NCBI GenBank assembly: GCA_016930485.1
Contig: JAFGGP010000011.1
Location: forward strand, 51,196 to 115,195
DNA from: Candidatus Omnitrophota bacterium
GTDB taxonomy: Bacteria > Omnitrophota > Gorgyraeia > JAFGGP01
DNA length: 64,000 nucleotides
Direction of reading: 5' to 3'
Part shown: in pieces, positions 1-64,000 of the stretch
How positions within the stretch are numbered: the stretch's first letter is position 1
How the letters are laid out: the number at the start of each line of letters is the position of its first letter
Position numbers and translations under genes: made by a program
The notes under the pieces: model-generated
The model's database searches: none
What the model was told of the DNA's origin: nothing
Seen by the model: the letters and a program-made list of their open reading frames with translations, nothing else

Positions 1-733
1 TACACCGCTTATGGACAGGAAGCCCAAGGAGCTTTCGGGCGGCCAGCGCCAGCGTGTTGCCGTTGGAAGGGCGATTGTCAGAAAGCCGCATGTTTTCTTA
101 TTTGATGAACCGCTTTCCAATCTGGATGCCAAACTGAGGGTCCAGATGAGGACCGAACTTAACAAACTGCATATCCGTCTCCAGTCAACGATGATCTATG
201 TTACCCACGATCAGGTTGAGGCGATGACGATGGGGGACAGAATCGCGGTCATGAAAGACGGCGTTGTTCAGCAGATCGATGACCCGATGACGCTCTACAA
301 TAAGCCGGTGAATCGATTTGTTGCCGGTTTTATCGGGACTCCGCCGATGAACTTCATGGCCGGCACCATCATCAAGAGCGGGGGCAAAATTTATTTCGAC
401 GAAGGCAATTTTAAGGTCCGGGTCGTCGATGATATGATGGATACATTGAGCCCGCACCTCAACCGGGACATTATTTTTGGCCTCCGCTCAGAGGATATCT
501 ACGATAAACTATTTGTTTCAGAGGCACCTCCCGAAAACATCATAAAGGTTACCGTGGAGGTAGTGGAACCGATGGGCTCGGATGTTTTTATTTACCTGAA
601 AACCAAGAAGCACTCGTTTACTGCCCGCGTCGGAGGAAATAACCAGCCGGAGGTCAATCAGGAGATCGATCTTGTCTTTGACATGAGCAAGGCCCACTTT
701 TTTGATCCGGAAACAGAACGAGCCATTGTTTAA
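1..733 (+). CDS. Sugar-type ABC transporter ATP-binding subunit (MalK/UgpC-like), 5'-truncated at the window edge
   Basis: ABC signature [16 protein letters not shown], Walker [12 protein letters not shown] and H-loop YVTHDQ are present. The C-terminal ~120 aa look like a TOBE/MalK regulatory domain. Walker A must lie upstream of the window. Confidence 0.8.
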
Positions 734-772
734 TCTGTTACACATCTCTCAGTCAACGAGAAGGCGTGCTTA

Positions 773-2200
773 ATGGGCGTTAAAACCGCACGATCTCTTA
801 TTGTTATTGCAGCGGTTTCTGTGTATTGCCTGCTTCTTCTCCTCATTTTTGCGACCCCTGCCTCACATATCACAGCCGTCCCCGAGATTCTGACTCCTTC
901 GTTGCTTCTGCTTACTATCGCGCTTGCCGTCGTGTGCGTTTCGGATGGCCCCCTGTTGACAGTCCTCTTCCTTTTTCTTTTTTCCACCATTCCTATTTGT
1001 GCAGCCCTGCGTTTTAAGCATCTTCCGTATCTCTATCACGTTATTTTTCTTTTTACAGCGGCCGGACTCATATACTTTTTTAAGACATTGGTTAACCGCG
1101 AAGGGTCAAAGATAGAGGTTGAAATTCAGCACATCACCGAGGAAAGAAATTTTTTGCTCGAGGAATACAAAAAACGGCAAACACAGCTTGAGAGCCTGAG
1201 AAAAAAGTATAAACGCTATATGAAACTCAAGGATTTTGCCGAGCAGCTCAGCGGTTCGCTGTCTCTAGAGGAGGTTGCGGCCCTTATCGTAACCTGGAGT
1301 TATCACGTGGCGGAAAAAGCGGAAACAGCGCTGCTCTTTTTAGTCGATGAAGAAAAGCAGGAACTCGCCCTTTTTTATTCCAAGGGCAAAACAGGGCATC
1401 CACGGGTCAAGACGAAGAAAGGCGATATTTTTGATCACTGGGTCCTTAAGCAGCGGCAGCCGCTGATTGTACGGGACGCGGGAAAGGACTTTCGATTCAG
1501 CCTGCAGAAGGCCGAAGAGGAGACGCACGTTTCCCGCTCTATTATTTCGGCACCCCTTTTAATTAAACAACGGGTACTGGGGGTGATACGGCTGGATTCC
1601 CCCGTTGCGGATCTTTACACGCCTGACGATTTGAGGCTGCTCGGGATTATGGCCCATATTTCAGCGGTGGCATTGGCCAATGCGTTTTTATATAAGAAAA
1701 CCCTGGAGCTTGCAACCGAAGACGGTCTGACGGGGTTATATCTCAATAGACATTTCAAGGAGCGCCTGTCCGAAGAGATGGCGCGCGCCGTTCGGGAAAA
1801 CACTCCCTGTTCGCTGCTGATGATCGATATCGATGACTTTAAGGTCTACAATGATACGTACGGCCATTCGGCAGGAGATATTGTTCTGAGGGAAATCGCA
1901 GAGATTCTCGCCACTACATACCCGGAGGATGCCATTTGTGCACGGTACGGGGGAGAGGAGTTTACCGTTATTTTACCCGGCTACAACAAAGCCCAGGCAA
2001 GGGATGCGGCTCAGAAGGTCTGCGATCAGGTTGCCGCGCATAAAATACACCTGCGTAGAGAAGAGACCTCGGTGACGGTATCCATCGGGCTCGTTGCCTT
2101 TCCCGACGATGCCATCTCTCCCGAGGAGTTAACGAAGCTGGCCGATAAGGCAATGTACAGCGCCAAACAAAAGGGCAAAAATCAGGTATGGAGTTCATAG
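773..2200 (+). CDS. Membrane-anchored GAF-GGDEF diguanylate cyclase
   Basis: Hydrophobic N-terminal segments, then a coiled-coil-like stretch and a GAF-like region. The GGDEF domain has the DGLTGLYNRHF-type turn and an RYGGEEF active site. Confidence 0.75.
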   Translation: MGVKTARSLIVIAAVSVYCLLLLLIFATPASHITAVPEILTPSLLLLTIALAVVCVSDGPLLTVLFLFLFSTIPICAALRFKHLPYLYHVIFLFTAAGLIYFFKTLVNREGSKIEVEIQHITEERNFLLEEYKKRQTQLESLRKKYKRYMKLKDFAEQLSGSLSLEEVAALIVTWSYHVAEKAETALLFLVDEEKQELALFYSKGKTGHPRVKTKKGDIFDHWVLKQRQPLIVRDAGKDFRFSLQKAEEETHVSRSIISAPLLIKQRVLGVIRLDSPVADLYTPDDLRLLGIMAHISAVALANAFLYKKTLELATEDGLTGLYLNRHFKERLSEEMARAVRENTPCSLLMIDIDDFKVYNDTYGHSAGDIVLREIAEILATTYPEDAICARYGGEEFTVILPGYNKAQARDAAQKVCDQVAAHKIHLRREETSVTVSIGLVAFPDDAISPEELTKLADKAMYSAKQKGKNQVWSS

Positions 2201-3477
2201 GGATTTTTTTGCTGTTGGTGTTTTTTGCGGGTTTTTTCTGGGGTCCGGCTGTTGCGTTATTTTTGGCCATCGGCGAGACGCTGCTGTTCTGTTTATTCTG
2301 CGCAAGGACTGTCCGTGCCCCACTACATCTCCTGGCACCGAGCGGCACTATTATTTTGGCTACCGCCGTTCCTTTGATTTATGCAAAGCTTCGCGAGCAG
2401 TTTTATGAGGAGATCTCGGGGCGACTGGAGGAGATCCGTGCCTCATATGAGGAGTTCACCGAAAAAGACCGGCAGTTACGGGGCGTTATTACCCAGCAGG
2501 AGAAAGAGATCGTCAAACTGGAGCGGATATATGAGATAGCCGAGAAGATGTCCGCGGCGCTTGAATTAAAGGGGAGCTTTGAGATCTTGACGGACATACT
2601 GAGACGCAACTTCTCGTTTGATACCGGCTATCTTGCCCTCCTCGAAGATCAGCATGAATTTGCGGTTAAGCAGATTCTGCAGATAGCCCCTGCCAAAAAG
2701 ACGGTACATCCCTCCATGGCCATTTTAGAGGTCATGAAAAAGAGCTTTGATACCAGAACTATTATTACAGGGGATCCCCGGTTCTCTCTGAGGCTCTCAT
2801 CAGAGCTTCTGTCGGTGAAGGGGACTATTGTATGCATGCCGTTTGGCGTTGAAAAAAAGATCTTCGGTTTGGTTGTGCTTGTCGGGCTTGGTGAGGAGGA
2901 CTTTGGGCGAATAGGGGTTATCGTGAATCAGTTCGGTCTTCATATGCAGCGGATACAACTGTACGAAAGGGTTCAGCAGCTTGCCCTGACCGACGGGCTG
3001 ACCGGGGTGTATGTCAGGAGACATTTTCGGGAGCGGCTTGACGAGGAGATGAAACGCGCGAAGCGACGCAAAACACCGCTTACCCTTCTTATGGTAGATC
3101 TCGATCATTTTAAGTCGTATAATGACCAATTCGGTCATCTGGTAGGCGATGTGCTTCTAAGGGAAGTGGCAGGCATCCTGAACGACAATATCCGGGAAAT
3201 AGATTTAGTGGCCCGTTACGGCGGCGAGGAGTTCTCCATCCTGCTATTGGACACTGCCCTTGAACATGCTATCCTCGTAGCAGAGCGTATCAGGAGCCAG
3301 ACGGCAAAACGGACATTCAGGGCCTACGATGAGACATTGACGTTGACCCTGAGTATCGGATTGGCGCAGTTTCCTTTGCATGCCGATTCGGAGGACGAAC
3401 TTATAGAGGCCGCCGACAGGGCACTCTATCAGGCAAAGGCAACAGGCAGAAATCGTGTTGTGGTGCATTCGGGTTAA
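2188..3477 (+). CDS. Membrane-anchored GAF-GGDEF diguanylate cyclase (paralog of the upstream gene)
   Basis: Same architecture as 773..2200 (TM segments, coiled coil, GAF-like, GGDEF with DGLTGVYVRRHF and RYGGEEF). Overlaps the upstream gene by 13 nt. Confidence 0.75.
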   Translation: MEFIGIFLLLVFFAGFFWGPAVALFLAIGETLLFCLFCARTVRAPLHLLAPSGTIILATAVPLIYAKLREQFYEEISGRLEEIRASYEEFTEKDRQLRGVITQQEKEIVKLERIYEIAEKMSAALELKGSFEILTDILRRNFSFDTGYLALLEDQHEFAVKQILQIAPAKKTVHPSMAILEVMKKSFDTRTIITGDPRFSLRLSSELLSVKGTIVCMPFGVEKKIFGLVVLVGLGEEDFGRIGVIVNQFGLHMQRIQLYERVQQLALTDGLTGVYVRRHFRERLDEEMKRAKRRKTPLTLLMVDLDHFKSYNDQFGHLVGDVLLREVAGILNDNIREIDLVARYGGEEFSILLLDTALEHAILVAERIRSQTAKRTFRAYDETLTLTLSIGLAQFPLHADSEDELIEAADRALYQAKATGRNRVVVHSG

Positions 3478-3500
3478 CCCTGTTTAATGCGAGGAGTCCC

Positions 3501-4448
3501 GTGAAGACATCCATCGGGGTAGATGTAGGTGGCACAGGAATTAAGGCAGTGATACTGAAGAAGGACGGCTCTGTTGTGGCCAAAAGAGAGATTCCGACGC
3601 CCCCGCGCTTTACCCCGCGTGAGTGTGCCTATGTCTTGAAGGAATTAATCAGGGGGCTTGCGGCCCAAAGCCGGGAGGAGAGGTGTATTGTCGAAGGCAT
3701 CGGAATCGGACTCCCCGGTCTGATAGACCGCAAGAGGGGCATCGTGCGCTATCTGGTCAATATAGAGGGGTGGCGAGATGTCCCCTTGGTGAGTATGCTT
3801 GAGAGAGACCTGAAAAAGAATATGCATATTGACAATGATGTTAACGCCATGTGTTTGGGGCAGCTGCTTTTCGGGCAGGGCCGCCGTTACAGGAATTTTT
3901 TGTGTGTTACACTGGGTACAGGTGTCGGCGGGGCACTGGTTTTTCATAAGCGTCTGTATCGCGGTTCAACGGGCAGCGCCGGGGAGATAGGGCACATGAA
4001 GCTCGTTACCGGTGGCCGGCACTGCAATTGCGGGGCAGACGGGTGCCTTGAGGCGTATATCGGCAATGCAAGGATTGCGGCTAGGGCGCGCAGGCTTTTC
4101 AGGTCCCGAAGGGCAACGCCGTCACGATATACTGCAGGTAGCACACCCGCTTTAGAGGACATTACCGCTGCCGCACGAAAGGGAGACCCTCTGGCAAAGG
4201 GAATCTGGGAGGATGTTGCTCTTTATTTGGGAACGACGCTCGCCAACATCATTAATCTCTTGGATTTGGAGGCGGTCATCGTCGGCGGCGGCGTGGCGAA
4301 CGCAGGTGGCGTCCTTTTTAATCCCCTGAGGCGTGTGATACAGGAAAAGACGATGAGGCAAAAAAACAGAAAGGTCGCCATTCTCCGGGCGATGCTCGGG
4401 AAATATGCCGGTGCTATCGGGGCAGGGGCGTTAACGTGGGAAGAGTAA
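3501..4448 (+). CDS. ROK-family sugar kinase (glucokinase-like)
   Basis: GTG start 5 nt after a GAGGAG RBS. N-terminal GVDVGGTGIKAV ATP-binding motif and the ROK zinc motif CNCGADGCLEAY. Confidence 0.75.
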   Translation: MKTSIGVDVGGTGIKAVILKKDGSVVAKREIPTPPRFTPRECAYVLKELIRGLAAQSREERCIVEGIGIGLPGLIDRKRGIVRYLVNIEGWRDVPLVSMLERDLKKNMHIDNDVNAMCLGQLLFGQGRRYRNFLCVTLGTGVGGALVFHKRLYRGSTGSAGEIGHMKLVTGGRHCNCGADGCLEAYIGNARIAARARRLFRSRRATPSRYTAGSTPALEDITAAARKGDPLAKGIWEDVALYLGTTLANIINLLDLEAVIVGGGVANAGGVLFNPLRRVIQEKTMRQKNRKVAILRAMLGKYAGAIGAGALTWEE

Positions 4449-4588
4449 ACCATGTTTGTTAAATCACGGCCTGAACGCCGGGGGTCTTCTTGCTGCCTAG
4501 GAAGCTATAACACTAGACATCGCCAGCATCAAAAATGCTCATGCGCAACACTACAGGAGCAAGGAACCTCACAAGGAACGCTCTGAAG

Positions 4589-4623
4589 GTGCCAACAAGT
4601 TGGCACGTTCGGTTGCTTTTTTT
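4589..4623 (+). terminator. Candidate intrinsic terminator after the ROK kinase gene
   Basis: 7-bp stem GTGCCAA/TTGGCAC with a 4-nt loop, followed about 10 nt later by a T7 run. The gap between stem and T-run lowers confidence. Confidence 0.35.
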
Positions 4624-4711
4624 CGTCCCTATTCAACAGTATATGAACCGGCGCTTTGAAAAGCCGGGCTTTCTGAATCTAACGGGGTAGAATCAAAAGG
4701 AGACAGAGAAG

Positions 4712-4876
4712 ATGATCGACAAAGAGCTTCTTGAGATACTGGCGTGTCCTGCGTGTAAGTCAAAGGTGAGGCTGGAGGCAGAGAAAATTGTGTGTGGAAA
4801 CTGTAAGAGGAGGTACCCCATCAGAGAGGGGATCCCTGTAATGCTTGTAGAGGAGGCAGAACAGGAAACTGTCTGA
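4712..4876 (+). CDS. Trm112/YcaR-like zinc-ribbon protein (54 aa), not in the supplied ORF track
   Basis: Translation MIDKELLEILACPACKSKVRLEAEKIVCGNCKRRYPIREGIPVMLVEEAEQETV carries the CPxC...CxxC...GIPVML pattern of the Trm112/DUF343 family. AAAAGGAG RBS sits 8 nt upstream of the ATG. Confidence 0.6.
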   Translation: MIDKELLEILACPACKSKVRLEAEKIVCGNCKRRYPIREGIPVMLVEEAEQETV

Positions 4877-4888
4877 GTATCCGATAAC

Positions 4889-7045
4889 ATGTTGTGCAGG
4901 AAAGGGTTAGCATTTATGAGAACGCCTCTCGGTATACGTATCTTTCTCGGAGCAATGTTCGTTTTTGCCTGTGCTACAGCAAGTGTGCCTAGCCCCGCTT
5001 TTTGCCAGGACGAGGACGGATCCATTATTGTCGACGGGGACGAGGTCGAATATCTTACCGACCAGGAAAAGATCAGGGCAAAAGGAAATGTGGTTGTTGT
5101 ATACGGGGGCTCACGGCTTGAGTGCGACGAGATCATAGTCGATGCCGCCACCAAGGATGCGCACTGTATCGGAAGGGTGGCGCTCTATCAGGACGGCAAC
5201 ACGATCGAGGGCGAGGACGTTGTTTATAATTTTGATAAGAATACCGGAAAGATTCAAAACGTTGTCTGGGCTGCGCCTCCTCTCTATGGAAGGGCGAGGA
5301 GCTGTCAGATTATTGCGCGCAATCATATGCGGTTTACGGACGGCTATATATCGACCTGCGATCTGCCGAGACCGCATTACAAAATAAAGGCAAAGTCCTT
5401 TACCGTGTACCCGGACAACCGGATTGAGGCAAGTAACGTCAGCGTATATGCCGGCAGGGTGCCACTCGTGTATATACCGCAGTATAGCCGTTCGCTCAAA
5501 AGCGGCACGAGAACCAGTCTCTCTGTTATCCCGGGCCGGAATAAAAAATGGGGGGAATTTCTTCTGGGTTCGTATAAATATGATTTCACTCCGGATGTGT
5601 GGGCGAATCTACGACTTGACTACCGGTACATGCTGGGTCTCGGAGACGGGGTGGATGTGGGGTATGCGACCCAGAAAGTCGGAAAGGGTCTGGCGAAATT
5701 CTACTATACCCATGAACGTGATCGACATGAAGGGGAGGACAGACCAGGAGAACGTGAACGCTTTCGCGGACAGCTGCGACACACATGGAACATTGACCGG
5801 TTTACGCAGGCATTCGTTGAGTTTCACAAGATGAAGGATGCCGATTTTTTAAAAGACTATTTCTACCGTGAGGAGTATGAACGCGATCCGACCCCCAGCT
5901 CTTTTATTTCGGTTATTCGAAATGCCCCGGATTATGCCGCCGGCATACATGCACGTAAGCGCGTCAACCGCTTTTTTTCAGAAACCGAAAAATTACCGGA
6001 GATTAAATTAAACTGGCGGAATCACCGTATTAAAGATACCGGATTCTACTATACCGCAGATTCGGCTTTTTCCAATCTGACCAATAAGACTGCCGAGAGC
6101 GGCCTTGATGACGATGTTGTACGTTTTGATGCCTCATCGAAGATTTCCTATCTCAAGCGGCTGCGGCATTATTGCGCATTCAGGCCTTTTGTCGGCCTCA
6201 GGCACACCGCATATTCAAAGGATGCCTTTGGGGATGAAACGCGGTTACGAAATTATGCTACCGCCGGCATCGATGCAACAACCCGTTTTCATAAGACATA
6301 CGATGTGACCACTCGCATCGGTTTGCTGGAGCTTAACGGTATCCGGCATATCATTACCCCTGTACTCAGGTATGAATACGTTCATGAACCGACCATTCCG
6401 GCCTCCCAGCTTCAGCAGTTTGACAGTCTGGATGCGGTAAAGATGAACGACAGGGTAACGCTGGAGGTGGAGCATACCTTTCAGACAAAGCGGGAAAAAG
6501 ACGGTCAGTCGGCAGTTGTTGATATCGCCCGTTTTCTTACCGCCGCCGATTATCATTTTGGGCCGCGGGAAGGCAGCCGGCTTGCAGATGTATCCGCCGA
6601 TCTTGAAATTTTTCCCGCTGACTGGTGTACACTCGAATCGGACGCTACCTACAATCCGAATACCAGGGATATTGAGGTATGGAATCTTGATTTTACTCTG
6701 AGGCCGACCGACAAGTGGGATGTCGGACTGGGGACCCGGTATCAACAGGATACCGAGACCGAACTAACCACCCAGATTGGATATGTTATCAACCCGAAAT
6801 GGAGCATCCGGGTCTATGAGCGGTTCGATTTTAAAGAGGTGGAGAGCGGGATAAAACGGATTAACCGGCTTAAGGCACAGGAGTATTCCATTACGAGAGA
6901 TCTTCACTGCTGGATAATGCAGCTGACGTATTCCCGTGAGGCAGAGGGGGGAGATACATTCTGGATTGTCTTTAAGCCGAAACTGTTTCCCCGTATTCCA
7001 TACAGGGTAGAGAATACCTATAAGAGCCCGTTTCCCAAGCAGTAA
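4889..7045 (+). CDS. lptD: LPS-assembly outer-membrane protein LptD (OstA family)
   Basis: Signal-peptide-like N-terminus (an alternative start at 4916, MRTPLG..., is likely). OstA/LptA-like beta-jellyroll N-domain (DGDEVEYLTDQEKIRAKGNVVVVYGGSRLECDEIIVD...GRVALYQDGNTIEGEDVVYNF), then a long beta-barrel-like C-terminal region with alternating aromatic residues. Confidence 0.65.
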   Translation: MLCRKGLAFMRTPLGIRIFLGAMFVFACATASVPSPAFCQDEDGSIIVDGDEVEYLTDQEKIRAKGNVVVVYGGSRLECDEIIVDAATKDAHCIGRVALYQDGNTIEGEDVVYNFDKNTGKIQNVVWAAPPLYGRARSCQIIARNHMRFTDGYISTCDLPRPHYKIKAKSFTVYPDNRIEASNVSVYAGRVPLVYIPQYSRSLKSGTRTSLSVIPGRNKKWGEFLLGSYKYDFTPDVWANLRLDYRYMLGLGDGVDVGYATQKVGKGLAKFYYTHERDRHEGEDRPGERERFRGQLRHTWNIDRFTQAFVEFHKMKDADFLKDYFYREEYERDPTPSSFISVIRNAPDYAAGIHARKRVNRFFSETEKLPEIKLNWRNHRIKDTGFYYTADSAFSNLTNKTAESGLDDDVVRFDASSKISYLKRLRHYCAFRPFVGLRHTAYSKDAFGDETRLRNYATAGIDATTRFHKTYDVTTRIGLLELNGIRHIITPVLRYEYVHEPTIPASQLQQFDSLDAVKMNDRVTLEVEHTFQTKREKDGQSAVVDIARFLTAADYHFGPREGSRLADVSADLEIFPADWCTLESDATYNPNTRDIEVWNLDFTLRPTDKWDVGLGTRYQQDTETELTTQIGYVINPKWSIRVYERFDFKEVESGIKRINRLKAQEYSITRDLHCWIMQLTYSREAEGGDTFWIVFKPKLFPRIPYRVENTYKSPFPKQ

Positions 7046-7132
7046 GAAGATTTTGTCTTGGGCCCTGGTTTTACTTGTGGCGGCCCATGCTTTTAGATAT
7101 AATAACATTTCAAAAACAGAGGAGCATTGATT

Positions 7133-8452
7133 ATGGATGTTGCGATTATCGGCACAGGATATGTCGGACTGGTCACTGGTACCTGTTTTGCTGAATTGGG
7201 AAACCGGGTGATCTGCGTTGATAACAATGAGAGCAAGATAGCGATGCTCAAAAAAGGGCAGATGCCGATATACGAACCGGGCCTTAAGGAGATGGTTGTT
7301 CATAACTTGAAGGAATCGCGCCTCTCATTTACGACGGATATAAAGGAAGCGGTCAAAAATTCAAAAATAATTTTTATCGCCGTCGGTACGCCCCCGCTGC
7401 CCAACGGGGAGGCCGATTTATCTTTTGTCGAGGATGTCGCATGTCAGATTGCCCGCCACATGACGTCATACCGGCTTATCGTAGAAAAAAGCACCGTACC
7501 GGTTGAGACAGGAAAGTGGGTCGAACATACCCTGCGGGTTAACCTGAAGCGAAAGATAACTTTTGACGTTGCCTCAAACCCCGAATTTTTACGGGAAGGC
7601 AGTGCCATTAATGACTTTATGCATCCGGATAGAATTGTGCTGGGTGTGGAGACAAAACGTGCACAGGCGCTCTTGGAGCAGCTCTATAAGCCGCTCGGCG
7701 CCTCTATCGTCGTTACCGACATTAAAAGCGCCGAGATTATCAAGCATGCCTCAAATTCCTTTCTTGCGGCCAAGATATCCTTTATTAACGCGATTGCCAC
7801 TGTATGCGAGCTGGTAGGGGCCGATGTCGTTAAGGTAGCAGAGGGCATGGGACTTGATGCACGCATCAGCGCCGCATTCCTGAATGCGGGCATCGGATTC
7901 GGCGGATCCTGTTTTCCCAAGGATATCGACGCCTTTATTCACATCGCCGAAAAGGCTGGGTATGACTTTTCTCTCCTTAAGGTTGTGCGTCAGATCAACG
8001 AGGCCCAGAAGGTACTGGCTGTGGAGAAGGTTAAGCAGGCATTGTGGTTGATTCCGGGAAAGACGATAGGGGTGTGGGGACTTGCCTTCAAGCCCGGCAC
8101 CGACGATATGCGCCTGGCACCCGCCATTGATATTATTAATGCACTTCAGGCAGAAGGGGCCAAGGTCCAGGCTTTTGACCCTCAGGCAATGTCCAAGGCG
8201 CGGAACGTACTCAAGAAGATTGCGTACTGCAAAGGCCCCTACGAGGCGGCCAGAGGGGCAGACTGTCTTATTATTGCCACCGAGTGGAATGAGTTCAAGA
8301 CACTCGACCTTGAGAAGGTGAAGCGCCTTATGAAGCAGCCGATCGTTGTCGACGGCAGAAACATGTATGACCCGGCAATAATGCGGAAACTAGGCTTTAC
8401 GTACATAGGAATCGGCAGGGGCTATTATCATCCATTAAAGAGGAGCACATAA
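7133..8452 (+). CDS. ugd: UDP-glucose 6-dehydrogenase
   Basis: MDVAIIGTGYVGLVTGTCFAELGN Rossmann start, catalytic-Cys region GFGGSCFPKDI, and a UDPG_MGDP_dh C-terminal domain. AGAGGAG RBS lies upstream of the ATG at 7133. Confidence 0.8.
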   Translation: MDVAIIGTGYVGLVTGTCFAELGNRVICVDNNESKIAMLKKGQMPIYEPGLKEMVVHNLKESRLSFTTDIKEAVKNSKIIFIAVGTPPLPNGEADLSFVEDVACQIARHMTSYRLIVEKSTVPVETGKWVEHTLRVNLKRKITFDVASNPEFLREGSAINDFMHPDRIVLGVETKRAQALLEQLYKPLGASIVVTDIKSAEIIKHASNSFLAAKISFINAIATVCELVGADVVKVAEGMGLDARISAAFLNAGIGFGGSCFPKDIDAFIHIAEKAGYDFSLLKVVRQINEAQKVLAVEKVKQALWLIPGKTIGVWGLAFKPGTDDMRLAPAIDIINALQAEGAKVQAFDPQAMSKARNVLKKIAYCKGPYEAARGADCLIIATEWNEFKTLDLEKVKRLMKQPIVVDGRNMYDPAIMRKLGFTYIGIGRGYYHPLKRST

Positions 8453-8455
8453 GCC

Positions 8456-8911
8456 ATGATAGACGGTGTAGCAGTAAAAAAATTGCGGGTCATCCCCGAC
8501 GGAAGAGGACGCCTCATGGAGCTGTTACGCAGCGATGAAGAGATGTTTGAGAAATTCGGCCAGGTCTATATCACTGTGGTCAATCCCGGCGTGGTCAAAG
8601 GGTGGCACTATCATAAAAAGCAGACCGATCATATTGCCTGCATCAGCGGCATGATGAAGCTCGTGCTGTATGACACGCGGGAAAAATCACCTACTTATGG
8701 CCAGGTCAATGAATTCTATTGCGGGATTCACAGTCCTGTTCTGGTAAAGATACCACCTCTGGTGGCCCACGGAATGATGTGCATTGGTTCGGTCGAGACG
8801 ATAGCGATGAACGTGCCTACGGAACTGTATAATTATACAGAACCGGACGAATTTCGCATCGCCCCTCACTCCGGAGAGATTCCCTACGAATGGACGGTTA
8901 AGGACGGATAA
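8456..8911 (+). CDS. Cupin-fold nucleotide-sugar isomerase/epimerase (WxcM/FdtA- or RmlC-like)
   Basis: 151 aa, His-rich cupin core (GWHYHKKQTDHIACISG...LVLYD...NEFYCG). The size and motifs resemble small sugar 3,4-ketoisomerases and 3,5-epimerases. Confidence 0.45.
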   Translation: MIDGVAVKKLRVIPDGRGRLMELLRSDEEMFEKFGQVYITVVNPGVVKGWHYHKKQTDHIACISGMMKLVLYDTREKSPTYGQVNEFYCGIHSPVLVKIPPLVAHGMMCIGSVETIAMNVPTELYNYTEPDEFRIAPHSGEIPYEWTVKDG

Positions 8912-8912
8912 T

Positions 8913-10232
8913 ATGTATTATAAGGAACTGAAAAGGAAGATTCTAGCCAGAAAGGCTACGATTAGCGTTATCGGATTAGGCTATGTCGGTCTTCCGCTGA
9001 GCTGCGAGTTTGCGTCGCGGGGTTTTCGGGTGATTGGTATCGATCTCGACGAAACGCGCATCCGGTCGATAGCCGAAGGCACATCGTACATTCTTGATGT
9101 GCCGAGCCAACAGGTGAAGTCGTTTGTCAGTGCCGGCAGTCTGCGGGCGGAGGGCACCTTTGATGTGTTGAAAGAGGCCGACGCCATTATTATCTGCGTT
9201 CCTACACCGCTGGGAAAAACGCGAGAACCCGATATTTCATATATACTTTCCGCAACCGAACATATCAGTAGATGGTTGCGGAAGGGGCAGTTGATTGTAC
9301 TGGAGAGCACGACGTATCCGGGGACAACGGAGGAAATTATTCTACCGATGCTGAGCCAGAAGGGCTATACGGTAGGCAGGGATTTCTTTCTTGCCTTTAG
9401 TCCTGAGCGCGTCGATCCCGGCAATACCGAATTTCCACCCCATAAGATACCGAAGGTGGTCGGCGGGGTAACTGCCCATTGCTCCCGGGTGGCCTATACC
9501 CTGTATCACTCTATTATTGAGGAGGTTATTGCCGTCTCAACGCCCAGGACGGCCGAACTGGTAAAGCTGCTGGAGAACACCTTCCGCAGTGTCAATATTG
9601 CACTGGTCAATGAGGTGGCCCTTATGTGCAATAAACTGGGAGCCGATGTATGGGAGGTGATAAGGGCGGCCGGTTCTAAGCCCTTTGGCTTTATGCCGTT
9701 TTATCCGGGCCCCGGGCTGGGCGGTCATTGCATCCCCATCGATCCGGTATATTTGACGTGGAAGTCCCGCCTGAACGGATATACGCCGAAGTTTATCGAG
9801 CTTGCCGGCGAGATCAACCAGCAGATGCCTTCATACGTATTCTCGCGCATTCAGGACTCGCTCAACCTGCGGGGGAAGAGCCTGAAACGCTCTAAGATCC
9901 TTGTGATCGGCGTTGCATACAAGAGAAATGTCTCTGATACACGGGAGTCGCCGGCGCTGGAGATCATGAATTTGCTTCTGGCAAAGGGGGCAAAAGTAGA
10001 GTACCACGATCCCTATGTCCCGCACCTTACGGTACATAATGAGAACAAAAAATCGGTATCGCTCACAAGAGAGGAACTGCGAAAATATGACTGTGTTGTT
10101 GTCATAACCGACCATTCTTCAATAGATTACAATTCTATTGTAAAGGGCTCAAAGCTGATCATCGACACACGAAATGCACTGTCAACCTACACCAAAATCA
10201 AGAGGCCTTCTAAAAAGGTGGTTAAATTATGA
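8913..10232 (+). CDS. UDP-N-acetyl-D-hexosamine 6-dehydrogenase (TviB/WbpA/WecC family)
   Basis: ISVIGLGYVGLPLSCEFA Rossmann motif and nucleotide-sugar dehydrogenase central and C-terminal domains (GGHCIPIDP catalytic-Cys region). Confidence 0.75.
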   Translation: MYYKELKRKILARKATISVIGLGYVGLPLSCEFASRGFRVIGIDLDETRIRSIAEGTSYILDVPSQQVKSFVSAGSLRAEGTFDVLKEADAIIICVPTPLGKTREPDISYILSATEHISRWLRKGQLIVLESTTYPGTTEEIILPMLSQKGYTVGRDFFLAFSPERVDPGNTEFPPHKIPKVVGGVTAHCSRVAYTLYHSIIEEVIAVSTPRTAELVKLLENTFRSVNIALVNEVALMCNKLGADVWEVIRAAGSKPFGFMPFYPGPGLGGHCIPIDPVYLTWKSRLNGYTPKFIELAGEINQQMPSYVFSRIQDSLNLRGKSLKRSKILVIGVAYKRNVSDTRESPALEIMNLLLAKGAKVEYHDPYVPHLTVHNENKKSVSLTREELRKYDCVVVITDHSSIDYNSIVKGSKLIIDTRNALSTYTKIKRPSKKVVKL

Positions 10233-11167
10233 GTGTCTATCTTGTTACCGGAGGGGCGGGGTTTATCGGTTCACACATTGCAACCGCGCTCCTCAAAAAG
10301 GGGCATGAGGTGCGGATTATCGATAATCTGGTGACAGGAAAAGAAGACAATATTTCCCACATCGCCGAGGATATCCAATTTTTTAAGGACGATATTAGAG
10401 ATGAAGATGCCCTCAGGCGGGCGTTAAAGGGAGTAGAGTATGTTATTCATCAGGCGGCCCTCAGGTCGGTTCCCAAGTCGATCGATGACCCGCTGAGTTA
10501 TAATGAGGTAAACGTAGCCGGCTCATTAAAATTACTTCTAGAGGCCAGGGCGGCCGGTGTCAGGCGTCTGGTGTTTGCTTCGTCGAGTTCGGTATACGGG
10601 GAGTCTCCGCACCTGCCCCAGACAGAGACGGATCTTCCACTTTTGATCTCGCCGTACGCAGCCACAAAACTGGCCGGGGAGTATTATAACCGGGTATTCA
10701 GCTCGGTCTATGGACTTGAGACTGTCTCACTGAGATACTTTAATGTGTTTGGACCGCGTCAGGATGTGGAATCGCAGTATGCGGTGGTCATTCCGAAGTT
10801 TATTCTGTGCATCCTCGCCGGAGAGAGTCCCCCGGTGCACGGGGATGGGCAGCAGACGCGGGATTTTACCTATGTTGATAATGTGGTAGAGGCCAATCTT
10901 TTGGCCTGTCACGCCACCGGTGCTAGCGGGGAGGTGTTTAACATTGCCTGCGGAAGCAGTAACAGTGTCCTGGATATTGTCACTCTGACAAATGACATAC
11001 TCGGAAAAGATATTCGGCCTGTCTTTACCGAAGCCCGCAAGGGTGATGTGCGACATACGCAAGCAGATATTGCCAAGGCATACAATGTATTGCAATATAA
11101 TCCGACGGTCAATTTCCAGGAAGGTCTTAGACGGACAATAGCCTATTTTGAACAGCGATTCTCTTAA
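10229..11167 (+). CDS. Extended-SDR nucleotide-sugar epimerase (TviC/WbpP-like UDP-HexNAc(A) 4-epimerase)
   Basis: VTGGAGFIGSH glycine motif and a YAATK catalytic tetrad region. Immediately downstream of, and 4-nt overlapping, the TviB-like dehydrogenase, as in tviBC/wbpOP pairs. Confidence 0.65.
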   Translation: MSVYLVTGGAGFIGSHIATALLKKGHEVRIIDNLVTGKEDNISHIAEDIQFFKDDIRDEDALRRALKGVEYVIHQAALRSVPKSIDDPLSYNEVNVAGSLKLLLEARAAGVRRLVFASSSSVYGESPHLPQTETDLPLLISPYAATKLAGEYYNRVFSSVYGLETVSLRYFNVFGPRQDVESQYAVVIPKFILCILAGESPPVHGDGQQTRDFTYVDNVVEANLLACHATGASGEVFNIACGSSNSVLDIVTLTNDILGKDIRPVFTEARKGDVRHTQADIAKAYNVLQYNPTVNFQEGLRRTIAYFEQRFS

Positions 11168-11261
11168 TTTTTGTATCGTTCTGTAGCAAGAAAAGTTAGG
11201 ATGACCAGAAGCCTTTTCAGAACCCGCCTTTTTATAAAATCCGCTTGGTTATAAAGTTTTC

Positions 11262-11290
11262 TTGACACCTTCTGCGAAATATAGTAATAT
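11262..11290 (+). promoter_or_regulatory. Sigma70-like promoter (-35 TTGACA, 17-nt spacer, -10 TAATAT) in the AT-rich 156-bp gap upstream of the wzi-like gene
   Basis: TTGACA at 11262-11267 and TAATAT at 11285-11290, the only near-consensus -35/-10 pair seen in the window. The gap is much more AT-rich than the flanking genes. Confidence 0.4.
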
Positions 11291-11323
11291 TTTTTTGTTT
11301 CTCACCTAACCCTAATTATAATT

Positions 11324-12892
11324 TTGCCTAATCAAAATCAACCGAAGACCTCACTTTTAGTACTGCTAATAGTACTTATAGTAATATGTTTACTTCCTAC
11401 CGGGAGCGTATATGCTATTAGTGCTATTAATGTCCCGGTGGGGCATTGGAGTTATGAGCGTCTGGAACGTCTGCAGGCCCTTGGTGTTATTGATGGTTTG
11501 GGTCTGTCGTCAAGGCCGCTTACCCGCATACAAATTGCGCGACTGATTGCACAGGCAATAGAAGGTATTGAAGAAGGCGGCTTTGAACAGAGTGCGCTGG
11601 ACTACGAGCGAAGCGATCTCGTCGAGGAAACGCTGTACGAGCTTATCGATGAGTATCGTACCGAGCTGATCCGGCTGGGGTTTGAGCGGTTTGAAATCGA
11701 TGATAACGGAACCCTCTGCGGAGAATACAAACTCCTTCAGTCGGTTACGTGCGCAAAGGCATTAAGCGGACTTTCAGCCGAAGAGGAGACAGTGATAGAG
11801 AACGAACGGTCTCGCCGCATTAATGACGGATTGAACTCCAGGATAAGTGCCCTTTCATGGTTCTGGTGGCGCTCTTTTATTGCCGCATCCCTTTCTCCTT
11901 CCCTGAATCTTACCACGGATGAAATCGATCCCGACCTTCTCGAGGGGTCGGTTAATCTCTCTTTTTTGAATATAATTCTTGAGGCAGGCCGGACGAGTAT
12001 GTGGTGGGGGCCGGGACATCACGGCGCCCTCCTTCTTTCGAGTAACGCCCAGGCACTGGACGTTGTCAGACTTAAAAATGACCGCCCGTTCCGGCTGCCG
12101 TCTTTCCTGCGCAGGCTTGGCCTATTCCACTGCGAGGTATTTCTCTCACAACTCGAGGACAAACGCGTGATCCCTCACGCGCTGTTGACCGGCATGCGTA
12201 TTGCCTATCGTCCCTGGTCCTGGGTTATTTTCGGATTCAATCATACCGTTCAGTTCGGCGGCGAAGGAGAGGAAATCCCTCCCATTATCGATCTCTTCGA
12301 TCTCTCAAAAGCAGGAGGCGGGGAGGAAGGGGCAAACCATATCGTGAGCGTTGACGGGAAAATACGCCTTACCAGACTTCTGAGATATTTGCCCATTGCA
12401 AACGGATTGGTAGCCTACGGAGAATTTGGCGCAGAGGACGAATCGAATATGCGCCCCCACTTTATCGGTTTTCTTATGGGGTGCTATATCTCCGACCTTT
12501 TTAAGATTCCGAAATTTGACTACAGAGTCGAATTTGCCCAGAACGACTACCAGTGGTACAACCATTTTAAATACCGGACCGGCTATTGGTACCGGGGGGA
12601 TCTTATCGGACACCACATGGGATCGAATGCCCAGGATTTATTTATGCGCTTCTCAAGGACTTTTTCCAACGACCTTACCGTGGGGATGGATTTTGATATC
12701 GAGCGCAGCGGCAGGACTCTGGCCGTGGTCGAGACCAAGGGGGAATGGGGCCTCAATTTTTCTTTCCCCTATAAAGAAGACAATACAATCACAGTAGGGT
12801 ATCGGATGCAGATATATCGGGACTTTCGTAATCGAGCCGGGGAGGATGAAATTAATCATATACTGTTATGTGAGGTGGTCCACCGTTTTTAA
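11324..12892 (+). CDS. wzi: Wzi-family outer-membrane capsule/EPS surface-assembly protein
   Basis: Apparent TTG start with no clear SD, then a signal peptide (LLVLLIVLIVICLLPTGSVYA). Wzi hallmarks are present: YERLERLQALGVIDGL...SRPLTRIQIARL, WWGPGHHGALL and GEFGAEDES. Confidence 0.65.
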   Translation: MPNQNQPKTSLLVLLIVLIVICLLPTGSVYAISAINVPVGHWSYERLERLQALGVIDGLGLSSRPLTRIQIARLIAQAIEGIEEGGFEQSALDYERSDLVEETLYELIDEYRTELIRLGFERFEIDDNGTLCGEYKLLQSVTCAKALSGLSAEEETVIENERSRRINDGLNSRISALSWFWWRSFIAASLSPSLNLTTDEIDPDLLEGSVNLSFLNIILEAGRTSMWWGPGHHGALLLSSNAQALDVVRLKNDRPFRLPSFLRRLGLFHCEVFLSQLEDKRVIPHALLTGMRIAYRPWSWVIFGFNHTVQFGGEGEEIPPIIDLFDLSKAGGGEEGANHIVSVDGKIRLTRLLRYLPIANGLVAYGEFGAEDESNMRPHFIGFLMGCYISDLFKIPKFDYRVEFAQNDYQWYNHFKYRTGYWYRGDLIGHHMGSNAQDLFMRFSRTFSNDLTVGMDFDIERSGRTLAVVETKGEWGLNFSFPYKEDNTITVGYRMQIYRDFRNRAGEDEINHILLCEVVHRF

Positions 12893-12922
12893 CAGATTGC
12901 ATCGAACCAAAAGGAGGTAGAG

Positions 12923-15787
12923 ATGTATAGACAGCTGCGTGTGGTCATGGCGGTTCTTTTTGGAATAGTTGCTGTGATGCCGGCACTTCCGTCCGGCAGC
13001 GTGTCGGCTCAGGAAGAAGTTCTCTCCGTCGGCACGACAGCTCCCTCGAGTCCGGTTAACTTCAAGCATTATGAAGAACCGGATTTTTTTACGTATCAAC
13101 GGGTCTATAAGAAGGTAAGATGTCCAAACTGCGGTATGGAATCTTACATCAAGAGGGTTCAGTCTGCTTTGGAGCTGGAAGAAGAGAGGCAGCCCAAGGA
13201 GACAAAGAAAGAAGAAGATTTTACGAAAGAAATTCTGGCAGAGGTATTTCCTGCTGAACCGACCGCCGAAGGCGAAGAGGCGCTCAAAACCTCCGAGACT
13301 ACCAAGGGCACCGGTCGTGCCGGTGCCGTATCACCGCTCGAGATGCGTCTGCAGAATAGAGAGCGGAATGCGCTGAAGCGCCAGGTAGAGATCGAGATGG
13401 TAGGGTGCCCTTATTGCCAGTTTCATTTTCATCCCACCTATACGCCGGATCAGATCCGTCAGTTATTCCAGGAAGACGAGAGCGGGCTCTCCCCGCTTGA
13501 AAGGTCATATAGTCAGGCTATTACGTATGAGATCTCGCGGGACCTGAGGCAGTTCGGCTATGATATGTTTGAAGAGGCGCAGGCACAAAAGAGGACTGAA
13601 GCAACCACCCAGACGGATTCCGGGGACGTTGCCGAAGAGAGCGCAACGCTCTTACAATCGTTAAAAAACAAGATATCGATCGCGGATAGGGATATCACCG
13701 GAGGTGGTCTGGACAATTTTTCCCAAACCCAGCCGTTCACCGTTCCGGTAGATGCGGATTATGTCATCGGTCCCGGCGACACATTTATTATTAATGTCTG
13801 GGGAACGACCCAGCAGAGCTTTCCGGTAACGGTTGATATGGAGGGAAAAATAATTCTTCCCAAGGCAGGACCGGTGTATGTGTGGGGACTGCGGTTTAAT
13901 GAGGTCGAAGACCTGATCATCCAGAGGCTCAAGCAGTATTACAGCAATTTTCAGGTTGATGTCTCGATGGGCAAGCTGAAACAAATTCGGGTTTTTGTCC
14001 TTGGCGAGGTCGAACGGCCGGGCACCCACATGCTGAGTTCACAGTCAACCGTTATGCATGCGCTGATGACCGCCGGAGGGCCGTCAAAGCTGGGCTCGTT
14101 AAGGAAGATTCAGTTGTTGCGCTCGGGCGAGGTAAAGCAGGTTATCGATCTGTACGATATTCTCATAAAAGGCGATAAGGCCTATGATTTACGCCTGATG
14201 AGCGACGATACCATTTTCGTCCCTCCTATCGGTGATGTGGTGGCTATCGCGGGCAATGTCAAGAGGCCCGGTATTTACGAGACAAGGAGCGAGATTCCGC
14301 TGAGTGACCTGCTCGGTTTTGCCGGCGGCATTATGCCGACCGGCTCGCTCCATCGGGTTCAGGTCGAACGGATCACCGATAACGAACGCCGGACCGTGCT
14401 CGATATCGACCTGAAAGGCATCTCCGATATACCTCAGTTTACGAAGACCGTATCCTTGCAAAACGGCGATCTGGTAGTTGTGGAACCGATTCATAACCTG
14501 CGCCATAATTTTGTTACCGTTGTCGGCAATGTCCAGGCCCCCGGTGATTATGAGTTAAAAACCGGCATGACCGCCAACGACCTTCTGACCGAGGCACGCG
14601 GTCTTTTGCCTGGCACACACATGGCACACGCCGAGATAGCGCGGGTCAACGAACAGGGTCAACGCCGTATTATTCCGATAGATCTGACGGCGGTGACCCG
14701 CGGTGACATCAATCAGAACCTCATGCTTTCCGAGTGGGATATTATCGTTGTCTATTCCGAGGCCGATATTACCCCGCCGGCATTTGTGGAGATTTTCGGG
14801 GCGGTGCATTTTCCCGGCACCTATGAGCTGAGTCCGGGCATACATGCAAAGGATATCATCTTCAAGGCAGGCGGGATTAAAAATACCGCCTCTTTGGACA
14901 ATGTCGAAATTTTTCACTATATCCCTGGAGAGAATCCCGTTGTTTATTCGATTAGTCTCGATAGTGAGACAGGGCCTGAGTTGGTAGACGGTGACCAGGT
15001 TTTTGTACGGGAGGATTCTGCACGGGTAGGGCGCCAGCTGATTACGCTCAAGGGTGAGGTCCGTTATCCGGGTACCTATGCGGTCCGGAAAGGCGAACGG
15101 TTAAGCTCTATTATCGAACGCGCAGGCGGCTTTACCGATAATGCCTTTTTGGAAGGCGCTGTCTTTACCAGGGAAAGCATCAAGAAGGCGCAGCAGAATG
15201 TCATAAAGCGTTTCGTAAAGATACAGATGCAGTCGATACTCGAAGAAGAATCAGCGGCCAGATCAGAGAGAGCATCGCGTCTCAACAGGACCGGTGTGGG
15301 CGGAGGAATACCCGACGCAGCTACTCCGCGCAAGCAACTTCTCCAGCTCTTGGCGTCGACCGAGGTAGAAGGCAGAATGGTGATAAAGCTTTCCCCTGAT
15401 GTAAATATGGAGGGCACAGAAGATGACATTCTGGTCGAGGGCGGCGATTCTTTGTATATACCTCAGGTGACACCGACGATTCAGGTGATCGGCGCAGTGA
15501 ATAACGCAATGAACGTCCTCTATGAAGAAGGGAAAGGACTCGATTACTATCTCGAGAAGGCCGGCGGCATGACGCGCCATGCCGATATAGAACGTACGTA
15601 TGTCATCCGGGCCAACGGGGAGGCGCAGGGCAGGTTTGCCCGCATAGCCGAGATCCATCGGGGCGATACCATCGTCGTTCCGCACGACGTACGCTATCGC
15701 ATTCCGAGAGATGCGTTTATGATGGATGTCATTGATGTCGTATCGAGAATCGCGATCGGTGTTGCTTTTATTGCAGCCGTTGATTGA
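12923..15787 (+). CDS. Large Wza/KpsD-like polysaccharide export protein (Poly_export domain plus 6 SLBB repeats)
   Basis: AAGGAGG RBS and a signal peptide. Poly_export motif IGPGDTFIINVWG. Six repeats of the SLBB pattern (V..G.V..PG.Y.L......L.D.L..AGG), starting at about aa 355, 450, 535, 620, 710 and 845. Confidence 0.75.
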   Translation: MYRQLRVVMAVLFGIVAVMPALPSGSVSAQEEVLSVGTTAPSSPVNFKHYEEPDFFTYQRVYKKVRCPNCGMESYIKRVQSALELEEERQPKETKKEEDFTKEILAEVFPAEPTAEGEEALKTSETTKGTGRAGAVSPLEMRLQNRERNALKRQVEIEMVGCPYCQFHFHPTYTPDQIRQLFQEDESGLSPLERSYSQAITYEISRDLRQFGYDMFEEAQAQKRTEATTQTDSGDVAEESATLLQSLKNKISIADRDITGGGLDNFSQTQPFTVPVDADYVIGPGDTFIINVWGTTQQSFPVTVDMEGKIILPKAGPVYVWGLRFNEVEDLIIQRLKQYYSNFQVDVSMGKLKQIRVFVLGEVERPGTHMLSSQSTVMHALMTAGGPSKLGSLRKIQLLRSGEVKQVIDLYDILIKGDKAYDLRLMSDDTIFVPPIGDVVAIAGNVKRPGIYETRSEIPLSDLLGFAGGIMPTGSLHRVQVERITDNERRTVLDIDLKGISDIPQFTKTVSLQNGDLVVVEPIHNLRHNFVTVVGNVQAPGDYELKTGMTANDLLTEARGLLPGTHMAHAEIARVNEQGQRRIIPIDLTAVTRGDINQNLMLSEWDIIVVYSEADITPPAFVEIFGAVHFPGTYELSPGIHAKDIIFKAGGIKNTASLDNVEIFHYIPGENPVVYSISLDSETGPELVDGDQVFVREDSARVGRQLITLKGEVRYPGTYAVRKGERLSSIIERAGGFTDNAFLEGAVFTRESIKKAQQNVIKRFVKIQMQSILEEESAARSERASRLNRTGVGGGIPDAATPRKQLLQLLASTEVEGRMVIKLSPDVNMEGTEDDILVEGGDSLYIPQVTPTIQVIGAVNNAMNVLYEEGKGLDYYLEKAGGMTRHADIERTYVIRANGEAQGRFARIAEIHRGDTIVVPHDVRYRIPRDAFMMDVIDVVSRIAIGVAFIAAVD

Positions 15788-15978
15788 TGCGTTCGGCAAT
15801 CGATCCGACGTTTTTACCCCGTTAGACAAGGAGAACGCCGTTTTTCAAAACGAGATGAATAAAGTAGTGAATTAATGGGGGCACAAAAGAGAGCCCTGCC
15901 TTTAGGCCGGGTTCTACTGGGGTTTGCACATCACGATGCGTGAGAGGATTTCATAGTACACCCCCTGAGAGAGGTGTC

Positions 15979-16737
15979 ATGAAACGCTCCGTCAAAAACC
16001 AGGGAGGATTCCTTATGGATACCTACAGTACTGCGTCGATACTCTATTATTTTAACGTGCTTAAAAAGTACTGGCGCTTTATAGCCGTTGTCGTAATAAT
16101 AGCAACGGTCATTTCGGGGTTAAAAGGAATGCGCACCCCGAGATCCTATACAGCGGAGGTTGTGCTTCTTCTGCCGGCGTCAGAAGGGGGAAACTCTACC
16201 TCGTCTTCTATCGGCCGTTTTTTGGGAATCCCAAACCTTTCGGGCGGCGGCTCCTCAACGAGCCTGCTAGGAGCCATCATTAAAAGCCGCAAGATGGCCG
16301 AGGATATTGTTGAACACTTTAATTTGGCGGATAAGACAAAGCCCGGTGCCTGGGAGTCTGCGATACGGGGCACTAAAGGGAAAATCTTTCTTCCCCCGTC
16401 GCTCAATACCGTAACTCTCAGCATAAAAGCGAGCGACAGGGACCCTAAACGTGCGGCTCAAATAGCCAATTTTTGCGCGGAGAATTTAGATAATATAAAC
16501 GAAGAGCTTCAGATTACGACACAGAAGCCTATGGTTAAGATACTCGATGAGGCTACCCCGCCGCTGGCGCCCAATCCCCGGGGAGTCAAAAAACGCGCTT
16601 TGACCTCTGGTTTATTCGCTGGTCTGATGTGTATCCTTGGCGTCTTTTTCCTTGAGTATATAGCGTATCTAAAGAGGAAGAAAGAACCCAACGTTACATC
16701 AGAACTGCTCGAGGAGGAATTGAGCAATATTACATGA
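15979..16737 (+). CDS. Wzz/PCP-like chain-length determinant protein (no kinase domain)
   Basis: Wzz N-terminal motif (ILYYFNVLKKYWRFIAVVVIIATVISGL), a periplasmic region, and a C-terminal TM helix (LTSGLFAGLMCILGVFFLEYIAY). Start placed at the ATG after GAGAGAGG; the track ORF begins at 15940. Confidence 0.6.
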   Translation: MKRSVKNQGGFLMDTYSTASILYYFNVLKKYWRFIAVVVIIATVISGLKGMRTPRSYTAEVVLLLPASEGGNSTSSSIGRFLGIPNLSGGGSSTSLLGAIIKSRKMAEDIVEHFNLADKTKPGAWESAIRGTKGKIFLPPSLNTVTLSIKASDRDPKRAAQIANFCAENLDNINEELQITTQKPMVKILDEATPPLAPNPRGVKKRALTSGLFAGLMCILGVFFLEYIAYLKRKKEPNVTSELLEEELSNIT

Positions 16738-16954
16738 CACTAACCGGTCTAGCCGCTGTTGACCGGAGAGGGAAAAGGGAAGACGGGTGGCCGCCCGCGG
16801 GACCTCGACCATCGGGAATATCTCAGAGATACTATTATATTATGCTCAGGATGGAATTCGGGACTGTTTCGCACATCCCGTTTTTTAAGAGATACGAACA
16901 TTGCAATGTTTCTGATTCGTTATACTTCCAATGAGTGCATACAAGGAGGAAGAG

Positions 16955-17965
16955 ATGATTGATTGGCCGAAAAAGACTATTTTATTGACCGGCGGGACAG
17001 GCTCTTTTGGACGCGCCTTCACGGAGGCCATGCTCGAAAAATATAAACCGAAGACAGTAAGGATATTCAGCCGCGATGAACTCAAACAGTACGAAATGGC
17101 CAGACATTTTCATAATTCCGAGCGCCTCCGGTTTTTTATCGGTGACATCCGGGACAAGAACAGACTGGAGCGGGCTATGGATGGCGCAGATATCGTCATT
17201 CATGCCGCCGCATTAAAGCAAGTGCCCTTATGTGAATACAACCCTTTTGAGGCGGTTAAGACCAATATCTTCGGTGCCCAAAACATAATCGACGCCGCCA
17301 TCGATCATAACATTGAAAAGGTTCTTGCCATTAGCACCGACAAGGCCGTAAGCCCGGTAAATCTGTACGGCGCGACAAAAATGTGTATGGAGAAGTTATT
17401 TATCGCAGGAAATGCGTATGTCGGTGGTGCGAGACAGACCCGCATGAGTTGCGTCAGATATGGCAATGTTGTTGGATCGCGGGGGAGTGTTATACCGCTT
17501 CTCCAGCAGCAGCGCCCATCAGGGAAAATTACCCTCACCGATCAAAAGATGACCCGTTTCTGGATCACGCTGCAACAGGGGGTGGAGCTTGTTATCCGTT
17601 CTGTAGAGAAGATGCACGGCGGGGAAATTTTTGTGCCCAAGATACCCAGCATGAAACTCGTTGATCTGGCCCATGCCATTGCACCGGATTGTGAAATCCG
17701 CTATATCGGGGTGCGCCCCGGAGAAAAAATCCACGAGGCCTTAATTACACAGGATGAGGCCCGCCATACATTGGAGTTCGACGATTTCTTTGTGATACAA
17801 CCTGAATTTCCCCGGTGGGAAACGAATAATTGGGTCGGCGGCAGGCCCCTTGCCTCCGGATTTACCTATACAAGCGACACGAACGAAAAATGGCTCACCC
17901 CGACCGAGCTTCGGGAGATGGCAGAGGCATATGAAGACCATACCGTATGGACAGCAGCGGCTTGA
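16955..17965 (+). CDS. pseB: UDP-GlcNAc 4,6-dehydratase/5-epimerase (inverting), PseB
   Basis: KTILLTGGTGSFG...IGDIRD...IHAAALKQVPLCEYNP matches the PseB/FlaA1 (Polysacc_synt_2) family. Start chosen at the ATG 5 nt after the strong AAGGAGGA RBS. Confidence 0.8.
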   Translation: MIDWPKKTILLTGGTGSFGRAFTEAMLEKYKPKTVRIFSRDELKQYEMARHFHNSERLRFFIGDIRDKNRLERAMDGADIVIHAAALKQVPLCEYNPFEAVKTNIFGAQNIIDAAIDHNIEKVLAISTDKAVSPVNLYGATKMCMEKLFIAGNAYVGGARQTRMSCVRYGNVVGSRGSVIPLLQQQRPSGKITLTDQKMTRFWITLQQGVELVIRSVEKMHGGEIFVPKIPSMKLVDLAHAIAPDCEIRYIGVRPGEKIHEALITQDEARHTLEFDDFFVIQPEFPRWETNNWVGGRPLASGFTYTSDTNEKWLTPTELREMAEAYEDHTVWTAAA

Positions 17966-19130
17966 CAGTGCCGACATTAAGAGCGTGGTAACGGTTCTGA
18001 GGTCGGAATGGCTCACCCAGGGTCCGCGGGTCAAGGACTTTGAAAGAGCCCTGTGCCGGTATACGGGGGCACGCTACGCAGTTGTGGTCTCCAGCGGGAC
18101 AGCCGCATTGCATATAGCGTGTCTGGCCGCGGAGATAAGCAAGGGGGACGAGATCATTACCTCTCCGGTTACGTTTGCCGCTTCGGCAAACTGCGCCGTT
18201 TATTGCGGCGGTCGGCCGACATTTGCCGATGTTAGAGAAAACACAATTAATATCGATCCGGAAAAAATAGCGGCAAACATCACGAAAAAAACCAGGGTGA
18301 TCATTCCCGTTCACTTTGCCGGAAATCCCTGCGACCTCACCGAGATACACGCCATCGCCAGAAAGAACGGGCTTATTGTGATCGAGGATGCCTGTCATGC
18401 CCTGGGCGCCGAGTACAAGGCGGGACGCAGGTGGCTTAAGATAGGTTCCTGCAGGCATTCGGATATGGCGGTGTTCAGTTTTCATCCCGTTAAAACCATT
18501 ACCGCGGGCGAGGGCGGGGCCGTCCTGACCAACGATGCCACTTTGTACGAACGGCTGCTTCTTCTGCGCAATCACGGTATTACCCGTAATAGAAGTCACT
18601 GGGTAAGCGCCTCCGACAATCTCAAGGATATGTGTATAACGAGCAATATCTCTTCCGCCTTCTGGTATTACGAAATGCAACTCCTCGGATACAATTACCG
18701 GATTACCGATATCCAGTGCGCGTTGGGTATTTCACAGATGAAAAAAGTGGATGCGTTCGTAGAGAGTCGCCGGCAAAAGGCCGATGCGTACCAGAAAGAA
18801 CTGGGACACGTCAAAGGGCTTCGTCTTCCCTGTGAGTCGGAAGGCACAAGGTCTTCCTGGCACATTTATCCGGTGCGGGTCTCTGGAAGGGAAAAAAGGC
18901 AGCGGCTGTTTGAGTATCTGCTGAAAAACGGGATAGGGAGCCAGGTGCATTATATCCCCGTCCACCTACAACCATACTACCGCAGGGAGTTCGGCACAAA
19001 GAACGGGGATTGTCCCGTTGCCGAAGAGTATTTTAAACAGTGTCTGAGCATCCCACTCTATCCGGGATTGTCATGGACAGACCAGTCAAAGGTAATACGG
19101 AATATAAAGGGCTTTTTCAAGAATGACTAA
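17931..19130 (+). CDS. pseC: DegT-family aminotransferase, PseC-like (UDP-4-amino-4,6-dideoxy-AltNAc transaminase)
   Basis: MKTIPYGQQRLDSADIKSVVTVLRSEWLTQGPRVKDFE N-terminus typical of PseC, and a PLP-lysine region SFHPVKTITAGEGG. Overlaps the end of pseB by 35 nt. Confidence 0.7.
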   Translation: MKTIPYGQQRLDSADIKSVVTVLRSEWLTQGPRVKDFERALCRYTGARYAVVVSSGTAALHIACLAAEISKGDEIITSPVTFAASANCAVYCGGRPTFADVRENTINIDPEKIAANITKKTRVIIPVHFAGNPCDLTEIHAIARKNGLIVIEDACHALGAEYKAGRRWLKIGSCRHSDMAVFSFHPVKTITAGEGGAVLTNDATLYERLLLLRNHGITRNRSHWVSASDNLKDMCITSNISSAFWYYEMQLLGYNYRITDIQCALGISQMKKVDAFVESRRQKADAYQKELGHVKGLRLPCESEGTRSSWHIYPVRVSGREKRQRLFEYLLKNGIGSQVHYIPVHLQPYYRREFGTKNGDCPVAEEYFKQCLSIPLYPGLSWTDQSKVIRNIKGFFKND

Positions 19131-20016
19131 TCCTTTTGTCAAAAAACTGTGCCTAGGGACGGCTCAACTGGGCATGGATTACGGAATTGCCAATAAGACC
19201 GGAAAAGTTCCACGTGATCAGGCATTAAATATAGTGCAGTATGCACACGAGGCAGGCATAGATACTTTGGATACGGCATATGTGTATGGAGACAGTGAAG
19301 AGATTATCGGTCATTTTTTATCAGGGGCAAAAAGGGCGTTCAAGGTTGTTTCTAAATTGCCGCCCCTGGACGACAAAAGCACCTTAGAAGACATAGAAGA
19401 CGCCGTTAAGACTTCTCGAGACAGATTAAAAATTCAGGTGCTGTATGGGTATTTGATCCATAGGCCTCGCGATTTCTTGCAACATAAAGGGTTATGGAAT
19501 GCATTAGAGACTCTGAGAGAAAAAGGTATTATGAAAAAAATAGGTTTTTCAATCTGTACGACTGAAGAACTTGAAATGATTTTTAAAAACAACATAGCGA
19601 TAGATATTCTTCAACTTCCGTACAGCATCTTTGATCGTCGATTTGAGAAGTATTTTTCAGAATTGAAGGAGCGTAATATTGAAATTCATGCGAGATCCGC
19701 GTTTCTTCAAGGGTTAGTTTTTTTAACGCCCGGTGCCTTGCCTTCCAATCTTTCGAAGGCAAAAGATCCTATTGAGAAGTTACACAAGGCATCCAGAGCC
19801 CTTCATTTACCAATACATGCAGTGTGTATAAATTTTGTTTTGTTGCAGTCTTATATCGATAAAGTAGTAATAGGTGTTGATCACTTGGAGCATTTAAAGA
19901 AAAACGTAGAGGCCCTGAAGGCTATACACAAGGTTAAGAAAGCATATGGTAAATTAATGCCATTAGAAATAGACGACGAACAAATCCTCCTTCCGTATAA
20001 CTGGAATATAAAATGA
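19123..20016 (+). CDS. Aldo/keto reductase family oxidoreductase
   Basis: CLGTAQLGMDYG...GIDTLDTAYVYGDSEEIIG core of the AKR superfamily. Lies in the low-GC segment. Confidence 0.7.
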   Translation: MTNPFVKKLCLGTAQLGMDYGIANKTGKVPRDQALNIVQYAHEAGIDTLDTAYVYGDSEEIIGHFLSGAKRAFKVVSKLPPLDDKSTLEDIEDAVKTSRDRLKIQVLYGYLIHRPRDFLQHKGLWNALETLREKGIMKKIGFSICTTEELEMIFKNNIAIDILQLPYSIFDRRFEKYFSELKERNIEIHARSAFLQGLVFLTPGALPSNLSKAKDPIEKLHKASRALHLPIHAVCINFVLLQSYIDKVVIGVDHLEHLKKNVEALKAIHKVKKAYGKLMPLEIDDEQILLPYNWNIK

Positions 20017-22067
20017 AAACAGTTGCGATTATTCAGGCGAGAATGGGGTCTTCGAGATTGCCGAACAAGGTCCTTATGGAGATCGAAAAAAAGCCCATGC
20101 TGTGGCATATAGTACAACGGGTTTCTTCGGCAAAATTGCTGGACGATGTTGTTATCGCTACCTCGAGGAGCCAGAGAGACAGACCACTTGAAAAGTTTGC
20201 CAGAGAAAATAAGTTCAAGCTGTTTAAGGGGGCAGAGAATAACTGCTTAGATCGATATTACAAGGCTGCCAAGGCATCAAAGGCAGACGCGATTGTACGG
20301 ATAACCGGCGACTGTCCTTTGATCTGCCCCGAAGTCATTGACAAGGTATTATCGGAATATTCGAAAGGCAAGCATGACTATGTGGCAAACACGCTCTTTT
20401 ATACTTACCCAGATGGTTGCGATGTTGAGGTATTTTCATTCAAGGCCCTGGAGAAGGCCTGGAAGGAGTGCAAGGACAGGGTAGGCAAGGAACACGTGAC
20501 CCCTTATCTTAGAAATTCAAGCATGTTTAAGTTAAAAAATGTAGAGAGCGAAACTCCAGTTGATCCAAAGGACTATAAATGGTCGGTAGATAGGCTTGAA
20601 GATCTGAATCTCGTTAGAGAGGTGTATAAACATCTGTATACAAAACAGAGGGACTTTTCAATGAATGCAATTTTCGATCTTGTAAAAAAGCACCCCTATT
20701 TAAAAAAGATCAACTCGGAAACTATCGTGAACGAGGGTTATTATAAAAGCTTTTTGAAGGCCGAGAAAATAAGGCCAAAAAAAATAAGGATTGCACAATC
20801 CCTGGCATTAAAAAAAAGGGCTAGAAGATTAATACCTGGTTGTAGTCAGACATTCAGTAAGGCTCCCTCACAGTTCGTTCAGGGCATCGCTCCGGTATTT
20901 TTGGAAAAGGGCTCAGGCAGCCATGTGTGGGATGTAGATGGGAATGAATATATCGATTATTCAATGGCGCTGGGCCCGATTATTTTAGGATACAATTATC
21001 CGCTGGTTACTAGGGCGGTCAAGGTGATGTTAGAGAAAGGCGTTACTTTTACTCTGCCTCACCGTCTTGAAGGAGAGCTGGCCGAGATGCTCTGCGAGTT
21101 GATACCGTGCGCAGAGATGGTGCGGTACGGAAAAAACGGCTCTGATGTGACCTCTGCCGCGGTGCGGGTCGCGCGGGCATATACGTCTCGCGATAAAATC
21201 GCCTGCTGTGGTTATCACGGCTGGCAGGACTGGTATATTGCCACTACGACGAGAAATAAGGGAATCCCTCAGGCGGTCAAGGATCTGACGCTCACCTTTA
21301 ACTATAACGATATAGAGAGTCTAAAAAAACTGTTTACCGAAAACAAAAATCAGATTGCCTGTGTCATTATGGAGCCGGTCGGGGTTGTTGAGCCGAAGGA
21401 TAATTTTTTGGAGAAGGTAAAAGAGCTCACCCATAAAAACGGCGCACTCTTGATATTTGATGAGGTCGTTACAGGTTTCCGGTTTTCACTGGGTGGAGCT
21501 CAAACGCTTTTCGGCGTTGTTCCTGACCTTGCCTGTTTTGGCAAGGCGATGGGAAACGGTTTTCCGATATCAACTGTTGTAGGCAGAAGAAAAATCCTCA
21601 AATTATTTGAGGAGGTATTTTTCTCTTTTACCTTTGGAGGAGAGATTCTTTCCATCGCTGCCTCAATCGTGACGATTAAAGAGCTTAAGAAAAAGAATGT
21701 TATTCAATATTTATGGAAACAGGGCAGAAAACTTAAAGACGGATACAACGTCTTAGTTAAGGCCCACCAACTTGAACGATATACCGAGTGTACAGGCTTT
21801 TCGCCGAGGACTATCATTATGTTCAGAAATAGAGAGGGGGCGACAGATCTTTTACTCAAGAGCCTTTTTCAGCAGGAGTGCATAAAGCGAGGTATCTTAT
21901 TTACCGGAGGACAGAATATGTGTTTTAGTCACTCCGACAGTGATATCGAACGTACGTTACGGGTATATAATTCTGTATTAGAAATTGTTAAAAGAGCTAT
22001 TAAACAAGATAAAGTAAGAAAGCTTATCAAAGGTGAAATAGTTAAGCCAATATTTAGAAAAGCATAA
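20013..22067 (+). CDS. Bifunctional protein: N-terminal PseF/SpsF-like nonulosonate cytidylyltransferase fused to a class-III (GSA-aminomutase-like) PLP aminotransferase
   Basis: N-terminal domain: MKTVAIIQARMGSSRLPNKVL...ITGDCPL, the cytidylyltransferase (CTP_transf_3) pattern. C-terminal domain: VRYGKNGSDVTSAAVRVARAYT...FDEVVTGFRF...CFGKAMGNGFPIS, the class-III aminotransferase pattern. One continuous 684-aa ORF. Confidence 0.7.
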   Translation: MKTVAIIQARMGSSRLPNKVLMEIEKKPMLWHIVQRVSSAKLLDDVVIATSRSQRDRPLEKFARENKFKLFKGAENNCLDRYYKAAKASKADAIVRITGDCPLICPEVIDKVLSEYSKGKHDYVANTLFYTYPDGCDVEVFSFKALEKAWKECKDRVGKEHVTPYLRNSSMFKLKNVESETPVDPKDYKWSVDRLEDLNLVREVYKHLYTKQRDFSMNAIFDLVKKHPYLKKINSETIVNEGYYKSFLKAEKIRPKKIRIAQSLALKKRARRLIPGCSQTFSKAPSQFVQGIAPVFLEKGSGSHVWDVDGNEYIDYSMALGPIILGYNYPLVTRAVKVMLEKGVTFTLPHRLEGELAEMLCELIPCAEMVRYGKNGSDVTSAAVRVARAYTSRDKIACCGYHGWQDWYIATTTRNKGIPQAVKDLTLTFNYNDIESLKKLFTENKNQIACVIMEPVGVVEPKDNFLEKVKELTHKNGALLIFDEVVTGFRFSLGGAQTLFGVVPDLACFGKAMGNGFPISTVVGRRKILKLFEEVFFSFTFGGEILSIAASIVTIKELKKKNVIQYLWKQGRKLKDGYNVLVKAHQLERYTECTGFSPRTIIMFRNREGATDLLLKSLFQQECIKRGILFTGGQNMCFSHSDSDIERTLRVYNSVLEIVKRAIKQDKVRKLIKGEIVKPIFRKA

Positions 22068-22628
22068 ATGAACTTCTTGTCTGATGTAAAGAACCAGGAA
22101 AGCACCGCGCATATCAAGGGCGAAAGAATATACCTGCGCGAAATCAACGTTTCTGACGTGAATGAACGTTATCTCGGCTGGATGAATGATTCGGAGGTCA
22201 CGCGGCATTTGCTGTGTGATGCTGAAAAATGGACGTTAGGAAAACTTAAAAAGTATGTAAAAAAGATGAAAAAGGATCCCAACTCTATATTTTTTGGGAT
22301 ATTTCTTAATGCGAATGAAACACATATAGGGAATTTAAAAATCGGTTCGATAGACTACAGGAACAACTTTGCGGATATAGGCCTACTTATTGGGGAAAGA
22401 ACAATGTGGGGCCAAGGATATGCTTCCGAGGCGATAAGATTAGCGGTCGATTTTTCCTTTAATACACTAAATCTTCATAAGTTGACTGCTAGTGTGCTTT
22501 CAATCAATATAGGTTCTGTAAGGGTTTTTCAAAAGTGCGGCTTCTCTATCGAGGGCAAAAGAGAAAAACAGTATTTTTATGATGGGGATTATCAGGATAG
22601 TATTTTATTCGGAATTATCAAAAAATGA
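22068..22628 (+). CDS. GNAT N-acetyltransferase (candidate PseH)
   Basis: 186 aa. Acetyl-CoA binding motif QGYASEAIRLAVDFSF and a RimL/PseH-like size. Positioned between the cytidylyltransferase fusion and pseG. Confidence 0.55.
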   Translation: MNFLSDVKNQESTAHIKGERIYLREINVSDVNERYLGWMNDSEVTRHLLCDAEKWTLGKLKKYVKKMKKDPNSIFFGIFLNANETHIGNLKIGSIDYRNNFADIGLLIGERTMWGQGYASEAIRLAVDFSFNTLNLHKLTASVLSINIGSVRVFQKCGFSIEGKREKQYFYDGDYQDSILFGIIKK

Positions 22629-23671
22629 AAATTGCCATACTGACTGAAGGCGGCAAAAATATCGGTTTTGGTCATATCACGCGCTGTGTGGCCCTCCTAG
22701 AGGGGTTGAAAAAGGCCGCCGGCCGGAGAGTCGCGGGCATGTTCGTGATTAATAATGACAGGAGGGCCGTGCGCTTCCTCGAAAGTCAGGGGGTGAGGCT
22801 GACGGCATTCGACTGGATTGAAAAAAGAAAAAAGACGGCCGGCATCCTGAAAGGGGCGGACCTCGTTATCATAGATTCTTATTTTGCCCCCCCGTCATTC
22901 TATTCGTTTCTTTCGCATAAGACAAAAGACACACACCCCTTTGTGGTGGCAATCGATGATTATAAACGCATTGAGTACGACGCTGATCTGGTTATCAATC
23001 CCTCGATATATGGCGATGCCCTCTCGTATGCGCCGGGCAGGGAACACAGAGCCGGTCGCCGCCCTGAATATTTACTGGGAAGGAGTTATATTATCGTACG
23101 CAGGGAGTTCTGGAATGTCCCGAGAAAAAAAATCAATAAAAAGATCCGGAACGTGCTGGTTTCTTTCGGTGGGAAGGACTACGATCCGTTTACCGAGGCT
23201 GTTTTTACATTTTTGGAGACGGAGTTTCCTCATCTTGCCTATGACGTTGTAGCCCCGTCCCGGCCGGCCGGTCTTTCCCGGTCTCGATTCAGGTTTTATT
23301 CCAATGTCTCCGCCGCGAAGATGCGTTCTCTCATGTTGAAGGCGGACCTGTGTATTTCTGCCGGCGGGCAGACCCTGCACGAGCTGGCGCGGTGCGGCGT
23401 TCCGGCCGCGTCGATTTGCTTTGCCGATAATCAGGTGAAGAATCTTAAGGGGTGGGAGAAGATCGGTTTTGCAAAGTATGTTGGCTGGTATGACGACCGA
23501 AATGTTTTTGCCAGATTAGGGAGGGCAGTCTGCGCGCTCTCGCCTTATAAGGAGAGGCTGCTCCGGAGCAGGATAGGAAGACGGATCGCAGCCAAAGGGG
23601 TAGAGAGGATAAGCAGGGTTTTACTGACCAAGACAGCACTCAAACAAAAGGAGACGGCACATGAGTCGTGA
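22625..23671 (+). CDS. pseG: UDP-2,4-diacetamido-2,4,6-trideoxy-beta-L-altropyranose hydrolase, PseG (GT28-like fold)
   Basis: MKIAILTEGGKNIGFGHITRCVALLEGL N-terminus is the PseG hallmark. C-terminal half (ISAGGQTLHELARCGVPAAS) is MurG/GT28-like. Confidence 0.7.
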   Translation: MKIAILTEGGKNIGFGHITRCVALLEGLKKAAGRRVAGMFVINNDRRAVRFLESQGVRLTAFDWIEKRKKTAGILKGADLVIIDSYFAPPSFYSFLSHKTKDTHPFVVAIDDYKRIEYDADLVINPSIYGDALSYAPGREHRAGRRPEYLLGRSYIIVRREFWNVPRKKINKKIRNVLVSFGGKDYDPFTEAVFTFLETEFPHLAYDVVAPSRPAGLSRSRFRFYSNVSAAKMRSLMLKADLCISAGGQTLHELARCGVPAASICFADNQVKNLKGWEKIGFAKYVGWYDDRNVFARLGRAVCALSPYKERLLRSRIGRRIAAKGVERISRVLLTKTALKQKETAHES

Positions 23672-24704
23672 TGGGCATGTTACTTTCAACAAGTGCTTTA
23701 TCATTGCCGAGGCAGGCAGCAATCACAATGGTTCGCTCGACCAGGCAAAACGGCTGGTAGACGTTGCAAAGGATGCGGGTGCCGATGCCGTGAAGTTTCA
23801 GCTCTTTCGCGCCAAGACCCTTTACCCCAATAAACACATAAAAGTCAAGTATTTGAAGGACATGGGGATTCGCGAGGGGTTATTCGAGATTATCAGGAAA
23901 TTCGAAATGCCCTATACCTGGGTGAAGGAACTGTATAGTTACACAAAAAAGAACGATATTATGTTCATGACCACCCCTTTTGATGCCAAGGCGGTGGAGG
24001 TTCTCAATCCTTACGTGGATATATTTAAAATTGCTTCGTACGAATCGTTGTTTTTGGACCTGATCTGTGCGGTCAAACAAACCAAAAAACCTCTTTTTAT
24101 ATCTACGGGCGGATGCACCGAGGAAGAGGTTGATTTGCTGATGAAGGGGGCCCTGTACGATTATCTTGATAAGACGACACTCCTGCACTGTATCGCGAAG
24201 TATCCGGCTCCGCTTGATCAGCTGCAGCTGCAGGTGATACCGCACTTCTCCAGAAAGTATGGTGTAACCGTCGGATATTCCGACCATTCGGAGGACCCGA
24301 TCATTGCGCCGGTGTGCGCGGTTGCGCTGGGCGCAAAGGTAATCGAGAAACACTTTACGCTGAGTAAGCAATTGCCCGGCCCGGACCACGCCTTTGCGGT
24401 CGAACCGGATGAATTACAGGCGATGGTGAAGGCCGTGCGCATGACAGAGAAGACGGTTGCGGGAAGCGGTAAAAGAACCCTGCAGCCCTGCGAGAAAGAA
24501 CTCTATTACTATAAACGCTGCCTTTACAGCAGGAGAGATTTATCGAAAGGACACAGGATCAGAAAGAGCGATGTGACGGTACTGAGAAATGTAGGGCTTA
24601 AGTGCGATTATTTTAATCCTATAGAGATCGACGACCTTATCGGCAGGACATTAAAAGGCGATAAAAGGGCCAATGATATTATAACAAAGGAAGATGTGAC
24701 ATGA
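23661..24704 (+). CDS. pseI: Pseudaminic acid synthase PseI (NeuB family, C-terminal SAF domain)
   Basis: FIIAEAGSNHNGSLDQAKRLVDVAKDAGADAVKFQ NeuB TIM-barrel motif and a C-terminal SAF/antifreeze-like domain. Confidence 0.8.
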   Translation: MSRDGHVTFNKCFIIAEAGSNHNGSLDQAKRLVDVAKDAGADAVKFQLFRAKTLYPNKHIKVKYLKDMGIREGLFEIIRKFEMPYTWVKELYSYTKKNDIMFMTTPFDAKAVEVLNPYVDIFKIASYESLFLDLICAVKQTKKPLFISTGGCTEEEVDLLMKGALYDYLDKTTLLHCIAKYPAPLDQLQLQVIPHFSRKYGVTVGYSDHSEDPIIAPVCAVALGAKVIEKHFTLSKQLPGPDHAFAVEPDELQAMVKAVRMTEKTVAGSGKRTLQPCEKELYYYKRCLYSRRDLSKGHRIRKSDVTVLRNVGLKCDYFNPIEIDDLIGRTLKGDKRANDIITKEDVT

Positions 24705-25564
24705 GCACCGAATGCACAGGAAAACTCATCTTAGAAAGAGCCGACAGAAGGCTTATAGACTGCAAAAAGTGCGGGTATATGCATATATTTCCTATGTACA
24801 CGGAAGAGGAATTGGAACATTTTTATGAGAATGTGTACTCCGAGAGTACGCCGAGTTACATCTGGTATGAAAAATTTCACAATATCCAGCGGTGGAAGCC
24901 GCAGGGTACGGTTCTTGATATCGGATGCTGGGAAGGCGCCCAGCTTGAGATTTTTAAGGAACACGGCTGGAAGTGTACCGGTATAGAACTAAATAAAAAA
25001 GCAGCGGCCACGGCAACTACAAGGGGGCTGGAGGTTCACCAGCTTTCTATTCAAGAATTTTTTAAGAAGTTTCGCGGGGCCAGAAGATGGGACGTTATTA
25101 ATGTTGCCTATATTTTGGAACACATTCCAAAACCGGCTGATTTTCTGAAAAAAATAGGCGCCTTTTTGAAAAAGGGCGGTTTTATCATCGTAGAGGTCCC
25201 TAACGAATTCAGTCCTTTCCAGATAGCCTATCTGAAGGAACACAGCATGTCCCCATATTGGATAAAGTTACCCGACCACGTTAACTACTTTAATAAAAGA
25301 GGCCTCGAGAACCTCATGAAGTCGACAGGCTGGAAAAAGATTCACGGCCACACCTCCTTTCCGATGGAGATGTTTCTCTTGATGGGGGATAACTATCTGA
25401 AGGACAACAAACTCGGAAGGCGCAGCTTTCGCAAAGTTGTCGAGATGGAGAGGATCCTGAGGCTTTACAAGACGGGACTGGTCTCGCGGATGTATTCTGC
25501 GCTCTATCACTGCGGGATAGGCAGAAGCCTTGTCATCTACGCGCAAAAGAAAAAAATGAGATGA
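24701..25564 (+). CDS. Class-I SAM-dependent methyltransferase with an N-terminal C4 zinc-ribbon
   Basis: N-terminal ...CKKCGYMH plus an upstream Cys. SAM-binding motif I (VLDIGCWEGAQL) and motif II (WDVINVAYILEHI). Confidence 0.65.
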   Translation: MSTECTGKLILERADRRLIDCKKCGYMHIFPMYTEEELEHFYENVYSESTPSYIWYEKFHNIQRWKPQGTVLDIGCWEGAQLEIFKEHGWKCTGIELNKKAAATATTRGLEVHQLSIQEFFKKFRGARRWDVINVAYILEHIPKPADFLKKIGAFLKKGGFIIVEVPNEFSPFQIAYLKEHSMSPYWIKLPDHVNYFNKRGLENLMKSTGWKKIHGHTSFPMEMFLLMGDNYLKDNKLGRRSFRKVVEMERILRLYKTGLVSRMYSALYHCGIGRSLVIYAQKKKMR

Positions 25565-26316
25565 GAATAGCCGTATTTGCCGATGTACACGGCAACATGT
25601 ATGCCTTTGAGAAGATTCTGGAGGCCCTGAAAAAAGAGAGGGCCGATCTTCATATCTTCTGCGGCGATATCTGCGGGTACTATTACCAGCAGGACGAGGT
25701 CATTCAGGCGCTTCGCCAGATGCGTAATCTGGTAAGTGTCGTAGGGAATCACGATGAGATATTTCTCAGGATGCTGGAGGATACACGTCTTGAGGAAGAG
25801 TATACAAAGCAGTACGGCAGGTCATGCTCACTCTTTAAAGAAAGCGCCGCGTTAGAAAGTGTAACATTTTTAAAGGAGTTACCGAAAAAGTATATCATTG
25901 AAGAATATGCCGTAGCCGTTTTTCACGGCAGCCCCTGGGATTACTGTAATGAGTATGTGTATCCCGATGGCGCTCTAGACAGGTTTCGTGAGCTGCCTTA
26001 TCGGTTTGTTCTGCTTGGCCACACGCATTATCCGATGGACAGAATTGCCGGCGGTGTAAGGATTATTAACCCCGGCTCATGCGGCCAGCCGAGGGATATG
26101 CATATACCCAGTTACGCGGTCCTGGATATTGACAGCGGAGAAGTTATATCCAGGCGCGTTCCGTATAATACCGAGTATTTGAAAAATGACGTCAGAAGAT
26201 ACAAAGAAGACAATCTCTATTTAGAGGAGATTTTGACAAGAGGGGAAGGGTGTTATGAGCAGGCGAACTGTACTAGTCACCGGAATCGGCGGGGATATCG
26301 GCCAGAGCGTACTTAA
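25561..26316 (+). CDS. Calcineurin-like metallophosphoesterase (YfcE/MJ0936-like)
   Basis: MRIAVFADVHGN, GDICG, GNHDE and GHTHYP metal-ligand motifs. Confidence 0.6.
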   Translation: MRIAVFADVHGNMYAFEKILEALKKERADLHIFCGDICGYYYQQDEVIQALRQMRNLVSVVGNHDEIFLRMLEDTRLEEEYTKQYGRSCSLFKESAALESVTFLKELPKKYIIEEYAVAVFHGSPWDYCNEYVYPDGALDRFRELPYRFVLLGHTHYPMDRIAGGVRIINPGSCGQPRDMHIPSYAVLDIDSGEVISRRVPYNTEYLKNDVRRYKEDNLYLEEILTRGEGCYEQANCTSHRNRRGYRPERT

Positions 26317-27241
26317 GTGTCTCAGAGAGATTCCCTATGATTTCCTCCTGGCAGGCTGTGATATCGATGCCTTTGCGGGAGGTAGGACGCTGGTCGACGC
26401 CTTTTACCATGCCCCGAAGGCCTCCGAAGCGGAAGGATATCTCGCGTTTATCAAGACTATACTGGCAAAGGAAGAGGTAAAGTATATATTTCCCGTGACC
26501 GAGATCGAGATAGATTTTTTCGATAAGCACAGGGCGTATTTTGAAAAGGACGTTACCGTTTTTATAAACACAGGCGATATCAATGAGATTTTTTTCGACA
26601 AGTATGAGACGGCGAAGTTCCTCGGCAAACACAACATTGCCTATCCGGCAACGTATTTGCTCGGGGATTACAATGATGAGTTAAGCCTACCCGTTATTGT
26701 GAAATCACGCAGGGGCTGTGGCGGCAGAGGAATGCTGATAGTGTGCGACCGTGACGAGCTTATGTTTCTAAAGAGCAAGATGAAAGATGGCATCGTACAG
26801 GAATTGGTCGGGGCCGAGGACGATGAGTATACGGTGAGCATCTTTTCCGGGGGAGGAAAAACGTATTCTATCGCCTTTCGGAGGACCCTTGGCTATGACG
26901 GACTCAGCAAGGTTGCCCGGCTGACGACAGATAACAGGATAACAGCGCTCGTTGACAGTATCGTGGAGGCGACGTCGCTCGAAGGGGTCCTGAACGTTCA
27001 GTGCAGAAAAAGGAATGCTGAGTACGTGCCCTTCGAAATCAATCCCCGGCTCTCAAGCACCGTCTACACCCGCCACTATTTTGGTTTTCAGGATGTGAAG
27101 TGGTGGATGGATACTGCCGAAGGAAAAGAAGTTGTCTATGTGCCGAAGTTCAAAGATGGCGTCGCGGTGAGGACTATCAGTGAGGTCTTTTTTGATCTTG
27201 AGTCCGCAGACAGCCCGGACAATATACGCACATTGCGATAA
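26255..27241 (+). CDS. ATP-grasp family ligase
   Basis: Pre-ATP-grasp Rossmann N-domain, then VIVKSRRGCGGRGMLIV and E..Y/N.. ATP-grasp motifs. About 330 aa, like PylC/RimK-type amide ligases. Confidence 0.55.
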   Translation: MSRRTVLVTGIGGDIGQSVLKCLREIPYDFLLAGCDIDAFAGGRTLVDAFYHAPKASEAEGYLAFIKTILAKEEVKYIFPVTEIEIDFFDKHRAYFEKDVTVFINTGDINEIFFDKYETAKFLGKHNIAYPATYLLGDYNDELSLPVIVKSRRGCGGRGMLIVCDRDELMFLKSKMKDGIVQELVGAEDDEYTVSIFSGGGKTYSIAFRRTLGYDGLSKVARLTTDNRITALVDSIVEATSLEGVLNVQCRKRNAEYVPFEINPRLSSTVYTRHYFGFQDVKWWMDTAEGKEVVYVPKFKDGVAVRTISEVFFDLESADSPDNIRTLR

Positions 27242-27250
27242 AAGGAACAA

Positions 27251-27955
27251 ATGAGCCGCCCGGATAAGAAAAGATATATTATTGCCGCCAGCAAATCCTG
27301 GAATATAGAGGCAGCCAGATCCTTTATTGCCGATAGCCCCGACTTACAGATAAAGCTTATAACAGACAAAAAGGCGCTTACCTACGGGGAGATAAAGAAC
27401 TTCAATCCCCGCTACGTCTTTTTCCTGCATTGGTCGTGGCTGATACCTCAGGCGATTCACCGGAACTACGACTGCGTCGTTTTTCATATGACTGATTTAC
27501 CTTTTGGCAGGGGCGGTAGCCCTCTCCAGAATTTGATAGAGAGAGGGATATATAAAACGAAGATTGCGGCCATAAAGGCGGTCCGGGAGCTGGACGCGGG
27601 AGATATCCTGCTTAAGAAGAGCCTGACTCTGGAGGGGTCTGCTGACGAGATATTCAGGCGCGCGACAAAAATTATCTTTACATCCATGATTCCCCGAATC
27701 ATCAAAGACGAGCCGGTTCCTGTTCCTCAGAAGGGGAAGGTGGTTCGTTTTAAAAGGCGTCTTCCCGAGCAGGGCACTATAGCCCGGTTGAGCAGTCTAA
27801 CAAAGGTCTATGATTACATAAGGATGCTGGACGCAGAGGGGTATCCGCCCGCCTTTATGGAGGTGTCCGGATTAAGGTTGGAATTTTTTGATGCACAGAA
27901 GAAAAAGGACTATATTACGGCAAAGGTCAGGCTGAGGATAAAAGATGAAACATAA
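27251..27955 (+). CDS. Formyltransferase-family protein (Fmt/PurN fold)
   Basis: HMTDLPFGRGGSPLQ matches the H-x-S/T-x-LP-x-x-RG-x-x-P-x-Q formyltransferase catalytic loop. Confidence 0.6.
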   Translation: MSRPDKKRYIIAASKSWNIEAARSFIADSPDLQIKLITDKKALTYGEIKNFNPRYVFFLHWSWLIPQAIHRNYDCVVFHMTDLPFGRGGSPLQNLIERGIYKTKIAAIKAVRELDAGDILLKKSLTLEGSADEIFRRATKIIFTSMIPRIIKDEPVPVPQKGKVVRFKRRLPEQGTIARLSSLTKVYDYIRMLDAEGYPPAFMEVSGLRLEFFDAQKKKDYITAKVRLRIKDET

Positions 27956-28625
27956 CATTTTGATTGTAGCCGCTCATCCGGACGATGAGATTCTCGGGTG
28001 CGGGGGTACGGTTGCGCGCTTGATTAAAGAAGGGCATGCAGCGTATACGTTACTGTTGGGCGAGGGGGTAACCTCGCGAGATGAGGAGCGCGACCCGAAA
28101 AAACGGGGAAAAGAGATTAACAGCCTGAGAAACCAGGCCCAGCAGGCTAACGCTGCCCTCGGGGTAAAAGAAGTTTTTATACATAGCTTTCCGGATAACA
28201 GATTTGATACGGTGCCGCTTTTGGATATTGTCAAGGTTATAGAAAAGACAAAAGAGAAAGTAAAACCTGCCCTTGTCTTTACTCATTATGCGAATGACCT
28301 CAATATCGATCACCGCATTACCTGTGCCGCAGTTCTCACCGCTACCAGACCCGTGTTGGATGAGACAGTAAAAGAAATCTACTCGTTTGAGGTACCTTCT
28401 TCTACAGAGTGGAACTATCCCTTGAGTTTTTCCCCGAATGTATATTTTGATATCTCACAGACGATAGATGTGAAGTTGCAGGCAATAAAGCAGTACGTTT
28501 CAGAGATCAAAGAGCCACCCCACCCCAGGTCTCAGGAAGGCGTAGAGCTCAATGCAAGGATGTGGGGGATGAAGGTGGGACTTGGGTATGCCGAGGCCTT
28601 TACATGCGTGAGGCGCCTGGCGTAG
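27945..28625 (+). CDS. PIG-L/LmbE-family N-deacetylase
   Basis: ILIVAAHPDDEILGCGGTVARL zinc-binding signature of LmbE/PIG-L deacetylases. Confidence 0.75.
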   Translation: MKHNILIVAAHPDDEILGCGGTVARLIKEGHAAYTLLLGEGVTSRDEERDPKKRGKEINSLRNQAQQANAALGVKEVFIHSFPDNRFDTVPLLDIVKVIEKTKEKVKPALVFTHYANDLNIDHRITCAAVLTATRPVLDETVKEIYSFEVPSSTEWNYPLSFSPNVYFDISQTIDVKLQAIKQYVSEIKEPPHPRSQEGVELNARMWGMKVGLGYAEAFTCVRRLA

Positions 28626-28657
28626 GCGTGACGGAGCGGTCAAAAAAGAGGTATTAG

Positions 28658-29758
28658 ATGTCTTTAGAGTGCATCGTTTGCAGTTCGACACAGTGCACGT
28701 TATTGATTAAACAAGGCGGGTACGACATTTTTAGGTGCCGCCGCTGCCGCCTGATTTTCGCCCATCCCCTCCCGGATGCCGGCCAGCTGGGCGCGTTTTA
28801 TCAGAATTTTGGCCATAATCGCGAAGAGGCAGACTGTCCTGATGAACAGAGACTCATTGTTGAAGGGGCGATGAGAGAAAAAATTCGTCTTGCCAGGGAA
28901 ATCGCCGTCTCGCCGATAAAGACCTTTCTCGATATAGGTGCGGGCTGCGGCTATTATCTGCACGGGGCGAAAAAGGCGGGGTTGGACGTGACAGGCGTGG
29001 AACTGGACGCTAGTGCCGTTATGTTTGCCCGGGAGCATCTGGGGCTCGAAATAAAAGAGGGAGGTTTTCTGGAGGCAGCTCTCGAGGACAATTATTTTGA
29101 CTTTGTCCACCTTCGTAACTCTATCGAGCATTTTACGGACCCAGGGGAGTGCCTTTTGAAGATAAACCATATCATGAAAAAGGGCGGGGTATTAATACTG
29201 GAGACACCGAATTCCCAAAGCCCCGAGCACCTGGTGCGCCGGTTATTTCTGGATGCCGTAAAAACCCTGAGACGGAATATGCCCGGCCGGGCCGCGTGGT
29301 GGTATTGGAAGACGGCACTTATGCGGCCCTGGGCATATGTTGATCCCCCGCGACATCTCTATGGCTTCAATAAGCACAACATCGATCTTCTTCTGGCGAC
29401 TTATGGATTCAAAAGTTACGACATTATGGCCAAGCCGCTGGGCGACCCTGTTTATCATCCTGTTTCCCCCGGCGCCCAGAGGCAACGCGATGCTGAGATG
29501 CGCGCTGCCGAGGCGCGTCTTTTTTCAAGCTCCAGGCTGCGGTATTGTCTCTATGTCTTTGGATGGAAACCTGTTGCTTTTATCTTACAAAAGATAATCG
29601 CACGGGCCGGAATGGGGAATAATCTGGTTGTGTATGCTGTAAAAGAGAAGACGGTTGCACGCAAGTGTGCGGCGCCGACCGAAGAGCTTATTACGGGACG
29701 CCGCCAGGATATGTCTACATCAGAAACAAAGAGCGCACTCATACAATGTACAGCCTAA
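28658..29758 (+). CDS. Class-I SAM-dependent methyltransferase with an N-terminal C4 zinc-ribbon (paralog of 24701..25564)
   Basis: CIVCSS...CRRCRL zinc-ribbon. SAM motif FLDIGAGCGYYL and motif II FDFVHLRNSIEHF. Same architecture as the gene at 24701. Confidence 0.65.
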   Translation: MSLECIVCSSTQCTLLIKQGGYDIFRCRRCRLIFAHPLPDAGQLGAFYQNFGHNREEADCPDEQRLIVEGAMREKIRLAREIAVSPIKTFLDIGAGCGYYLHGAKKAGLDVTGVELDASAVMFAREHLGLEIKEGGFLEAALEDNYFDFVHLRNSIEHFTDPGECLLKINHIMKKGGVLILETPNSQSPEHLVRRLFLDAVKTLRRNMPGRAAWWYWKTALMRPWAYVDPPRHLYGFNKHNIDLLLATYGFKSYDIMAKPLGDPVYHPVSPGAQRQRDAEMRAAEARLFSSSRLRYCLYVFGWKPVAFILQKIIARAGMGNNLVVYAVKEKTVARKCAAPTEELITGRRQDMSTSETKSALIQCTA

Positions 29759-31155
29759 TTATACCCACATCGGCGCCTCAGAAAAGACATTCTCGGCGAT
29801 ATAGTATGCTGTGGAAGAAAATGCGGTCTTTTTTGCGCTATACGATCAAACCCTATGTGTATATCCCCATTACCTTTACCAAGCGGGTTCTTTTGGGCAA
29901 AGACCCCTATTGGCGGCAGTACTTCTGGAGTCGGTGGGGGTATGTGCCGAGAACGGTGGCGCGGGAACTTCAAAAGGCGCAACCCTTTTTTATAGCAGCG
30001 GATAGTTTCGGAGAGGTCAACGAGCTTTTTTCTTTCTGTAAGAGGCTTAAAGAAAGTTTTCCAGAGACACCGATTCTGGTCTCGACGAATACCGAGAACG
30101 GCTTTTCTCTGGCAAAAAGGATAGAGGCTGTTGATTTTGTTATCGATGCGCCGTGGGATCTTCCCGGTCCGACAAGGAGAGTACTCAGGGCCTGTTCTCC
30201 CAGGGCCTTGATTGTGATAGAACAGATCAGATTTCCGGTGCTTGTGCGTGAGGCAAAGGAGCTGAACATACCGACACTTCTCTGCAGTGGTTTTTTATCG
30301 GAAGACTGGGAAAATGTTCTTTCAGCCTTCAGGGCTGTAACACTAAAGGCCTATACATATTTGGATGCTATTGGCGCTAAAGGCATATCTGAGGTCGATA
30401 CCTTTTTAAGGATAGGAGTTGATTCAAAAAAGATATCGGTAACCGGGGATTTAAAATGCGATCCCGGTCATATCAGGATTTCGTCGGACGAGCGTGATGA
30501 TCTGCTGAAATCGGTAGCCTGTCATGATAGCCGTCCCGTATTTCTGGCAGCAAGCATACACAAAGAGGAGGCCTCCGCGATTATAGAGGGGTACCGGTTG
30601 GCAAAAAGGCGCGTACCGTTGCTTCGGTTATTGTGCGTCCCGCGCTATCCGGGGGAATTGGATTTTTTTGAAAGACTACTAGCAAAAAACGGCCTGGCTT
30701 TTGTGAAAAAATCCCTCATCACGAAAGACACTCTATCCAACGACCACTCGATTATATTAGTGGATACTATGGGTGAGCTGGCAAAATTATACGCCGTTGC
30801 CTCCCTTGCCTTTATCGGCGGCAGTTTTATGAAGATAGAAGGTCCCGGAAGAGGGGGGCACAATATAATGGAACCGGTTATCCAGAGCTGCCCCTTTTTA
30901 TTCGGACCTTATTTGTATCATCGCAGCGACATTCTTCGTCGTCTTGCGTCTGCCTGCCCGCATATAGTGGTGAGGACAGAAGAGGATCTTGCCTCAGGTA
31001 TTCAGAAGTTGCTGGAGGATCAGCATCACCTTACGTTACTCAGGGGCGTTATGAGTGAGATTGTGAACGAGAATGCATCCACGGTAGAAGTAAACATTGA
31101 TTTCGTAAAGAGATATACGGCTGTGTCAGGGGCACCCGTTACAGCTGTAACCTAG
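29746..31155 (+). CDS. WaaA/KdtA-family (GT30) ulosonic-acid transferase homolog
   Basis: Two conserved blocks align with E. coli WaaA: VLVSTNTENGFSLAKR and ILVDTMGELAKLYAVASLAFIGGSFMKIEGPGRGGHNIMEP...FGPYLYHRSDI. The start is ambiguous (29746 or 29806). Confidence 0.7.
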   Translation: MYSLIIPTSAPQKRHSRRYSMLWKKMRSFLRYTIKPYVYIPITFTKRVLLGKDPYWRQYFWSRWGYVPRTVARELQKAQPFFIAADSFGEVNELFSFCKRLKESFPETPILVSTNTENGFSLAKRIEAVDFVIDAPWDLPGPTRRVLRACSPRALIVIEQIRFPVLVREAKELNIPTLLCSGFLSEDWENVLSAFRAVTLKAYTYLDAIGAKGISEVDTFLRIGVDSKKISVTGDLKCDPGHIRISSDERDDLLKSVACHDSRPVFLAASIHKEEASAIIEGYRLAKRRVPLLRLLCVPRYPGELDFFERLLAKNGLAFVKKSLITKDTLSNDHSIILVDTMGELAKLYAVASLAFIGGSFMKIEGPGRGGHNIMEPVIQSCPFLFGPYLYHRSDILRRLASACPHIVVRTEEDLASGIQKLLEDQHHLTLLRGVMSEIVNENASTVEVNIDFVKRYTAVSGAPVTAVT

Positions 31156-31171
31156 ATAAAGGGGAGACGCG

Positions 31172-32761
31172 TTGGCAATCACCGATCTTAAGGAAAACGT
31201 CGAGGAAAAGGACCAGGCCGCGAAGAGAGCTGACGGACAATACAGTACCAGCCAGGTGCAAAGGCGCATAGTAAAAGATACCAGTCTCTTTTCCTTTGCC
31301 AGCATCTTTTCGCTTGTCATGTCTTTTTTCAGGGGAATGGTCATTCCTAATCTGCTTGGGCCGGTATATTACGGGATGCTGAACGGCCTGTCCGTCATAT
31401 CAAACCATACTCAGTATTCTCATATGGGCATTTCCAACGGAATGTCCTTTTGGATTCCCCATTATCGCGGCAAAGGTGATGAGCGCGCGATTGAAGAAGT
31501 GCGGAACGCAACCTTTACCGTTGCGGTGATTACCGGGGCGTTTGCCTCTGCCCTTATTTTTGTCATTTTGGGTATTGTGTGGAAACGCCTGGATATACCG
31601 GTAAGGGCGGGGTTGGGGGTATTCGCCTGTTTGGTTTTTATACAAAACCTGCGTATTTTTATAAACCTTGCCTTGCGGAGCGATCACCGCTTCAAACTGA
31701 TCAGTCTGATTACCATGCTGGAGTCCTTTTTTGCCACCGGTCTGGTCATCTCGCTTGCCTGGTTTTTTAAAATCTACGGTGTCTTTGCGGCAATGCTTCT
31801 CTCAAGCGGCTATTTTTTGCTTTTTTCCTTCGTTAAGGCAAAGTACCTGTTACGGTGGTACATGAAGAAAAAGGTTTTGCTGGATTTGCTATCGGTAGGG
31901 TTTCCTTTATTTATAATAGGATTATGCAATGTATTTTTTCTGGGCATCGACAGAATTCTTATTATCAAGGTGCTGGGTTTAAAGAATCTGGGGTTTTACG
32001 CCCTTGGCCTTACCCTGGCGACCTATCTCAAGACTATTCCGATAGCCTTTTCAAAGATAATAGCCCCGAGGGTGTATGAGGAGTCAAGCAGAGAGGAAGG
32101 AGACACGGTGCAGTACCTGGTAGACCCTGTCATATGTCTTAGCCTGCTTGCCGTTACCATGATCGGCTTTTTATATTTGATAGTGCCATGGTTTTTTTCC
32201 GAGATTTTTCCGGCCTATATTTCAGGCATACGCAGCGGACAGATTCTTTTGATCTCCGCCTATTTCCCTATCGTTGCCCTTATACCCAGTCAGATTATTA
32301 TTGGGCAGAGGAGGATGGCCCAGGTATTGGTGTTTCAGTTACTCGCTATCGGGGTGGCCTTTTTCTTCGGCCTTCTGGCCTTCAAGAGGGGGATGGGCAT
32401 CGAAGGTATGGCAGCCGCCATGCTCTTAGCCCATGCCCTATATGCTGTTCTTGCGTTATATGGCGCGTCACGCCTGACTATAAAAAACCGATGTAACATG
32501 CTCACTTTTTTTGCCTCTTTATCAGGTATTTTCTGCTACGGGATTCTGACGGCATATGGATTAGAGGGTTGTGGCTGGTTTTTCGGCTGCCGTGAAGGGT
32601 GCGCCCTTGTCCTCAAGACCCTTGTTTTTGTCGCAGGTCTTATTCCTGTGTATTATGTCGTGTCGCGTCGGTCATGGATGTTTAAAGAAATTGTTACATT
32701 AAGCGGGCTCGGCCTTTCCCGCATTAAAAATCGTATGAATGGAACAACCCTAGAGGTGTAA
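31172..32761 (+). CDS. Wzx-like polysaccharide flippase (MOP superfamily, Polysacc_synt type)
   Basis: TTG start 5 nt after an AAAGGGGAG RBS. About 12-14 predicted TM helices across 529 aa with no soluble domain. Confidence 0.55.
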   Translation: MAITDLKENVEEKDQAAKRADGQYSTSQVQRRIVKDTSLFSFASIFSLVMSFFRGMVIPNLLGPVYYGMLNGLSVISNHTQYSHMGISNGMSFWIPHYRGKGDERAIEEVRNATFTVAVITGAFASALIFVILGIVWKRLDIPVRAGLGVFACLVFIQNLRIFINLALRSDHRFKLISLITMLESFFATGLVISLAWFFKIYGVFAAMLLSSGYFLLFSFVKAKYLLRWYMKKKVLLDLLSVGFPLFIIGLCNVFFLGIDRILIIKVLGLKNLGFYALGLTLATYLKTIPIAFSKIIAPRVYEESSREEGDTVQYLVDPVICLSLLAVTMIGFLYLIVPWFFSEIFPAYISGIRSGQILLISAYFPIVALIPSQIIIGQRRMAQVLVFQLLAIGVAFFFGLLAFKRGMGIEGMAAAMLLAHALYAVLALYGASRLTIKNRCNMLTFFASLSGIFCYGILTAYGLEGCGWFFGCREGCALVLKTLVFVAGLIPVYYVVSRRSWMFKEIVTLSGLGLSRIKNRMNGTTLEV

Positions 32762-32768
32762 TGGCGCA

Positions 32769-34664
32769 ATGGAACACCCTGCCCCTCATTCTTATAAGAG
32801 CAATAAGTCAGTCATGATGGTTTTTGCCGCGCCGGTCGAAGAGAGACGTTACGAACAGCTGGTTAAGAAGATGACGTCCCGCTTTGAAAGGGTATCCGTT
32901 ATTTTCTTAAACGGTGAACCCCGGCAGATTCTATTCTCGAACGGATGTCCGAGGCATCTTCAAACAAAAGACATTCCTTACGAGACTGCCTTCCGGAAGG
33001 CGAAGTCCTTGTCAAAGGAGATCATCGAAAACATAACCGCGTTCCCGGAGAAGATGTTTTATTTTGGTTCGGTTTCGCTGGAGCCGGCATTTGATAAAAG
33101 CCTTCTCAAACGGCTTATGCAGTATGTGGGGGGATTTCTCAGGCTTGAAGATGCATTAAAAGACGAGCACCCCGACAGTATCTTTATTTACACAGAAGAT
33201 CTTTTCGAACGTGCACTGTTCTCTTCGCTAAAGAACGTTTTTCCGCAGGGTGCCTTTCACTTTGTTTCCGGTTTTTCATTGCGCCGGGCCGCATTTTTTT
33301 CTTTGTACATCAAAGGCTGGATGAGATTGTTTCGAGACCTTGCCTATGAACCGAGACCGCCTTTTAGACATGCAGGCCGTGCTGACGAGGCGAATGCATC
33401 ACCGTCCGCTGTTTTCCTGGACGATCACCCGCTTTTATTGGAAAGAATGGCGCCCCTTTTTAAGCGTTTTGTCGAGCAGAACTGGAAGGTAACCGTGGTC
33501 GGCTTTGGCAAAACGCGTAAAAGCGGCTGGGAACAGGCGGGTCTTGCGAGCCGCGTTTTTGGGAATCACCCGATAGGATTCCGGCTTCTTTTGGAGCGCT
33601 GGCGCTATATACTACGTTTCAGGAAGGTATATAGAAAGAGGGGCTTTACTCCTCACAGTGAGAAATGGAATGAGATGAGGCGGTATATTGCCTGTGAGGA
33701 AACCTATCGTATTATCTATACCTATCAAAAGATCAACCAGGCGTTGAGCGACCTTCAGCCAGAGGCCATTCTTTTTACTAATCGGCAGGTATTCGGTACG
33801 TTAATCGGTCTTGTGGCCAGGGCATCCGGGATTCCCGCGGTATGGATCCAGGAGGCCGGCCACTTCCTCCAGACGGCGATGTCAGTTAACAATGAGCATC
33901 TTATAGCGGATTACTTTCTTGTGTGGGGAGACGTCAGTCGGGAGACGCTGGTAGAGGGCGGTATCGACAGGGATAAGATCTTTATAACAGGGGCCCTTAT
34001 GTTTGAGAACCTCTTAAAAGAAGCGCGGGATATCACTGTCGGCCAGCGGTGTATCTTTGAGGGCGACAAGGAGCGGAAGGAACCCGTATGCCGCGTACTG
34101 CTCATCTCCGTTTTTCCCAGCGACGGGGCTGTGACCAATCCCCAGCCGTCAAGCAGACTGAAAGAGGATATTTTGAAGGCGGTAGGCAATGTTATGAAGG
34201 ATATCCCATCGGCTGTGCTGGTGATCAAGCCGCACCCCTTTGATGAAAACGGGTCGTCTTTTGATGAAAAGATCATCGGAGCTATACTTCCCCGTTCACA
34301 GTATGAGATAGCATCCTCTGCGAGCGATCTTGTGACACTGGTTAAGGAGTCAGACGCCATGTTTCTTATGCACGGGTCGACTGCTGGTCTGTATGCGGTG
34401 CTCTTCGGCAAGCCCATTGTGATGATGTCAGAAAAAAGCAACCTGGCATTTAATTTATTCGTAGAAGAAAAGATGTCCGTTTACGCCGCTACACCCGCGG
34501 ACATCAAAGACGCGCTTCATTCGGCCCTTTTTGACAAGGAGACACAGGACCGTTTGTTTAATAAAAGAAACGAATTCCTGGATCGGTACCTCAGCGTGAA
34601 TAATGAGGGTTTGCCTTCGGAAAATATCAGTACTTTTTTGAAGGAGCGCGTGTTAAGGACATGA
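32769..34664 (+). CDS. KpsS/KpsC/LpsZ-like (Capsule_synth family) putative glycosyltransferase with a long N-terminal extension
   Basis: C-terminal block VLVIKPHPFDE...DAMFLMHGSTAGLYAVLFGKPIVMM resembles the HP...S-T-x-G...G-K-P motif set of KpsS/LpsZ capsule transferases. The N-terminal ~350 aa are unassigned. Weak call. Confidence 0.4.
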   Translation: MEHPAPHSYKSNKSVMMVFAAPVEERRYEQLVKKMTSRFERVSVIFLNGEPRQILFSNGCPRHLQTKDIPYETAFRKAKSLSKEIIENITAFPEKMFYFGSVSLEPAFDKSLLKRLMQYVGGFLRLEDALKDEHPDSIFIYTEDLFERALFSSLKNVFPQGAFHFVSGFSLRRAAFFSLYIKGWMRLFRDLAYEPRPPFRHAGRADEANASPSAVFLDDHPLLLERMAPLFKRFVEQNWKVTVVGFGKTRKSGWEQAGLASRVFGNHPIGFRLLLERWRYILRFRKVYRKRGFTPHSEKWNEMRRYIACEETYRIIYTYQKINQALSDLQPEAILFTNRQVFGTLIGLVARASGIPAVWIQEAGHFLQTAMSVNNEHLIADYFLVWGDVSRETLVEGGIDRDKIFITGALMFENLLKEARDITVGQRCIFEGDKERKEPVCRVLLISVFPSDGAVTNPQPSSRLKEDILKAVGNVMKDIPSAVLVIKPHPFDENGSSFDEKIIGAILPRSQYEIASSASDLVTLVKESDAMFLMHGSTAGLYAVLFGKPIVMMSEKSNLAFNLFVEEKMSVYAATPADIKDALHSALFDKETQDRLFNKRNEFLDRYLSVNNEGLPSENISTFLKERVLRT

Positions 34665-34668
34665 CTTC

Positions 34669-35727
34669 ATGAGACTATACTTATCGACGTTAGCGAAAAA
34701 AATCGGGGTTTCCTGCTCCTATCGATTGAAGAAGGCGCGGCACAACGCCTTTTTGGCAGAGGCAACCCTCCCGCGCGTTGTTCACATCGAAAACACAAAC
34801 GCCTGTAACGCACGCTGTGTCATGTGTCCCCGCGAGAAAATGAAACGGCCTGTAGGATATATGGACCTGGCTCTTTTTAAGCGACTTATCGATGAATGCA
34901 GCCAGTGGGACTCTTTGGAGGAGGTGCATTTGCATGGGTTCGGTGAGCCCCTTATCGATCCCTATCTGACGGAGCGGGTGCGGTATGCCAAGGAAAAGGG
35001 CATACGAGATACCTATGTCGTTACTAATGCCTCTCTCCTGACCTCTGAGGTTTCAGAAAGGTTGATATGTGCCGGTCTGGACAGGATCAAAGTGAGTTTC
35101 TACGGGGCCACCAAGGAGGCCTATGAGGTTATCCATAGAGGGCTGACCTTTGAGGTAGTAAAGGACAATGTGCGGGATCTTTTTGATGTCCGGAGACGTC
35201 TTGATCGCAGCAATCCGAGGATATGCCTTCAATTTTTGCCCCAGAGCGCCAATAGTCATGAAGAAGGGATTTTTAAGGACACCTGGCAGGATATCATAGA
35301 CCTCTCCAGGGGCGATCGTCTTTCACAGGCACAGCTGCACAACTATGCGACGGGAAGGGTGTATAACCCGGTCAACAAGAAGGCCAGACGAACGAGTTGC
35401 GGGCTCCCGTTCGAAACGATGCACATTTTGTGGAACGGCGATGTAGCGCCCTGTTGTTACGATTATAACGGTTGTCTTGTATTGGGAAATGTAGTAGCTG
35501 CGGGCCTCAGGGAGGTCTGGAATAATAAGGCATTCCAGCACCTGAGAAAGGTTCATAGGAACAGGACTTTTTCGCGGGTTCCCTTGTGCGACGGCTGCGA
35601 TCAGCTCAAGGTGCCACGCTCGATAGAAAAAAGGCTGCTCTCTTATTTTGCTCTTACCATACCTCCCGAAAGGGATGTGGCAGTGGCAGGAGGGGCGGAA
35701 AAAAGAGAAGCCGCATTAAAGAGTTAA
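34669..35727 (+). CDS. Radical SAM enzyme with a C-terminal SPASM/twitch-type auxiliary Fe-S domain
   Basis: CNARCVMC (CxxxCxxC) radical-SAM cluster motif and a GFGEPL SAM-binding motif. Cys-rich C-terminus (CGLPFE...CCYDYNGC...CDGCDQ) typical of SPASM domains. Paralog of the C-terminal domain of 58515..60686. Confidence 0.8.
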   Translation: MRLYLSTLAKKIGVSCSYRLKKARHNAFLAEATLPRVVHIENTNACNARCVMCPREKMKRPVGYMDLALFKRLIDECSQWDSLEEVHLHGFGEPLIDPYLTERVRYAKEKGIRDTYVVTNASLLTSEVSERLICAGLDRIKVSFYGATKEAYEVIHRGLTFEVVKDNVRDLFDVRRRLDRSNPRICLQFLPQSANSHEEGIFKDTWQDIIDLSRGDRLSQAQLHNYATGRVYNPVNKKARRTSCGLPFETMHILWNGDVAPCCYDYNGCLVLGNVVAAGLREVWNNKAFQHLRKVHRNRTFSRVPLCDGCDQLKVPRSIEKRLLSYFALTIPPERDVAVAGGAEKREAALKS

Positions 35728-35777
35728 GACACACGGATTTGGTTACGGACAAGGACGTTTCCTGAAAAGGAGCCATA

Positions 35778-36983
35778 GTGCAAGAACGCATTAAACTGTT
35801 ATGTATCTGCAATGACCTGGCTATGGGGGGGATCCAGAAACTCCTGGTCACCACGGCCTCTGTTTTAAACAGGGATTTTTTTGATATTACGGTTTGTTCC
35901 ATAGGGAGCGATGTGACACTGGCTAAGGAGTTGGAAGATCTCGGTGTCAAGATTATTGCGTTAGGCCGAAGGTGTAAAATCTATAATATTCTTATTGCGG
36001 GGGATCTGTTTGACATCATAAGAACAACGAAGCCCCACATCGTGCATACACATTCATTCTACTCCAATTTTCACGGCAGGCTCGCGGCCTTTTTTTTAGG
36101 AGTTCCCTGCATCGTCGCAAGCGAACACGGGACCTATTCCAGCCGCAAGGGGCTGCGGCACAGACTGCTGGATTTGTGTTTGTCCGCCGTTTCCGACCGC
36201 GTTATTGCGGTATCACGTGCGGTGAAGAATTTTCTGGTCCAGGAAGAACATATTCCAGAGAAGAAAATCAGCGTTATCTATAACACCTTGGATTTCACAA
36301 AGATGGTTTCTCGCGATAGGGCCGTTGCACGGAAAGAGTTTCAATGGGAGGCCTCTGCCGTCTTATTGGGGCATGTGGGCACGTATACACCGACCAAGGG
36401 ACAGGATATAGCTATCGAGGTAATGAATCGCATCGTCCGCGATATCCCTCAGGCCTGCCTCATTCTGGTTGGGGCTGATCCAGTAAGGTATCGGAAGGTG
36501 CTTTCGGAGAGGGTGAGAGAACTGGGGCTGACCGGGAAGGTGCAGTTTTTTGACCGGGTAGATGATATGACCCTTTTTCTGAGCGCCCTCGATCTTTTTT
36601 TGTTCCCCTCTGCTACAGAGGGGTTTGGTCTTGCTGTTCTCGAGGCAGCCGCGATGGGAGTCCCGGTTGTCGCCTATGCTACCGAGGGAATACAGGAGAT
36701 ATTCGAAGACACCAGGGGCGTTTATCTGGTTTCGGAGAGAAGTCCCGAAGCGATCTCACACGCGACAAAAACGGTTATTTACAATATCGAACAGGCACGG
36801 GTCGATGCACTTCTGGTCAAGGAACATGTCAGAGAGAAATTTGCTCCAGGGATTTTTGCCGGCCAGCTAGAGAAACTCTACACGGATATTTTAACAGCGA
36901 AGGGCGTTGCGGTATTGCCGAAGGAATCGGTCTCCCGGTCGGAGCCAGCCCTTACCCAAACCTTTACCCGGAAGCCATCATGA
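35778..36983 (+). CDS. GT4-family glycosyltransferase
   Basis: GTG start after an AAAAGGAG RBS. C-terminal E-x7-E region FPSATEGFGLAVLEAAAMGVPVVA. Confidence 0.75.
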   Translation: MQERIKLLCICNDLAMGGIQKLLVTTASVLNRDFFDITVCSIGSDVTLAKELEDLGVKIIALGRRCKIYNILIAGDLFDIIRTTKPHIVHTHSFYSNFHGRLAAFFLGVPCIVASEHGTYSSRKGLRHRLLDLCLSAVSDRVIAVSRAVKNFLVQEEHIPEKKISVIYNTLDFTKMVSRDRAVARKEFQWEASAVLLGHVGTYTPTKGQDIAIEVMNRIVRDIPQACLILVGADPVRYRKVLSERVRELGLTGKVQFFDRVDDMTLFLSALDLFLFPSATEGFGLAVLEAAAMGVPVVAYATEGIQEIFEDTRGVYLVSERSPEAISHATKTVIYNIEQARVDALLVKEHVREKFAPGIFAGQLEKLYTDILTAKGVAVLPKESVSRSEPALTQTFTRKPS

Positions 36984-38071
36984 GACTTGTAACGGTTCTT
37001 GGAGCGCGGCCGCAGTTTATTAAGGCCGCATTACTTTCGCGTCTCCTCAGAGATGAGGGGGTGTCGGAAATCCTGGTCCATACCGGTCAGCATTATGAGG
37101 CGGAACTTTCGGATATCTTTTTCAGGGATCTTCAGATACCGACACCGGATTATGAACTGGGGGTGGGTTCGGGCAGTCACGCAGCACAGACCGCCTCTAT
37201 GATGGAGCGGCTCGAGCATGTTCTATGCAAAGAGAACCCTGATTATGTCCTGGTGTACGGGGATACCAATTCAACACTGGCTGCTGCCCTGGTGGCCGCA
37301 AAACTGAACATTCCCGTGGCGCACGTCGAGGCGGGTCTGCGCAGTTATAACCGCACCATGCCGGAAGAGATCAATCGCGTCATTACCGATCATCTTTCTT
37401 CTTTGCTTTTTTGTCCGACCGCTACCGCGGTTGACAACTTAAAGGCCGAGGGCATCACAGAAGGGATTTTTTGGGTCGGTGACATTATGTACGAATTATT
37501 TCTGCGTACACACGCGCGCTTGGAACTGAGTAGCGCGGTATGTGAAAAGTGGGGCATCCAGGAAAACCGCTATTATTTACTGACCCTGCACCGTCCGGGC
37601 AATGTTGACCACACAGAAACGCTGCGACTTACCCTGGATACCCTTTCCCGGCTTAAAGAAAAGATTATTTTTCCGCTGCACCCGCGGACAGCAAAGACCG
37701 TGAACATGCTCTATCAGGACGGCTTTGCGTTCGGCGACAATTTCATCGTCATGAAACCGGTTGGGTATCTTGAGATGTTGCAGCTGGAACGGTGTGCCAA
37801 GGCGATTATTACCGATTCGGGGGGTGTGCAGAAAGAGGCCTTTTTTCTTAGAAAGCCGTGTTTCACCCTGCGCCCGCAGACCGAGTGGATCGAGACGGTC
37901 AAGACCGGCTGGAATCAGTTGCTGTCGGTTGGGCCGGCTATGCTTGATGCACTTGAGGCCGTCAGGGAAGGCGGGGCATATGATGAGACCCTGTTCGGAG
38001 ACGGGGATACCGCCCGGAAGATATACTCTATCTTTAAAGAGCACGTTGTAACCCAAGAGGTGCCCAGGTGA
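36980..38071 (+). CDS. UDP-N-acetylglucosamine 2-epimerase (non-hydrolysing; WecB/WbpI/MnaA family)
   Basis: MRLVTVLGARPQFIKAA...VHTGQHYE...GDTNSTLA motifs of the Epimerase_2 family. Confidence 0.8.
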   Translation: MRLVTVLGARPQFIKAALLSRLLRDEGVSEILVHTGQHYEAELSDIFFRDLQIPTPDYELGVGSGSHAAQTASMMERLEHVLCKENPDYVLVYGDTNSTLAAALVAAKLNIPVAHVEAGLRSYNRTMPEEINRVITDHLSSLLFCPTATAVDNLKAEGITEGIFWVGDIMYELFLRTHARLELSSAVCEKWGIQENRYYLLTLHRPGNVDHTETLRLTLDTLSRLKEKIIFPLHPRTAKTVNMLYQDGFAFGDNFIVMKPVGYLEMLQLERCAKAIITDSGGVQKEAFFLRKPCFTLRPQTEWIETVKTGWNQLLSVGPAMLDALEAVREGGAYDETLFGDGDTARKIYSIFKEHVVTQEVPR

Positions 38072-39063
38072 ATAAGATTGTCGTGACGGGCTGCTGCGGT
38101 TTTATCGGGTCTCATGTCGTTGACGCCTTACTCAAAAAAGGGTACGAGGTAACCGGGATCGACGATCTCTCTATGGGGAATATGGACAATATGAGGGACG
38201 CCCTCTCTCAGGGTCATTTTACGTTTGAGAGATGCGACGTGTGCGACGCACAAAAAACAAAAGAGCTCTGTCGTTCCGCCGACGGCATTATACATTTAGC
38301 CGCGTATAAAATCCCCCGTTATAGCAGTGCCCTGCGGACCCTCACGGTTAACTCGTTCGGCACCTACAATATACTGGAGGCGGCACGGGAGGGAAAGGCG
38401 AAGGTTGTATTCGCATCTACCTCCGATGTCTACGGGAAAGGCGCTCAGATTCCCTTTGCGGAAGACGGCGACTCTGTCCTTGGCGCGAGCGATATCAACC
38501 GGTGGGCATATGCCACCTCGAAGCGCTTCGACGAACACCTCGGGTTTGCCTATATCCAGGAGTTCGGACTGCCGGTCGTGATACTCCGCTTTTTCGGTTC
38601 CTACGGCCCGAGACATCACCTGTCCTGGTGGGGCGGTCCGCAGAGCGTCTTTATCAGCGCCTTTCTGAAAGACGAACCGGTTACCATTCACGGCGACGGT
38701 CTGCAGACGCGCACCTTCATGTATATTGCCGATACGGTGCGCGGCGTGCTGGCCGCTTTGGAAAACGAGGAGGCAGACGGCGAAATAATCAACATAGGCT
38801 CTGAAACGGAAGTAACCATACTTAATTTAGCAAAAACTATCTACCGGCTTATGGGGAAGAGCGGTGAGCTGCCGCTCGAATTTGTTCCTTATGCAGCTTT
38901 TAAAAATCGCTATGAGGATGTGAGGAGACGGGTTCCTGATGTGTCAAAGGCCGAAAGACTGCTCGGTTTTAAGGCCAGGGTCGGTCTGGAAGAGGGGCTG
39001 ACCAGGACGATAAAGTGGCAAAGGGCGGCGATTACATCGATGGATAATCTTCAAACGACATGA
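38068..39063 (+). CDS. Extended-SDR NAD-dependent nucleotide-sugar epimerase/dehydratase/decarboxylase (ArnA-C-terminal/UXS-like candidate)
   Basis: VTGCCGFIGSH, YATSK catalytic region. 331 aa. Translationally coupled to the downstream formyltransferase. Confidence 0.65.
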   Translation: MNKIVVTGCCGFIGSHVVDALLKKGYEVTGIDDLSMGNMDNMRDALSQGHFTFERCDVCDAQKTKELCRSADGIIHLAAYKIPRYSSALRTLTVNSFGTYNILEAAREGKAKVVFASTSDVYGKGAQIPFAEDGDSVLGASDINRWAYATSKRFDEHLGFAYIQEFGLPVVILRFFGSYGPRHHLSWWGGPQSVFISAFLKDEPVTIHGDGLQTRTFMYIADTVRGVLAALENEEADGEIINIGSETEVTILNLAKTIYRLMGKSGELPLEFVPYAAFKNRYEDVRRRVPDVSKAERLLGFKARVGLEEGLTRTIKWQRAAITSMDNLQTT

Positions 39064-39857
39064 AAAAAATGCGAATCTATATCATGACGATGGACGAGCC
39101 ATTTTTTTTACCACGCTTTTTTCAGAAAATCGTGGAAACATATAAAGATGAGATAATCGAGATCGGCACCGTATCTTTTATTCCTCCCGGCAAATCCGTT
39201 ATCGCCTATGCACTCAATGAGATGAGGATGATGGGTCCGGGCGCATTTTTCAAGCAGATGTGTCTCTACCTATACTATCGTATATTAGACCGGATCTCGT
39301 CCGTCTTGCCTTTAAAAGGGGTATACTCAGTCAGGGCTTTGGGTGAGCGATACAGCATTCGGGTGCGAAGATTCGGAGATATAAATGCCCCCGAGGTCGT
39401 TGATTATCTAGCGTCCAGAGATATCGATCTTATTGTAAATCAGGCCCCGCAGATCTTTAAAAAGGAGTTACTGAACGTTCCCAGATTAGGCTGCATCAAT
39501 AAACACGCCTCTCTATTGCCAAGATATAGGGGGCTCTATCCTGTTTTTAGGGCGCTTCTGAATGATGAGAGGACGATGGGCGTTTCTATTCATTTTATGA
39601 ACGAAAAAATAGATGCCGGCAGCGTTATAGTCCAGGAATCATTTGTGGTAAAGGAAAGCGAAACCGTCTTTGATATGTATAAGAAGGTCTTTGATATAGG
39701 AGCCCGACTGATGATAGAAGCGATCGAACAGTGTCGTCTGGGTGTGCAGCCGTGTCTCTCTGTTTCTCTTTCGCATGAGTCCGGGGGTCATTTTTTTTCG
39801 GCGCCAAACGATGAAGAGATACATGCCTTTAGAAAAAAGGGATGGAAATTTATATAA
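39060..39857 (+). CDS. Formyltransferase-family protein (ArnA-N-terminal/Fmt-like)
   Basis: INKHASLLPRYRGLYP matches the H-x-SLLP-x-x-RG formyltransferase catalytic loop. Sits between an SDR and a DPM1-like GT2. Confidence 0.65.
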   Translation: MKKMRIYIMTMDEPFFLPRFFQKIVETYKDEIIEIGTVSFIPPGKSVIAYALNEMRMMGPGAFFKQMCLYLYYRILDRISSVLPLKGVYSVRALGERYSIRVRRFGDINAPEVVDYLASRDIDLIVNQAPQIFKKELLNVPRLGCINKHASLLPRYRGLYPVFRALLNDERTMGVSIHFMNEKIDAGSVIVQESFVVKESETVFDMYKKVFDIGARLMIEAIEQCRLGVQPCLSVSLSHESGGHFFSAPNDEEIHAFRKKGWKFI

Positions 39858-39868
39858 GGAAAAATAGC

Positions 39869-40672
39869 ATGATTTATTTTATAGTGCCTGCCTATAACGA
39901 AGAAAAAAATATCGAGACCCTGATTGCCAAAACTGCCGAAAAAATGGAGGAGCTCAATGAAGACTACCGCATTTTGGTCGTCAATGACGGTTCCTCAGAT
40001 AATACCGATCGCATTGTGCGGTCATTCACGGGCAAGGCAAACGTCGACATTCTGACGCATCCGACCAATTTAGGCGTGGGCGCGGCGTTCAGGAACGGCT
40101 TCAAAAAAGCCCTGGCAGAAACTACCGATGACGACATTATTGTGACCAAGGAGGCCGACAACACAAGCGATCTTTCCATATTAAAGGATATGACGCTCCA
40201 GATACGCGGCGGTTCGGACGTTGTGCTTGCCTCCTGTTTTACAAAGGGGGGAGGGGTAAAGAATTCTACCCCGTATCGCCATATGCTCTCCGCAGGGGCA
40301 AATGCGTTGATAAAGCTCTTTTTTAATATGAGGGGACTGCATACATTTAGTTCTTTTTACAGGGCGTATCGCCCTTCTATTCTGCGGACGGCTTTAGCAT
40401 GTTATGGTGGCAGACTTATTGAAGAGCCCGGCTACGAATGCATGGTAGACTCCTTGATAAAATTACACCGGCTTACCAGAAATATTTCAGAGGTCCCCAT
40501 GGTCCTGAGGTGCGATATGAGAGAGGGGAAGAGCAAGATGAAAGTGCTCAGGACAATCAGGGGTTATTTGAGGGTGGTATTTAAAAATCTCTTTTTGTTT
40601 CACGTAGGGAGAACGGGAAGCGATCACGACGATTTTCGCCGGGCAGTCAAAGGAGAGGAAAGAACGACGTGA
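39869..40672 (+). CDS. GT2 polyprenyl-phosphate sugar transferase (DPM1/ArnC/GtrB-like)
   Basis: MIYFIVPAYNEEKNIE...YRILVVNDGSSDNT DXD-containing GT-A core. Start chosen after an AAGGA RBS; the track ORF starts at 39842. Confidence 0.7.
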   Translation: MIYFIVPAYNEEKNIETLIAKTAEKMEELNEDYRILVVNDGSSDNTDRIVRSFTGKANVDILTHPTNLGVGAAFRNGFKKALAETTDDDIIVTKEADNTSDLSILKDMTLQIRGGSDVVLASCFTKGGGVKNSTPYRHMLSAGANALIKLFFNMRGLHTFSSFYRAYRPSILRTALACYGGRLIEEPGYECMVDSLIKLHRLTRNISEVPMVLRCDMREGKSKMKVLRTIRGYLRVVFKNLFLFHVGRTGSDHDDFRRAVKGEERTT

Positions 40673-42231
40673 ACAGAATAAAGAATTACTTTATCGACAA
40701 CGCCTGGCTTATCAGCTTGGTTATGGCTACGTTACTGTTCAGGCTGCCGGGTATTTTTCGGCCTGAAACCATAGGGGATGAAGGTAAGGCAGTTGCTATT
40801 ATACAAAAACCATGGGGGCAGTTTATAGATCAGCTCATTTATCTGGATGCCCACCCGCCGCTCTATTTCTGTTTCATAAAATGGTGGGGCACAATGAGTA
40901 GAGATCTATGGTTTTTAAGGATGTTTTCTATTATGTTGTCTGTCCTGACGTGTATAGTGCTTTTTAAACTCACCCGAAGGCTTTTTAATAAGACGGCGGC
41001 GATCATAACCGCTTATTTATTCACCATCTCCCCGCAACTGGTTTTTGTATTTCAGTATCTGCGGCCGTATGCACTGGCCACTTTCTTCTTTTCCGTTTTT
41101 TTATACCTGGCTGTACTGTTTATGCATGCCGGTTCCTTCAGGAAAGCGGCAGTACTTGGAATATGCCTCGGCGCAATCTCTTTTTTGCTTGCCTATACCT
41201 TTTATCTATCTGTTTTTATTCTCTTTGCCTTTGCCCTGGTTGCTGTAAAGATACTCTTCAAAGATAAAAAGAAATTGTGGCTCTTTCTCTCTTCCCAGGC
41301 CCTCGCCCTGTTGCTCTATGTGCATTGGCTTCCCATACTGCAGGCCCAGACGAGAGAATTATACGCAGGGACGGGAGGCAGCAATCCGTTATTACATGCC
41401 GAAAGAATAGGTTTTTATGCCGGCAGATTGCATGTGGGCAATTTTTGTAAGCTATGTGCCGGCCTTTTGCAGTTCGAGGATATCATAGGGCATTCGAGAA
41501 GATTTTCCGAACGGTTGCCGGCATTCTGGTTGTTTTTTATTACGGGGGCCGCTATCCTTTTTTGCGTGTATATACTGGCTGCATCAATGAAGCATATATC
41601 GAAGAATGAAAGATATAAAAATACGGGCCAGCTTCTTTTGGGAACTCTTATGCTGTCGGTCTTTTTTATTTCATTGAAACTGGTGGCCGGAGATTATGGC
41701 ATCGGATTTCCCGTGCATATGAATATGCGGTATCTCTGTCAGCTATCTATCATAGTCCTTATTATAATGGGTGTTCTCCTGGCGGCTCTCTCTAGAGCAA
41801 AAAGAACCCTCATCCTGACCGGCATCTCTCTTTTTTATATCGCCCAGGTTTTGTATATAAATTCATATCCGATGAATATGTACAGGGCAGCATTTGCATT
41901 TCTGAAAGGAAAGAATGTCGATACGATTATTGCCTGCCCTCAAAGCCCGTCATGGATTGCCTATGTGGATAAAGAGCAGGAGATAGAAAAAAGAGTGAAT
42001 ATCATCGAATGTAGAGATGAGGCGACCGAGAAGAATACCCTCAAACGCGTTTCTTTGCTTGATGAGGTTTGTGTGTATTATTTGAATAAGGCGGAAAATA
42101 CCATCAGATTTACCGGCATATACGAAGATCTGCTGACAGAGTTACATACTATGGGATTTGTTGAGCAGGACGCCAAAAACATAAATGACCTGATTGTGTT
42201 GAAGTATCTGGTACGGCGAACACGCTCATAG
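40669..42231 (+). CDS. GT-C fold polytopic membrane glycosyltransferase (ArnT/PMT_2-like)
   Basis: About 12 TM helices. First periplasmic loop carries GDEGK, a DE-type motif as in ArnT/PMT GT-C enzymes. Lies immediately downstream of the ArnC-like GT2. Confidence 0.55.
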   Translation: MNRIKNYFIDNAWLISLVMATLLFRLPGIFRPETIGDEGKAVAIIQKPWGQFIDQLIYLDAHPPLYFCFIKWWGTMSRDLWFLRMFSIMLSVLTCIVLFKLTRRLFNKTAAIITAYLFTISPQLVFVFQYLRPYALATFFFSVFLYLAVLFMHAGSFRKAAVLGICLGAISFLLAYTFYLSVFILFAFALVAVKILFKDKKKLWLFLSSQALALLLYVHWLPILQAQTRELYAGTGGSNPLLHAERIGFYAGRLHVGNFCKLCAGLLQFEDIIGHSRRFSERLPAFWLFFITGAAILFCVYILAASMKHISKNERYKNTGQLLLGTLMLSVFFISLKLVAGDYGIGFPVHMNMRYLCQLSIIVLIIMGVLLAALSRAKRTLILTGISLFYIAQVLYINSYPMNMYRAAFAFLKGKNVDTIIACPQSPSWIAYVDKEQEIEKRVNIIECRDEATEKNTLKRVSLLDEVCVYYLNKAENTIRFTGIYEDLLTELHTMGFVEQDAKNINDLIVLKYLVRRTRS

Positions 42232-42252
42232 AAAGGGACAGAGAAACTCGAT

Positions 42253-43002
42253 ATGCGTATTACCCACCCTGAAAAAAGGCTTTTTCGCTTTTACGGCGAA
42301 GTAGTAGCGGCACAAAATAGAGAAATAATCCGGTTAATAACCGGAAAAAGGATTTTGGAAGTTGGTTCTGGTTATGGTGCCTTGATTCATCAGATTAAAA
42401 CAGAGAAGACGGATGTAGAAAACATTACGGGGATCGAGATTGATCCGGACTCAATTGATATAGCAAAAAAATTATATAACATCGATATTATGCACTCTTC
42501 GGTTTACCAAATGGATTTCGAGGACAATGCGTTTGACACGGTCATATTGAGACATGTTGTCCATCACTTAAATGAAGACGGCAATTTAAAAGGGGCATTG
42601 GAAGAGATAAAAAGGGTGTGCAGTAGAGAACTCATTATCTTCGACCCAAACCCTACATGGCTCTTGCGTTTTTGCAGAAAGATGATAAGGCATGTGGATC
42701 CCGAGGCCTCTCTGGATTACGTGATAGATGCATTACAAAGGAGCGGTTTTGAGGTCGCATCCTATACGTGGAGAGACGTCCTGGCATTTCCCTTGAGCGG
42801 GGGATTTGTAGGTGCGGAGCTTGTGCCCAACCATGCTGGCATTGAAAACGCCATTCTTCGATTCGATACTTTTTTAAATACTGTCTTGTTAAAACTGCGT
42901 CTGCAAAAGTACTTTTGCTGGCGGTATCTGATATATGCCACAAAGTGCGGTTGTCATGCAGCCGGCGCTTTTGCCGGGAAACAGGAGGTAGGCGCATTGT
43001 GA
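42253..43002 (+). CDS. Class-I SAM-dependent methyltransferase (Methyltransf_11-like)
   Basis: ILEVGSGYGAL motif I and FDTVILRHVVHHL motif II. Confidence 0.65.
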   Translation: MRITHPEKRLFRFYGEVVAAQNREIIRLITGKRILEVGSGYGALIHQIKTEKTDVENITGIEIDPDSIDIAKKLYNIDIMHSSVYQMDFEDNAFDTVILRHVVHHLNEDGNLKGALEEIKRVCSRELIIFDPNPTWLLRFCRKMIRHVDPEASLDYVIDALQRSGFEVASYTWRDVLAFPLSGGFVGAELVPNHAGIENAILRFDTFLNTVLLKLRLQKYFCWRYLIYATKCGCHAAGAFAGKQEVGAL

Positions 43003-43934
43003 TTATTACGGTTCAAGTGGACCTTGACGGGTTATGGGTACTCAAAAAGGCCCTCGGCACCGAAGGGGATCCTGCCGAGGACACACTCTATGAGATTGCC
43101 CTGCGCCGGGCCCTGCAGTTTTTCGCGAAGTTCGGGATAACGGCGACTTTTTTCGTGATTGGGAGAGATCTTGAGATCGGTTGGAAGCGTTCACTGCTCA
43201 AGGACGTGCTCATCAAAGGGCATGAGATTGCCTCTCATGGTTTCAGTCATTCATATCTGACACACTGCGCATCCAGGCACAAGACGGAGGAGATATGGCG
43301 TTCGAGCGAAATTATAAAAAGGGAACTGGGGGTTTCCGCGCAGGGCTTTCGGGCGCCCGGTTATGCTGTTGACGAAGAGACGCTGGAGGTAATACACGAG
43401 GCGGGATTTGTTTATGATTCATCGGTTTTGCCCACCCGGTGGCTGTGGGCACTGTCTCTCCTTCAGAGAATGCGTTCCAATGAAAAGAGCGCCGGATATA
43501 CCGGGGGAAACTGGGGGAACGCCCCGAACCGCCCTTACTTTCATATGCTGAAACAGGGCTCTTTGCCGTTACTTGAAATACCCGTTACTGTTTCGCCGAT
43601 TGGGCGACTTCCGATTCATTTCAGCTATCTTGAGAAGTATCTATCTCCGGGCATCTTTGAATTTTTTATAAAAAAGATTGCCACCAGAGAAGATTTTCTT
43701 AATTTTGTCTTTCACCTGATTGATTTCGTTGACCGGACCGAGGACGATCGCGTCAACAGGCTGCTGTGCCTTTCCCGCGATTGGAAGAAGAAATGCGCCC
43801 TTATTGAGAATGTGCTTACGACGATTACCAAGAGAGGGAGGACGGTTGCTACGCGGGATGCGGCAGAGACCATACGCGCATGCAATACACCCTGTCTGAG
43901 AGAGGAGACGCATGACGTTATTACTTCCCGATAA
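42999..43934 (+). CDS. NodB-homology polysaccharide/carbohydrate deacetylase (ArnD-like candidate)
   Basis: TATFFVIGRDLE and GHEIASHGFSHS NodB motifs. Start placed at the GTG 7 nt after an AGGAGGTAGG RBS, overlapping the upstream stop; the track ORF starts at 42915. Confidence 0.7.
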   Translation: MIITVQVDLDGLWVLKKALGTEGDPAEDTLYEIALRRALQFFAKFGITATFFVIGRDLEIGWKRSLLKDVLIKGHEIASHGFSHSYLTHCASRHKTEEIWRSSEIIKRELGVSAQGFRAPGYAVDEETLEVIHEAGFVYDSSVLPTRWLWALSLLQRMRSNEKSAGYTGGNWGNAPNRPYFHMLKQGSLPLLEIPVTVSPIGRLPIHFSYLEKYLSPGIFEFFIKKIATREDFLNFVFHLIDFVDRTEDDRVNRLLCLSRDWKKKCALIENVLTTITKRGRTVATRDAAETIRACNTPCLREETHDVITSR

Positions 43935-44556
43935 AAGAAATATCTGTGTCACCGGCCCCACAGACCCGACGCACCGGCACTACCAGTTTGGTGTCCGCTA
44001 TTTTATGAATAAGAGGCTGGAGATGGCACTTGAACTGCTTGAGGGGGCTGGCGGGGTGCGGGGGAGGTTTCTGGATGCGGGTTGCGGAGGCGGGGTCTTT
44101 TTACCGGAACTGTCGCGCTATTCCGACCGGCTCTATGCGATTGACATACACCGCAATCTCGCCGCCGTCGAACAAATGTGTAAGAACGAGGAAATCAAAG
44201 CGCATTTTTCATGCGCCTCACTTAAGGATATACCTTTTCAGGATGAGACATTTGATACGGTTATCTCGATTAGCGTACTCGAATTTGTTGACGATCTGGA
44301 GCGTGCCGTGGCTGAACTCAAACGTGTCTTAAAAAAGAGCGGCAGGCTAATCGTTGGCTTTCCTGTGTTAAACTACGTGACCAGACTCGGTTATTTCTTG
44401 ATCGGATGTTTTATCGCGGAGAAGGTCCATACCGCGACCCATACGGAGATCCTGGCGGCTTTAAACAGGGAGTTCAAAAGCGGAAGGGTGAATTATTTTC
44501 CGAAATATGCACCTTCTCATGCCGCACTCTATGCCTGCGGTTTGTTTAGCAGATAA
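43912..44556 (+). CDS. Class-I SAM-dependent methyltransferase
   Basis: FLDAGCGGGVF motif I, FDTVISISVLEFV motif II, AGAGGAG RBS. Confidence 0.6.
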   Translation: MTLLLPDKRNICVTGPTDPTHRHYQFGVRYFMNKRLEMALELLEGAGGVRGRFLDAGCGGGVFLPELSRYSDRLYAIDIHRNLAAVEQMCKNEEIKAHFSCASLKDIPFQDETFDTVISISVLEFVDDLERAVAELKRVLKKSGRLIVGFPVLNYVTRLGYFLIGCFIAEKVHTATHTEILAALNREFKSGRVNYFPKYAPSHAALYACGLFSR

Positions 44557-44568
44557 AAGGGGACAGCG

Positions 44569-46026
44569 ATGAACACGCTTGCGCAGTCTTTACAGGGCAC
44601 ACCCTGTGAAACGAAACAATACTGGATTATCCTAACTTTGATAAGCGCCTGTCTAGGGGCGATTCCATTGATGCCTCTTGAGATACTGTGCCCTCTTACG
44701 ATTATTGTGGGCGGCATCCTGCTGGGGGCGTTATTCATAGGCACAACTGCGCGGGAAGAATTCGATAAGGTATTTACCGTATTTTTTGTGACATTTTTGT
44801 TGAAAGTTATACTGGCGACCGGTCTGGCCACACTCAGTTTGGCTGATGACGGCGACGCGTTTTTTCTCAGCCGGGATGATGCGGCCTACAGCATTGATGG
44901 GGAATGGATTGCCCGGATGTGGAATATGGGGTATTTTCTGAGCCGCTCCGAGATACTTACTGTGTATATGCCCTGGAATGGCTCTTTGGGTAATTATGAT
45001 TTCTGGAATGCGAAAATCTATTATTTCTGCGGGTACAGTCCTTTTTCTTTGCTGTATCTTAACTGTCTTGCCGTGAGCCTCGCGGTCATTTTAGTGTACT
45101 TAATCTGCAGGGAAATGGGATTGAAGAAAGCGGGTATTATAGCCGCATGGTTGACCGCGTTTTGCCCCTCGTTAAACCTGTGGGCTACCCAGAATCTGAA
45201 AGACCCTTTTCTGATTTTGGCGACTCTTGCAGGGGTATGGTCGTTAATGCGCCTGCGGAGGGGGTTTCATTTCGTTGCCTGTATTATGCTTGGAGTAGCC
45301 GGTATACTGCTGTTTTATTTCAGACTGCCTCTGCTTGCCTTATTTATGGCGGTTATTCCGCTGTGGTTATTTTTCACATCGGACATATGGTTTTTGCACA
45401 AGCGCAGATGGATAAAGGTGTTTTTACTGTGTGCCCTTATCGCATTTCCCTTCATGAATGTCATAAGGGCGAGGATATCTATACACCATATATTGGGTAT
45501 TCCAGGGGATACCAACATCTTTCACTGGATAGATTTTAACAGATCGGTCAGGGCCTACGGGGCCACTGCCTTTATGCCGGATGTTGATCTATCGAGTCCT
45601 CTGGCCATTCTGAAATTTCTGCCTGTGGGCATGTTTGTGGCTATTTTTTCCCCGTTCCCCTGGCAGTTGGGGAGCTCCCGTCAGATAGTCAGTGCGCCCG
45701 AGATGCTCCTTGTGTATCTTCTGTTTCCCTACGCCATTGCCGGGATCTCGTATATATGGAAAAACAGGTATCGGGAAACAGCGCTGATTGCCGCCGTTAT
45801 GCTTACCACGTTTAGCTTTATCGCCCTTTTCGATGCGAATATCGGTACTATGTTCAGACATAAGTCCATAGTATTTCCGTTTATCATCATTTTTATCGCT
45901 CAGGGCTACTGTTTGAAGAAGGAAGAGGCCCTTGCGGAAAAGAAGGGTGTTTGTGCGCAGCCAGGGAGAGGCGATACATCATACGCGGGGGATATTTCTG
46001 AAACATGTGATACATATGAGCAATAA
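44569..46026 (+). CDS. Polytopic membrane protein, putative GT-C-like glycosyltransferase or Wzy/ligase-type polymerase
   Basis: At least 11 hydrophobic helices with no soluble domain. Asp-rich first loop (ADDGDAFFLSRDD). Family assignment is uncertain. Confidence 0.35.
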   Translation: MNTLAQSLQGTPCETKQYWIILTLISACLGAIPLMPLEILCPLTIIVGGILLGALFIGTTAREEFDKVFTVFFVTFLLKVILATGLATLSLADDGDAFFLSRDDAAYSIDGEWIARMWNMGYFLSRSEILTVYMPWNGSLGNYDFWNAKIYYFCGYSPFSLLYLNCLAVSLAVILVYLICREMGLKKAGIIAAWLTAFCPSLNLWATQNLKDPFLILATLAGVWSLMRLRRGFHFVACIMLGVAGILLFYFRLPLLALFMAVIPLWLFFTSDIWFLHKRRWIKVFLLCALIAFPFMNVIRARISIHHILGIPGDTNIFHWIDFNRSVRAYGATAFMPDVDLSSPLAILKFLPVGMFVAIFSPFPWQLGSSRQIVSAPEMLLVYLLFPYAIAGISYIWKNRYRETALIAAVMLTTFSFIALFDANIGTMFRHKSIVFPFIIIFIAQGYCLKKEEALAEKKGVCAQPGRGDTSYAGDISETCDTYEQ

Positions 46027-46039
46027 GAGAGTGAACGCA

Positions 46040-47296
46040 ATGTATATTTCTTATTACGGCCTCACCGAGCCCTTACTGCATTCACAGGGCCTTCCCTATA
46101 TAAAGGGACTCTCGAAAGCAGGGGTGCATTTTGATATCCTCTCTTTCGAAAAACCGCACCTCGTAACGCCCGATGCGGTGGACGCTATACAGCAAAAGCT
46201 TTCGTTATATAACATCGGCTGGCGCCGTTTTACCTATCATAAGAGGCCGCGTTTTCTCGCGACGCTTTTTGATGTCATACAGGGCTTTTGTTTTTTGCTC
46301 CGCTATATTCCGGAGAAAAAAATCCATATTGTCCATGCCCGGAGTGCCATTCCTGCCATTATGAGCTATCTGCCGGCCCGTCTGTGGAGAAGGAAATTCA
46401 TATTTGACGTAAGAGGACTCATGGCGGAGGAATATGCGGATGCCGGGACACTCAAAAGATCATCGTGGTTGTTTAAAGTTCTTAACAGAGTTGAAAAGAC
46501 ATTAATTGCCCGGGCAGACGGTATTATCGTGCTCACCGAAAAAATAGCGGGGGCGTTTCGTAACGGATATATCGCCGCGGCAAAGAAACCGCGCATCACG
46601 CAGATTATTCCCTGCTGCGCTGATTTGGAAAAATATACCCCGCAGACGCCGGATACGTTTTTGCGGGACACACTCGGCATTTCAGGCTGGCCTGTTTTTA
46701 TCTATGTGGGCTCGCTCGGAAGCTGGTATGCACTCGATGAGATGCTCGATTTTTTTCTTGCCGCTCAACGGCGCTGGAGAGACGCACAGCTTTTAATCAT
46801 TACGCAATCCGATCGTGCAATGGTAAAAAACCGTCTTTCCTCGAAGGGCGTCTCCGAAAAAAAGACGGTAATTATGGCCGTTGACCATGAGGCCATTCAG
46901 CGATATATCGCGCTTGCGCACGTCGGCCTCCTTTTTTATAAACCGGCTTTTTCCCGGTGCGCAACGTCGCCCACCAAGCTTGCGGAGTACCTTGGGTGCG
47001 GTTTGCCGGTGGTAGTCACAGAGGGCGTCGGCGATACGTCTGAATTGGTAGAGCGGGAGAAGATAGGGACTGTCCTAAAGGATGTTACAGTTTCAGGCTA
47101 TCAGCGCGCCGTCGATGAGATCGAACGTCTGTTATCAGGCAATCATAGAGAGACGGTTGCTCGATGCAGAAGTGCCGCCGAGCGTTATTTTGATATCCAG
47201 ACAGGTATTATGCTTTACCGAAAGGTGTACGGGGCCCTCACAGATCTCCAGGAGGACACCGGGGAGGGAGCCGTCAGAGAAAGTGCGTATGTATAA
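46040..47296 (+). CDS. GT4-family glycosyltransferase
   Basis: C-terminal ...TSPTKLAEYLGCGLPVVVTEGVGDTSELVE region is the GT4 E-x7-E motif. Start ambiguous; the track ORF begins at 45932, overlapping the upstream gene. Confidence 0.7.
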   Translation: MYISYYGLTEPLLHSQGLPYIKGLSKAGVHFDILSFEKPHLVTPDAVDAIQQKLSLYNIGWRRFTYHKRPRFLATLFDVIQGFCFLLRYIPEKKIHIVHARSAIPAIMSYLPARLWRRKFIFDVRGLMAEEYADAGTLKRSSWLFKVLNRVEKTLIARADGIIVLTEKIAGAFRNGYIAAAKKPRITQIIPCCADLEKYTPQTPDTFLRDTLGISGWPVFIYVGSLGSWYALDEMLDFFLAAQRRWRDAQLLIITQSDRAMVKNRLSSKGVSEKKTVIMAVDHEAIQRYIALAHVGLLFYKPAFSRCATSPTKLAEYLGCGLPVVVTEGVGDTSELVEREKIGTVLKDVTVSGYQRAVDEIERLLSGNHRETVARCRSAAERYFDIQTGIMLYRKVYGALTDLQEDTGEGAVRESAYV

Positions 47297-47335
47297 AAGA
47301 TACACAACAGAAGTTCGATTGCTCGCGATTAAATA

Positions 47336-48370
47336 ATGAACAGGGAGGGATGCGTGAATACAGTAGCTGTTGTCGGATGCGGGTATTGGGGGCCAAACCT
47401 TATCAGGAATTTTTTCCAAATGCCCAATGTGCACCTCGCCGCATTATGCGATCTTAATAAAGGGCGTCTGAGCAAGCTTGCTGCGCAGTACAGGATCGAG
47501 AAGATCACGACCGATTATCGCGAACTCATTGCCGATTCCGCCATCGATGCGATTGTCGTAGCGACCTCCGTCTCAACACACTACTCAATAGCCAGGGACT
47601 GCCTTCTGGGCGGAAAAGACGTGCTGGTCGAAAAACCCCTTACCTTTGATGCCGCCCAGGCACGGGAGCTGGTGGATATAGCCAAAAAAGACGGGCGCAT
47701 TCTTATGGTCGGCCACACCTTCGAATTTAATCCGGCCGTTATTAAATTAAAAGAGCTGATTGACTCCGGCGAACTCGGAGACATTTATTATGTATATTCA
47801 ACGCGCCTTAACCTCGGGGTCATCAGGGAAGATATTAATGCAATGTGGAATCTGGCGCCTCACGATATCTCGATTCTGTTGTTTCTTCTGGGAAACATGC
47901 CTCTTGCCCTCAGGGCATTTGGCAAGAGCTATCTCCAGAAGGGCATCGAAGACGTTGTATTCGCTACCGTCGATTTTCCCGGTAATATCTGTGCTCATAT
48001 CCATGTGAGCTGGCTTGATCCGAGCAAGACACGAAAGATAACGGTGGTGGGCAGCAGAAAAATGGTTGTCTATGACGACATTAACAACGAGGGGAAGCTC
48101 TGGATATACGACAAAGGGGTTGACAAGCTTGTCTCCGAGGACGGGGGCTACGGTGAGTTCCAGATTAAACTACGGGCAGGCGATCTTCTGGTTCCGAAGA
48201 TCCAACTCGTTGAACCCCTCAGGAGCGAATGTGAACATTTTATTGAGTGCGTCGAAAAACGCCTGAGGCCCCAGACCGACGGCGAGAACGGCTACCGGGT
48301 AGTGAAAATATTGGAGATAGCGGAAAAATCACTCAAGGCAAACGGAAGGGAAATGGAGGTCACACTGTAA
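47336..48370 (+). CDS. Gfo/Idh/MocA-family NAD(P)-dependent oxidoreductase (WbpB-like sugar 3-dehydrogenase candidate)
   Basis: VAVVGCGYWGPN Rossmann motif and a GFO_IDH_MocA C-terminal region. An alternative GTG start at 47354 has a better GGGAGGG RBS. Confidence 0.75.
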   Translation: MNREGCVNTVAVVGCGYWGPNLIRNFFQMPNVHLAALCDLNKGRLSKLAAQYRIEKITTDYRELIADSAIDAIVVATSVSTHYSIARDCLLGGKDVLVEKPLTFDAAQARELVDIAKKDGRILMVGHTFEFNPAVIKLKELIDSGELGDIYYVYSTRLNLGVIREDINAMWNLAPHDISILLFLLGNMPLALRAFGKSYLQKGIEDVVFATVDFPGNICAHIHVSWLDPSKTRKITVVGSRKMVVYDDINNEGKLWIYDKGVDKLVSEDGGYGEFQIKLRAGDLLVPKIQLVEPLRSECEHFIECVEKRLRPQTDGENGYRVVKILEIAEKSLKANGREMEVTL

Positions 48371-49513
48371 ATGAAAAATGCACAATCACCTGCAAAGGCA
48401 AGGATGAGTGTCCCTCTGGCCGATCTCAAACTGCAGTACCGGGCCATGAAGGATGAGATCGACAGGGCTATTTTTGAGGTTATCGAGGATACAGCGTTTA
48501 TCCTTGGCAAGTATGCCCAGGAATTTGAAAGGGAGTTCGCTGCGTATTGCACGACGAAACATGCCATAGGCGTCTGTTCGGGGACCTCGGCCTTGAGGGT
48601 GGCCCTTTTGAGCAGCGGTATCAAGGCGGGGGATGAGGTAATCACCACCCCCTATACCTTTATTGCCACCGTTGAGGCAATCACTGGCATGGGCGCAAAA
48701 CCGGTCTTTGTGGATATTCAGAAGGATACCTATAATATGAATCCTCGCCATATCGAAGAAAAGATCACCGAGAGGACAAAGGCGATTATCCCGGTCCATA
48801 TCTATGGTCAGCCGTGCGATATGGACCCTATTGTGGCGCTCGGCAGAAAATATAGTCTTACGGTAATCGAGGATGCTGCCCAGGCGCACGGGGCTTACTA
48901 TAACTCCCGCCGCGTAGGTTCGCTTGGTGACTGCGCCTGTTTCAGTTTCTATCCCGGAAAAAATCTCGGTGCCTACGGTGATGCGGGGGGCATTACGACC
49001 GACTCGGACAACCTTGCCCAGGAGGCGCGCCTGTGGCGGGATCACGGCAGAAGCAGCAAGTACTTTCACCAGCGAGAAGGGTTTAACTTCCGATTGGACG
49101 GCATCCAGGCGAACATACTGAAGGCGAAACTTGCCTATCTGGAGGAGTGGAACAGGCGCCGCGGCGAAAACGCAGCGCGCTACAACCGTCTGCTTGCCGA
49201 TATAGACGAGGTAACGACACCGTTCGTTGCCCCCCAGGCCACGCATGTCTATCATCTGTATGTCATAAAGGTGTCTGATAGGGACGCGCTTTTTGATCAT
49301 CTGCGGGCGCATGGTGTAGGCGTAGGCGTACACTATCCAGTACCGCTCCATCTCCAGGAGGCGTACACGCACCTCGGCCTGGGCGAGGGCGCGTTTCCGG
49401 TAGCCGAAGAGTGCGCGCAGTCTGTCTTGTCGCTTCCGGTTTTTCCGGAGCTGACACAGGAGCAGATTGAATATGTTGTTCAGTGTATAAAAGACTTTTA
49501 TACAAAGGGGTGA
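48371..49513 (+). CDS. DegT/DnrJ/EryC1/StrS-family PLP aminotransferase (WbpE/ArnB-like)
   Basis: GVCSGTSALRVALL, DEVITTPYTFIAT, and a PLP-lysine region SFYPGKNLGA. Confidence 0.8.
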   Translation: MKNAQSPAKARMSVPLADLKLQYRAMKDEIDRAIFEVIEDTAFILGKYAQEFEREFAAYCTTKHAIGVCSGTSALRVALLSSGIKAGDEVITTPYTFIATVEAITGMGAKPVFVDIQKDTYNMNPRHIEEKITERTKAIIPVHIYGQPCDMDPIVALGRKYSLTVIEDAAQAHGAYYNSRRVGSLGDCACFSFYPGKNLGAYGDAGGITTDSDNLAQEARLWRDHGRSSKYFHQREGFNFRLDGIQANILKAKLAYLEEWNRRRGENAARYNRLLADIDEVTTPFVAPQATHVYHLYVIKVSDRDALFDHLRAHGVGVGVHYPVPLHLQEAYTHLGLGEGAFPVAEECAQSVLSLPVFPELTQEQIEYVVQCIKDFYTKG

Positions 49514-49517
49514 TATC

Positions 49518-50477
49518 GTGATAACCGGGAAAAGACTGTTTATTACCGGCGGGGCCGGTTTTATCGGGACACATATCATTTCCCGTTTAATCGAGCATAA
49601 CGAGATTGTACTCTTTGACAATCTCAGGAGAAACGCCCTTCAGTATTTCGGGCTTGCCGACCACCCTCATCTGAAGAGCGTTACCGGAGACATTCTGGAC
49701 GCAAAGGCGCTTACCGGGGCCATGACAGGATGTGATCTGGTATTTCATCTGGCCGCGGTCGCGGGGGTTTCTTCATATTACAAAACACCCCTCAAGACCA
49801 TGGAGGTCAACGCCCTGGGGACCTACAATGTACTTACGGCCGCCAAAGAAGCCGGCGCCGGTCTCTTTGTTAACTTTTCGACCAGTGAGGTCTACGGCCC
49901 TGAGGCCGAGTGCGTATCCGAAGAGGATCTGACCAAACAGGGGTCGGTTACCGATAGACGGTGGACCTATTCGGTAAGCAAACTTGCCGCTGAACACCTG
50001 TGTTTTGCCTTTAGTGCCGAAGAGGGACTCCCGGTTATCTCATTCAGGCCCTTTAATGTCTACGGACCGGGGCAGGTGGGTGAGGGGGCCGTACAGATAT
50101 TTTGTCGAAACTGTCTACAAAACAAGGAGTTAGAAATTACCGGAGACGGTTCCCAGGTCCGGGCCTGGTGTTACATCGATGATATGGTCGATGCGGTTCT
50201 TCTGGGTGTGGAAAACAAGAAGGCACTCAACAATACCTTTAATATAGGCAACCCACAGGCGGCATGTACGATCAAGGAGTTGGCCTTACAGGTGATCGAA
50301 CTTTCCGCCTCAGGTTCCCGGATTACCCGTGTTCCGCATCCGGGAACGGATGTCTCGGTGCGCATTCCGGATATATCCAAGGCGCAAACACTGCTTGGTT
50401 TCCTTCCCGCTGTTTCACTCAGGGAAGGGATACAAAGGAGTCTCCAATGGTATGTACAAACCCTGAGGGCATTATGA
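49518..50477 (+). CDS. Extended-SDR NAD-dependent nucleotide-sugar epimerase/dehydratase/decarboxylase
   Basis: GTG start. ITGGAGFIGTH, YSVSK catalytic region. 319 aa. Confidence 0.7.
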   Translation: MITGKRLFITGGAGFIGTHIISRLIEHNEIVLFDNLRRNALQYFGLADHPHLKSVTGDILDAKALTGAMTGCDLVFHLAAVAGVSSYYKTPLKTMEVNALGTYNVLTAAKEAGAGLFVNFSTSEVYGPEAECVSEEDLTKQGSVTDRRWTYSVSKLAAEHLCFAFSAEEGLPVISFRPFNVYGPGQVGEGAVQIFCRNCLQNKELEITGDGSQVRAWCYIDDMVDAVLLGVENKKALNNTFNIGNPQAACTIKELALQVIELSASGSRITRVPHPGTDVSVRIPDISKAQTLLGFLPAVSLREGIQRSLQWYVQTLRAL

Positions 50478-51604
50478 AGATCCCTATCGCAAAGACGCAG
50501 TTTAGTGACAGGGTGGACGCCGAGCTGGTCAAGGTTGTCCGCTCAGGCTGGGTGGCGCAGGGGCCTAAGGTAAAAGAACTGGAAGAAAAACTAGCCGGCT
50601 ATACCGGCGCACGCCATGCGGTTGCCGTAAGTACCGGGACGGCCGCATTGCATCTGGCTATTCTGGCATATGGTCTTACCGAAGGCGATGAGGTCATCAT
50701 GCCTTCCTTCAGTTTTATTGCTACGGCCAATGCGGTTGTCTATGCCGGTCTGCGCCCTGTTTTCTGCGATATCGACCCGGTTACCTATAACATCGACCCT
50801 GATGTGATAGAGACATTAATTACCGAACGTACCCGGGCTATTATGCCGGTACATCAGTTTGGCATGCCATGCGACATGACAAAGATCGCACAGATCGCCG
50901 GCAGACACGATATTAAAATTATTGAGGATGCCGCCTGTGCACTCGGCTCGCTCTATAATGGCGTTCCTATCGGCAAGACGACCGGCATCGCCTGCTTCAG
51001 TTTTCATCCCCGCAAAACAATTACTACCGCCGAGGGGGGCATGATTACTACTGACGACATATCCGTCGCCGACCGCCTGTTTCGGCTGAGAAATCACGGC
51101 GACAACAGCTCAGGGCTCTCTACCGGAAAGTCCCCCGGCTTTCCCGATCAGTACGGCATCCTGGGCTTTAATTACCGCATGAGCGACGTGCATGCGGTGC
51201 TCGGGCTTGATCAGATAGACAGACTGGAGGAGTTTACGGTCTCACGGAATAACATCGCCGCCAGGTACAACGAGCGGTTGCGCGATATGGACTGCCTGCA
51301 GCTTCCGGTAATCCCCGAGGACAACGACAGGTGTAATTTTCAGTCGTATCTCCTCAGGCTCAGAAGCGACGCCCCCCTGAGCAGGGATGAGTTGGTAAGC
51401 AGGCTTTTGGTCAGGGGAATCGGCACAAAACAGGGGATACCACCGATACATTTACAGAGTATTTATACGGAAAAGGTGGGCAGGGTGCGTTTGCCGGTGA
51501 CCGAAGAGGTAGCATACGACTCATTTTTTCTCCCGATATTTCCGGCATTGACGGATCGGGAGTTTGATTACATTATCGGCACCCTTCGAAAAGTGCTTGC
51601 CTGA
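50474..51604 (+). CDS. DegT-family PLP aminotransferase (second copy)
   Basis: ATGA start/stop overlap with the upstream SDR. VAVSTGTAALHLAI, DEVIMPSFSFIATAN, SFHPRKTITTAEGG. Confidence 0.8.
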   Translation: MKIPIAKTQFSDRVDAELVKVVRSGWVAQGPKVKELEEKLAGYTGARHAVAVSTGTAALHLAILAYGLTEGDEVIMPSFSFIATANAVVYAGLRPVFCDIDPVTYNIDPDVIETLITERTRAIMPVHQFGMPCDMTKIAQIAGRHDIKIIEDAACALGSLYNGVPIGKTTGIACFSFHPRKTITTAEGGMITTDDISVADRLFRLRNHGDNSSGLSTGKSPGFPDQYGILGFNYRMSDVHAVLGLDQIDRLEEFTVSRNNIAARYNERLRDMDCLQLPVIPEDNDRCNFQSYLLRLRSDAPLSRDELVSRLLVRGIGTKQGIPPIHLQSIYTEKVGRVRLPVTEEVAYDSFFLPIFPALTDREFDYIIGTLRKVLA

Positions 51605-51764
51605 TGATGGACGCGAACAGATCTATCGGAGAGTATGTTGCGGGAATCGCGTGGCGCCGAACGGTGTACTCTTGGCGGTTCGGGCTACCGGAAAGAGGAG
51701 CCGTTTTTGAATATGACGGGCGTCACCGGCGCGCCGATCAGGACGTTACGGACAAAAGAGGGAT

Positions 51765-54029
51765 ATGAAAAACGATAACACCCGTCCAATCAAAGTGCTT
51801 TGCATCGTACCCTATTCAACCGAAGGGGCCAGCAACCGATATCGGATAGAGCAGTATCTTCCTTTTCTTCGGGAGAGAGGCATCGAGTGCACCCTCAGTG
51901 CATTTGTCAGCCGGCGTTTTTTTTCTATCCTCTATAAAGAAGGAAACGCGCCCCGGAAACTCTGGTATTTTTTAAAGGGCGTTATCAGGCGTATATATGA
52001 TGTATTGCGGGTGCATGCATACGATGTGGTTATCATACACCGCGAGGCATGCCCGTTCGGCCCGCCCGTGTTCGAACGGTTACTCTCGTTTTTTAAAAAA
52101 CCGATTATCTATGATTTTGACGATGCCATCTATCTTCCGAACTATGATCCGGCAAACCGCCTGTACAGTTTTTTTAAATACCCGGCAAAGACCAGAAAAA
52201 TCATCAGGCTTAGCAGTCATGTCATAGTGGCGAATCATTTCCTGAAGCGCTTTGCCGAACAGCACAGCCCCCGCGTTACCGTTATACCTACCTGCGTCGA
52301 CACCGAGAGGTATGCCAGGAGGGGCGGGGAGGCGAAAGGCAAAAAACCGGTAATCGGCTGGGTCGGCTCAAAGACGACCGCGCCGTATCTTACATTGCTT
52401 TACCCTGTACTGCAGCGGTTGGCCAGGGAGTGCGATTTTATCTTTCGGGTTGTGGGCGCATCCGCGCCGATCGTGATCCCGGGGGTTACGGTAGAAAATA
52501 TTCCGTGGTCTCTGGAGAGCGAGTGGGCTTATTTTTCGTCTCTCGATATCGGCGTCTATCCGCTTATCAATGATGAGTGGGCCCGGGGGAAGGCGGCGTT
52601 TAAGGCGATCCTCTATATGTGCGCCGGCATCCCGGTTGTTGCCTCGGGCGTGGGCATGAATGCGGAGGTGGTCAAAGACGGCGAAAACGGTTTTCTTGCC
52701 TCAAGCGCAGATGAATGGTACGAAAAGCTCCTCAGACTTGTACAGGATGAATCACTGCGCAGGAGATTTGCCGAGAGGGGGCGGGATACCGTCGAAAGAC
52801 GCTTTTCCCTGGCGGTTAACGCGCCGTTATTCGCGGATATTATCAGGAACGTGCGCATGCCTGAGAAAACAAACGGGAGGGTCCGCGTGCTTCACCTGAT
52901 TACCGACCTCGATATCGGAGGGACGCCTATCGTGTTAAACGCCCTGCTGGAACACCCCGCCTTTTCCTGCTACGACATATATGTAGGCAGCCTCAAGAGC
53001 CGCTCGGTCATGAGCGTTGCCGATCAGATAGAATCGCGGGGGACGCGCGTCATCTTTTTTGATGCCTATCACTTCAATACACCGCTTATTTTCTGGCGGC
53101 TTTACCTGTTTTTAAGGGATTACCGGATCGACATTATACATTCATGGCTCTTTCACGCGAATATACTGGGCAGGATATGCGGGTGCCTTGCCGGCGTCAA
53201 GGCCGTTATCTCGACCGAGCTGGCGATAGATTTGCAAAAGGGGCCGGTGCGGGTATTTTTGGACAAGGTAACCTCCGCGTTGAGCACGGCGATTATAACA
53301 AATGCCCGGGCGGTCAAGAAGGCCTTGGTACAAAGAGAGGGCATTGATCCCGAGAAGATCACAGTCATTCACAATGGTATCGATTTTCGCCAGTTTCATG
53401 ATACCGGTGCCCGCGAGATAGTGCGAAGTTATCTGGGGTTCAAAAAAGACGATATCGTTCTTATTACCGTAGCCCGACTCCATCCGGTTAAAGGACACGT
53501 ATATCTTATCGATGCGGTCAAGAGGCTTCGTCCGCATATCCCGCGTCTTACCCTGCTTTTTGTCGGTGACGGCCTGTATCGCCGGCACATAGAAAGGAAG
53601 GTGCGCAGGGAGCGGTTGTCAGGGGCCGTGATCTTTGCGGGCGTTGCCCACGACGTAACCTCTTTCTTAGACGCCGCTGATATATTCGTGCTACCCTCCT
53701 TGGAGGAGGGATTTCCCGGGTCTATTCTTGAGGCGATGGCTATGGAAAAGCCGGTTATTGCCTCGCGTATCGGCGGGATACCCGAGATGATCGAGGACGG
53801 CAGGGAAGGGCTGCTGGTCGCACCGCGCGATATCACCGGCCTCGAAGACGCCGTAAGAAAGATAATAGAGGATGAGCATTTTGCGCACGAAATCACCGGT
53901 CATGCCCGCAGGAAGGTCGAACGATTTACTATCGAGTCTATGGCACGGAATATAGAAAAACTGTATGAACAAAACACACGAAAACCCAGGGAGGCGCAGC
54001 ATGATGAGCCCGTTGCATATCACCGTTAA
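51765..54029 (+). CDS. Tandem two-domain GT4 glycosyltransferase (754 aa)
   Basis: Two consecutive GT-B/GT4 modules. The first ends at about ...ERGRDTVERRFSL; the second begins with RVRVLHLITDLDIGGTP and has its E-x7-E region at EEGFPGSILEAMAMEKPVIAS. Confidence 0.7.
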   Translation: MKNDNTRPIKVLCIVPYSTEGASNRYRIEQYLPFLRERGIECTLSAFVSRRFFSILYKEGNAPRKLWYFLKGVIRRIYDVLRVHAYDVVIIHREACPFGPPVFERLLSFFKKPIIYDFDDAIYLPNYDPANRLYSFFKYPAKTRKIIRLSSHVIVANHFLKRFAEQHSPRVTVIPTCVDTERYARRGGEAKGKKPVIGWVGSKTTAPYLTLLYPVLQRLARECDFIFRVVGASAPIVIPGVTVENIPWSLESEWAYFSSLDIGVYPLINDEWARGKAAFKAILYMCAGIPVVASGVGMNAEVVKDGENGFLASSADEWYEKLLRLVQDESLRRRFAERGRDTVERRFSLAVNAPLFADIIRNVRMPEKTNGRVRVLHLITDLDIGGTPIVLNALLEHPAFSCYDIYVGSLKSRSVMSVADQIESRGTRVIFFDAYHFNTPLIFWRLYLFLRDYRIDIIHSWLFHANILGRICGCLAGVKAVISTELAIDLQKGPVRVFLDKVTSALSTAIITNARAVKKALVQREGIDPEKITVIHNGIDFRQFHDTGAREIVRSYLGFKKDDIVLITVARLHPVKGHVYLIDAVKRLRPHIPRLTLLFVGDGLYRRHIERKVRRERLSGAVIFAGVAHDVTSFLDAADIFVLPSLEEGFPGSILEAMAMEKPVIASRIGGIPEMIEDGREGLLVAPRDITGLEDAVRKIIEDEHFAHEITGHARRKVERFTIESMARNIEKLYEQNTRKPREAQHDEPVAYHR

Positions 54030-54282
54030 TATCTTAATCGGCATTATAGTCGGTTTTTTCGCGGATCTGTTTTCCCTGCAGCGGGTCCCTCTGGGTGTGA
54101 TTGCCTTCATGCTGGTCGGCGTCGCGGGTAGTTTTGCAGGGGAGTTTATTGTCAGATTGCTGATAGAGCACGGAAAACTGCTTCCCCTGTTCTACAGCAA
54201 ACATTTTATCGTTATAGAAAATGCCCTCTCGGCATGTATTTTTGTGTATCTCTTTAACCTTATAAAATGGGACTATAGATGA
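54001..54282 (+). CDS. Small GlsB/YeaQ/YmgE-like (transglycosylase-associated) membrane protein
   Basis: 93 aa, three Gly-rich helices (ILIGIIVGFFADLF...VIAFMLVGVAGSFAGEFIV) resembling the YeaQ/YmgE family. Overlaps the end of the upstream GT. Confidence 0.4.
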   Translation: MMSPLHITVNILIGIIVGFFADLFSLQRVPLGVIAFMLVGVAGSFAGEFIVRLLIEHGKLLPLFYSKHFIVIENALSACIFVYLFNLIKWDYR

Positions 54283-55052
54283 AGTTGTATTATAGGGGTT
54301 TACGGCGACTTTTTTTTCGAAAGAACGCGATAATGATTATTGCCGTTCTTGTGCTTTTTGGTATCGCGCACATCCCGGTTACCGAAAAATACGGCGTTAA
54401 TTTCACCTATTACCAGAGGACCATGCCGCTTTACGAAAAGGCGGTGCATTTTATCTCCCGGCATCTCTTATATCGGAGATTGGCGCGTGAGATTACCCTG
54501 CAGGCGACTACTCCCGAAGAGGCCCTCGAGGCTATTTTAGAGTGGATGCGCGACAACATCCATAACGGGATTCCGCAGGGATTGCGGGTGTGTGATGATC
54601 ATATAGCCAGTATTATTATCAGGGGCTATGGGGCCGACGATCAGATTGTGGATGTCTTTTGTGTGCTCTCTACCTACAGCGGCATGCGGGCATCGATGTA
54701 TAAACTTCCGAAATCGGCCGATGGCACATCTTTTCGGGTTGCCGCTATTGTTGAGGTAGACGGCCTCTGGAGGCTTGCCGATCCGAATTATCATCTGATC
54801 TTCAGAGACGAACGTGGAGATCTCATGACATTGAATACCCTTATTGGCGATCCCCACAGCATTGAGAGGTCGCCGTCCCTGGAGGCGCTCCCGGGAGCAA
54901 AAGAGCCTTATCTTATGTATTTTCAATATATTAAGCCCGTCGGCGAAATTAAAACAGTCAGGGCCGAACTGCAGATTCCGTTGAGGCGTTTGCTGTTTGA
55001 GATACGAAAGGCGTTCCGGCTGGAGGACAATCCACCCCTCTTTGTCGGGTAG
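54279..55052 (+). CDS. Hypothetical N-terminally membrane-anchored protein with a weak transglutaminase-like fold signature
   Basis: One TM helix (IMIIAVLVLFGIAHI). Downstream, ...VEVDGLWRLADPNYH resembles the His/Asp region of transglutaminase-like domains, but the canonical Cys position is GAD. Function unknown. Confidence 0.3.
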   Translation: MKLYYRGLRRLFFRKNAIMIIAVLVLFGIAHIPVTEKYGVNFTYYQRTMPLYEKAVHFISRHLLYRRLAREITLQATTPEEALEAILEWMRDNIHNGIPQGLRVCDDHIASIIIRGYGADDQIVDVFCVLSTYSGMRASMYKLPKSADGTSFRVAAIVEVDGLWRLADPNYHLIFRDERGDLMTLNTLIGDPHSIERSPSLEALPGAKEPYLMYFQYIKPVGEIKTVRAELQIPLRRLLFEIRKAFRLEDNPPLFVG

Positions 55053-55062
55053 AAAGGAAACC

Positions 55063-56229
55063 ATGCTTACTATCTGTTCCCCGCAACTGAGCATTGCCCA
55101 TGATGCACATCTAGGGGGCGCGGTGACCGACAGGGAGTTTTTATGCCATCTTGCAAAGAGGGGCTATCATATTAAGGTGTTGCTTCCCGAGGGGGAAAGC
55201 TACAAGTCTGCCGACAATGTGGAGATTATTTTCCTGAAACGGAATATGTTGCTCGATCATTCGTATACGGCCAATTTTTTCTTTCTGAAGACACTTGACC
55301 GGGTGCTCTCCGAGGGTCGTGTAGATATCCTTAGGGTTCATTCACCCTATAGCATCGGTATCGGGGCGAGCCTGTTGAAGACGTTTCGCAGGGAGATGCC
55401 TCCGCTGTGGTTTTCGTTTCTTCATCTCGAAAAGCGATGGGACTGGCACATTCTTGATAAGACGTTACCGTTTTTTGCCGATGGTATTACGGCCTTGAGC
55501 GAAGACACTATGGGCGACTTAAGACGGCGTTTTCCTTATTTGGATAAAAAGATCACGCGGGTTACCCCCTTGGGAATAGACACGGATGTGTTTTTCCGCA
55601 TCGAGAACCCCGTGCTTCACGAACTCAACGGGATTGATACCGCAAAACCGATCGTCCTTTTTGTCGGGTCTCTGATAAAGCGGAAAGGCGTTGACCTTCT
55701 TTTGGAAAGCTGGCCCAAGATAAAAACAATCTGCCCCGATGCCCAGCTGGTTATTGTCGGACAGGGGCCTTCGGAATTTATGATAACGGAATATCTCGAC
55801 AGATATCCGGATATGTACCATGTGCGTTTTTTGACACAGGAACGCCTGGTGCACTATTACTCTACCGCCAGCGTCTTTGCCTTTCCCTCTCGAAAGGAGG
55901 GATTTGGTATGGTAGTGGGGGAGGCCATGAGCTGCGGTGTGCCGGTCGTTGCTTTCCGGACCCACGGGGTGCAGAGGCTGGTTGAGGATGGGCGAAGCGG
56001 ATACATGGTAGATCCTGAGGATGTGGATGTGTTTGCCGAGAAGGTCGGCCATCTCATTCGCCATCCGGAAGATGCCATCCAGATGGGCAACCGGGCACGA
56101 CGGCGCATCGCGAAGGAATTTTCCTGGGACGTTACCATTCTCGAGGTGGAACAGTTTATGACACAGCTTCTCGCACGCCGGAGATACAGGTCGTCACAAT
56201 CGCAGAAGGCATATAGCGCCGCACCATGA
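55063..56229 (+). CDS. GT4-family glycosyltransferase
   Basis: AAAGGAAA RBS. FPSRKEGFGMVVGEAMSCGVPVVA E-x7-E motif. Confidence 0.75.
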   Translation: MLTICSPQLSIAHDAHLGGAVTDREFLCHLAKRGYHIKVLLPEGESYKSADNVEIIFLKRNMLLDHSYTANFFFLKTLDRVLSEGRVDILRVHSPYSIGIGASLLKTFRREMPPLWFSFLHLEKRWDWHILDKTLPFFADGITALSEDTMGDLRRRFPYLDKKITRVTPLGIDTDVFFRIENPVLHELNGIDTAKPIVLFVGSLIKRKGVDLLLESWPKIKTICPDAQLVIVGQGPSEFMITEYLDRYPDMYHVRFLTQERLVHYYSTASVFAFPSRKEGFGMVVGEAMSCGVPVVAFRTHGVQRLVEDGRSGYMVDPEDVDVFAEKVGHLIRHPEDAIQMGNRARRRIAKEFSWDVTILEVEQFMTQLLARRRYRSSQSQKAYSAAP

Positions 56230-57179
56230 CAAACGCCTCTGTACCGTTACATATCGGAGTTATTATAGGCACTCGCAACCGAGTGGCCGCGCTGTTGACG
56301 TGCGTCTCTTCGCTCGTGAGTCAGACGAGAAGACCCGATGAGGTAATCATTATTGATGACGGTGCAATGGATGATACCGGTATCAGAAGGCTCTTCGCCC
56401 GGCACTCGATACGGTATCGGTACGTAAAAAAAGAAGATCACTTCGGCCTGGTCTATTCGCGGAATATGGGTGCGCGGCTGCTTACCTCGGATATCGCCCT
56501 TTTTCTGGACGACGATGTTATTCTGGACCGGGGCTATATCGAGGCGATCCTCAGGGTCTATCAGCAGGATACGGATGGCACGGTGGGGGGCGTCGGCGGA
56601 GTCCTGGTAGACAGAAGGGCAAGCTACGCAAAGAGGCTATTCCTGTGGATTTTCGGACTCTACCGTTTTCACAAAGACGGCCTGATTCTACCGAACGGTT
56701 TCGGGGTTCTTATAAGGGATATCGATCAGATAGAACGCGTGGATTGGCTGAGCGGATGCAATATGAGTTTCCGCAGGGCGGTGGTCGAAGAGTTCCGGTT
56801 TGACGAATCCCTGAGAGACAACGGATGGGGGGATGACAAGGATTTCAGTTACCGGGTAGCGCGGAGGTATACCTTGCTGGCAACGCCGCATGCACGCGTC
56901 GTGCACCTTGAGGATAAAGAAGGCAGGGTTACGAAGAGGGAGTTCGGTTTTATCGAGATATACCATCAGTATGTTTTTTTTCGCAATCATATGTCCAAAT
57001 GCCCCGGTACCTGGCTTGCCTTTTGGTGGGCGCTTACGGGACTTCTTTTGAAGAACCTCCTGACGGCACGCCTCAATCAGGCAGGAGGCAACCTGAGCGC
57101 TATGGCGGCTATCGTAAAAGAAACTATCAGGAAAGGAGACGGCACAGATGTATCTTGCAACACTCAGGCGATACTTTAA
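56226..57179 (+). CDS. GT2-family glycosyltransferase
   Basis: IGVIIGTRNRVAALLTCVSSL...VIIIDDGAMDD GT-A DXD region. Confidence 0.7.
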   Translation: MTNASVPLHIGVIIGTRNRVAALLTCVSSLVSQTRRPDEVIIIDDGAMDDTGIRRLFARHSIRYRYVKKEDHFGLVYSRNMGARLLTSDIALFLDDDVILDRGYIEAILRVYQQDTDGTVGGVGGVLVDRRASYAKRLFLWIFGLYRFHKDGLILPNGFGVLIRDIDQIERVDWLSGCNMSFRRAVVEEFRFDESLRDNGWGDDKDFSYRVARRYTLLATPHARVVHLEDKEGRVTKREFGFIEIYHQYVFFRNHMSKCPGTWLAFWWALTGLLLKNLLTARLNQAGGNLSAMAAIVKETIRKGDGTDVSCNTQAIL

Positions 57180-58467
57180 AAAAAGCTGGCTGGGCATTCC
57201 CCTCGGCGTATGGCTTATTGCGGGTATCGCGCTTGCTCTGAAAGTCACATTTTTAATGACATATCAGAACGGCCGGTTTTTGAAGGAGGTGGTACGCGCG
57301 AGCGACGGACACCATTATTATGCCCTGGCAAAGAATATGCTGACGGGCAAGGGATACGTCTTATGGAACCACCCCAGTTCCTATCGCCCACCGCTCTATC
57401 CGCTTATACTGGTCCTGTCATTTTTTACCTTCGACTACAGCATTGTTGCGGTACGCTTTATCCAGACGGTTCTTTCAGCGGTGACCTGTCTTATGATGTA
57501 CATATTAGGAAAAGAGAGTGTCAATGAACGTATCGGCTTTCTTTCGGCACTCTTCACTATGCTCTATTTTCGGTTTACCTTCTGGTCGATTTACATACTT
57601 ACTGAAACCCTGTATATATTTTTATCGGTGCTTACCATTACATTTCTCATATCTGCGCTCAAGGGCACCTCACGTTTTCGTTTTTTTATGACGGGCATTC
57701 TGTGGGGAATTACCTTTTTATGCCGCCCCGAATTCGGAGGTTTTCTGGTCTTTGTGCTCGGATATATGGCGCTCCGGGAGGGAATTCTGACAAAGGCCTT
57801 TATGCAGCGGGCCTCCCTGTTGGTTATCGGTACCTTGATTGCTATTGCACCCTGGGCTATCCGAAACGCCCTCGTACACCACGCCTTTATCCTGGGTACC
57901 ACGACATTCGGGACCCAGCTGTACGGCGGCAATAGCCCTTACACGACAGGGGGTACCGACGGGTGGGCATCGGTTGGTGTGGATTATGATTTCCCACCCG
58001 GCATTAAACCAAACAGAATGCCCGAGGTCGAGTGTCAATCTATTTTAGTCAAAGAGGCGCTGCAGTACATCCGGGAGAATCCCGGCCGCATCGTACGGAT
58101 ATGGCCGCGGAAACTGCTCAATTTTTACCGCATCTATCCTTCAACCGCCTCGTTGCGGCACAAAATTTTTATGGGGTTTCAGGATGGTTTTCTCTATGTG
58201 TTTACCTTGATCGGTACCGTCGTTGCTTTTCGTCGGTATCCGCTCGCGCGGCTCTTTTTCCTGTACGGGGTGTTCTATACCATTCTTATCACGCTGCTTA
58301 TCTCCGAGCTGCGCTATCGTTTTTACATTACGCCGTTTTGGATCGTGCTTGCGGCAGTGGGCTTTGATGCGGTTTCGGGTCTCTTCAGAAAGAAAAAGAA
58401 GGCCCGAGCGAATACCTCTTCGTTTCATGTCATGACGGCGAATGAGGCTGTAGAGATCTCCAGATGA
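57148..58467 (+). CDS. GT-C fold polytopic membrane glycosyltransferase (PMT_2/ArnT-like)
   Basis: About 11 TM helices. First loop SDGHHYYALAKNM resembles the GT39/PMT_2 loop-1 motif. Confidence 0.5.
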   Translation: MYLATLRRYFKKSWLGIPLGVWLIAGIALALKVTFLMTYQNGRFLKEVVRASDGHHYYALAKNMLTGKGYVLWNHPSSYRPPLYPLILVLSFFTFDYSIVAVRFIQTVLSAVTCLMMYILGKESVNERIGFLSALFTMLYFRFTFWSIYILTETLYIFLSVLTITFLISALKGTSRFRFFMTGILWGITFLCRPEFGGFLVFVLGYMALREGILTKAFMQRASLLVIGTLIAIAPWAIRNALVHHAFILGTTTFGTQLYGGNSPYTTGGTDGWASVGVDYDFPPGIKPNRMPEVECQSILVKEALQYIRENPGRIVRIWPRKLLNFYRIYPSTASLRHKIFMGFQDGFLYVFTLIGTVVAFRRYPLARLFFLYGVFYTILITLLISELRYRFYITPFWIVLAAVGFDAVSGLFRKKKKARANTSSFHVMTANEAVEISR

Positions 58468-58514
58468 GTTATATGTGTATGTAACGGTCCTGTAAGCAGG
58501 GCCTGGGAAAAAAT

Positions 58515-60686
58515 ATGCACAATGAAGCGGCCATGATTATCGGCGTTCTTCCCGAGCAGGGAGGCAGTATTACGTCCTACAGTTTTTCAGGTCAGGATGA
58601 GCGGCTGGTTACCTACTATCTCGGTTCGTATGCCCGCTCCTTTGATAAGACATATTTTTTCTCCTACAGGAAGGAATCAAAGGACCTGCCCGCCCGGTGC
58701 GAGCTCGCGGACAATAAGTGGGGGCTGCACCGGTGGCTCTATGGACCTCTCCTTCCGATTCTTTATAAAAGGCACTTTAGACGATGTTCGCTGTTGCGCG
58801 TGATGCAGGCAACGGGAGAGGTGCCGGCCCTTCTTGCCAAGGCATTGTTCAGGGTGCCGGTCGTGGCTACGTACGGGTATCGTTATGACCTGCATGCGCG
58901 TTTAGAGGGACACTGGTTCAGGTCGCTTCTCTTCAGACTGAGAGAGCGCATTGCGCTGCCTCGGTTTGATGCCGTTATCATTACCAATAGCGAGACATAC
59001 AGGCATGTATCGCGCTATCTTCCTCCGGAGAGGATATGGTATATCCCTAACGGGGTCGATACCGCCCTTTTTCGACCCGATCCGGAAGGGGAAAAGCAGA
59101 GTAAGGTAAAAACGGTTATTGCTGTGGGGGGATTAAGACGGCAGAAAAATTATCCCCTTTTACTCGAGGCTATTTCACGGCTGGGGAGAGGGGTAAAGCT
59201 TAAGATTATCGGAGACGGGACATTGCTGGAGGGGCTCAGGACACATGCCCGGCAGCTTAAGGTGGATGTTGAATTTACCGGGAGCATACCTCATGAAAAA
59301 CTGCCCCCCTACCTTAATCAGGCGGATGTCTTTGTAATGAGTTCTTATGCCGAGGGACATCCAAAGGCCCTCCTTGAGGCGATGAGCTGCGGCTTGCCCT
59401 GTGTCGGTGTCGCTATTGAGGGGATCAAAGATGTGATTACCGATGGCGTCAACGGTCTTGTGTGTCAGGCAGAGCCAGGAGATCTGGCGCGGGCGATCGC
59501 CCGTTTACTGGATGACAAAGCGCTTTCGCAGAGGCTGGGCGAGGAGGCCCGCCGGTCGGTACAGGAGTGCTATGAACTTACTGATCTCATCGATCAGGAG
59601 ATTGCACGCCACAGGGATTTAATCGCCTTACAGACGCGCGGCACCACATCTTCCTGGATAGCGGCTTTACGGGGTCGCATTGCACGGATTAACGGGGTCC
59701 GCGATCTTATTCATAAAGTACGGGAAAAAATCCTCAACGGGGTCTGGTCTGTTTTTACGATACGGGGGATGAAGGTGCGCGCCCTCATCAGAAAAAGAAA
59801 GCAGCACGTTTCACAGAAAAGGGCGCTGCGATTTCCCGATACGCTGCACATTGAGCTGACCAACAGGTGCAACCTTAACTGTGCCATGTGTTCGCACGAC
59901 AGGATGAAACGGATCAGAAAAGATATGGATTTTCATCTCTTTAGGTGCCTGATCGACGAATGCAGGAATTACCCGGTAGATGCGATATCGCTTTACTATT
60001 TCGGCGAGGCCCTCCTTTACCCCCACCTTCTAGAGGCTATCCGGTATGCGCATCAGACACTGGACGGTGTTCATACACGCATCCGTACCAATGCACAGCT
60101 TCTTACCGAGCGCAGGACGAGGGAGCTTTTGGCCTCGGGATTGACGGCCCTTGAGTTTTCTCTCGAGGGTTACACCAGGGAGGTCTATGAGACACTCATG
60201 AAGGGGGCATCTTACGAAGAGACCCTCGAGCGCCTCGGCAGGTATTTCCGTCTGAAGAAGGAACTGGGCATCCGCCAGCAGAACGCTATCGTGACCGTGG
60301 CCATGGATGAAACACTACCGGCGATGAAGCAGTTTGTACGCGCCTGGTCACGATTCGCGCCGGTAAGCGTTACCAGGCTCCATTCGGGTTTCGTGACAGG
60401 AGAGTCTTCTCTGCCGGGAAAAACGGCGTATCAACGCACTATACCATGCCCCGAGCCCTTTTATCACGCAATGGTTCTTTCTAACGGCGAAGTAACGTTT
60501 TGCTGCTGCGATGTCGAAGGGGCGCTCTCCATAGGCAATATCACAAGACACAATCTGCATACTATCTGGAACAGTCGGCGCGCAGAGGAGATTCGGCGCT
60601 TACACCGTGAGTGTGCGTTCGACACCCTTCCTATCTGCAGGCAGTGTTCGAACGGCATTCTCCGCCAGGGGGTCATCAGACGATGA
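58515..60686 (+). CDS. Fusion protein: N-terminal GT4 glycosyltransferase plus C-terminal radical SAM/SPASM domain
   Basis: aa 1-~380: GT4 (SSYAEGHPKALLEAMSCGLPCVGVA E-x7-E). aa ~430-723: radical SAM (TNRCNLNCAMC = CxxxCxxC; YFGEALL) followed by a Cys-rich SPASM tail (CPEPF...FCCCDVEG...CRQCSNG). One uninterrupted ORF. Confidence 0.8.
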   Translation: MHNEAAMIIGVLPEQGGSITSYSFSGQDERLVTYYLGSYARSFDKTYFFSYRKESKDLPARCELADNKWGLHRWLYGPLLPILYKRHFRRCSLLRVMQATGEVPALLAKALFRVPVVATYGYRYDLHARLEGHWFRSLLFRLRERIALPRFDAVIITNSETYRHVSRYLPPERIWYIPNGVDTALFRPDPEGEKQSKVKTVIAVGGLRRQKNYPLLLEAISRLGRGVKLKIIGDGTLLEGLRTHARQLKVDVEFTGSIPHEKLPPYLNQADVFVMSSYAEGHPKALLEAMSCGLPCVGVAIEGIKDVITDGVNGLVCQAEPGDLARAIARLLDDKALSQRLGEEARRSVQECYELTDLIDQEIARHRDLIALQTRGTTSSWIAALRGRIARINGVRDLIHKVREKILNGVWSVFTIRGMKVRALIRKRKQHVSQKRALRFPDTLHIELTNRCNLNCAMCSHDRMKRIRKDMDFHLFRCLIDECRNYPVDAISLYYFGEALLYPHLLEAIRYAHQTLDGVHTRIRTNAQLLTERRTRELLASGLTALEFSLEGYTREVYETLMKGASYEETLERLGRYFRLKKELGIRQQNAIVTVAMDETLPAMKQFVRAWSRFAPVSVTRLHSGFVTGESSLPGKTAYQRTIPCPEPFYHAMVLSNGEVTFCCCDVEGALSIGNITRHNLHTIWNSRRAEEIRRLHRECAFDTLPICRQCSNGILRQGVIRR

Positions 60687-62023
60687 ATATAGCGTTTATG
60701 ACTGAGTACTTTTCTCCGTTTGTGATCGGCGGCGCAGAGCTGAGCGCCTACGCGCTTGCCCGGGAGCTGACCGGGCGGGGGCATTCGGTGACCGTCGTTA
60801 CCCCCAACTACGGTGCCCGCGAGTACGAGGAGATCGGCGGAATCAGGATATACCGCATCGCCTTTCCGCAGAAACTGAAACCCGGCGACCAGGCCCGCTC
60901 GTTCTTCATGCACAGCGTATTCATGCAGCTGTACTTCGCGCGGTGTCTTGTCCGGATCTGCCGCCGTCATAAGATAGAAGTTATACACGCGCAACACACC
61001 AATGCCATTATCCCGGCGTTTGTAGCGGCAGCATTTACCCGGTGCCGTTCGGTGGTGACGCTCAGGGATTTTCATTCGATTACCGCCGGCAGCGTGTTGT
61101 GGCTTAACCGGCGTTCCGGCGAAGAGAACATTCAGGCTGCCGGCGGATATTTCCGGAGCGCCTTTCGATTTCAGAAATTTTTCAATCCCGATCAAAACGG
61201 TTTCGCCCGCCTAAAGGCGTGGTGCGATATCATATATCGGTGGCCGGATCTCCGGTTACGCCAGTTTTGTCTGCGCCGTTTCGATACGGTTATCGGGGTG
61301 AGCGAGAACCTCCGGGCGCTCTATTTCGAGAACGGTTTTGCCTGCCTCAAAGGCCGTTTCCGGGTTCTCTATAATATACCACCTGACTGTTCGCGGGTTC
61401 CCTATAACCCGGAGGGAATAAAGAGGAAGTATGTCATCCCGGAGGATGCCCGCGTCGTATTGTGGGCGGGCAGGCGGACGCCTGCCAAGGGGTTCGATGT
61501 TTTTCTTAGGGGTATCCCGCTGGTGCGGGACCGCCTATCGGATGTCTGTTTCGTCGTGGCGGGGAGAGGCCTTGCGTGCGATGAATCATTACAGAGTATA
61601 AGCGCCATCCGAGATCTGGGCGTTCTTCCAAATCAGGAGATTCTGAAACTGATGACAATCTCTGATGTGGTCGTTGTCCCGTCGCAGTGGGACGAGCCCC
61701 TCAGCAGAACCATGATAGAGGCCCTCTCGATGGGCAGACCGGTTATTGGTACCTCTGCCGGGGGGACACCTGAGCTGATCAGTGACGGGGAAAACGGTTT
61801 TTTGATCAGGCCGGGTGATGCCGGGGATCTGGCGGAAAAAATAGCACTCATTATCAGTGACCGCGAACTGCAAAAAAGACTGTCGCTTCGGGCAATCGAG
61901 TCAATAAGACGCATATGCAGTCCGGAGCGCATTACCGATGAGGTCCTCGCTGTATACCGGGGCGATCAGGTAGTGCAAAGGTCTCAGCCTGAGACGGCAT
62001 CTTCTTATATCGGTAGATTATGA
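60683..62023 (+). CDS. GT4-family glycosyltransferase
   Basis: ATGA overlap with the upstream gene. MNIAFMTEYFSPFVIGGAE N-terminus and a SQWDEPLSRTMIEALSMGRPVIGT E-x7-E region. Confidence 0.75.
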   Translation: MNIAFMTEYFSPFVIGGAELSAYALARELTGRGHSVTVVTPNYGAREYEEIGGIRIYRIAFPQKLKPGDQARSFFMHSVFMQLYFARCLVRICRRHKIEVIHAQHTNAIIPAFVAAAFTRCRSVVTLRDFHSITAGSVLWLNRRSGEENIQAAGGYFRSAFRFQKFFNPDQNGFARLKAWCDIIYRWPDLRLRQFCLRRFDTVIGVSENLRALYFENGFACLKGRFRVLYNIPPDCSRVPYNPEGIKRKYVIPEDARVVLWAGRRTPAKGFDVFLRGIPLVRDRLSDVCFVVAGRGLACDESLQSISAIRDLGVLPNQEILKLMTISDVVVVPSQWDEPLSRTMIEALSMGRPVIGTSAGGTPELISDGENGFLIRPGDAGDLAEKIALIISDRELQKRLSLRAIESIRRICSPERITDEVLAVYRGDQVVQRSQPETASSYIGRL

Positions 62024-63774
62024 AACAGGGATATCTTTTAAAAGAGCGGCTTCTGCTTATCGCGATTCTTATGGGCGCGCTTTTTGTGCGGGTCTATAAA
62101 GGGGGAGATCACTTTACCGGAGGAGATGAGGCCGACCGGGTGCTGTATGCCCTGCAGTTATTTCGTGGCAGCCTGTTTAGCATCGACCCTCTGTATAATC
62201 CTGTCGGAAGGCTCGTTATCTACTCCTACAGCTGGATACATATGGTGCTTTTTTCTATCGTTATCGGCCTGGCCTCTTTATTAAGGCTGCCCCTTAACGA
62301 GCTGGTTTTTTCGCTGCCCAATGTTATAGAGGGTGTGGCATCGGTGTATCTGCTTTATCTCCTGGTAAAACGGCTGTCGAATGTCCGCTCAGGGCTCCTT
62401 GCCGCACTGCTTTTAGCCATTAACCCGTTACACGTAGCCTGGTCACGTGATACCAACGAAGGGGCAATATCGCTGTTTCTTTTCATGCTTATTATCTATG
62501 CCTTTAGCCGATACTTTAGTAATCCTTCACCACAAAAAGGATGGTTTGCCTCAACCTGTTTTGGCATGTATCTGGTGCAAGATGTCAGGGCCTATTTTTT
62601 AATACCCCTTATCCCAGCATTGGGTATCTGTGAATATTATGCGACAGAAAAACGGACCGATACTGTGTCAAAAAAACAGATGCTCAAGGATGTCTTTGGA
62701 AAGCTCCTCCGGAAGGAAATTGTGCTAATGCCGCTGCTTTTTATAGGGTTTTATCTGCTTCTCCATGCAGGCTTTGTCCTGGCGGGGCATCCGGAAAAAG
62801 GGTTTTTCGGCCGCATACTCGTTAAAGACATGAACCGCTATCCTGTCTGGGGGTTTCATGGGCTGGCATTTGTGAGGGCCCTGTGGCCGAATAACGGTCC
62901 GGGCCTTGCCCTTTTTGCCCCCCTCGTTCTTCTCTATGGCATGTACCGCTCACCCGCCAATCCGCGGACAGCATTTGTAGTTCTGTGGGCATTGTTTCTT
63001 GCCCTGCCGTTTTTATTTGTTCTGGATCCTTCAACCCCTGGCATGGAGACAGAGATGCTGCAGACCTTTGTCCCGATTATTATTTTAACCGCTGTGTTTC
63101 TTGAGGAGTCCGTTAGAAGGATTACTGCCCCGCGGAGATCCCGCCTTGCCCGCGTTCTTATCCGTGTCGTGCCGATGACCATCGGTGTCTTTATCGTAGT
63201 GACGACATTTCTGGGCATGTATCTTATGGTGTATTCGGTCGAAATAAAGGGTTGGCGCCTGAGGCCTGTTTTGAGCAGTGCCCACCCCAATTACGGCATA
63301 AAGAGCGCCGGTGTCTACCTCAGGGAGAGGGCGGATAGGTATGCGCGCATTTATTCGGAAGAGGAGCTTACGAATATGATGTTTTATGCCAATAGGATAT
63401 CGTCGAACTGGAATTATAAGGACAGGGATTTTTTGCTTGTGCCGAAAATCTCTCTGCGCTACCGGGAACGGCGGTATCCTCCGTCTGAGTACCTGAGAGA
63501 TAATTATTTTCATGTGGCCGAGATTCGCTCGCAGGGCAAAGGCGTTTTGGATATTTTCGCAAAAGAGAAATTGCCGTTCGAAGTACTGGATGTCGAGACC
63601 TGTGACCGGCTCTTTGACCGGAAATACGCCAACCTTCATGAGTTGGTGAGTGCGCCGTTTTGCTCGACCCAGATCGCGCAGAATCGGCTGCATTTTGAAA
63701 AAATGGACGAGGTATATCAAAAATGGATTACGGCGGTCAAGGAGGATGTAAAGGCACAGGAAACTATCCGGTAA
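62020..63774 (+). CDS. GT-C fold polytopic membrane glycosyltransferase (ArnT/PMT_2-like)
   Basis: At least 12 TM helices. First periplasmic loop GGDEADRVLYALQLF is a DE...Y motif as in ArnT/GT39. A C-terminal soluble domain of about 180 aa follows. Confidence 0.55.
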   Translation: MKQGYLLKERLLLIAILMGALFVRVYKGGDHFTGGDEADRVLYALQLFRGSLFSIDPLYNPVGRLVIYSYSWIHMVLFSIVIGLASLLRLPLNELVFSLPNVIEGVASVYLLYLLVKRLSNVRSGLLAALLLAINPLHVAWSRDTNEGAISLFLFMLIIYAFSRYFSNPSPQKGWFASTCFGMYLVQDVRAYFLIPLIPALGICEYYATEKRTDTVSKKQMLKDVFGKLLRKEIVLMPLLFIGFYLLLHAGFVLAGHPEKGFFGRILVKDMNRYPVWGFHGLAFVRALWPNNGPGLALFAPLVLLYGMYRSPANPRTAFVVLWALFLALPFLFVLDPSTPGMETEMLQTFVPIIILTAVFLEESVRRITAPRRSRLARVLIRVVPMTIGVFIVVTTFLGMYLMVYSVEIKGWRLRPVLSSAHPNYGIKSAGVYLRERADRYARIYSEEELTNMMFYANRISSNWNYKDRDFLLVPKISLRYRERRYPPSEYLRDNYFHVAEIRSQGKGVLDIFAKEKLPFEVLDVETCDRLFDRKYANLHELVSAPFCSTQIAQNRLHFEKMDEVYQKWITAVKEDVKAQETIR

Positions 63775-63784
63775 AGGAATATAC

Positions 63785-64000
63785 ATGAATACGCATATCG
63801 CATCTATAAGTAACACAAGGCCTCACAGCGGGACAGGGACCACCAACGAATTAGCGGTTATTATCCCTGTTTATAACGAGGCAGACGGCGTAGAAAAAAA
63901 TATCGGAGACTGGATCAGGGCGTTATCCAGGCTCGGTATCAGATATCGTATTTTTGCCATCAATGACGGATCGACGGATGCAACCGGGGCTATTTTGGAA
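63785..64000 (+). CDS. GT2 polyprenyl-phosphate sugar transferase (DPM1/ArnC-like), 3'-truncated at the window edge
   Basis: LAVIIPVYNEADGVEKNI...YRIFAINDGSTDATGAILE closely parallels the N-terminus of the gene at 39869. Confidence 0.6.
   Translation, partial: MNTHIASISNTRPHSGTGTTNELAVIIPVYNEADGVEKNIGDWIRALSRLGIRYRIFAINDGSTDATGAILE

Follow-up and report, generated by a model that had tools for sequence, protein, structure and literature searches.

Few transferases are known for Pse, Leg and related acids: Maf/FlmG, which act on flagellins, KpsS1 (GT118) and the Tannerella enzymes. To our knowledge, one function alone is ascribed to GT30, the placing of Kdo onto lipid A precursors, and annotation pipelines call every GT30 member a Kdo transferase. 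In bacterial glycobiology, the shortage of transferases for nonulosonic acids is acknowledged as a gap (PMC5420450). Knock-outs have validated a family of Tannerella transferases for Pse/Leg derivatives, to which BFO_1060 belongs (PMC5420450), and KpsS1 (GT118) of Acinetobacter baumannii has been described (PMC12887879).

The window analysed here is the whole stretch of 64,000 nucleotides, from a MAG of an uncultured Omnitrophota bacterium, in which a GT30-like gene, a flippase gene and a gene for a 631-aa GT-B protein follow Pse-type genes. With moderate confidence, the region of these three genes is read as the core, for transfer and flipping, of a surface-polysaccharide locus that depends on Wzx and makes tailored Pse; in this reading the GT30-like protein would not be a lipid A Kdo transferase but would take CMP-ulosonate to a non-lipid-A acceptor, and the 631-aa protein would be a second transferase. 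That both are CMP-ulosonate transferases is plausible.

Gene order and Pse-type genes

The GT30-like, Wzx and 631-aa genes form one tight operon on the + strand, 3' of PseB/C/H/G/I-type and tailoring genes and within a Wzi/Wza/Wzz polysaccharide locus, arranged as follows.

11324..16737, + strand: export genes, namely Wzi (PF14052, 213 bits), a 954-aa Wza (Poly_export and SLBB repeats; PF02563 and PF10531) and a Wzz-domain protein (PF02706)
16931..24704, + strand: Pse biosynthesis block of PseB, PseC, an aldo-keto reductase, a CTP_transf_3/class III aminotransferase fusion, and PseH-like GNAT, PseG-like and PseI/NeuB-like proteins (TIGR03589, TIGR03588)
24701..28625, + strand: putative Pse tailoring genes for a methyltransferase, a metallophosphoesterase, an ATP-grasp ligase, a formyltransferase-like protein and a PIG-L deacetylase (Pfam and NCBIfam matches)
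28658..29758, + strand: class I SAM methyltransferase, 366 aa, directly 5' of the GT30-like gene (PF13489, 65 bits)
29806..31155, + strand: GT30-like GT-B glycosyltransferase, 449 aa (PF04413); the alternative start at 29746 gives 469 aa
31172..32761, + strand: Wzx-type (MOP) flippase, 529 aa (PF13440; hydrophobic segments)
32769..34664, + strand: GT-B protein, 631 aa, soluble or peripheral, of the BFO_1060/TIGR04396 superfamily (Pfam and NCBIfam matches)
34669..35727, + strand: radical SAM/SPASM enzyme (PF04055, PF13186; BtrN 70.8 bits)

The three genes named in an earlier sequence-only reading were all found where it had put them (open reading frames at 29665/29746/29806-31155, 31172-32761 and 32769-34664, all on the + strand), and an independent Logan assembly (L104) had the same gene order. 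Intergenic gaps were 16 nt between the GT30-like gene and Wzx, 7 nt between Wzx and the 631-aa gene, and 4 nt between the latter and the radical SAM gene. The start codon of the GT30-like gene is ambiguous (449 aa from 29806 in NCBI, 469 aa from 29746 in Logan); its homologues align from the shorter form. The middle gene starts with TTG, and an AGGGGAG ribosome-binding site was read from the sequence just 5' of it. It was assigned to the Wzx-type flippases because its product matched PF13440 Polysacc_synt_3 (55.3 bits) and has at least about twelve hydrophobic segments.

For the Pse block, PseB (TIGR03589, 499.6 bits, cut-off 407.75) and PseC (TIGR03588, 497.1 bits, cut-off 423.5) passed, and the PseG-like (135.6 bits), PseH-like (47.2 bits) and PseI/NeuB-like (262.5 bits) proteins scored under their respective cut-offs. 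About 5 kb separate the GT30-like gene from NeuB and about 7.7 kb separate it from the CMP-synthetase domain; it is not directly 3' of either.

The GT30-like protein and its clade

PF04413 Glycos_transf_N was matched by residues 63-239 of the 469-aa form of the GT30-like protein at 97.5 bits (gathering score 23.9), and all five NCBIfam WaaA equivalog models (NF004385-NF004389) scored under their cut-offs (best 209.5 bits against 438; the others 161.8 against 590, 150.5 against 363, 146.6 against 524 and 106.7 against 617). By sequence and fold alike, the best solved structure was Aquifex WaaA 2XCI: the AF2 model (pLDDT 89) matched it at E 7.6e-20, the next match trailing by about nine orders of magnitude, and the clade profile scored 122.5 bits against it. 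A search with the GT30-like protein returned 15 clade members at 280-330 bits, followed after a gap by WaaA at no more than 166 bits. The phylogeny against bona fide WaaA that the sequence-only reading had proposed was run by Neighbor Joining; the clade that includes the window protein, its deepest branch, separated from all canonical WaaA at 50/50 bootstrap, and eight Omnitrophota WaaA clustered elsewhere, with a Planctomycetia WaaA (45/50 bootstrap). The window protein scored 480 bits with the clade HMM vs 293 bits with the WaaA HMM. These sequence comparisons place the GT30-like protein in an undescribed, small offshoot of the family of lipid A Kdo transferases. Clade members occur rarely and patchily, with 2, from different phyla, among the best 80 loci in a scan of one genome per species (185,579 species), which suggests an accessory gene.

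The roles of Aquifex WaaA residues were taken from PMC6286764. CMP-binding and catalytic residues were kept, Aquifex G30/E31, K162, R212, N273 and E276 corresponding to G69/E70, K217, R280, N353 and E356 in the window protein. WaaA-invariant residues were lost at N152, R154, E132, W134, H54, Y163, R190, R273 and N354/F355 (E. coli-like numbering), among them the Trp of ETELWP (W134; Aquifex W102, an acyl-chain contact), and the N-x-R motif of WaaA is gone. In the window protein and across the clade this Trp is replaced by F or is variable, N152 is S in 100%, R154 is F or L, and H54 is A or D. Those at the ETELWP Trp, the N-x-R motif, H54, Y163, R190 and R273 fall in the N-terminal, acceptor-side domain, so that donor and acceptor sides differ in what they share with WaaA. 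The window protein carries the clade-specific motifs DPYWRQYFWSRWG, PWD and VPRY, and is considered the most WaaA-like clade member because it is the deepest branch and retains a WaaA-like GGHN motif and the equivalent of E98.

It is highly improbable that the GT30-like gene is the sole, housekeeping WaaA, merely divergent, in a locus shared by LPS and O-antigen. The GT30 fold and the conserved CMP-binding and catalytic residues would suit such a role, as would the ArnA/ArnC/ArnT/ArnD-like domains 3' of the GT30-like gene region and the LptD said to lie upstream; a PF04453 match does exist at 4889-7045, but it is weak (42.6 bits) and about 23 kb distant. Against it stand the scores under every WaaA equivalog cut-off and the separate clade, which bear out the suspicion that this gene is unlike housekeeping WaaA, together with the separate grouping of ordinary WaaA from other Omnitrophota genomes, the rare and patchy distribution, the lost acceptor-side residues, and clade neighbours that are ulosonate synthases, Wzx/Wzy and ABC transporters rather than lipid A genes.

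Those neighbours were consistent across the clade. A CMP-ulosonate synthetase, NeuB or DAHP-synthase-like gene lay immediately 5' or no more than about 1 kb away at 13 (plus one weak) of the 17 other clade loci; among 78 canonical waaA loci used as controls, a CMP-synthetase was found in 1 and a NeuB-like gene in 2, both weak and >3 kb off. Wzx/Wzy or an ABC transporter was located 3' of the clade gene in L001, L003, L004 and L007 (Wzx in L001, L004 and L007). BtrN-like radical SAM homologues adjoin the clade GT30 in L001, L002, L004, L005, L007 and L095 (controls, 1/78), methyltransferases related to the 28658..29758 protein flank it in L001, L002, L004 and L007, and a shorter homologue of the 631-aa protein is directly upstream of it in L005. 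The non-lipid-A setting suspected for the window thus extends to the clade, whose genes sit in ulosonic-acid and polysaccharide loci. As they are nearly always beside genes for CMP-activated acidic sugars, a surface polysaccharide, and not LPS core, is probably the product. A specific partnership with Pse did not carry over: PseB/PseC were not recognisable in the other GT30-clade loci, which had NeuB or DAHP-synthase-like synthases instead, so that Pse as the donor is indicated by adjacency in this window only.

It is also conceivable, though unlikely, that the GT30-like enzyme transfers Kdo from the housekeeping CMP-Kdo pool, or a Kdo-like 7-/8-carbon sugar, into the repeat unit or onto a lipid primer, leaving transfer of the Pse derivative to the 631-aa protein alone. 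CMP-Kdo is the donor of every characterised GT30 enzyme in the literature searched, the N-terminal cytidylyltransferase domain of the window fusion scored higher with KdsB subfamily models (92.6 bits) than with PseF (27 bits), and NulO-type contexts are those of the 631-aa family. However, a kdsA-like gene was absent among the scanned window ORFs of at least 150 aa, and the CMP-synthetases adjoining clade genes were PseF-like (142-156 bits), not KdsB-like. The DAHP/KDO8P-synthase-family genes that accompany CMP-synthetases in place of NeuB at several clade loci could be taken in its favour, but they scored as DAHP synthase (369 bits) and not as KDO8P synthase (107 bits), and NeuB itself was directly upstream in about half of the informative clade loci.

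Under the preferred reading, that of CMP-ulosonate transfer to a non-lipid-A acceptor, this small paralogous clade has kept the N-terminal membrane helix, the catalytic Gly-Glu pair and a C-terminal domain that binds CMP-sugar in the WaaA manner, and the acceptor-side N-terminal domain has been remodelled. The GT30-like protein would take a CMP-activated 2-keto-3-deoxy acid from the pathway of the neighbouring genes, in this window most likely a Pse derivative, and would transfer it, inverting as in GT30, to a membrane-bound acceptor. That acceptor would most likely be an undecaprenyl-diphosphate-linked repeat unit, which Wzx would then flip.

We tentatively propose, at somewhat less than even confidence, that the clade is a new functional class in the Kdo-transferase family, comprising inverting enzymes that transfer CMP-activated nonulosonic or other 3-deoxy-ulosonic acids to lipid-linked polysaccharide precursors and not to lipid A. 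Here the donor would be tailored Pse and the linkage beta-Pse. Clade enzymes would form a functional module together with a methyltransferase and a sugar-modifying radical SAM enzyme that resembles BtrN. If true, a GT30 offshoot serving polysaccharide loci would be a new enzyme class that installs ulosonic acids, and would give glycoengineers an inverting catalyst beside the retaining KpsS1. Caution would then be called for before LPS capacity is inferred from just any PF04413 match in uncultured phyla. The repeated pairing of clade GT30 genes with sugar-type radical SAM enzymes hints at undescribed ulosonic-acid modifications.

The 631-aa GT-B protein

The second enzyme had been called KpsS-like. 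When checked by HMM, the similarity was above the PF05159 Capsule_synth cut-off but marginal (24.2 bits against 20, E 2.9e-5) and partial (profile positions 157-260 of 310 only), and Epimerase_2 scored higher (33.7 bits). A search for remote homologues gave 617, the best at 107 bits. Across 31 aligned family members, NF046086 (best E 1.5e-30) and TIGR04396 (best E 1.2e-28) were matched by 31/31, PF05159 by 25/31 (best E 2.5e-8), Epimerase_2 by 22/31 (best E 7.4e-18), Glyphos_transf by 18/31 and Glycos_transf_1 by 12/31; the family profile reached E about 3e-3 against solved KpsC. The KpsS rationale was weakened by these results, NF046086 and TIGR04396 being far closer, and KpsS/KpsC was ruled out as the best-matching family since both models and Epimerase_2 all score better. 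The tie to nonulosonic-acid transferases held by another route, as the family matches that of Tannerella BFO_1060. On NF046086 the window protein itself scored 33 bits against a cut-off of 200, and homologues scored 52-74 bits.

The AF2 model (pLDDT 77.8, pTM 0.82) has a GT-B fold; its fold matches are generic GT-B, and the same epimerases turn up for the GT30-like model. H489-P490, in the HP motif K487-P-H489-P490 of the C-terminal nucleotide-binding domain, and S537-T538 are invariant or nearly so; across the 31 sequences P490 never varies and H489 occurs in 90%. The sole D-x-D triplet is DRD at residue 400, a [DE][DE]G triplet was found nowhere in the protein, and retaining Asp/Glu catalytic residues of KpsS/KpsC type were not identifiable in it. 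Among the loci of homologues, L087 is a legionaminic-type cluster (NeuB, NeuC-like, DegT, SDR and CMP-synthetase) and L103 has two CMP-synthetases; L086, the locus of the best homologue, lacked NulO genes over the 10 kb that were visible.

It is possible, though we doubt it, that the 631-aa protein is another GT-B enzyme, such as a TagF-like transferase of polyol phosphates or a glycosyltransferase using NDP-sugars, with Pse transfer left to the GT30-like enzyme alone. The Glyphos_transf, Epimerase_2 and Glycos_transf_1 matches would agree with this, as would the best PDB matches of the family profile (GT28 diacylglycerol glucosyltransferase, 2-epimerases and TagF-like enzymes), the NulO-free surroundings in L086 and the missing D/E-D/E-G motif. 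However, the E-values of NF046086 and TIGR04396 are far better than those of any other family, the HP and S-T motifs are conserved, L087 and L103 carry CMP-synthetases with a full Leg-type set in L087, and CDP-glycerol/CDP-ribitol synthesis genes were not seen among the window ORFs scanned with profiles.

The 631-aa protein is accordingly retained as a putative second GT-B transferase; it is related to the Pse/Leg transferases of Tannerella and has HP and Ser-Thr motifs that would bind CMP. By context, it is a stronger candidate for a Pse-type donor than the GT30-like protein, and each enzyme may add a ulosonate residue of its own, or the pair may form two different linkages. The earlier suggestion that one or both transfer Pse or a derivative stands insofar as the GT30-like protein is not WaaA-like and the 631-aa family is NulO-linked, but the KpsS argument for it is weak and the GT30-like clade is not Pse-specific.

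Comparison with known systems

With WaaA/KdtA (GT30; Aquifex aeolicus 2XCI/2XCU and E. coli WaaA), the GT30-like protein shares the GT-B fold, PF04413, a homologous N-terminal helix and the equivalents of G30/E31, K162, R212, N273 and E276, and by homology it should be inverting and CMP-dependent. It differs in its identity of 21-30%, its separate clade and its lost acceptor-side residues, and the clade is found in polysaccharide/ulosonate loci, not with lipid A or core genes.

For the 631-aa protein, the Tannerella forsythia enzymes Tanf_01245/TFUB4_00887/BFO_1060 define the model (NF046086) matched by it and by all 30 aligned homologues; shared features are the fold (GT-B or TagB-like), the HP motif and adjacent genes for CMP-NulO biosynthesis. 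In contrast to them, it reaches only 33 bits (cut-off 200), is longer (631 vs about 445 aa), having ~300 additional residues in its N-terminal part, and is without the D/E-D/E-G motif. A further difference is that the Tannerella acceptor is a protein O-glycan. KpsS1 (GT118, Acinetobacter baumannii) and KpsS/KpsC (GT107, PF05159) are CMP-ulosonate transferases of capsule loci, and PF05159 is also matched by the 631-aa protein and 25/31 homologues, but for the window protein this match is partial (157-260 of 310) and marginal (24 bits), and other families are far better.

The 34669-35727 protein aligns with the carbohydrate-modifying radical SAM enzymes BtrN/DesII/BlsE over the radical SAM core (residues 37-158), to which the alignment is limited. 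These are its only solved relatives (BtrN 70.8 bits, E 9e-19), which indicates a sugar rather than a peptide substrate.

Layout of the locus

All three genes read from the interval 29746-34664 by the sequence-only reading were present, in the same order in an independent Logan assembly. The interval sequence was 100% identical to the JW844_01150 and JW844_01160 proteins of a Candidatus Omnitrophica MAG, encoded on a contig of 122 kb. As the genes are co-directional and lie 4-47 nt from their neighbors, they were taken to form one operon. From ~7 kb to 64 kb of the window every gene is on the + strand, making up one very large glycan locus.

Genes of the interval, with its radical SAM neighbor, and order of the glycan locus
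29665 (GTG, opening of the ORF)-31155, +, GT30-like protein (NCBI 449 aa from ATG 29806; Logan assembly 469 aa from ATG 29746)
31172-32761, +, Wzx membrane protein, 529 aa (TTG start, ribosome-binding site AGGGGAG in front)
32769-34664, +, 631-aa protein (ORF)
34669-35727, +, radical SAM/SPASM protein (closest solved relatives BtrN, DesII, BlsE)
Order 1, +, sugar dehydrogenases, Wzi, 954-aa Wza, Wzz-domain protein
Order 2, +, PseB, PseC (both pass NCBIfam cut-offs)
Order 3, +, aldo-keto reductase, cytidylyltransferase/aminotransferase fusion at the usual pseF place
Order 4, +, PseH-like, PseG-like, PseI/NeuB-like (all under NCBIfam cut-offs)
Order 5, +, tailoring genes (methyltransferase, metallophosphoesterase, ATP-grasp, formyltransferase-like, PIG-L deacetylase), then a second methyltransferase
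Order 6, +, GT30-like, Wzx and 631-aa genes
Order 7, +, radical SAM/SPASM, GT4, UDP-GlcNAc 2-epimerase, Arn-like, four PMT_2, more GT4s, GT4-radical SAM fusion

The fusion between pseC and pseH, just after the aldo-keto reductase gene (20013-22067, +, 684 aa), joins CTP_transf_3 to a class III aminotransferase (glutamate-1-semialdehyde-aminomutase-like, 451 bits); its CTP_transf_3 domain scored 92.6 bits as KdsB-like and only 27 bits as PseF. Four PMT_2/ArnT-like GT-C paralogues share the locus (40669-42231, 44569-46026, 57148-58467 and 62020-63774, all +), and Arn-type domains lie beside them (ArnA-like, 38068-39857; ArnC-like GT2, 39842-40672; ArnD-like deacetylase, 42915-43934). Neither Wzy nor an initiating phosphoglycosyl transferase was recognized among window ORFs of at least 150 aa. 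The "LptD upstream" of the sequence-only reading does have a match, a weak one (PF04453, 42.6 bits) lying 23 kb upstream: this 718-aa product (4889-7045, +), whose gene immediately precedes those for sugar-nucleotide dehydrogenase and Wzi/Wza, could be either a diverged LptD or a different large beta-barrel of the outer membrane.

Family and residues of the GT30-like protein

The GT30-like protein scored 97.5 bits on PF04413 and at most 209.5 bits on the WaaA equivalog models, which require 363-617 bits. Searching 5.8 billion proteins returned 15 relatives (35-40% identity, 280-330 bits), followed by a gap and then by ordinary WaaA, none above 166 bits. The phylogeny against canonical WaaA, proposed in the sequence-only reading, was computed by neighbor joining with 31 canonical sequences, and it separated the window protein and its relatives as one clade (50/50 bootstrap) in which the window protein branches deepest. 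Eight Omnitrophota WaaA from other MAGs clustered with a Planctomycetia WaaA, away from this clade. With the window protein left out of its alignment, the clade HMM gave this protein 480 bits vs. 293 bits for a WaaA HMM. The AF2 model (pLDDT 89) had Aquifex WaaA as top fold match, ahead by nine orders of magnitude. Fold and family are thus those of GT30; judged from sequence, the protein is no ordinary WaaA and is placed in an undescribed accessory clade. The WaaA of L069, an Omnitrophota locus from Zodletone (MBN1913945), was considered as a second waaA of the same MAG and rejected: because its accession lies ~120,000 from MBN1793553 and contig GC is 44% vs. ~49% for the window, it was attributed to a different MAG.

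Residue roles known for Aquifex WaaA (PMC6286764) were transferred through a HMMER alignment and a 49-sequence alignment. The donor side is kept, with Aquifex G30/E31, K162, R212, N273 and E276 corresponding to window G69/E70, K217, R280, N353 and E356. On the N-terminal, acceptor side, residues invariant in canonical WaaA are replaced throughout the clade, among them the Trp and second Glu of ETELWP, N-x-R, and H54, Y163, R190 and R273 in E. coli-like numbering; the ETELWP Trp is Aquifex W102, which contacts an acyl chain (PMC6286764). An N-terminal signature of the clade's own is invariant (LPITF..R....G.DPYWRQYFWSRWG, GGEV, PWD, VPRY), and the long N-terminal helix is retained in the AF2 model. 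Since GGHN and the E98 equivalent are kept, the window protein is the most WaaA-like member. A kept donor side and helix with a replaced acceptor side is the pattern expected of a membrane enzyme still using a CMP-sugar, with a different acceptor.

Neighborhoods of the clade and candidate donors

Besides the window, 17 distinct clade loci were collected, five by exact look-up, two by a species-genome scan and ten, after removal of redundancy, by a metagenome scan. The species-genome scan was dominated by canonical WaaA, as one search pattern is common to both; an N-terminal clade-specific alignment was used instead for the metagenome scan. A CTP_transf_3, NeuB or DAHP-synthase-like gene was directly upstream or within ~1 kb in 13 of the 17 (plus one weak case). 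The cytidylyltransferases were PseF-like (142-156 bits); many of the loci combine a pair of synthases with two or three cytidylyltransferases, and on longer contigs Wzx/Wzy or an ABC transporter followed the clade gene. With the same queries, 78 control loci with canonical waaA from the genome scan yielded one cytidylyltransferase, two weak NeuB-like genes (both >3 kb off) and eight DAHP/KdsA-family genes, the last with ~25% identity to the clade-locus genes. The clade is rare and patchy: scanning one genome for each of 185,579 species placed two members among the best 80 loci, one from Omnitrophota and one from Vicinamibacterales. That the window gene is the housekeeping WaaA, for which the shared fold and donor side might be read, was judged unlikely from the window and the clade loci, as ulosonate-type neighbors and a patchy distribution fit a housekeeping lipid A enzyme poorly.

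Recognizable PseB/PseC were absent from all 17 other loci, and in some a DAHP-synthase-like synthase takes the place of NeuB (in L003, 369 bits as DAHP synthase, above the NF006421 cut-off, vs. 107 bits as KDO8P synthase). For these two reasons the clade was read as CMP-ulosonate transferases with varying donors, and its donor range is probably broader than pseudaminic acid (Pse). DAHP-synthase-like genes adjoin PseF-like CMP-synthetases in L003 (3749-5805 and 8476-10001), L002 (5272-6000), L006 (8317-9935), L089 and L094, and L003 further holds shikimate-dehydrogenase-like and transaldolase genes; such loci may encode a route to a CMP-activated 7-carbon 3-deoxy-ulosonic acid. GT2 is fused to CTP_transf_3 in L001 (6834-8243), L002 (3897-5285) and L004 (4480-5859), and to NeuB in L003 (5934-7445). 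Each such fusion could act as a channelled synthetase-transferase handling a second ulosonic acid.

Homologues of the radical SAM/SPASM gene at 34669-35727 adjoin clade genes in six other loci (L001, L002, L004, L005, L007 and L095) vs. 1/78 controls, and such genes also lie beside the best 631-aa homologue. BtrN, DesII and BlsE are all sugar-modifying enzymes, and the recurrent pairing suggests an undescribed radical modification of the ulosonic acid or its carrier. An unusual fusion of GT4 (Glyco_transf_4/Glycos_transf_1, residues ~71-347) with radical SAM/SPASM (residues 446-711) at 58515-60686 (+, 723 aa) echoes the GT30/radical SAM linkage.

The central proposal of the sequence-only reading holds in outline, its KpsS reasoning having been corrected (next section): both enzymes are candidates for the transfer of ulosonic acids, not for LPS core synthesis. 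In the window the tailoring genes separate the GT30-like gene from NeuB and from the cytidylyltransferase; Pse is a candidate donor for this enzyme through adjacency in the window alone, and gene context favors the 631-aa protein over it for Pse. For the GT30-like enzyme, the sugar added may be a second Pse-type residue or one of Kdo type. The link drawn here between a GT30 member and nonulosonic-acid genes is wholly comparative; literature searches found no paper tying GT30 to nonulosonic acids, and A. baumannii KdoT is not GT30.

The 631-aa protein and the Tannerella transferases

A word-index search with the 631-aa protein alone matched only itself, and one with a 31-sequence family alignment matched six proteins. 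The homologue set was taken from an exhaustive HMMER search, which gave 617 remote relatives, mostly ~600 aa (best 107 bits, 27% identity), aligning across residues ~310-630. The AF2 model (pLDDT 77.8, pTM 0.82) has a GT-B fold plus an additional region at the N-terminus, and its Foldseek matches are generic. The top matches, UDP-GlcNAc 2-epimerases, were not taken as functional evidence, since the GT30 model hit the same epimerases at similar E-values and the window has a genuine epimerase gene elsewhere (36980-38071).

Nonulosonate-type genes were found in two of three informative homologue loci, L087 with a full legionaminic-type set and L103 with two cytidylyltransferases and HisH/HisF-like genes; the best homologue (L086) has three radical SAM genes after it instead. 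In L005 a shorter superfamily member lies directly upstream of the clade GT30, between two radical SAM genes, so the window GT30/631-aa pairing recurs elsewhere.

The KpsS-type similarity claimed for this protein is both marginal and partial (PF05159, 24.2 bits vs. a cut-off of 20, about one third of the profile covered). As a family assignment it gave way to NF046086 and TIGR04396, each matched by 31/31 aligned members (best E 1.5e-30 and 1.2e-28); Epimerase_2, Glyphos_transf and Capsule_synth were far poorer, and solved KpsC reached only E about 3e-3 against the family profile. The K-x-H-P and S-T motifs, which bind CMP phosphate in GT-B sialyltransferases and TagF-type enzymes, are retained in the 631-aa protein, and the D/E-D/E-G motif is absent from it. 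In Tannerella forsythia, Tanf_01245 and TFUB4_00887 are needed to add a Pse or legionaminic acid derivative to the O-glycan, as established by knock-out and cross-complementation, and BFO_1060 represents their family in strain 92A2 (PMC5420450). Distant relative of the Tannerella BFO_1060 family is thus a better label for the 631-aa protein than KpsS-like.

Follow-up and report, generated by a model that had tools for sequence, protein, structure and literature searches.

Among radical SAM (rSAM) enzymes of solved structure, BtrN (PDB 4M7S/4M7T) is the 2-deoxy-scyllo-inosamine dehydrogenase of butirosin biosynthesis, and DesII (PDB 8HZV) and BlsE (PDB 7VOB) act on nucleotide-linked sugars, TDP-4-amino-4,6-dideoxyglucose and cytosylglucuronate, respectively. 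To our knowledge, nearly all characterised sugar-acting rSAM enzymes (BtrN, DesII, BlsE, AprD4 and NeoN) belong to antibiotic pathways; BtrN, DesII and BlsE show no coupling to glycosyltransferases (GTs). The twitch domain of the BtrN type is a shortened, SPASM-like domain at the C-terminus that has about four cysteines and a single auxiliary cluster, whereas a SPASM domain is recognised by the seven-cysteine motif CX9-15GX4C ... CX2CX5CX3C ... C. The SPASM domain binds two auxiliary clusters (PMC13459092).

A precedent for a GT family defined by its linkage to rSAM genes is TIGR04157 ('glyco_rSAM_CFB'), which comprises Bacteroidota GTs encoded beside radical SAM genes. That system is reportedly associated with a peptide-modification cassette. 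Both GT4s of the locus described here produce partial matches to TIGR04157 (60-69 bits, where the cut-off is 400), and neither is a member. Literature searches found no paper in which WaaA or a Kdo transferase is paired or fused with a radical SAM protein and none that joins radical SAM, SPASM, glycosyltransferase and polysaccharide; radical SAM is not mentioned in the top matches of the nonulosonic-acid literature.

The window, that is, the whole stretch of DNA analysed, comprises 64,000 nucleotides from a Candidatus Omnitrophota bacterium. A motif scan identified only two ORFs in it with the CX3CX2C motif: the gene of a free 352-aa protein (hereafter, the free rSAM) and that of a GT4 fusion protein (Table 1).

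Table 1. Features of the Omnitrophota window discussed in the text
Feature	Coordinates	Strand	Basis
Pseudaminic-acid-type nonulosonic acid genes	16931..24704	+	NCBIfam bit scores; Pfam NeuB, CTP_transf_3
CTP_transf_3 cytidylyltransferase fused to HemL-like class-III aminotransferase	20013..22067	+	Pfam, NCBIfam
GT30 (Kdo-transferase-like) glycosyltransferase, partner family of the free rSAM's clade	29665..31155	+	Pfam, NCBIfam, PDB
Wzx-type flippase of the recurrent GT30-rSAM-Wzx-GT4 cassette	31172..32761	+	Pfam Polysacc_synt_3
631-aa putative GT-B-like protein, weakly KpsS/Capsule_synth-like	32769..34664	+	Weak Pfam and NCBIfam matches
Free radical SAM/twitch-domain enzyme, 352 aa	34669..35727	+	ORF; NCBI MBN1793556.1; Ca. 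Omnitrophota MAG
CX3CX2C radical-SAM cluster motif codons (C46, C50, C53)	34804..34827	+	Motif scan
Twitch-type auxiliary-cluster region: C244, C262 (+ C263), C307, C310	35398..35598	+	Alignment, Cys pattern
GT4 glycosyltransferase 3' of the free rSAM	35778..36983	+	Pfam
GT4-GT2-PMT_2 (GT-C) block 5' of the fusion	54997..58467	+	Pfam
GT4 + radical SAM + twitch fusion, 723 aa	58515..60686	+	Pfam architecture
CX3CX2C of the fused rSAM domain (C452, C456, C459)	59868..59891	+	Motif scan

The free rSAM ORF, with AAGGA about 12 nt 5' of its ATG, is translated into a protein that contains HIENTNACNARCVMCPREKMKRPVGYMDLALFKRLIDEC and for which MBN1793556.1 is the exact NCBI protein-cluster member; its AF2 model has a pLDDT of 87.3. 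The original prediction described a stand-alone radical-SAM/SPASM protein, and both Pfam domains indeed pass their cut-offs, Radical_SAM (PF04055) with 61.1 bits against 29.5 at residues 43-174 and SPASM (PF13186) with 58.5 bits against 21.5 at residues 244-311. The SPASM half of that description needs correction. In the C-terminal region, which aligns with that of BtrN, C244, C262, C307 and C310 are invariant in all 122 aligned family sequences and C263 is present in 103 of the 122; the CX2CX5CX3C stretch was sought in the free rSAM and its aligned relatives and is absent. With four invariant cysteines against a motif of seven, the two-cluster SPASM reading is rejected, and the domain is, by its cysteine pattern, a four-cysteine twitch domain, which is predicted from comparison with BtrN to hold one fully Cys-ligated auxiliary [4Fe-4S] cluster. 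The radical-SAM cysteines C46-x3-C50-x2-C53 are retained in 121-122 of the 122 sequences, and G90, G92 and E93 of the stretch 'HGFGEP', which we take to be the GGE-type SAM-binding motif, are invariant within the clade of the free rSAM.

The placement of the free rSAM relative to BtrN, DesII and other known enzymes is a ranking by E-value and bit score against PDB. BtrN is the top match (E=9e-19), aligned across both the rSAM and the C-terminal domains, and DesII (1.7e-7) and BlsE (1.8e-5) rank second and third among the solved structures, in sequence as well as in Foldseek comparisons. A profile of the clade yields the same order, with BtrN at 4.9e-27 and 98 bits, followed at a distance by DesII (34 bits) and BlsE (28 bits). 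The free rSAM is therefore best read, from these matches, as a BtrN-type radical SAM enzyme, but at 21-26% identity BtrN is too distant for its reaction type to be assigned to the free rSAM with confidence. It is also about 60-100 residues longer than BtrN, with an insert at approximately residues 175-240 and an additional N-terminal helix, and, unlike BtrN, it is GT-coupled; its gene lies in a primary cell-envelope glycan locus, and its host is an uncultured anaerobe. Pfam scans of approximately 50 large ORFs of the window detected neither a 2-DOI synthase nor an aminoglycoside (2-deoxystreptamine) gene set. The nucleotide-linked sugars used by DesII and BlsE are the type of substrate that we propose for the free rSAM, although its matches to both are far below that to BtrN.

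The Pfam label raises the question of whether the free rSAM could be a SPASM-type, anSME-like maturase of a RiPP or of a partner protein, possibly the GT itself. We consider this very unlikely. The best of the NCBIfam maturase models, W_rSAM_matur, scores 119.9 bits, far short of its cut-off of 380, the others score lower, and the maturase matches span only the N-terminal half of the protein; the PDB sequence matches at E<=0.01 do not include anSME, and Pfam scans of the window detected no sulfatase (PF00884). The gene is flanked by gaps of 4 nt and 50 nt without a precursor-like ORF, and all small ORFs of at least 20 aa within 34300..36100 are nested in larger genes, which leaves no room for a precursor-peptide gene; the original prediction had likewise seen no precursor-like small ORF nearby. 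Some rSAM enzymes of RiPP pathways lack an RRE, so that its absence is supportive only. The RRE is an N-terminal winged helix-turn-helix domain (PMC8326336). In the free rSAM, approximately 36 residues precede the core and are modelled by AF2 as a single helix (residues 2-30), and an extension that consists of one helix of about 30 residues argues against an RRE. Thus, compared with the SPASM maturases anSME, AlbA, SkfB, SuiB, PqqE and MftC, the free rSAM has neither the seven-cysteine, two-cluster motif nor an RRE nor a precursor. A non-exhaustive look at the seven GT30 loci, 24 Planctomycetota loci, 56 sister-clade loci and the marine nonulosonic-acid (NulO) loci described below revealed no conserved family of small ORFs. 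Genes of this kind that are annotated 'SPASM' should accordingly not be assumed to encode peptide maturases.

The genomic context of the closest homologs points to a different partner. Seven loci encode an rSAM protein 47-52% identical to the free rSAM, and in all seven a GT30 (Glycos_transf_N) gene lies directly 5' of the rSAM gene and overlaps it by 11-50 nt. A natural GT30+rSAM+SPASM fusion (P0134), with an rSAM part 48% identical to the free rSAM, falls inside the same clade of the family tree. These seven loci and one fusion make up the close clade; three of the loci come from adjacent-numbered runs (SRR22387992, SRR22388270 and SRR22388287). A scan of GTDB genomes with the clade alignment found no close GT30-clade member, only relatives at 32-46% identity (the PKS-associated sister clade and Planctomycetota), so that the close clade is known from contigs of Logan, JGI and ENA. 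A scan of JGI metagenomes with the free rSAM alone recovered relatives at no more than 41% identity, plus one 1.4-kb fragment. In these loci, the conserved partner of the clade is a GT30-type gene and not the GT4 to which the original prediction drew attention.

The window also encodes a GT30 protein, 3.5 kb 5' of the free rSAM, with the Wzx and 631-aa protein genes in between. Translation probably begins at M48 (position 29806). It matches Pfam Glycos_transf_N (PF04413) with 97.4 bits (cut-off 23.9) and, in PDB, WaaA of Aquifex (2xci, E=9e-19). WaaA/KdtA is the GT30 Kdo transferase of lipid IVA, and the window protein aligns along the whole length of the NCBIfam WaaA models at 209-269 bits, but, although it is within the GT30 fold family, it remains under every WaaA equivalog cut-off (363-617 bits; for example, 209.2 against 438). 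Unlike WaaA, it is encoded in a capsule- or O-antigen-like locus, directly 3' of a pseudaminic-acid-type nonulosonic-acid gene set. This set consists of PseB, PseC, an aldo/keto reductase, a cytidylyltransferase::aminotransferase fusion, and PseH-, PseG- and PseI-like proteins; PseB scores 499.6 bits and PseC 497.1 bits, above their respective cut-offs of 407.75 and 423.5, whereas the PseG-, PseH- and PseI-like proteins are under theirs. Judged from this gene content, the set could supply a CMP-activated ulosonic acid. An Arn-like lipid-A-modification module is also present in the window.

The other elements of the recurrent cassette surround the free rSAM in the window as well. Wzx genes lie 3' of the rSAM gene in three of the homologous loci (L002, L118 and L114) and on the P0008 contig, and GT4 genes are part of the cassette on the P0008 contig and in L002 and L118. 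Of these GT4s, only that of L002 is shown to be homologous (30% identity) to the window GT4 that follows the free rSAM; this window GT4 has an AAGGAG ribosome-binding site before its GTG start. The free rSAM gene had been placed between a KpsS-like transferase and a GT4. The GT4 is clear from its Pfam matches; the KpsS-like assignment holds only weakly, with 24.2 bits for Capsule_synth (cut-off 20) and 33.7 bits for Epimerase_2 (cut-off 30.6). The 631-aa protein in question has no sequence match in PDB and no similarity to the GT30 protein, and its single-sequence AF2 model (pLDDT 35) is unusable. Even so, it could be the true partner of the free rSAM here, because its gene ends 4 nt upstream and because, in another Omnitrophota MAG (L059), a 642-aa homolog is encoded 33 nt 3' of an rSAM relative.

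The wider family comprises 1,186 clusters at 50% identity (E<=1e-30) and occupies several contexts. An rSAM-GT9 pair is present in 23 of the 24 Planctomycetota loci; on marine contigs, rSAM relatives adjoin NeuB, CTP_transf_3, DegT or Aminotran_3 genes, and one member (P0204) is a CTP_transf_3-rSAM fusion. The best-sampled sister clade (39-46% identity) differs: 48 of its 56 loci in GTDB genomes lie in lipid-type clusters that encode a PUFA-synthase-like PKS, an ACPS, an ABC transporter, an AONS-like aminotransferase and an SDR. The chemistry of the family is therefore not tied to sugars, and the family is not uniformly glycan-directed. The proposal of a glycan-directed family as opposed to a peptide maturase thus stands for the free rSAM, with its BtrN, DesII and BlsE relatives, the glycan loci of its closest homologs, each with a neighbouring GT gene, and its lack of a precursor and an RRE, but does not extend to the family as a whole.

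The sister-clade clusters are also the chief evidence for a lipid-directed function, in which the rSAM would modify the lipid moiety of a glycolipid (an anchor, lipid-A-like or of another kind, or a polyprenyl carrier) and the linkage to GTs would reflect a shared lipid-anchored substrate. GT30 and GT9 enzymes use lipid-A-anchored acceptors, the window contains the Arn-like module, and there are weak matches to the lipid-acting rSAM enzyme GDGT-MAS/Tes. BtrN, DesII and BlsE match much more strongly, with 98 bits for BtrN against 26 bits for GDGT-MAS with the clade profile. Furthermore, several clades are found among genes of soluble nucleotide-sugar enzymes (NeuB, CTP_transf_3 and aminotransferases), one member is fused to a cytidylyltransferase, and H224 is retained in all sugar-context clades but is Asp in 43 of the 56 members of the PKS clade, which suggests an altered active site in the latter. 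On this evidence, we regard a lipid target for the free rSAM as unlikely.

We propose instead, with fair rather than high confidence, that the free rSAM is a BtrN-type, twitch-bearing tailoring enzyme of a cell-envelope glycan pathway that is partnered with a GT, of the GT30 type in its clade, with the GT30 protein of the window representing the functional partner family. The target sugar is probably an ulosonic acid. In the proposed mechanism, reductive cleavage of SAM would generate a 5'-deoxyadenosyl radical that would take a hydrogen from a carbon of an ulosonic-acid-type sugar handled by the partner transferase. This sugar would be either the CMP-activated donor, before transfer, or the residue immediately after its attachment to a lipid-linked acceptor. 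Most likely, the substrate radical would then be oxidised via the auxiliary cluster, and an alcohol would become a ketone, as happens in BtrN. As the overall outcome, dehydrogenation is put forward tentatively, as somewhat short of probable, and epimerisation, dehydration or C-C chemistry are possible. Such a step would be independent of O2, and later enzymes of the locus (aminotransferases and methyltransferases) could build on its product.

A more specific version, which we consider possible but rather doubtful, is that of a previously unrecognised, GT-coupled rSAM class of envelope-glycan pathways in anaerobes, in which the GT30 clade acts on a CMP-ulosonic acid of the Kdo or pseudaminic type and hands a keto- or otherwise radical-tailored donor directly to the transferase. 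If true, it would account for the repeated overlap or fusion with GT30, GT9, GT4 and cytidylyltransferase genes. Such an enzyme would be the O2-independent equivalent of the oxygen-dependent tailoring of Kdo and would open a route to additional amino or methyl groups on ulosonic acids. Uncultured anaerobes of the Omnitrophota, Desulfobacterota and Planctomycetota encode members of the family in primary surface-glycan loci, and these members are repeatedly joined to LPS-core-type glycosyltransferases. If the coupling has its basis in chemistry on sugars of the ulosonic-acid type, a new enzymatic step would be added to Kdo and nonulosonic-acid biology, and surface sugars that have so far escaped notice would be predicted. 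The natural GT30-rSAM, GT4-rSAM and cytidylyltransferase-rSAM fusions are ready constructs for work on substrate and mechanism.

The second CX3CX2C protein of the window contains HIELTNRCNLNCAMCSHDRMKRIRKDMDFHLFRCLIDEC and consists of Glycos_transf_1/Glyco_transf_4 domains followed by Radical_SAM and SPASM (Pfam); the NCBI entry names it a glycosyltransferase of Ca. Omnitrophica. The alignment of the free rSAM with the C-terminal domain of this fusion, which had been claimed from the sequences, was borne out by BLASTP, with 32% identity over 296 aligned residues (residues 21-311 against 427-712) at E=9e-45, a similarity that is far beyond chance. Neither of the two outcomes named beforehand as telling against the original prediction, linkage to RiPP precursors or a non-significant similarity to the fused domain, was encountered. 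The significant similarity, the lack of further rSAM genes in the window and the position of BtrN as the top PDB match of both copies (8.9e-11 for the fused domain) are what would be expected if the two had arisen by recent duplication within the locus and shared one reaction, a GT4 having captured one copy. The low identity already weighs against this. In addition, when the 285 family sequences are ranked by similarity to the free rSAM, the fused domain comes only 272nd (150 bits), the free rSAM is 31st in the reverse ranking, and the two are on distant branches of the family tree (neighbour-joining, midpoint-rooted, without support values). Six residues invariant in the GT30 clade (H87, G90, K108, Y116, D138 and K141) are different in the fused clade.

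Each copy also has its own orthologs and conserved context, GT30-linked for the free rSAM and GT4-fused for the other. When only the fused rSAM domain served as the query of a word-index search, none of the 12 matches was a fusion, and the ortholog of the fusion (P0286) was recovered with the full-length protein as the query; it has 712 aa, the identical architecture and 47% identity over 99% of the length. The recent-paralog reading is accordingly rejected as highly improbable, and the description of the two proteins as copies of one rSAM subfamily is not sustained: by identity, ranking and tree position, the free rSAM and the fused domain represent separate clades that diverged long ago. The GT4-fused copy would then be an anciently diverged enzyme that may perform analogous GT-coupled chemistry in a separate module. 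The context of the ortholog (L115) is syntenic with the surroundings of the fusion, and the gene order GT4-GT2-PMT_2-fusion is found in both L115 and L116.

The free 352-aa radical SAM (rSAM) protein combines a radical-SAM site with a four-Cys twitch domain. Across 122 aligned family members, C46, C50 and C53 are kept in 121-122 sequences, and the only invariant cysteines of the C-terminal domain are C244, C262, C307 and C310, with C263 present in 103; the same pattern was observed in every clade examined. The C-terminal cysteine pattern of these 122 members lacks a CX2CX5CX3C stretch, and therefore, the two-cluster SPASM reading was rejected and the Pfam 'SPASM' match was interpreted as a one-cluster, twitch-type domain. 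In HMMER comparisons, this segment pairs Cys for Cys with BtrN, the sugar-acting rSAM of the butirosin pathway, which is the nearest solved relative by sequence, clearly ahead of the other solved ones. The free protein matched BtrN at E=9e-19, and DesII and BlsE, which act on nucleotide-linked sugars, at 1.7e-7 and 1.8e-5, respectively; the clade profile yielded 4.9e-27 (98 bits) for BtrN, 34 bits for DesII and 28 bits for BlsE, and the rSAM domain of the GT4::rSAM fusion (fused copy) yielded 8.9e-11 for BtrN, 4.4e-4 for DesII and no BlsE match at E<=0.01. With the free protein, even the best-scoring curated NCBIfam model (120 bits) stayed far below its cut-off (380).

A peptide or protein maturase is very unlikely, in agreement with the original prediction: no peptide-maturase features were detected, and all membership tests count against this role. 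There is no precursor-like small ORF near the rSAM gene, where every small ORF sits within a larger gene. The N-terminal extension, modeled as a single helix of ~30 residues, leaves too little room for an RRE, a domain that RiPP rSAMs typically carry (PMC8326336).

The window is a large surface-glycan locus. One co-directional block of ~51 genes spans all 64 kb, with the large genes all on the + strand and a positive GC skew in each 2-kb bin; no tRNA genes were found in positions 1..64000. Genes for LptD-like, UDP-sugar dehydrogenase (two), Wzi, Wza and Wzz-like proteins come first, followed by a pseudaminic-acid-type set (PseB, PseC, PseH-, PseG- and PseI-like, and a cytidylyltransferase::aminotransferase fusion), in which PseB and PseC score above their equivalog cut-offs. 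In the loci of distant relatives, unlike this fusion, separate Aminotran_3 and CTP_transf_3 genes adjoin the twitch rSAM. Next come the GT30, Wzx, 631-aa protein, rSAM, GT4 and WecB genes, and then, the Arn-like module, several methyltransferases, aminotransferases and four PMT_2 GT-C proteins, along with the block GT4-GT2-PMT_2-[GT4::rSAM]-GT4-PMT_2. The Arn-like module suggests lipid-A or core modification, and the PMT_2 paralogs point to several periplasmic, lipid-carrier-dependent glycosyl transfers. As called mechanically, the GT30 ORF opens at a GTG (29665) and shares 94 nt with the methyltransferase gene before it; since family models align only from ~residue 51, translation more likely begins at M48 (29806).

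Locations of the features discussed, in the window and in homolog loci (L-numbers)
Feature	Position	Strand	Description
Cytidylyltransferase::aminotransferase	20013..22067	+	684 aa; CTP_transf_3 and HemL-like class-III aminotransferase
GT30 gene	29665..31155	+	Kdo-transferase-like
631-aa protein	32769..34664	+	weakly KpsS-like
rSAM	34669..35727	+	352 aa; Pfam Radical_SAM, SPASM
His224 codon of rSAM	35338..35340	+	
Arn-like (4-amino-arabinose-type) module	38068..43934	+	SDR epimerase/dehydratase, ArnA-N-like formyltransferase, ArnC-like GT2, ArnT-like PMT_2, methyltransferase, ArnD-like polysaccharide deacetylase
PMT_2 paralogs	40669, 44569, 57148, 62020	+	GT-C membrane glycosyltransferases
GT4::rSAM fusion	58515..60686	+	723 aa; Pfam GT4-type domains, then Radical_SAM and SPASM
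L059	3641..6573		rSAM relative and 642-aa protein
L068	9857..14504		rSAM-GT9 pair
L100	8939..10510		523 aa; Sulfatase (PF00884) at residues 180-442
L114	7689..10385		898 aa; B12-binding radical SAM::GT4 fusion

The rSAM gene is tightly packed: 4 nt lie between it and the stop codon of the 631-aa ORF upstream, and 50 nt between it and the downstream GT4 gene, which has a strong RBS. The protein is identical to NCBI MBN1793556.1 ('SPASM domain-containing protein') from a Candidatus Omnitrophota MAG, encoded on the same 122-kb contig as the fusion. The NCBI record holds the full 352 aa; one public gene call (Logan; P0001, 301 aa) differs in the region 34669..34824, as it begins at M52 and lacks two of the three CX3CX2C cysteines.

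An exhaustive HMMER search yielded 1,186 clusters at 50% identity (E<=1e-30), and the genomic contexts sort into coherent clades of a neighbor-joining tree (midpoint-rooted, without support values). The family is coupled genomically to, and fused with, glycosyltransferases (GT30, GT9, GT4) and CMP-ulosonic-acid enzymes. In the clade of the free protein, a Glycos_transf_N (GT30) gene lies directly upstream and runs 11-50 nt into the rSAM gene in 7/7 loci of homologs at 47-52% identity (L001, L002, L007/8, L113, the P0008 contig, L114 and L118). Downstream are usually B12-rSAMs, methyltransferases, Wzx and GT4, with NeuB after the rSAM in two loci (L001, L007). P0134 is a natural 779-aa fusion of GT30, Radical_SAM and SPASM, the rSAM part of which shares 48% identity with the window protein. 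Although the GT30 proteins align with the WaaA models from end to end, their scores (209-269 bits) stay below the cut-offs (363-617), which marks them as divergent GT30 members. The L114 protein is another independent rSAM-GT fusion.

In 23/24 loci of the Planctomycetota/Pirellula clade (32-38% identity; MAG loci L065-L088), the rSAM gene is paired with a GT9 heptosyltransferase-family gene located 0-135 nt downstream; a BamB-like gene and a flagellin gene flank the pair in L068. In marine clades (28-37% identity), the rSAM adjoins Aminotran_3 or belongs to clusters with NeuB, CTP_transf_3 and DegT/Aminotran_3; P0204 is a relative fused to a cytidylyltransferase, and others are fused to methyltransferases. 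In the NeuB/CTP_transf_3/DegT cluster of L100, the Sulfatase-domain protein encoded just after a distant relative of the rSAM looks, by size and domain position, more like a membrane phosphoethanolamine-transferase type than a formylglycine sulfatase. At 39-46% identity, a large sister clade occurs in Desulfobacterota, Lentisphaerae, Phycisphaerae and Syntrophales (GTDB loci L003 and L010-L064). It is accompanied, in 48/56 loci, by a PUFA-synthase-like PKS, an ACPS (phosphopantetheinyl transferase), an ABC transporter, an unknown 322-aa protein, an AONS-like aminotransferase and an SDR; the whole looks like an uncharacterized lipid or aminolipid gene cluster. This PKS linkage, and the fact that the acceptors used by GT30 and GT9 are lipid-anchored, would fit a lipid-directed role of the rSAM, which we consider unlikely. 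A second case of adjacency between an rSAM gene and a homolog of the 631-aa protein comes from a different Ca. Omnitrophota MAG (L059), where the gene order is opposite to that in the window: the rSAM relative has 39.6% identity, and the 642-aa homolog (22% identity over 293 aa, E=2e-11) begins 33 nt downstream of it.

The free and fused copies had been considered two members of one subfamily. Both peptide strings quoted for them were found in the respective ORFs, the only window ORFs with the CX3CX2C motif, and the similarity is real (32% identity over 296 columns, residues 21-311 against 427-712, BLASTP E=9e-45; 150 bits in phmmer). The single-subfamily assignment itself fails: the fused domain ranks 272 of 285 family sequences with the free protein as query, the free protein ranks 31 in the reciprocal search, the two occupy distant branches of the midpoint-rooted tree without support values, and the fused clade has other residues in place of H87, G90, K108, Y116, D138 and K141, all of them invariant among GT30-clade members. 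P0286 (712 aa, 47% identity to the fusion over 99% of its length) shares the GT4+rSAM architecture and the upstream GT4-GT2-PMT_2 synteny, so the fusion is real and conserved rather than an assembly artifact. Recent duplication, highly improbable given the ranks, the tree and the separate orthologs, was rejected; each copy represents an old lineage of its own within a broad BtrN-like family.

Sugar-acting twitch rSAMs are already known as a kind; the widespread variant that anaerobes carry in primary envelope-glycan loci, coupled or fused to glycosyltransferases, seems not to have been described before. Our literature search found no paper tying rSAMs to Kdo transferases or nonulosonic-acid (NulO) pathways; a 2026 Omnitrophota preprint reports only a Pfam co-occurrence module including glycosyl transferase group 1 and radical SAM, and in a 2014 paper on Brachyspira, an rSAM gene is listed next to a GT and rhamnose genes but is not analyzed functionally.

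The free protein is probably a glycosyltransferase-coupled, sugar-tailoring twitch rSAM, which would abstract H from the sugar handled by the partner transferase. For the GT30 clade, the most economical substrate would be a CMP-activated ulosonic acid or the just-transferred residue, because GT30 enzymes (WaaA) use CMP-ulosonic donors, the family includes a cytidylyltransferase fusion, and the GT30 gene comes right after the pseudaminic-acid-type pathway. By analogy with BtrN, the predicted auxiliary cluster, with Cys as its only ligands, may serve as an electron sink in a two-electron oxidation; an 'oxidize then transaminate' logic fits the aminotransferases adjoining the rSAM in several clades. 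If the protein does tailor sugars, dehydrogenation has somewhat less than an even chance of being the reaction, and epimerization, dehydration or C-C chemistry is possible instead. His224 is kept in the GT30, GT9, NulO-linked and GT4-fused clades and is replaced by Asp in 43/56 PKS-linked members, a distribution that makes it a candidate substrate-class-determining residue.

Follow-up and report, generated by a model that had tools for sequence, protein, structure and literature searches.

A putative lipid-carrier amino-sugar branch, Arn-like in logic but probably not in its sugar, in an envelope-glycan operon of a Candidatus Omnitrophota bacterium

We considered a window of 64,000 nt (the whole stretch of DNA analysed) from a metagenome-assembled genome of an uncultured Candidatus Omnitrophota bacterium, in which the genes of interest lie inside a capsule/LPS-type locus (Table 1). 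A preliminary description had reported six genes at 38068-43934, encoding a short-chain dehydrogenase/reductase (SDR), a formyltransferase, a family 2 glycosyltransferase (GT2), a GT-C glycosyltransferase, a methyltransferase and a NodB deacetylase; by ORF check and domain scan, all six were found there with these domains, on the + strand. The UDP-glucose 6-dehydrogenase (Ugd) noted at 7133 (here 7127) and the DegT aminotransferases at 48371 and 50474 are present as well. The six genes belong to one operon with tight overlaps, which comprises ~50 genes and in which nearly every neighbouring pair overlaps or abuts. The SDR and formyltransferase genes, proposed to be coupled, do overlap by 4 nt, but the same 4-nt overlap occurs at WecB/SDR, GT2/GT-C and MT1/NodB, hence it is not specific to that pair. 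The module runs past 43934, with a second methyltransferase (MT2) and a second PMT_2-type protein (GT-C2) directly downstream, and a WecB-like 2-epimerase is encoded directly upstream of the SDR. The surrounding locus is of the Wzi/Wza/Wzx capsule type, with four GT-C (PMT_2) genes in the window. LptD, which is also encoded, shows that the cell has an outer membrane with LPS.

Table 1. Features of the module and of the sugar-supply genes in the window (nt positions of the window).
Feature	Position	Strand	Main match
UDP-glucose 6-dehydrogenase	7127-8452	+	TuaD model, 587 bits
Cupin and second UDP-HexNAc 6-dehydrogenase (8913-10232)	7127-10232 region	+	WecC/TviB-like models, 282/242 bits
Non-hydrolysing UDP-GlcNAc 2-epimerase, WecB/WbpI-like	36980-38071	+	TIGR00236, 287.7 bits (cutoff 210)
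Extended SDR, UXS-like clade, motif ASTSDVYG	38068-39063	+	Epimerase/GDP_Man_Dehyd, E 1e-50
N10-formyl-THF-type formyltransferase, rare family	39060-39857	+	PF00551 (Formyl_trans_N), E 2e-23
Soluble DPM1-like GT2, candidate polyprenyl-phosphate sugar synthase	39842-40672	+	Glycos_transf_2, E 2e-20
GT-C glycosyltransferase, PMT_2, GT39/GT83-like	40669-42231	+	PF13231, E 1e-8
Class I SAM methyltransferase MT1	42253-43002	+	Methyltransf_11/25, E 1e-15
NodB/CE4 N-deacylase	42999-43934 (ORF from 42915)	+	Polysacc_deac_1 PF01522, E 6e-18
Class I SAM methyltransferase MT2	43912-44556	+	Methyltransf_11, E 7e-24
Polytopic membrane protein GT-C2, weak PMT_2 match	44569-46026	+	PF13231, 28.1 bits
GFO/IDH/MocA oxidoreductase and DegT aminotransferase	47336-49513	+	-
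UXS-like SDR (canonical STSEVYG) and DegT, 4-nt overlap	49518-51604	+	PDB 8vr2, 323 bits

The SDR at 38068 had been described as an ArnA-C or UXS candidate. By sequence comparison it is nearer to UDP-glucuronate decarboxylases than to 4-epimerases or RmlB; its best match among solved structures is human UXS1 (168 bits, against only 95 for ArnA-C; PDB 4gll/2b69), of which it keeps Thr, the Tyr and Lys of YxxxK and the QTR arginine. The UXS side of the assignment thus holds, whereas identity to ArnA-C is 28%, and in 42 of 42 close relatives TSD replaces TSE, with the catalytic Glu changed to Asp throughout. Judged from its sequence, the protein is in a clade of its own, set apart by ASTSDVYG, and its likely activity is that of a UDP-(amino)uronate 4-oxidase/decarboxylase or else of a 4-oxidoreductase that supplies the GT2. 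Members of the clade are fused to or encoded beside a lipid-phosphate GT2, an arrangement that, to our knowledge, is not known for UXS.

The context of this clade was evaluated in 56 metagenome loci (GC 0.31-0.70), counting the genes at most 10 kb away. A GT2 was present in 32 of the 56 loci and a WecB homologue in 26 (23/27 and 20/27, respectively, among loci of at least 8 kb), DegT and LbH in 24 each, ArnE/F-like EamA pairs in 19, GFO in 17, and NodB in 14, while at least 7 loci carried a PMT_2 GT-C. Identity between the EamA proteins and E. coli ArnE is 31%. The partners kept with the clade are WbpA/B/D/E/I-like enzymes, an FAD amine-oxidase-like protein, GT2, NodB, EamA pairs and GT-C, while Ugd and ArnB are not among the conserved partners in these 56 loci. 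The sharing of GT2, NodB, EamA pairs and PMT_2 GT-C by these loci supports an Arn-like logic. Natural SDR-GT2 fusions (P0133 and P0144), each half of which shares 42-46% identity with its counterpart in the window, support a functional link between the two enzymes.

For the formyltransferase, whose start is probably at 39084, a set of 5.8 billion proteins yielded only ~13 full-length relatives. The protein is short and without the OB C-domain, and its residues 47-82 form an additional helical hairpin. Its Asn-His-Asp triad (N147, H149, D185) is invariant in the family, which agrees with the ArnA-N-like nature earlier ascribed to it, but the PRK06988 model scores 79 against a cutoff of 316, and the AF2 model (pLDDT 93) fits Fmt, ArnA-N and WbkC equally well. 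Of 14 family loci, 10 have a NodB gene next to the formyltransferase and an eleventh has it one gene off; near this couple there is an ArnC-architecture GT2 in 5/14 and an adjoining DegT in 3/14. The formyltransferase was absent from all 56 SDR-clade loci, and its joint occurrence with the clade was not found elsewhere, so that its place in the pathway is deduced from a single genome. It sits where related loci carry an LbH acetyltransferase or an FAD enzyme and, since the LbH acetyltransferase that goes with DegT in those loci was not found in the 64,000-nt window, it is the sole local N-acylating enzyme.

The GT2 (start probably at 39869) is DPM1/ArnC-like, as proposed; its best PDB match is the P. 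furiosus DPMS (66 bits, ArnC 41 bits) and its best NCBIfam matches are ArnC (54, cutoff 529), PpgS (47.5 bits) and PgfS, all under cutoff. The C-terminal TM hairpin seen in ArnC and GtrB was not found in it and the DxD motif reads EAD, sequence traits that both speak against the route proposed below. It is 43-46% identical to GT2 proteins encoded directly downstream of the SDR clade elsewhere, and in other loci such a GT2 forms a single protein with the SDR or with NodB.

The first GT-C scores 35.8 bits with PF13231 (gathering cutoff 26.1) and has ~9-10 TM helices followed by a C-terminal alpha/beta domain, with a DE motif after TM1; D37 and E38 are among its invariant residues. Only 2 homologues were found among 5.8 billion proteins. 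Its AF2 model (pLDDT 75) superposes on ArnT 5ezm with TM scores of 0.55/0.53, and STT3 also fits, so that the predicted fold is of the ArnT/STT3 type, in line with the ArnT-like label, although E. coli ArnT gave no sequence match at all. The closest homologue (38% identity) belongs to a nonulosonic-acid locus, and its neighbourhood contains neither GT2 nor NodB nor formyltransferase; therefore the pairing of GT2 and GT-C is drawn from their adjacency here and from analogy with other loci. GT-C2 has ~9 hydrophobic segments. No ArnE/F, GtrA or SMR-type flippase was found in the window.

For NodB we considered the GTG at 42999 (311 aa) as the more likely start, which is also the one called in public assemblies. 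The protein carries the motifs VDLD, HGFSH and RAPGY and is related to the TIGR03006/DUF3473 group (TIGR03006, 77 bits); no TM or signal segment was found in it, and it would be cytoplasmic and a candidate deformylase or deacetylase of a lipid-linked sugar. An ArnD-like deformylase had been suggested, and N-deacylation does fit the comparative genomics, but E. coli ArnD gave no match with it. NodB is 36% identical to the NodB of one SDR-clade locus (L095); it is fused to a GT2 in another (L141) and apparently in a third (L125), where the evidence is a GT2 match of an ORF of the same length, 574 aa. These fusions, together with the conserved adjacency described above, support the links of NodB to GT2 and to the formyltransferase. 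As for the methyltransferases, an MT1-like gene adjoins the SDR clade in only 1/56 loci, and an MT2-like gene (32% identity) comes after the GT-C in L141.

Several genes of the window could supply the sugar. The GFO/DegT genes at 47336-49513 are a WbpB/WbpE- or GnnA/GnnB-like 3-oxidation/3-amination pair, conserved as partners of the SDR clade. The second SDR (49518) scores 161 bits with UXS1, and the DegT that follows it (50474) is 36% identical to E. coli ArnB; their adjacency is kept in two other loci (L151/L152), and they are the best candidate 4-keto-sugar synthase and aminotransferase to supply the formyltransferase substrate. This better candidate for a decarboxylase/aminotransferase pair lies outside 38068-43934, where neither an aminotransferase nor an ArnE/F-type flippase was found. 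The dehydrogenases at 7127-10232 are candidate suppliers of uronic-acid substrates, and the second type co-occurs with the SDR clade (50-53% identity).

On these grounds we propose a six-step Arn-like lipid-carrier route for a sugar that is probably not Ara4N, to which we give about an even chance. In the cytoplasm a UDP-sugar would be tailored to a UDP-amino sugar by WecB, by the oxidoreductase/aminotransferase pairs encoded downstream and by the TSD-type SDR, whose substrate is probably a UDP-uronic or aminouronic acid. The stand-alone formyltransferase would N-formylate the free amine of the product; the triad of this enzyme is observed, its substrate presumed. The soluble GT2 would then move the N-acyl sugar to polyprenyl phosphate, the cytoplasmic NodB would strip the N-acyl group from the lipid-linked sugar, a putative flippase would flip it, and the GT-C would hand it to an acceptor at the outer face of the inner membrane, most likely the polysaccharide or LPS that this locus produces. 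MT1 and MT2 would add methyl groups.

Lipid-carrier decorations with hexosamines are known in Francisella (FlmF2/NaxD/FlmK, GalN), Bordetella (LgmA/B/C, GlcN) and mycobacteria (PpgS/Rv3779, GalN), with N-acetyl as the removable group. There too the polyprenyl-P N-acyl sugar comes from a GT2 and loses its acyl group to a deacylase before a GT-C passes on the sugar, by then cationic, and PpgS is a short soluble GT2 like the one described here. However, these systems start directly from UDP-HexNAc and have neither SDR nor formyltransferase, and NaxD is of the YdjC family, not NodB. The three-component periplasmic glycosylation systems (GtrA/B/C and the pentofuranose systems; Kelly et al. 2024, PMC11127046) likewise combine a lipid-linked monosaccharide donor synthase and a GT-C in a polysaccharide locus, and offer a precedent for such an arrangement and for auxiliary SDRs, which diversify the donor. 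Here, in contrast, a GT2 stands in place of a PRPP-dependent donor synthase, the window has no gene that can be recognised as a dedicated flippase, and N-acylation and N-deacylation are added.

The Arn system (PmrF: ArnB, ArnC, ArnA, ArnD, ArnT, ArnE/F) shares with the module the enzyme classes, namely UXS/ArnA-type SDR, folate-type N-formyltransferase, polyprenyl-phosphate GT2, CE4 N-deacylase and GT-C, with DegT and Ugd in the same operon, and probably the same logic. Precisely, the domain order parallels ArnA(C)-ArnA(N)-ArnC-ArnT-ArnD, as had been pointed out, yet the pathway identity read from it is not supported: the proteins are not orthologues (27-28% identity to the ArnA halves and ArnC, none detectable to ArnD/ArnT), and none of the six enzymes reaches a curated equivalog threshold. 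A split ArnA was not borne out, the ArnA model scoring 109 (cutoff 777) and the stand-alone keto-pentose synthase model 115 (cutoff 294). The stand-alone arrangement (ArnA1/ArnA2) is already known in Burkholderia/Ralstonia, with NF005414 and NF008872 as its NCBIfam models. The module also differs in having two methyltransferases and a second GT-C interposed, in its setting within a capsule/EPS-type locus, and in conserved partners that point to a UDP-HexNAc-derived (di)amino sugar.

The strongest alternative, though an unlikely one, is an acyl swap, in which NodB would take the N-acetyl group off a HexNAc-type sugar linked to a nucleotide or a lipid, and formyl would be put on the amine by the formyltransferase, GT2 and GT-C being a separate decoration unit and the mature glycan carrying an N-formyl sugar. 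N-formyl sugars are common in bacterial glycans, formyltransferase and NodB are associated in 11/14 family loci, most of them EPS loci of the Wzx/Wzy type in which a GT-C is missing from the nearest 10 kb, and another deacetylase/formyltransferase pair occurs in the window (PIG-L at 27945, formyltransferase-fold gene at 27251), inside a nonulosonic-acid pathway where acyl exchange is the obvious reading. Against this, the fusion of NodB to a polyprenyl-P-type GT2 in related loci connects NodB with the lipid-carrier step, not with the formyltransferase; and with ArnC-architecture GT2 genes flanking the couple and an adjoining DegT supplying fresh amine, formylation of an aminotransferase product fits better.

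Somewhat less probable still, the six genes could be independent main-chain repeat-unit steps, neighbours by chance in a 50-gene operon, with the GT-C proteins as polymerase/ligase-like enzymes or protein O-glycosyltransferases. The general overlap of genes, which makes coupling uninformative, the four PMT_2 proteins, the neighbourhood of the closest GT-C homologue and the large secreted proteins that adjoin related modules would agree with this; but it is difficult to account for the SDR-GT2 and NodB-GT2 fusions, and for the recurrence of SDR, GT2, NodB, EamA and GT-C together in loci that differ widely in GC, unless the genes are functionally linked.

A genuine lipid A/core Ara4N pathway with ArnA split in two genes (UDP-GlcA, 4-keto-pentose, UDP-Ara4N, its N-formyl form, Und-P-Ara4FN, deformylation, ArnT-type transfer) is improbable, since the Arn-like domain order, Ugd, the UXS/ArnA-like and not epimerase-like SDR, the downstream TSE-type SDR with its ArnB-like DegT, and LptD are outweighed by Arn models all far under their cutoffs, the lack of similarity to ArnD/ArnT and of ArnE/F in the window, the TSD motif, partners acting on UDP-HexNAc in place of Ugd and ArnB, and a host locus that is no lipid A modification operon.

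Our best reading, at about even odds, is that the region from about 36980 to 46026, fed by 47336-51604 and 7127-10232, makes up a single branch within a very large operon for envelope glycans, and that this branch works like the Arn pathway or three-component periplasmic glycosylation but with enzymes from different lineages. Most likely the module places a modified amino sugar on a lipid carrier of the membrane for attachment on the outer side of the cell membrane, by means of enzymes that are unrelated, or only distantly related, to those of the aminoarabinose (polymyxin-resistance) pathway; the sugar is probably another one than Ara4N.

The window, which according to NCBI comes from a Candidatus Omnitrophota MAG, carries every gene of its 64 kb on the + strand, and all six open reading frames that the preliminary description had assigned to a split-ArnA-type module for aminoarabinose (Ara4N) were found in place, with the Pfam domains claimed for them (first rows of the table of features). 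The module genes overlap by 4-23 nt and nearly the whole operon does alike; hence the overlap between the SDR and formyltransferase genes, which had been read as translational coupling of these two, is real but not special to that pair. A WecB 2-epimerase gene precedes and overlaps the SDR gene, and the gene run extends to 46026 through a second methyltransferase and then a second PMT_2-like membrane protein. In the public annotation the module genes appear as 'GDP-mannose 4,6-dehydratase', 'hypothetical protein' and 'glycosyltransferase'.

Starting at its left end, the window encodes LptD first, followed by a pair of UDP-sugar 6-dehydrogenases and a TviC-like 4-epimerase, and after these Wzi, Wza and a Wzz-like protein. 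A complete nonulosonic-acid pathway comes next, followed by a GT30 transferase, Wzx, and then radical-SAM enzymes and many GT4 proteins. The locus is of the envelope-polysaccharide type rather than an operon for lipid A modification. Just 5' of LptD and the glycan locus, a ROK kinase and two GGDEF diguanylate cyclases in succession (one of them with a GAF domain) are encoded, which hints at c-di-GMP control of the polysaccharide. Four PMT_2-type GT-C proteins in total are encoded in one operon, the third directly 3' of another GT2, a density unusual for a single glycan locus. The glycan operon also holds two radical-SAM/SPASM proteins, the second of them fused to a GT4 glycosyltransferase, a sign that a sugar or glycan may undergo radical chemistry. 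A 631-aa protein, possibly a transferase of the KpsS/CDP-glycerol type, gave weak matches to Epimerase_2 and Capsule_synth, confined to the C-terminal half (none in the N-terminal 370 residues), and no NCBIfam match. The nonulosonic-acid pathway is pseudaminic/legionaminic-like and includes a second formyltransferase-fold gene (250 bits to PDB 1zgh) with a PIG-L deacetylase immediately 3' of it, so that the locus has two separate deacylase/formyltransferase pairs.

Features of the window discussed in the text
Feature	Coordinates	Strand	Remark
Extended SDR	38068-39063	+	Pfam domain
Formyl_trans_N protein	39060-39857	+	Pfam domain
Family-2 glycosyltransferase (GT2)	39842-40672	+	Pfam domain
GT-C membrane protein, PMT_2 (GT-C1)	40669-42231	+	Pfam domain; segment compared with L008
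Class I methyltransferase	42253-43002	+	Pfam domain
NodB/CE4 deacetylase	42999-43934	+	Pfam domain; start likelier GTG at 42999
Second PMT_2 GT-C	44569-46026	+	
Third PMT_2 GT-C	57148-58467	+	
Fourth PMT_2 GT-C	62020-63774	+	
Another GT2	56226-57179	+	
Second UXS-like SDR	49518-50477	+	
Second SDR and DegT pair	49518-51604	+	DegT at 50474
GGDEF pair and ROK kinase	773-3477	+	
Nonulosonic-acid pathway	16931-28625	+	
Second formyltransferase-fold gene	27251-27955	+	
PIG-L deacetylase	27945-28625	+	
Segment compared with L008	28658-31155	+	
Wzx/MOP protein	31172-32761	+	
631-aa protein	32769-34664	+	
First radical-SAM/SPASM protein	34669-35727	+	
Second radical-SAM/SPASM protein	58515-60686	+	fused to GT4
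105-aa membrane ORF	53965-54282	+	

For the module itself we collected domains, catalytic motifs, folds, gene fusions and conserved neighbourhoods. The SDR was placed by score rankings and motifs: its closest relatives among solved structures are human UDP-xylose synthase (UXS, 168 bits) and PDB 8vr2 (164 bits), followed by UDP-GlcA 4-epimerase (134 bits), RmlB (about 113 bits) and ArnA-C (95 bits), so the enzyme stands nearer to the decarboxylase UXS, one of the two identities proposed for it, than to the 4-epimerases. It passes no curated UXS-type model. Compared with UXS, it keeps the other catalytic residues (Thr, Tyr-x3-Lys and the QTR arginine), whereas the catalytic Glu of TSE is replaced by Asp. 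This TSD is a character of the clade and not a one-off substitution, because ASTSD[VIC]YG is the reading in each of the 42 close relatives from metagenomes; in the library representatives, the top matches are mostly TSD, with TSE or SSE appearing only at greater distance. As regards PDB 8vr2, a literature search for its function found no relevant paper.

The second UXS-like SDR has the canonical STSEVYG and matches PDB 8vr2 with 323 bits and about 58% identity. Its gene shares 4 nt with that of a DegT aminotransferase, an adjacency that is kept elsewhere, and the two are, although outside 38068-43934, the better candidate pair of keto-sugar synthase and aminotransferase. In three loci (L150, L151, L152), relatives of this second SDR have as neighbours an FAD amine-oxidase-like protein, a DegT, an LbH acetyltransferase, a carbamoyltransferase, PMT_2 GT-Cs or B12-radical-SAM enzymes.

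A metagenome scan gave 56 loci with SDRs 52-67% identical to the window SDR, and the GC content of ten that were checked ranged from 0.31 to 0.70. Partners within 10 kb of the SDR were counted by profile searches with defined queries, in all 56 loci and in the 27 that span 8 kb or more; these profiles replaced a single-linkage clustering of naive ORFs, which had merged families and taken in antisense shadow ORFs. The assignments were confirmed by Pfam scans of representative loci.

Gene types found near SDRs of the TSD clade
Partner	All loci	Long loci
FAD amine-oxidase-like protein	39/56	22/27
DPM1-like GT2	32/56	23/27
WecB	26/56	20/27
DegT	24/56	19/27
LbH acetyltransferase	24/56	20/27
Pairs of small EamA proteins (ArnE/F-like)	19/56	8/27
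GFO oxidoreductase	17/56	16/27
NodB	14/56	10/27
UDP-HexNAc dehydrogenase	8/56	7/27
PMT_2 GT-C	at least 7/56	6/27
Window-type formyltransferase	0/56	0/27

The conserved partners of WbpA/B/D/E/I-like type suggest as the sugar, in place of Ara4N, a (di)amino sugar that derives from UDP-HexNAc and may be decarboxylated. The EamA proteins of these loci are 31% identical to E. coli ArnE; neither they as a pair, nor the FAD protein, nor the LbH acetyltransferase was detected in the window by tblastn. In two fusion proteins (P0133 and P0144) an SDR is joined to a GT2, each half being 42-46% identical to its window counterpart, and a 574-aa protein of locus L141 that matches both window genes joins NodB (DUF3473) to GT2; an ORF of the same length in L125 is a candidate for the same fusion by its length. 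These fusions and neighbourhoods indicate that SDR, GT2 and NodB are a functional unit, which recurs with ArnE/F-like flippases and GT-C enzymes and gives strong support to a decoration pathway that uses a lipid carrier and includes N-deacylation. In the window, the formyltransferase gene is placed exactly between the SDR and GT2 genes, the two that other genomes fuse.

The FAD protein (about 430-470 aa, amine-oxidase/protoporphyrinogen-oxidase-like) is the commonest neighbour of the TSD-type SDR, usually directly downstream, for example in L092, L095, L103, L105, L124 and L141. Its assignment to the UDP-galactopyranose-mutase type was unsupported, the PDB matches being generic amine oxidase, protoporphyrinogen oxidase and phytoene desaturase. 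Very large secreted-type proteins are encoded in or beside related SDR-GT2-GT-C modules (L105, 13874-16906, and L141, 17378-20722; DUF4082/Big_1/DMFA2_C, and FlgD_ig) and are possible protein acceptors for the GT-C enzymes.

The GT2 is closest to the dolichyl-phosphate mannose synthase (DPMS) of P. furiosus (66 bits) and then to ArnC, it resembles PpgS and PgfS as well, and its DxD reads EAD. Like PpgS or eukaryotic DPM1, it has no TM or hydrophobic segment. With its fusions to SDR or NodB in relatives, it is a candidate polyprenyl-phosphate monosaccharide synthase.

The formyltransferase belongs to a rare family: a search of 5.8 billion clustered proteins gave no more than about 13 relatives over the full length, and its other matches were all Fmt, aligned to the C-terminal half only. 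PF00551 scored 83.7 bits (cutoff 26.1), Asn147, His149 and Asp185 are invariant in the family, the HASLLPRYRG loop is present, and the AF2 model (pLDDT 93) gave a fold-search E of 4e-17. By its Asn-x-His and Asp, its SLLPxxRG loop and its fold, the protein is a folate-dependent N-formyltransferase. Its model superposes equally on Fmt, on ArnA-N (TMq 0.66-0.68) and on the sugar N-formyltransferase WbkC, so that the fold search does not separate these three; its architecture is short, as in sugar N-formyltransferases, with an extra helical hairpin.

Among the 14 listed family loci with readable neighbours, a NodB gene adjoins the formyltransferase gene in 10 and is one gene off in an eleventh, a GT2 of ArnC architecture (C-terminal TM hairpin) is nearby in 5, and DegT is adjacent in 3. 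In L004, the order GT2-NodB-formyltransferase-DegT mirrors ArnC-ArnD-ArnA(N)-ArnB. An apparent NodB-formyltransferase fusion of 590-600 aa in L012 and L013 was an artefact of stop-to-stop reading in high-GC DNA, since only the formyltransferase has a Pfam match and what precedes it is low-complexity read-through. These formyltransferase neighbourhoods are a second, independent line of evidence and favour formylation followed by deformylation; an acyl swap, in which deacetylation comes first and formylation then gives an N-formyl sugar, is unlikely.

NodB scored 65.5 bits against PF01522 (cutoff 23.1) and its translation contains VDLD, HGFSH and RAPGY, hence the Asp, His-x3-His and Arg-x-Pro motifs of a CE4 enzyme; it is cytoplasmic, and its nearest model is the uncharacterised TIGR03006 group. 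For GT-C1, the first of the PMT_2 proteins, the Pfam match was above cutoff, and a sequence search of the PDB returned nothing even at E 10. Its predicted model (pLDDT 75) has the GT-C_A fold, its best match being ArnT by reciprocal TM-score (0.55/0.53) and STT3, which fits equally well, by E-value, and Asp37 and Glu38 after TM1 are invariant; on this model, it is a transferase of GT-C fold in which an acidic motif follows TM1. Only two homologues were found in a large database: one (28% identity) is beside an SDR 46% identical to the window SDR, and the other (38%, in L008) is in a nonulosonic-acid/GT30 locus without GT2, NodB or formyltransferase. The fusions of the SDR, GT2 and NodB make it improbable that the window has no dedicated module at all. 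In L008, the GT-C1 homologue is again accompanied by NeuB, a GT30 Kdo-transferase-like enzyme (31% identical to the window protein) and methyltransferases, and by this company GT-C1 may belong with the nonulosonic-acid glycan and not with the GT2.

No dedicated flippase was recognisable near the module, and the sole candidate in the window is the Wzx/MOP protein. The 105-aa membrane ORF was considered as a flippase of GtrA/SMR/ArnE type and rejected, having no family match and no similarity to ArnE/F. It overlaps the end of a double GT4 gene, has four hydrophobic segments and no Pfam family, and looks like a small membrane protein of the YeaQ/GlsB type.

That the module is a true Ara4N pathway is very unlikely: no curated Arn model was passed, no sequence similarity to ArnD or ArnT was detected, and no EamA/SMR-like ORF (ArnE/ArnF-type flippase) was found in the window. 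Precisely, against the ArnA model NF005998 (cutoff 777) the SDR scored 109 and the formyltransferase 78.5 bits; against stand-alone models, the SDR scored 115 bits for keto-pentose/xylose synthase (NF008872, cutoff 294) and the formyltransferase 78.7 bits (PRK06988, cutoff 316). Identities to E. coli K-12 were 28% for the SDR (ArnA-C), 27% over 140 residues for the formyltransferase (ArnA-N) and 28% for the GT2 (ArnC). These sub-cutoff scores and the TSD in place of Thr-Ser-Glu speak against an SDR of the ArnA C-domain type, even if Tyr/Lys and the Arg (Arg619 in ArnA) are kept. Nor does the GT2 qualify as ArnC, with 53.8 bits against NF007986 (cutoff 529), no C-terminal TM hairpin and an archaeal DPMS as nearest structural relative by sequence. 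E. coli ArnD did not match the NodB protein (phmmer, BLAST), which is nevertheless a CE4-fold enzyme with metal-site motifs, and E. coli ArnT matched none of the four window GT-C proteins. Inside 38068-43934 there is no aminotransferase; the DegT at 50474 shares 36% identity with ArnB, with 294 bits for NF008658 (cutoff 631) and a higher score for the PseC model. A split ArnA arrangement is already known.

We prefer a pathway that is Arn-like in its logic, of which we infer all the substrates, the order of the steps, the acceptor, the flippase and what the methyltransferases do. WecB, the TSD SDR and, downstream, the oxidoreductase/aminotransferase pairs would make a UDP-amino sugar, which would then be N-formylated; the GT2 would move the N-formylated sugar to polyprenyl phosphate, NodB would N-deacylate the lipid-linked sugar, this would be flipped across the membrane, and GT-C1 would transfer the sugar to a glycan of the same locus. 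Its working logic is like that of Arn, whereas the enzyme lineages differ, and the lipid-carrier systems for HexN in Francisella, Bordetella and mycobacteria work by a similar logic. The module also fits the concept of three-component systems, recently extended by Kelly et al. 2024 (PMC11127046), in which, as proposed here, an auxiliary SDR diversifies the donor. Unlike all of these, it joins a formyltransferase of a rare family to an SDR-GT2-NodB module that is widespread and uncharacterised, lies within a locus of capsule type, has no recognisable flippase and uses other enzyme lineages.

We tentatively consider it possible that this is a second, independently evolved 'formyl on, formyl off' lipid-carrier pathway. 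In that case the formyltransferase and its constant NodB partner would be a portable N-protecting cassette across many phyla, grafted here onto the widespread SDR-GT2-NodB-GT-C module and delivering a new cationic sugar (e.g. a decarboxylated 2,3-diamino sugar, not Ara4N) to the Omnitrophota envelope. If the model is true, transient N-acyl protection of lipid-carrier amino sugars would be a general, repeatedly assembled strategy and not peculiar to the Arn pathway of polymyxin resistance. Two uncharacterised families have here a clear partner, i.e. the TSD-type UXS-like SDR, fused in some genomes to a polyprenyl-phosphate GT2, and the short formyltransferase, nearly always paired with a NodB enzyme. 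For the Omnitrophota, a phylum that lacks cultured representatives suited to such work, the module is a first handle on the chemistry of the envelope.
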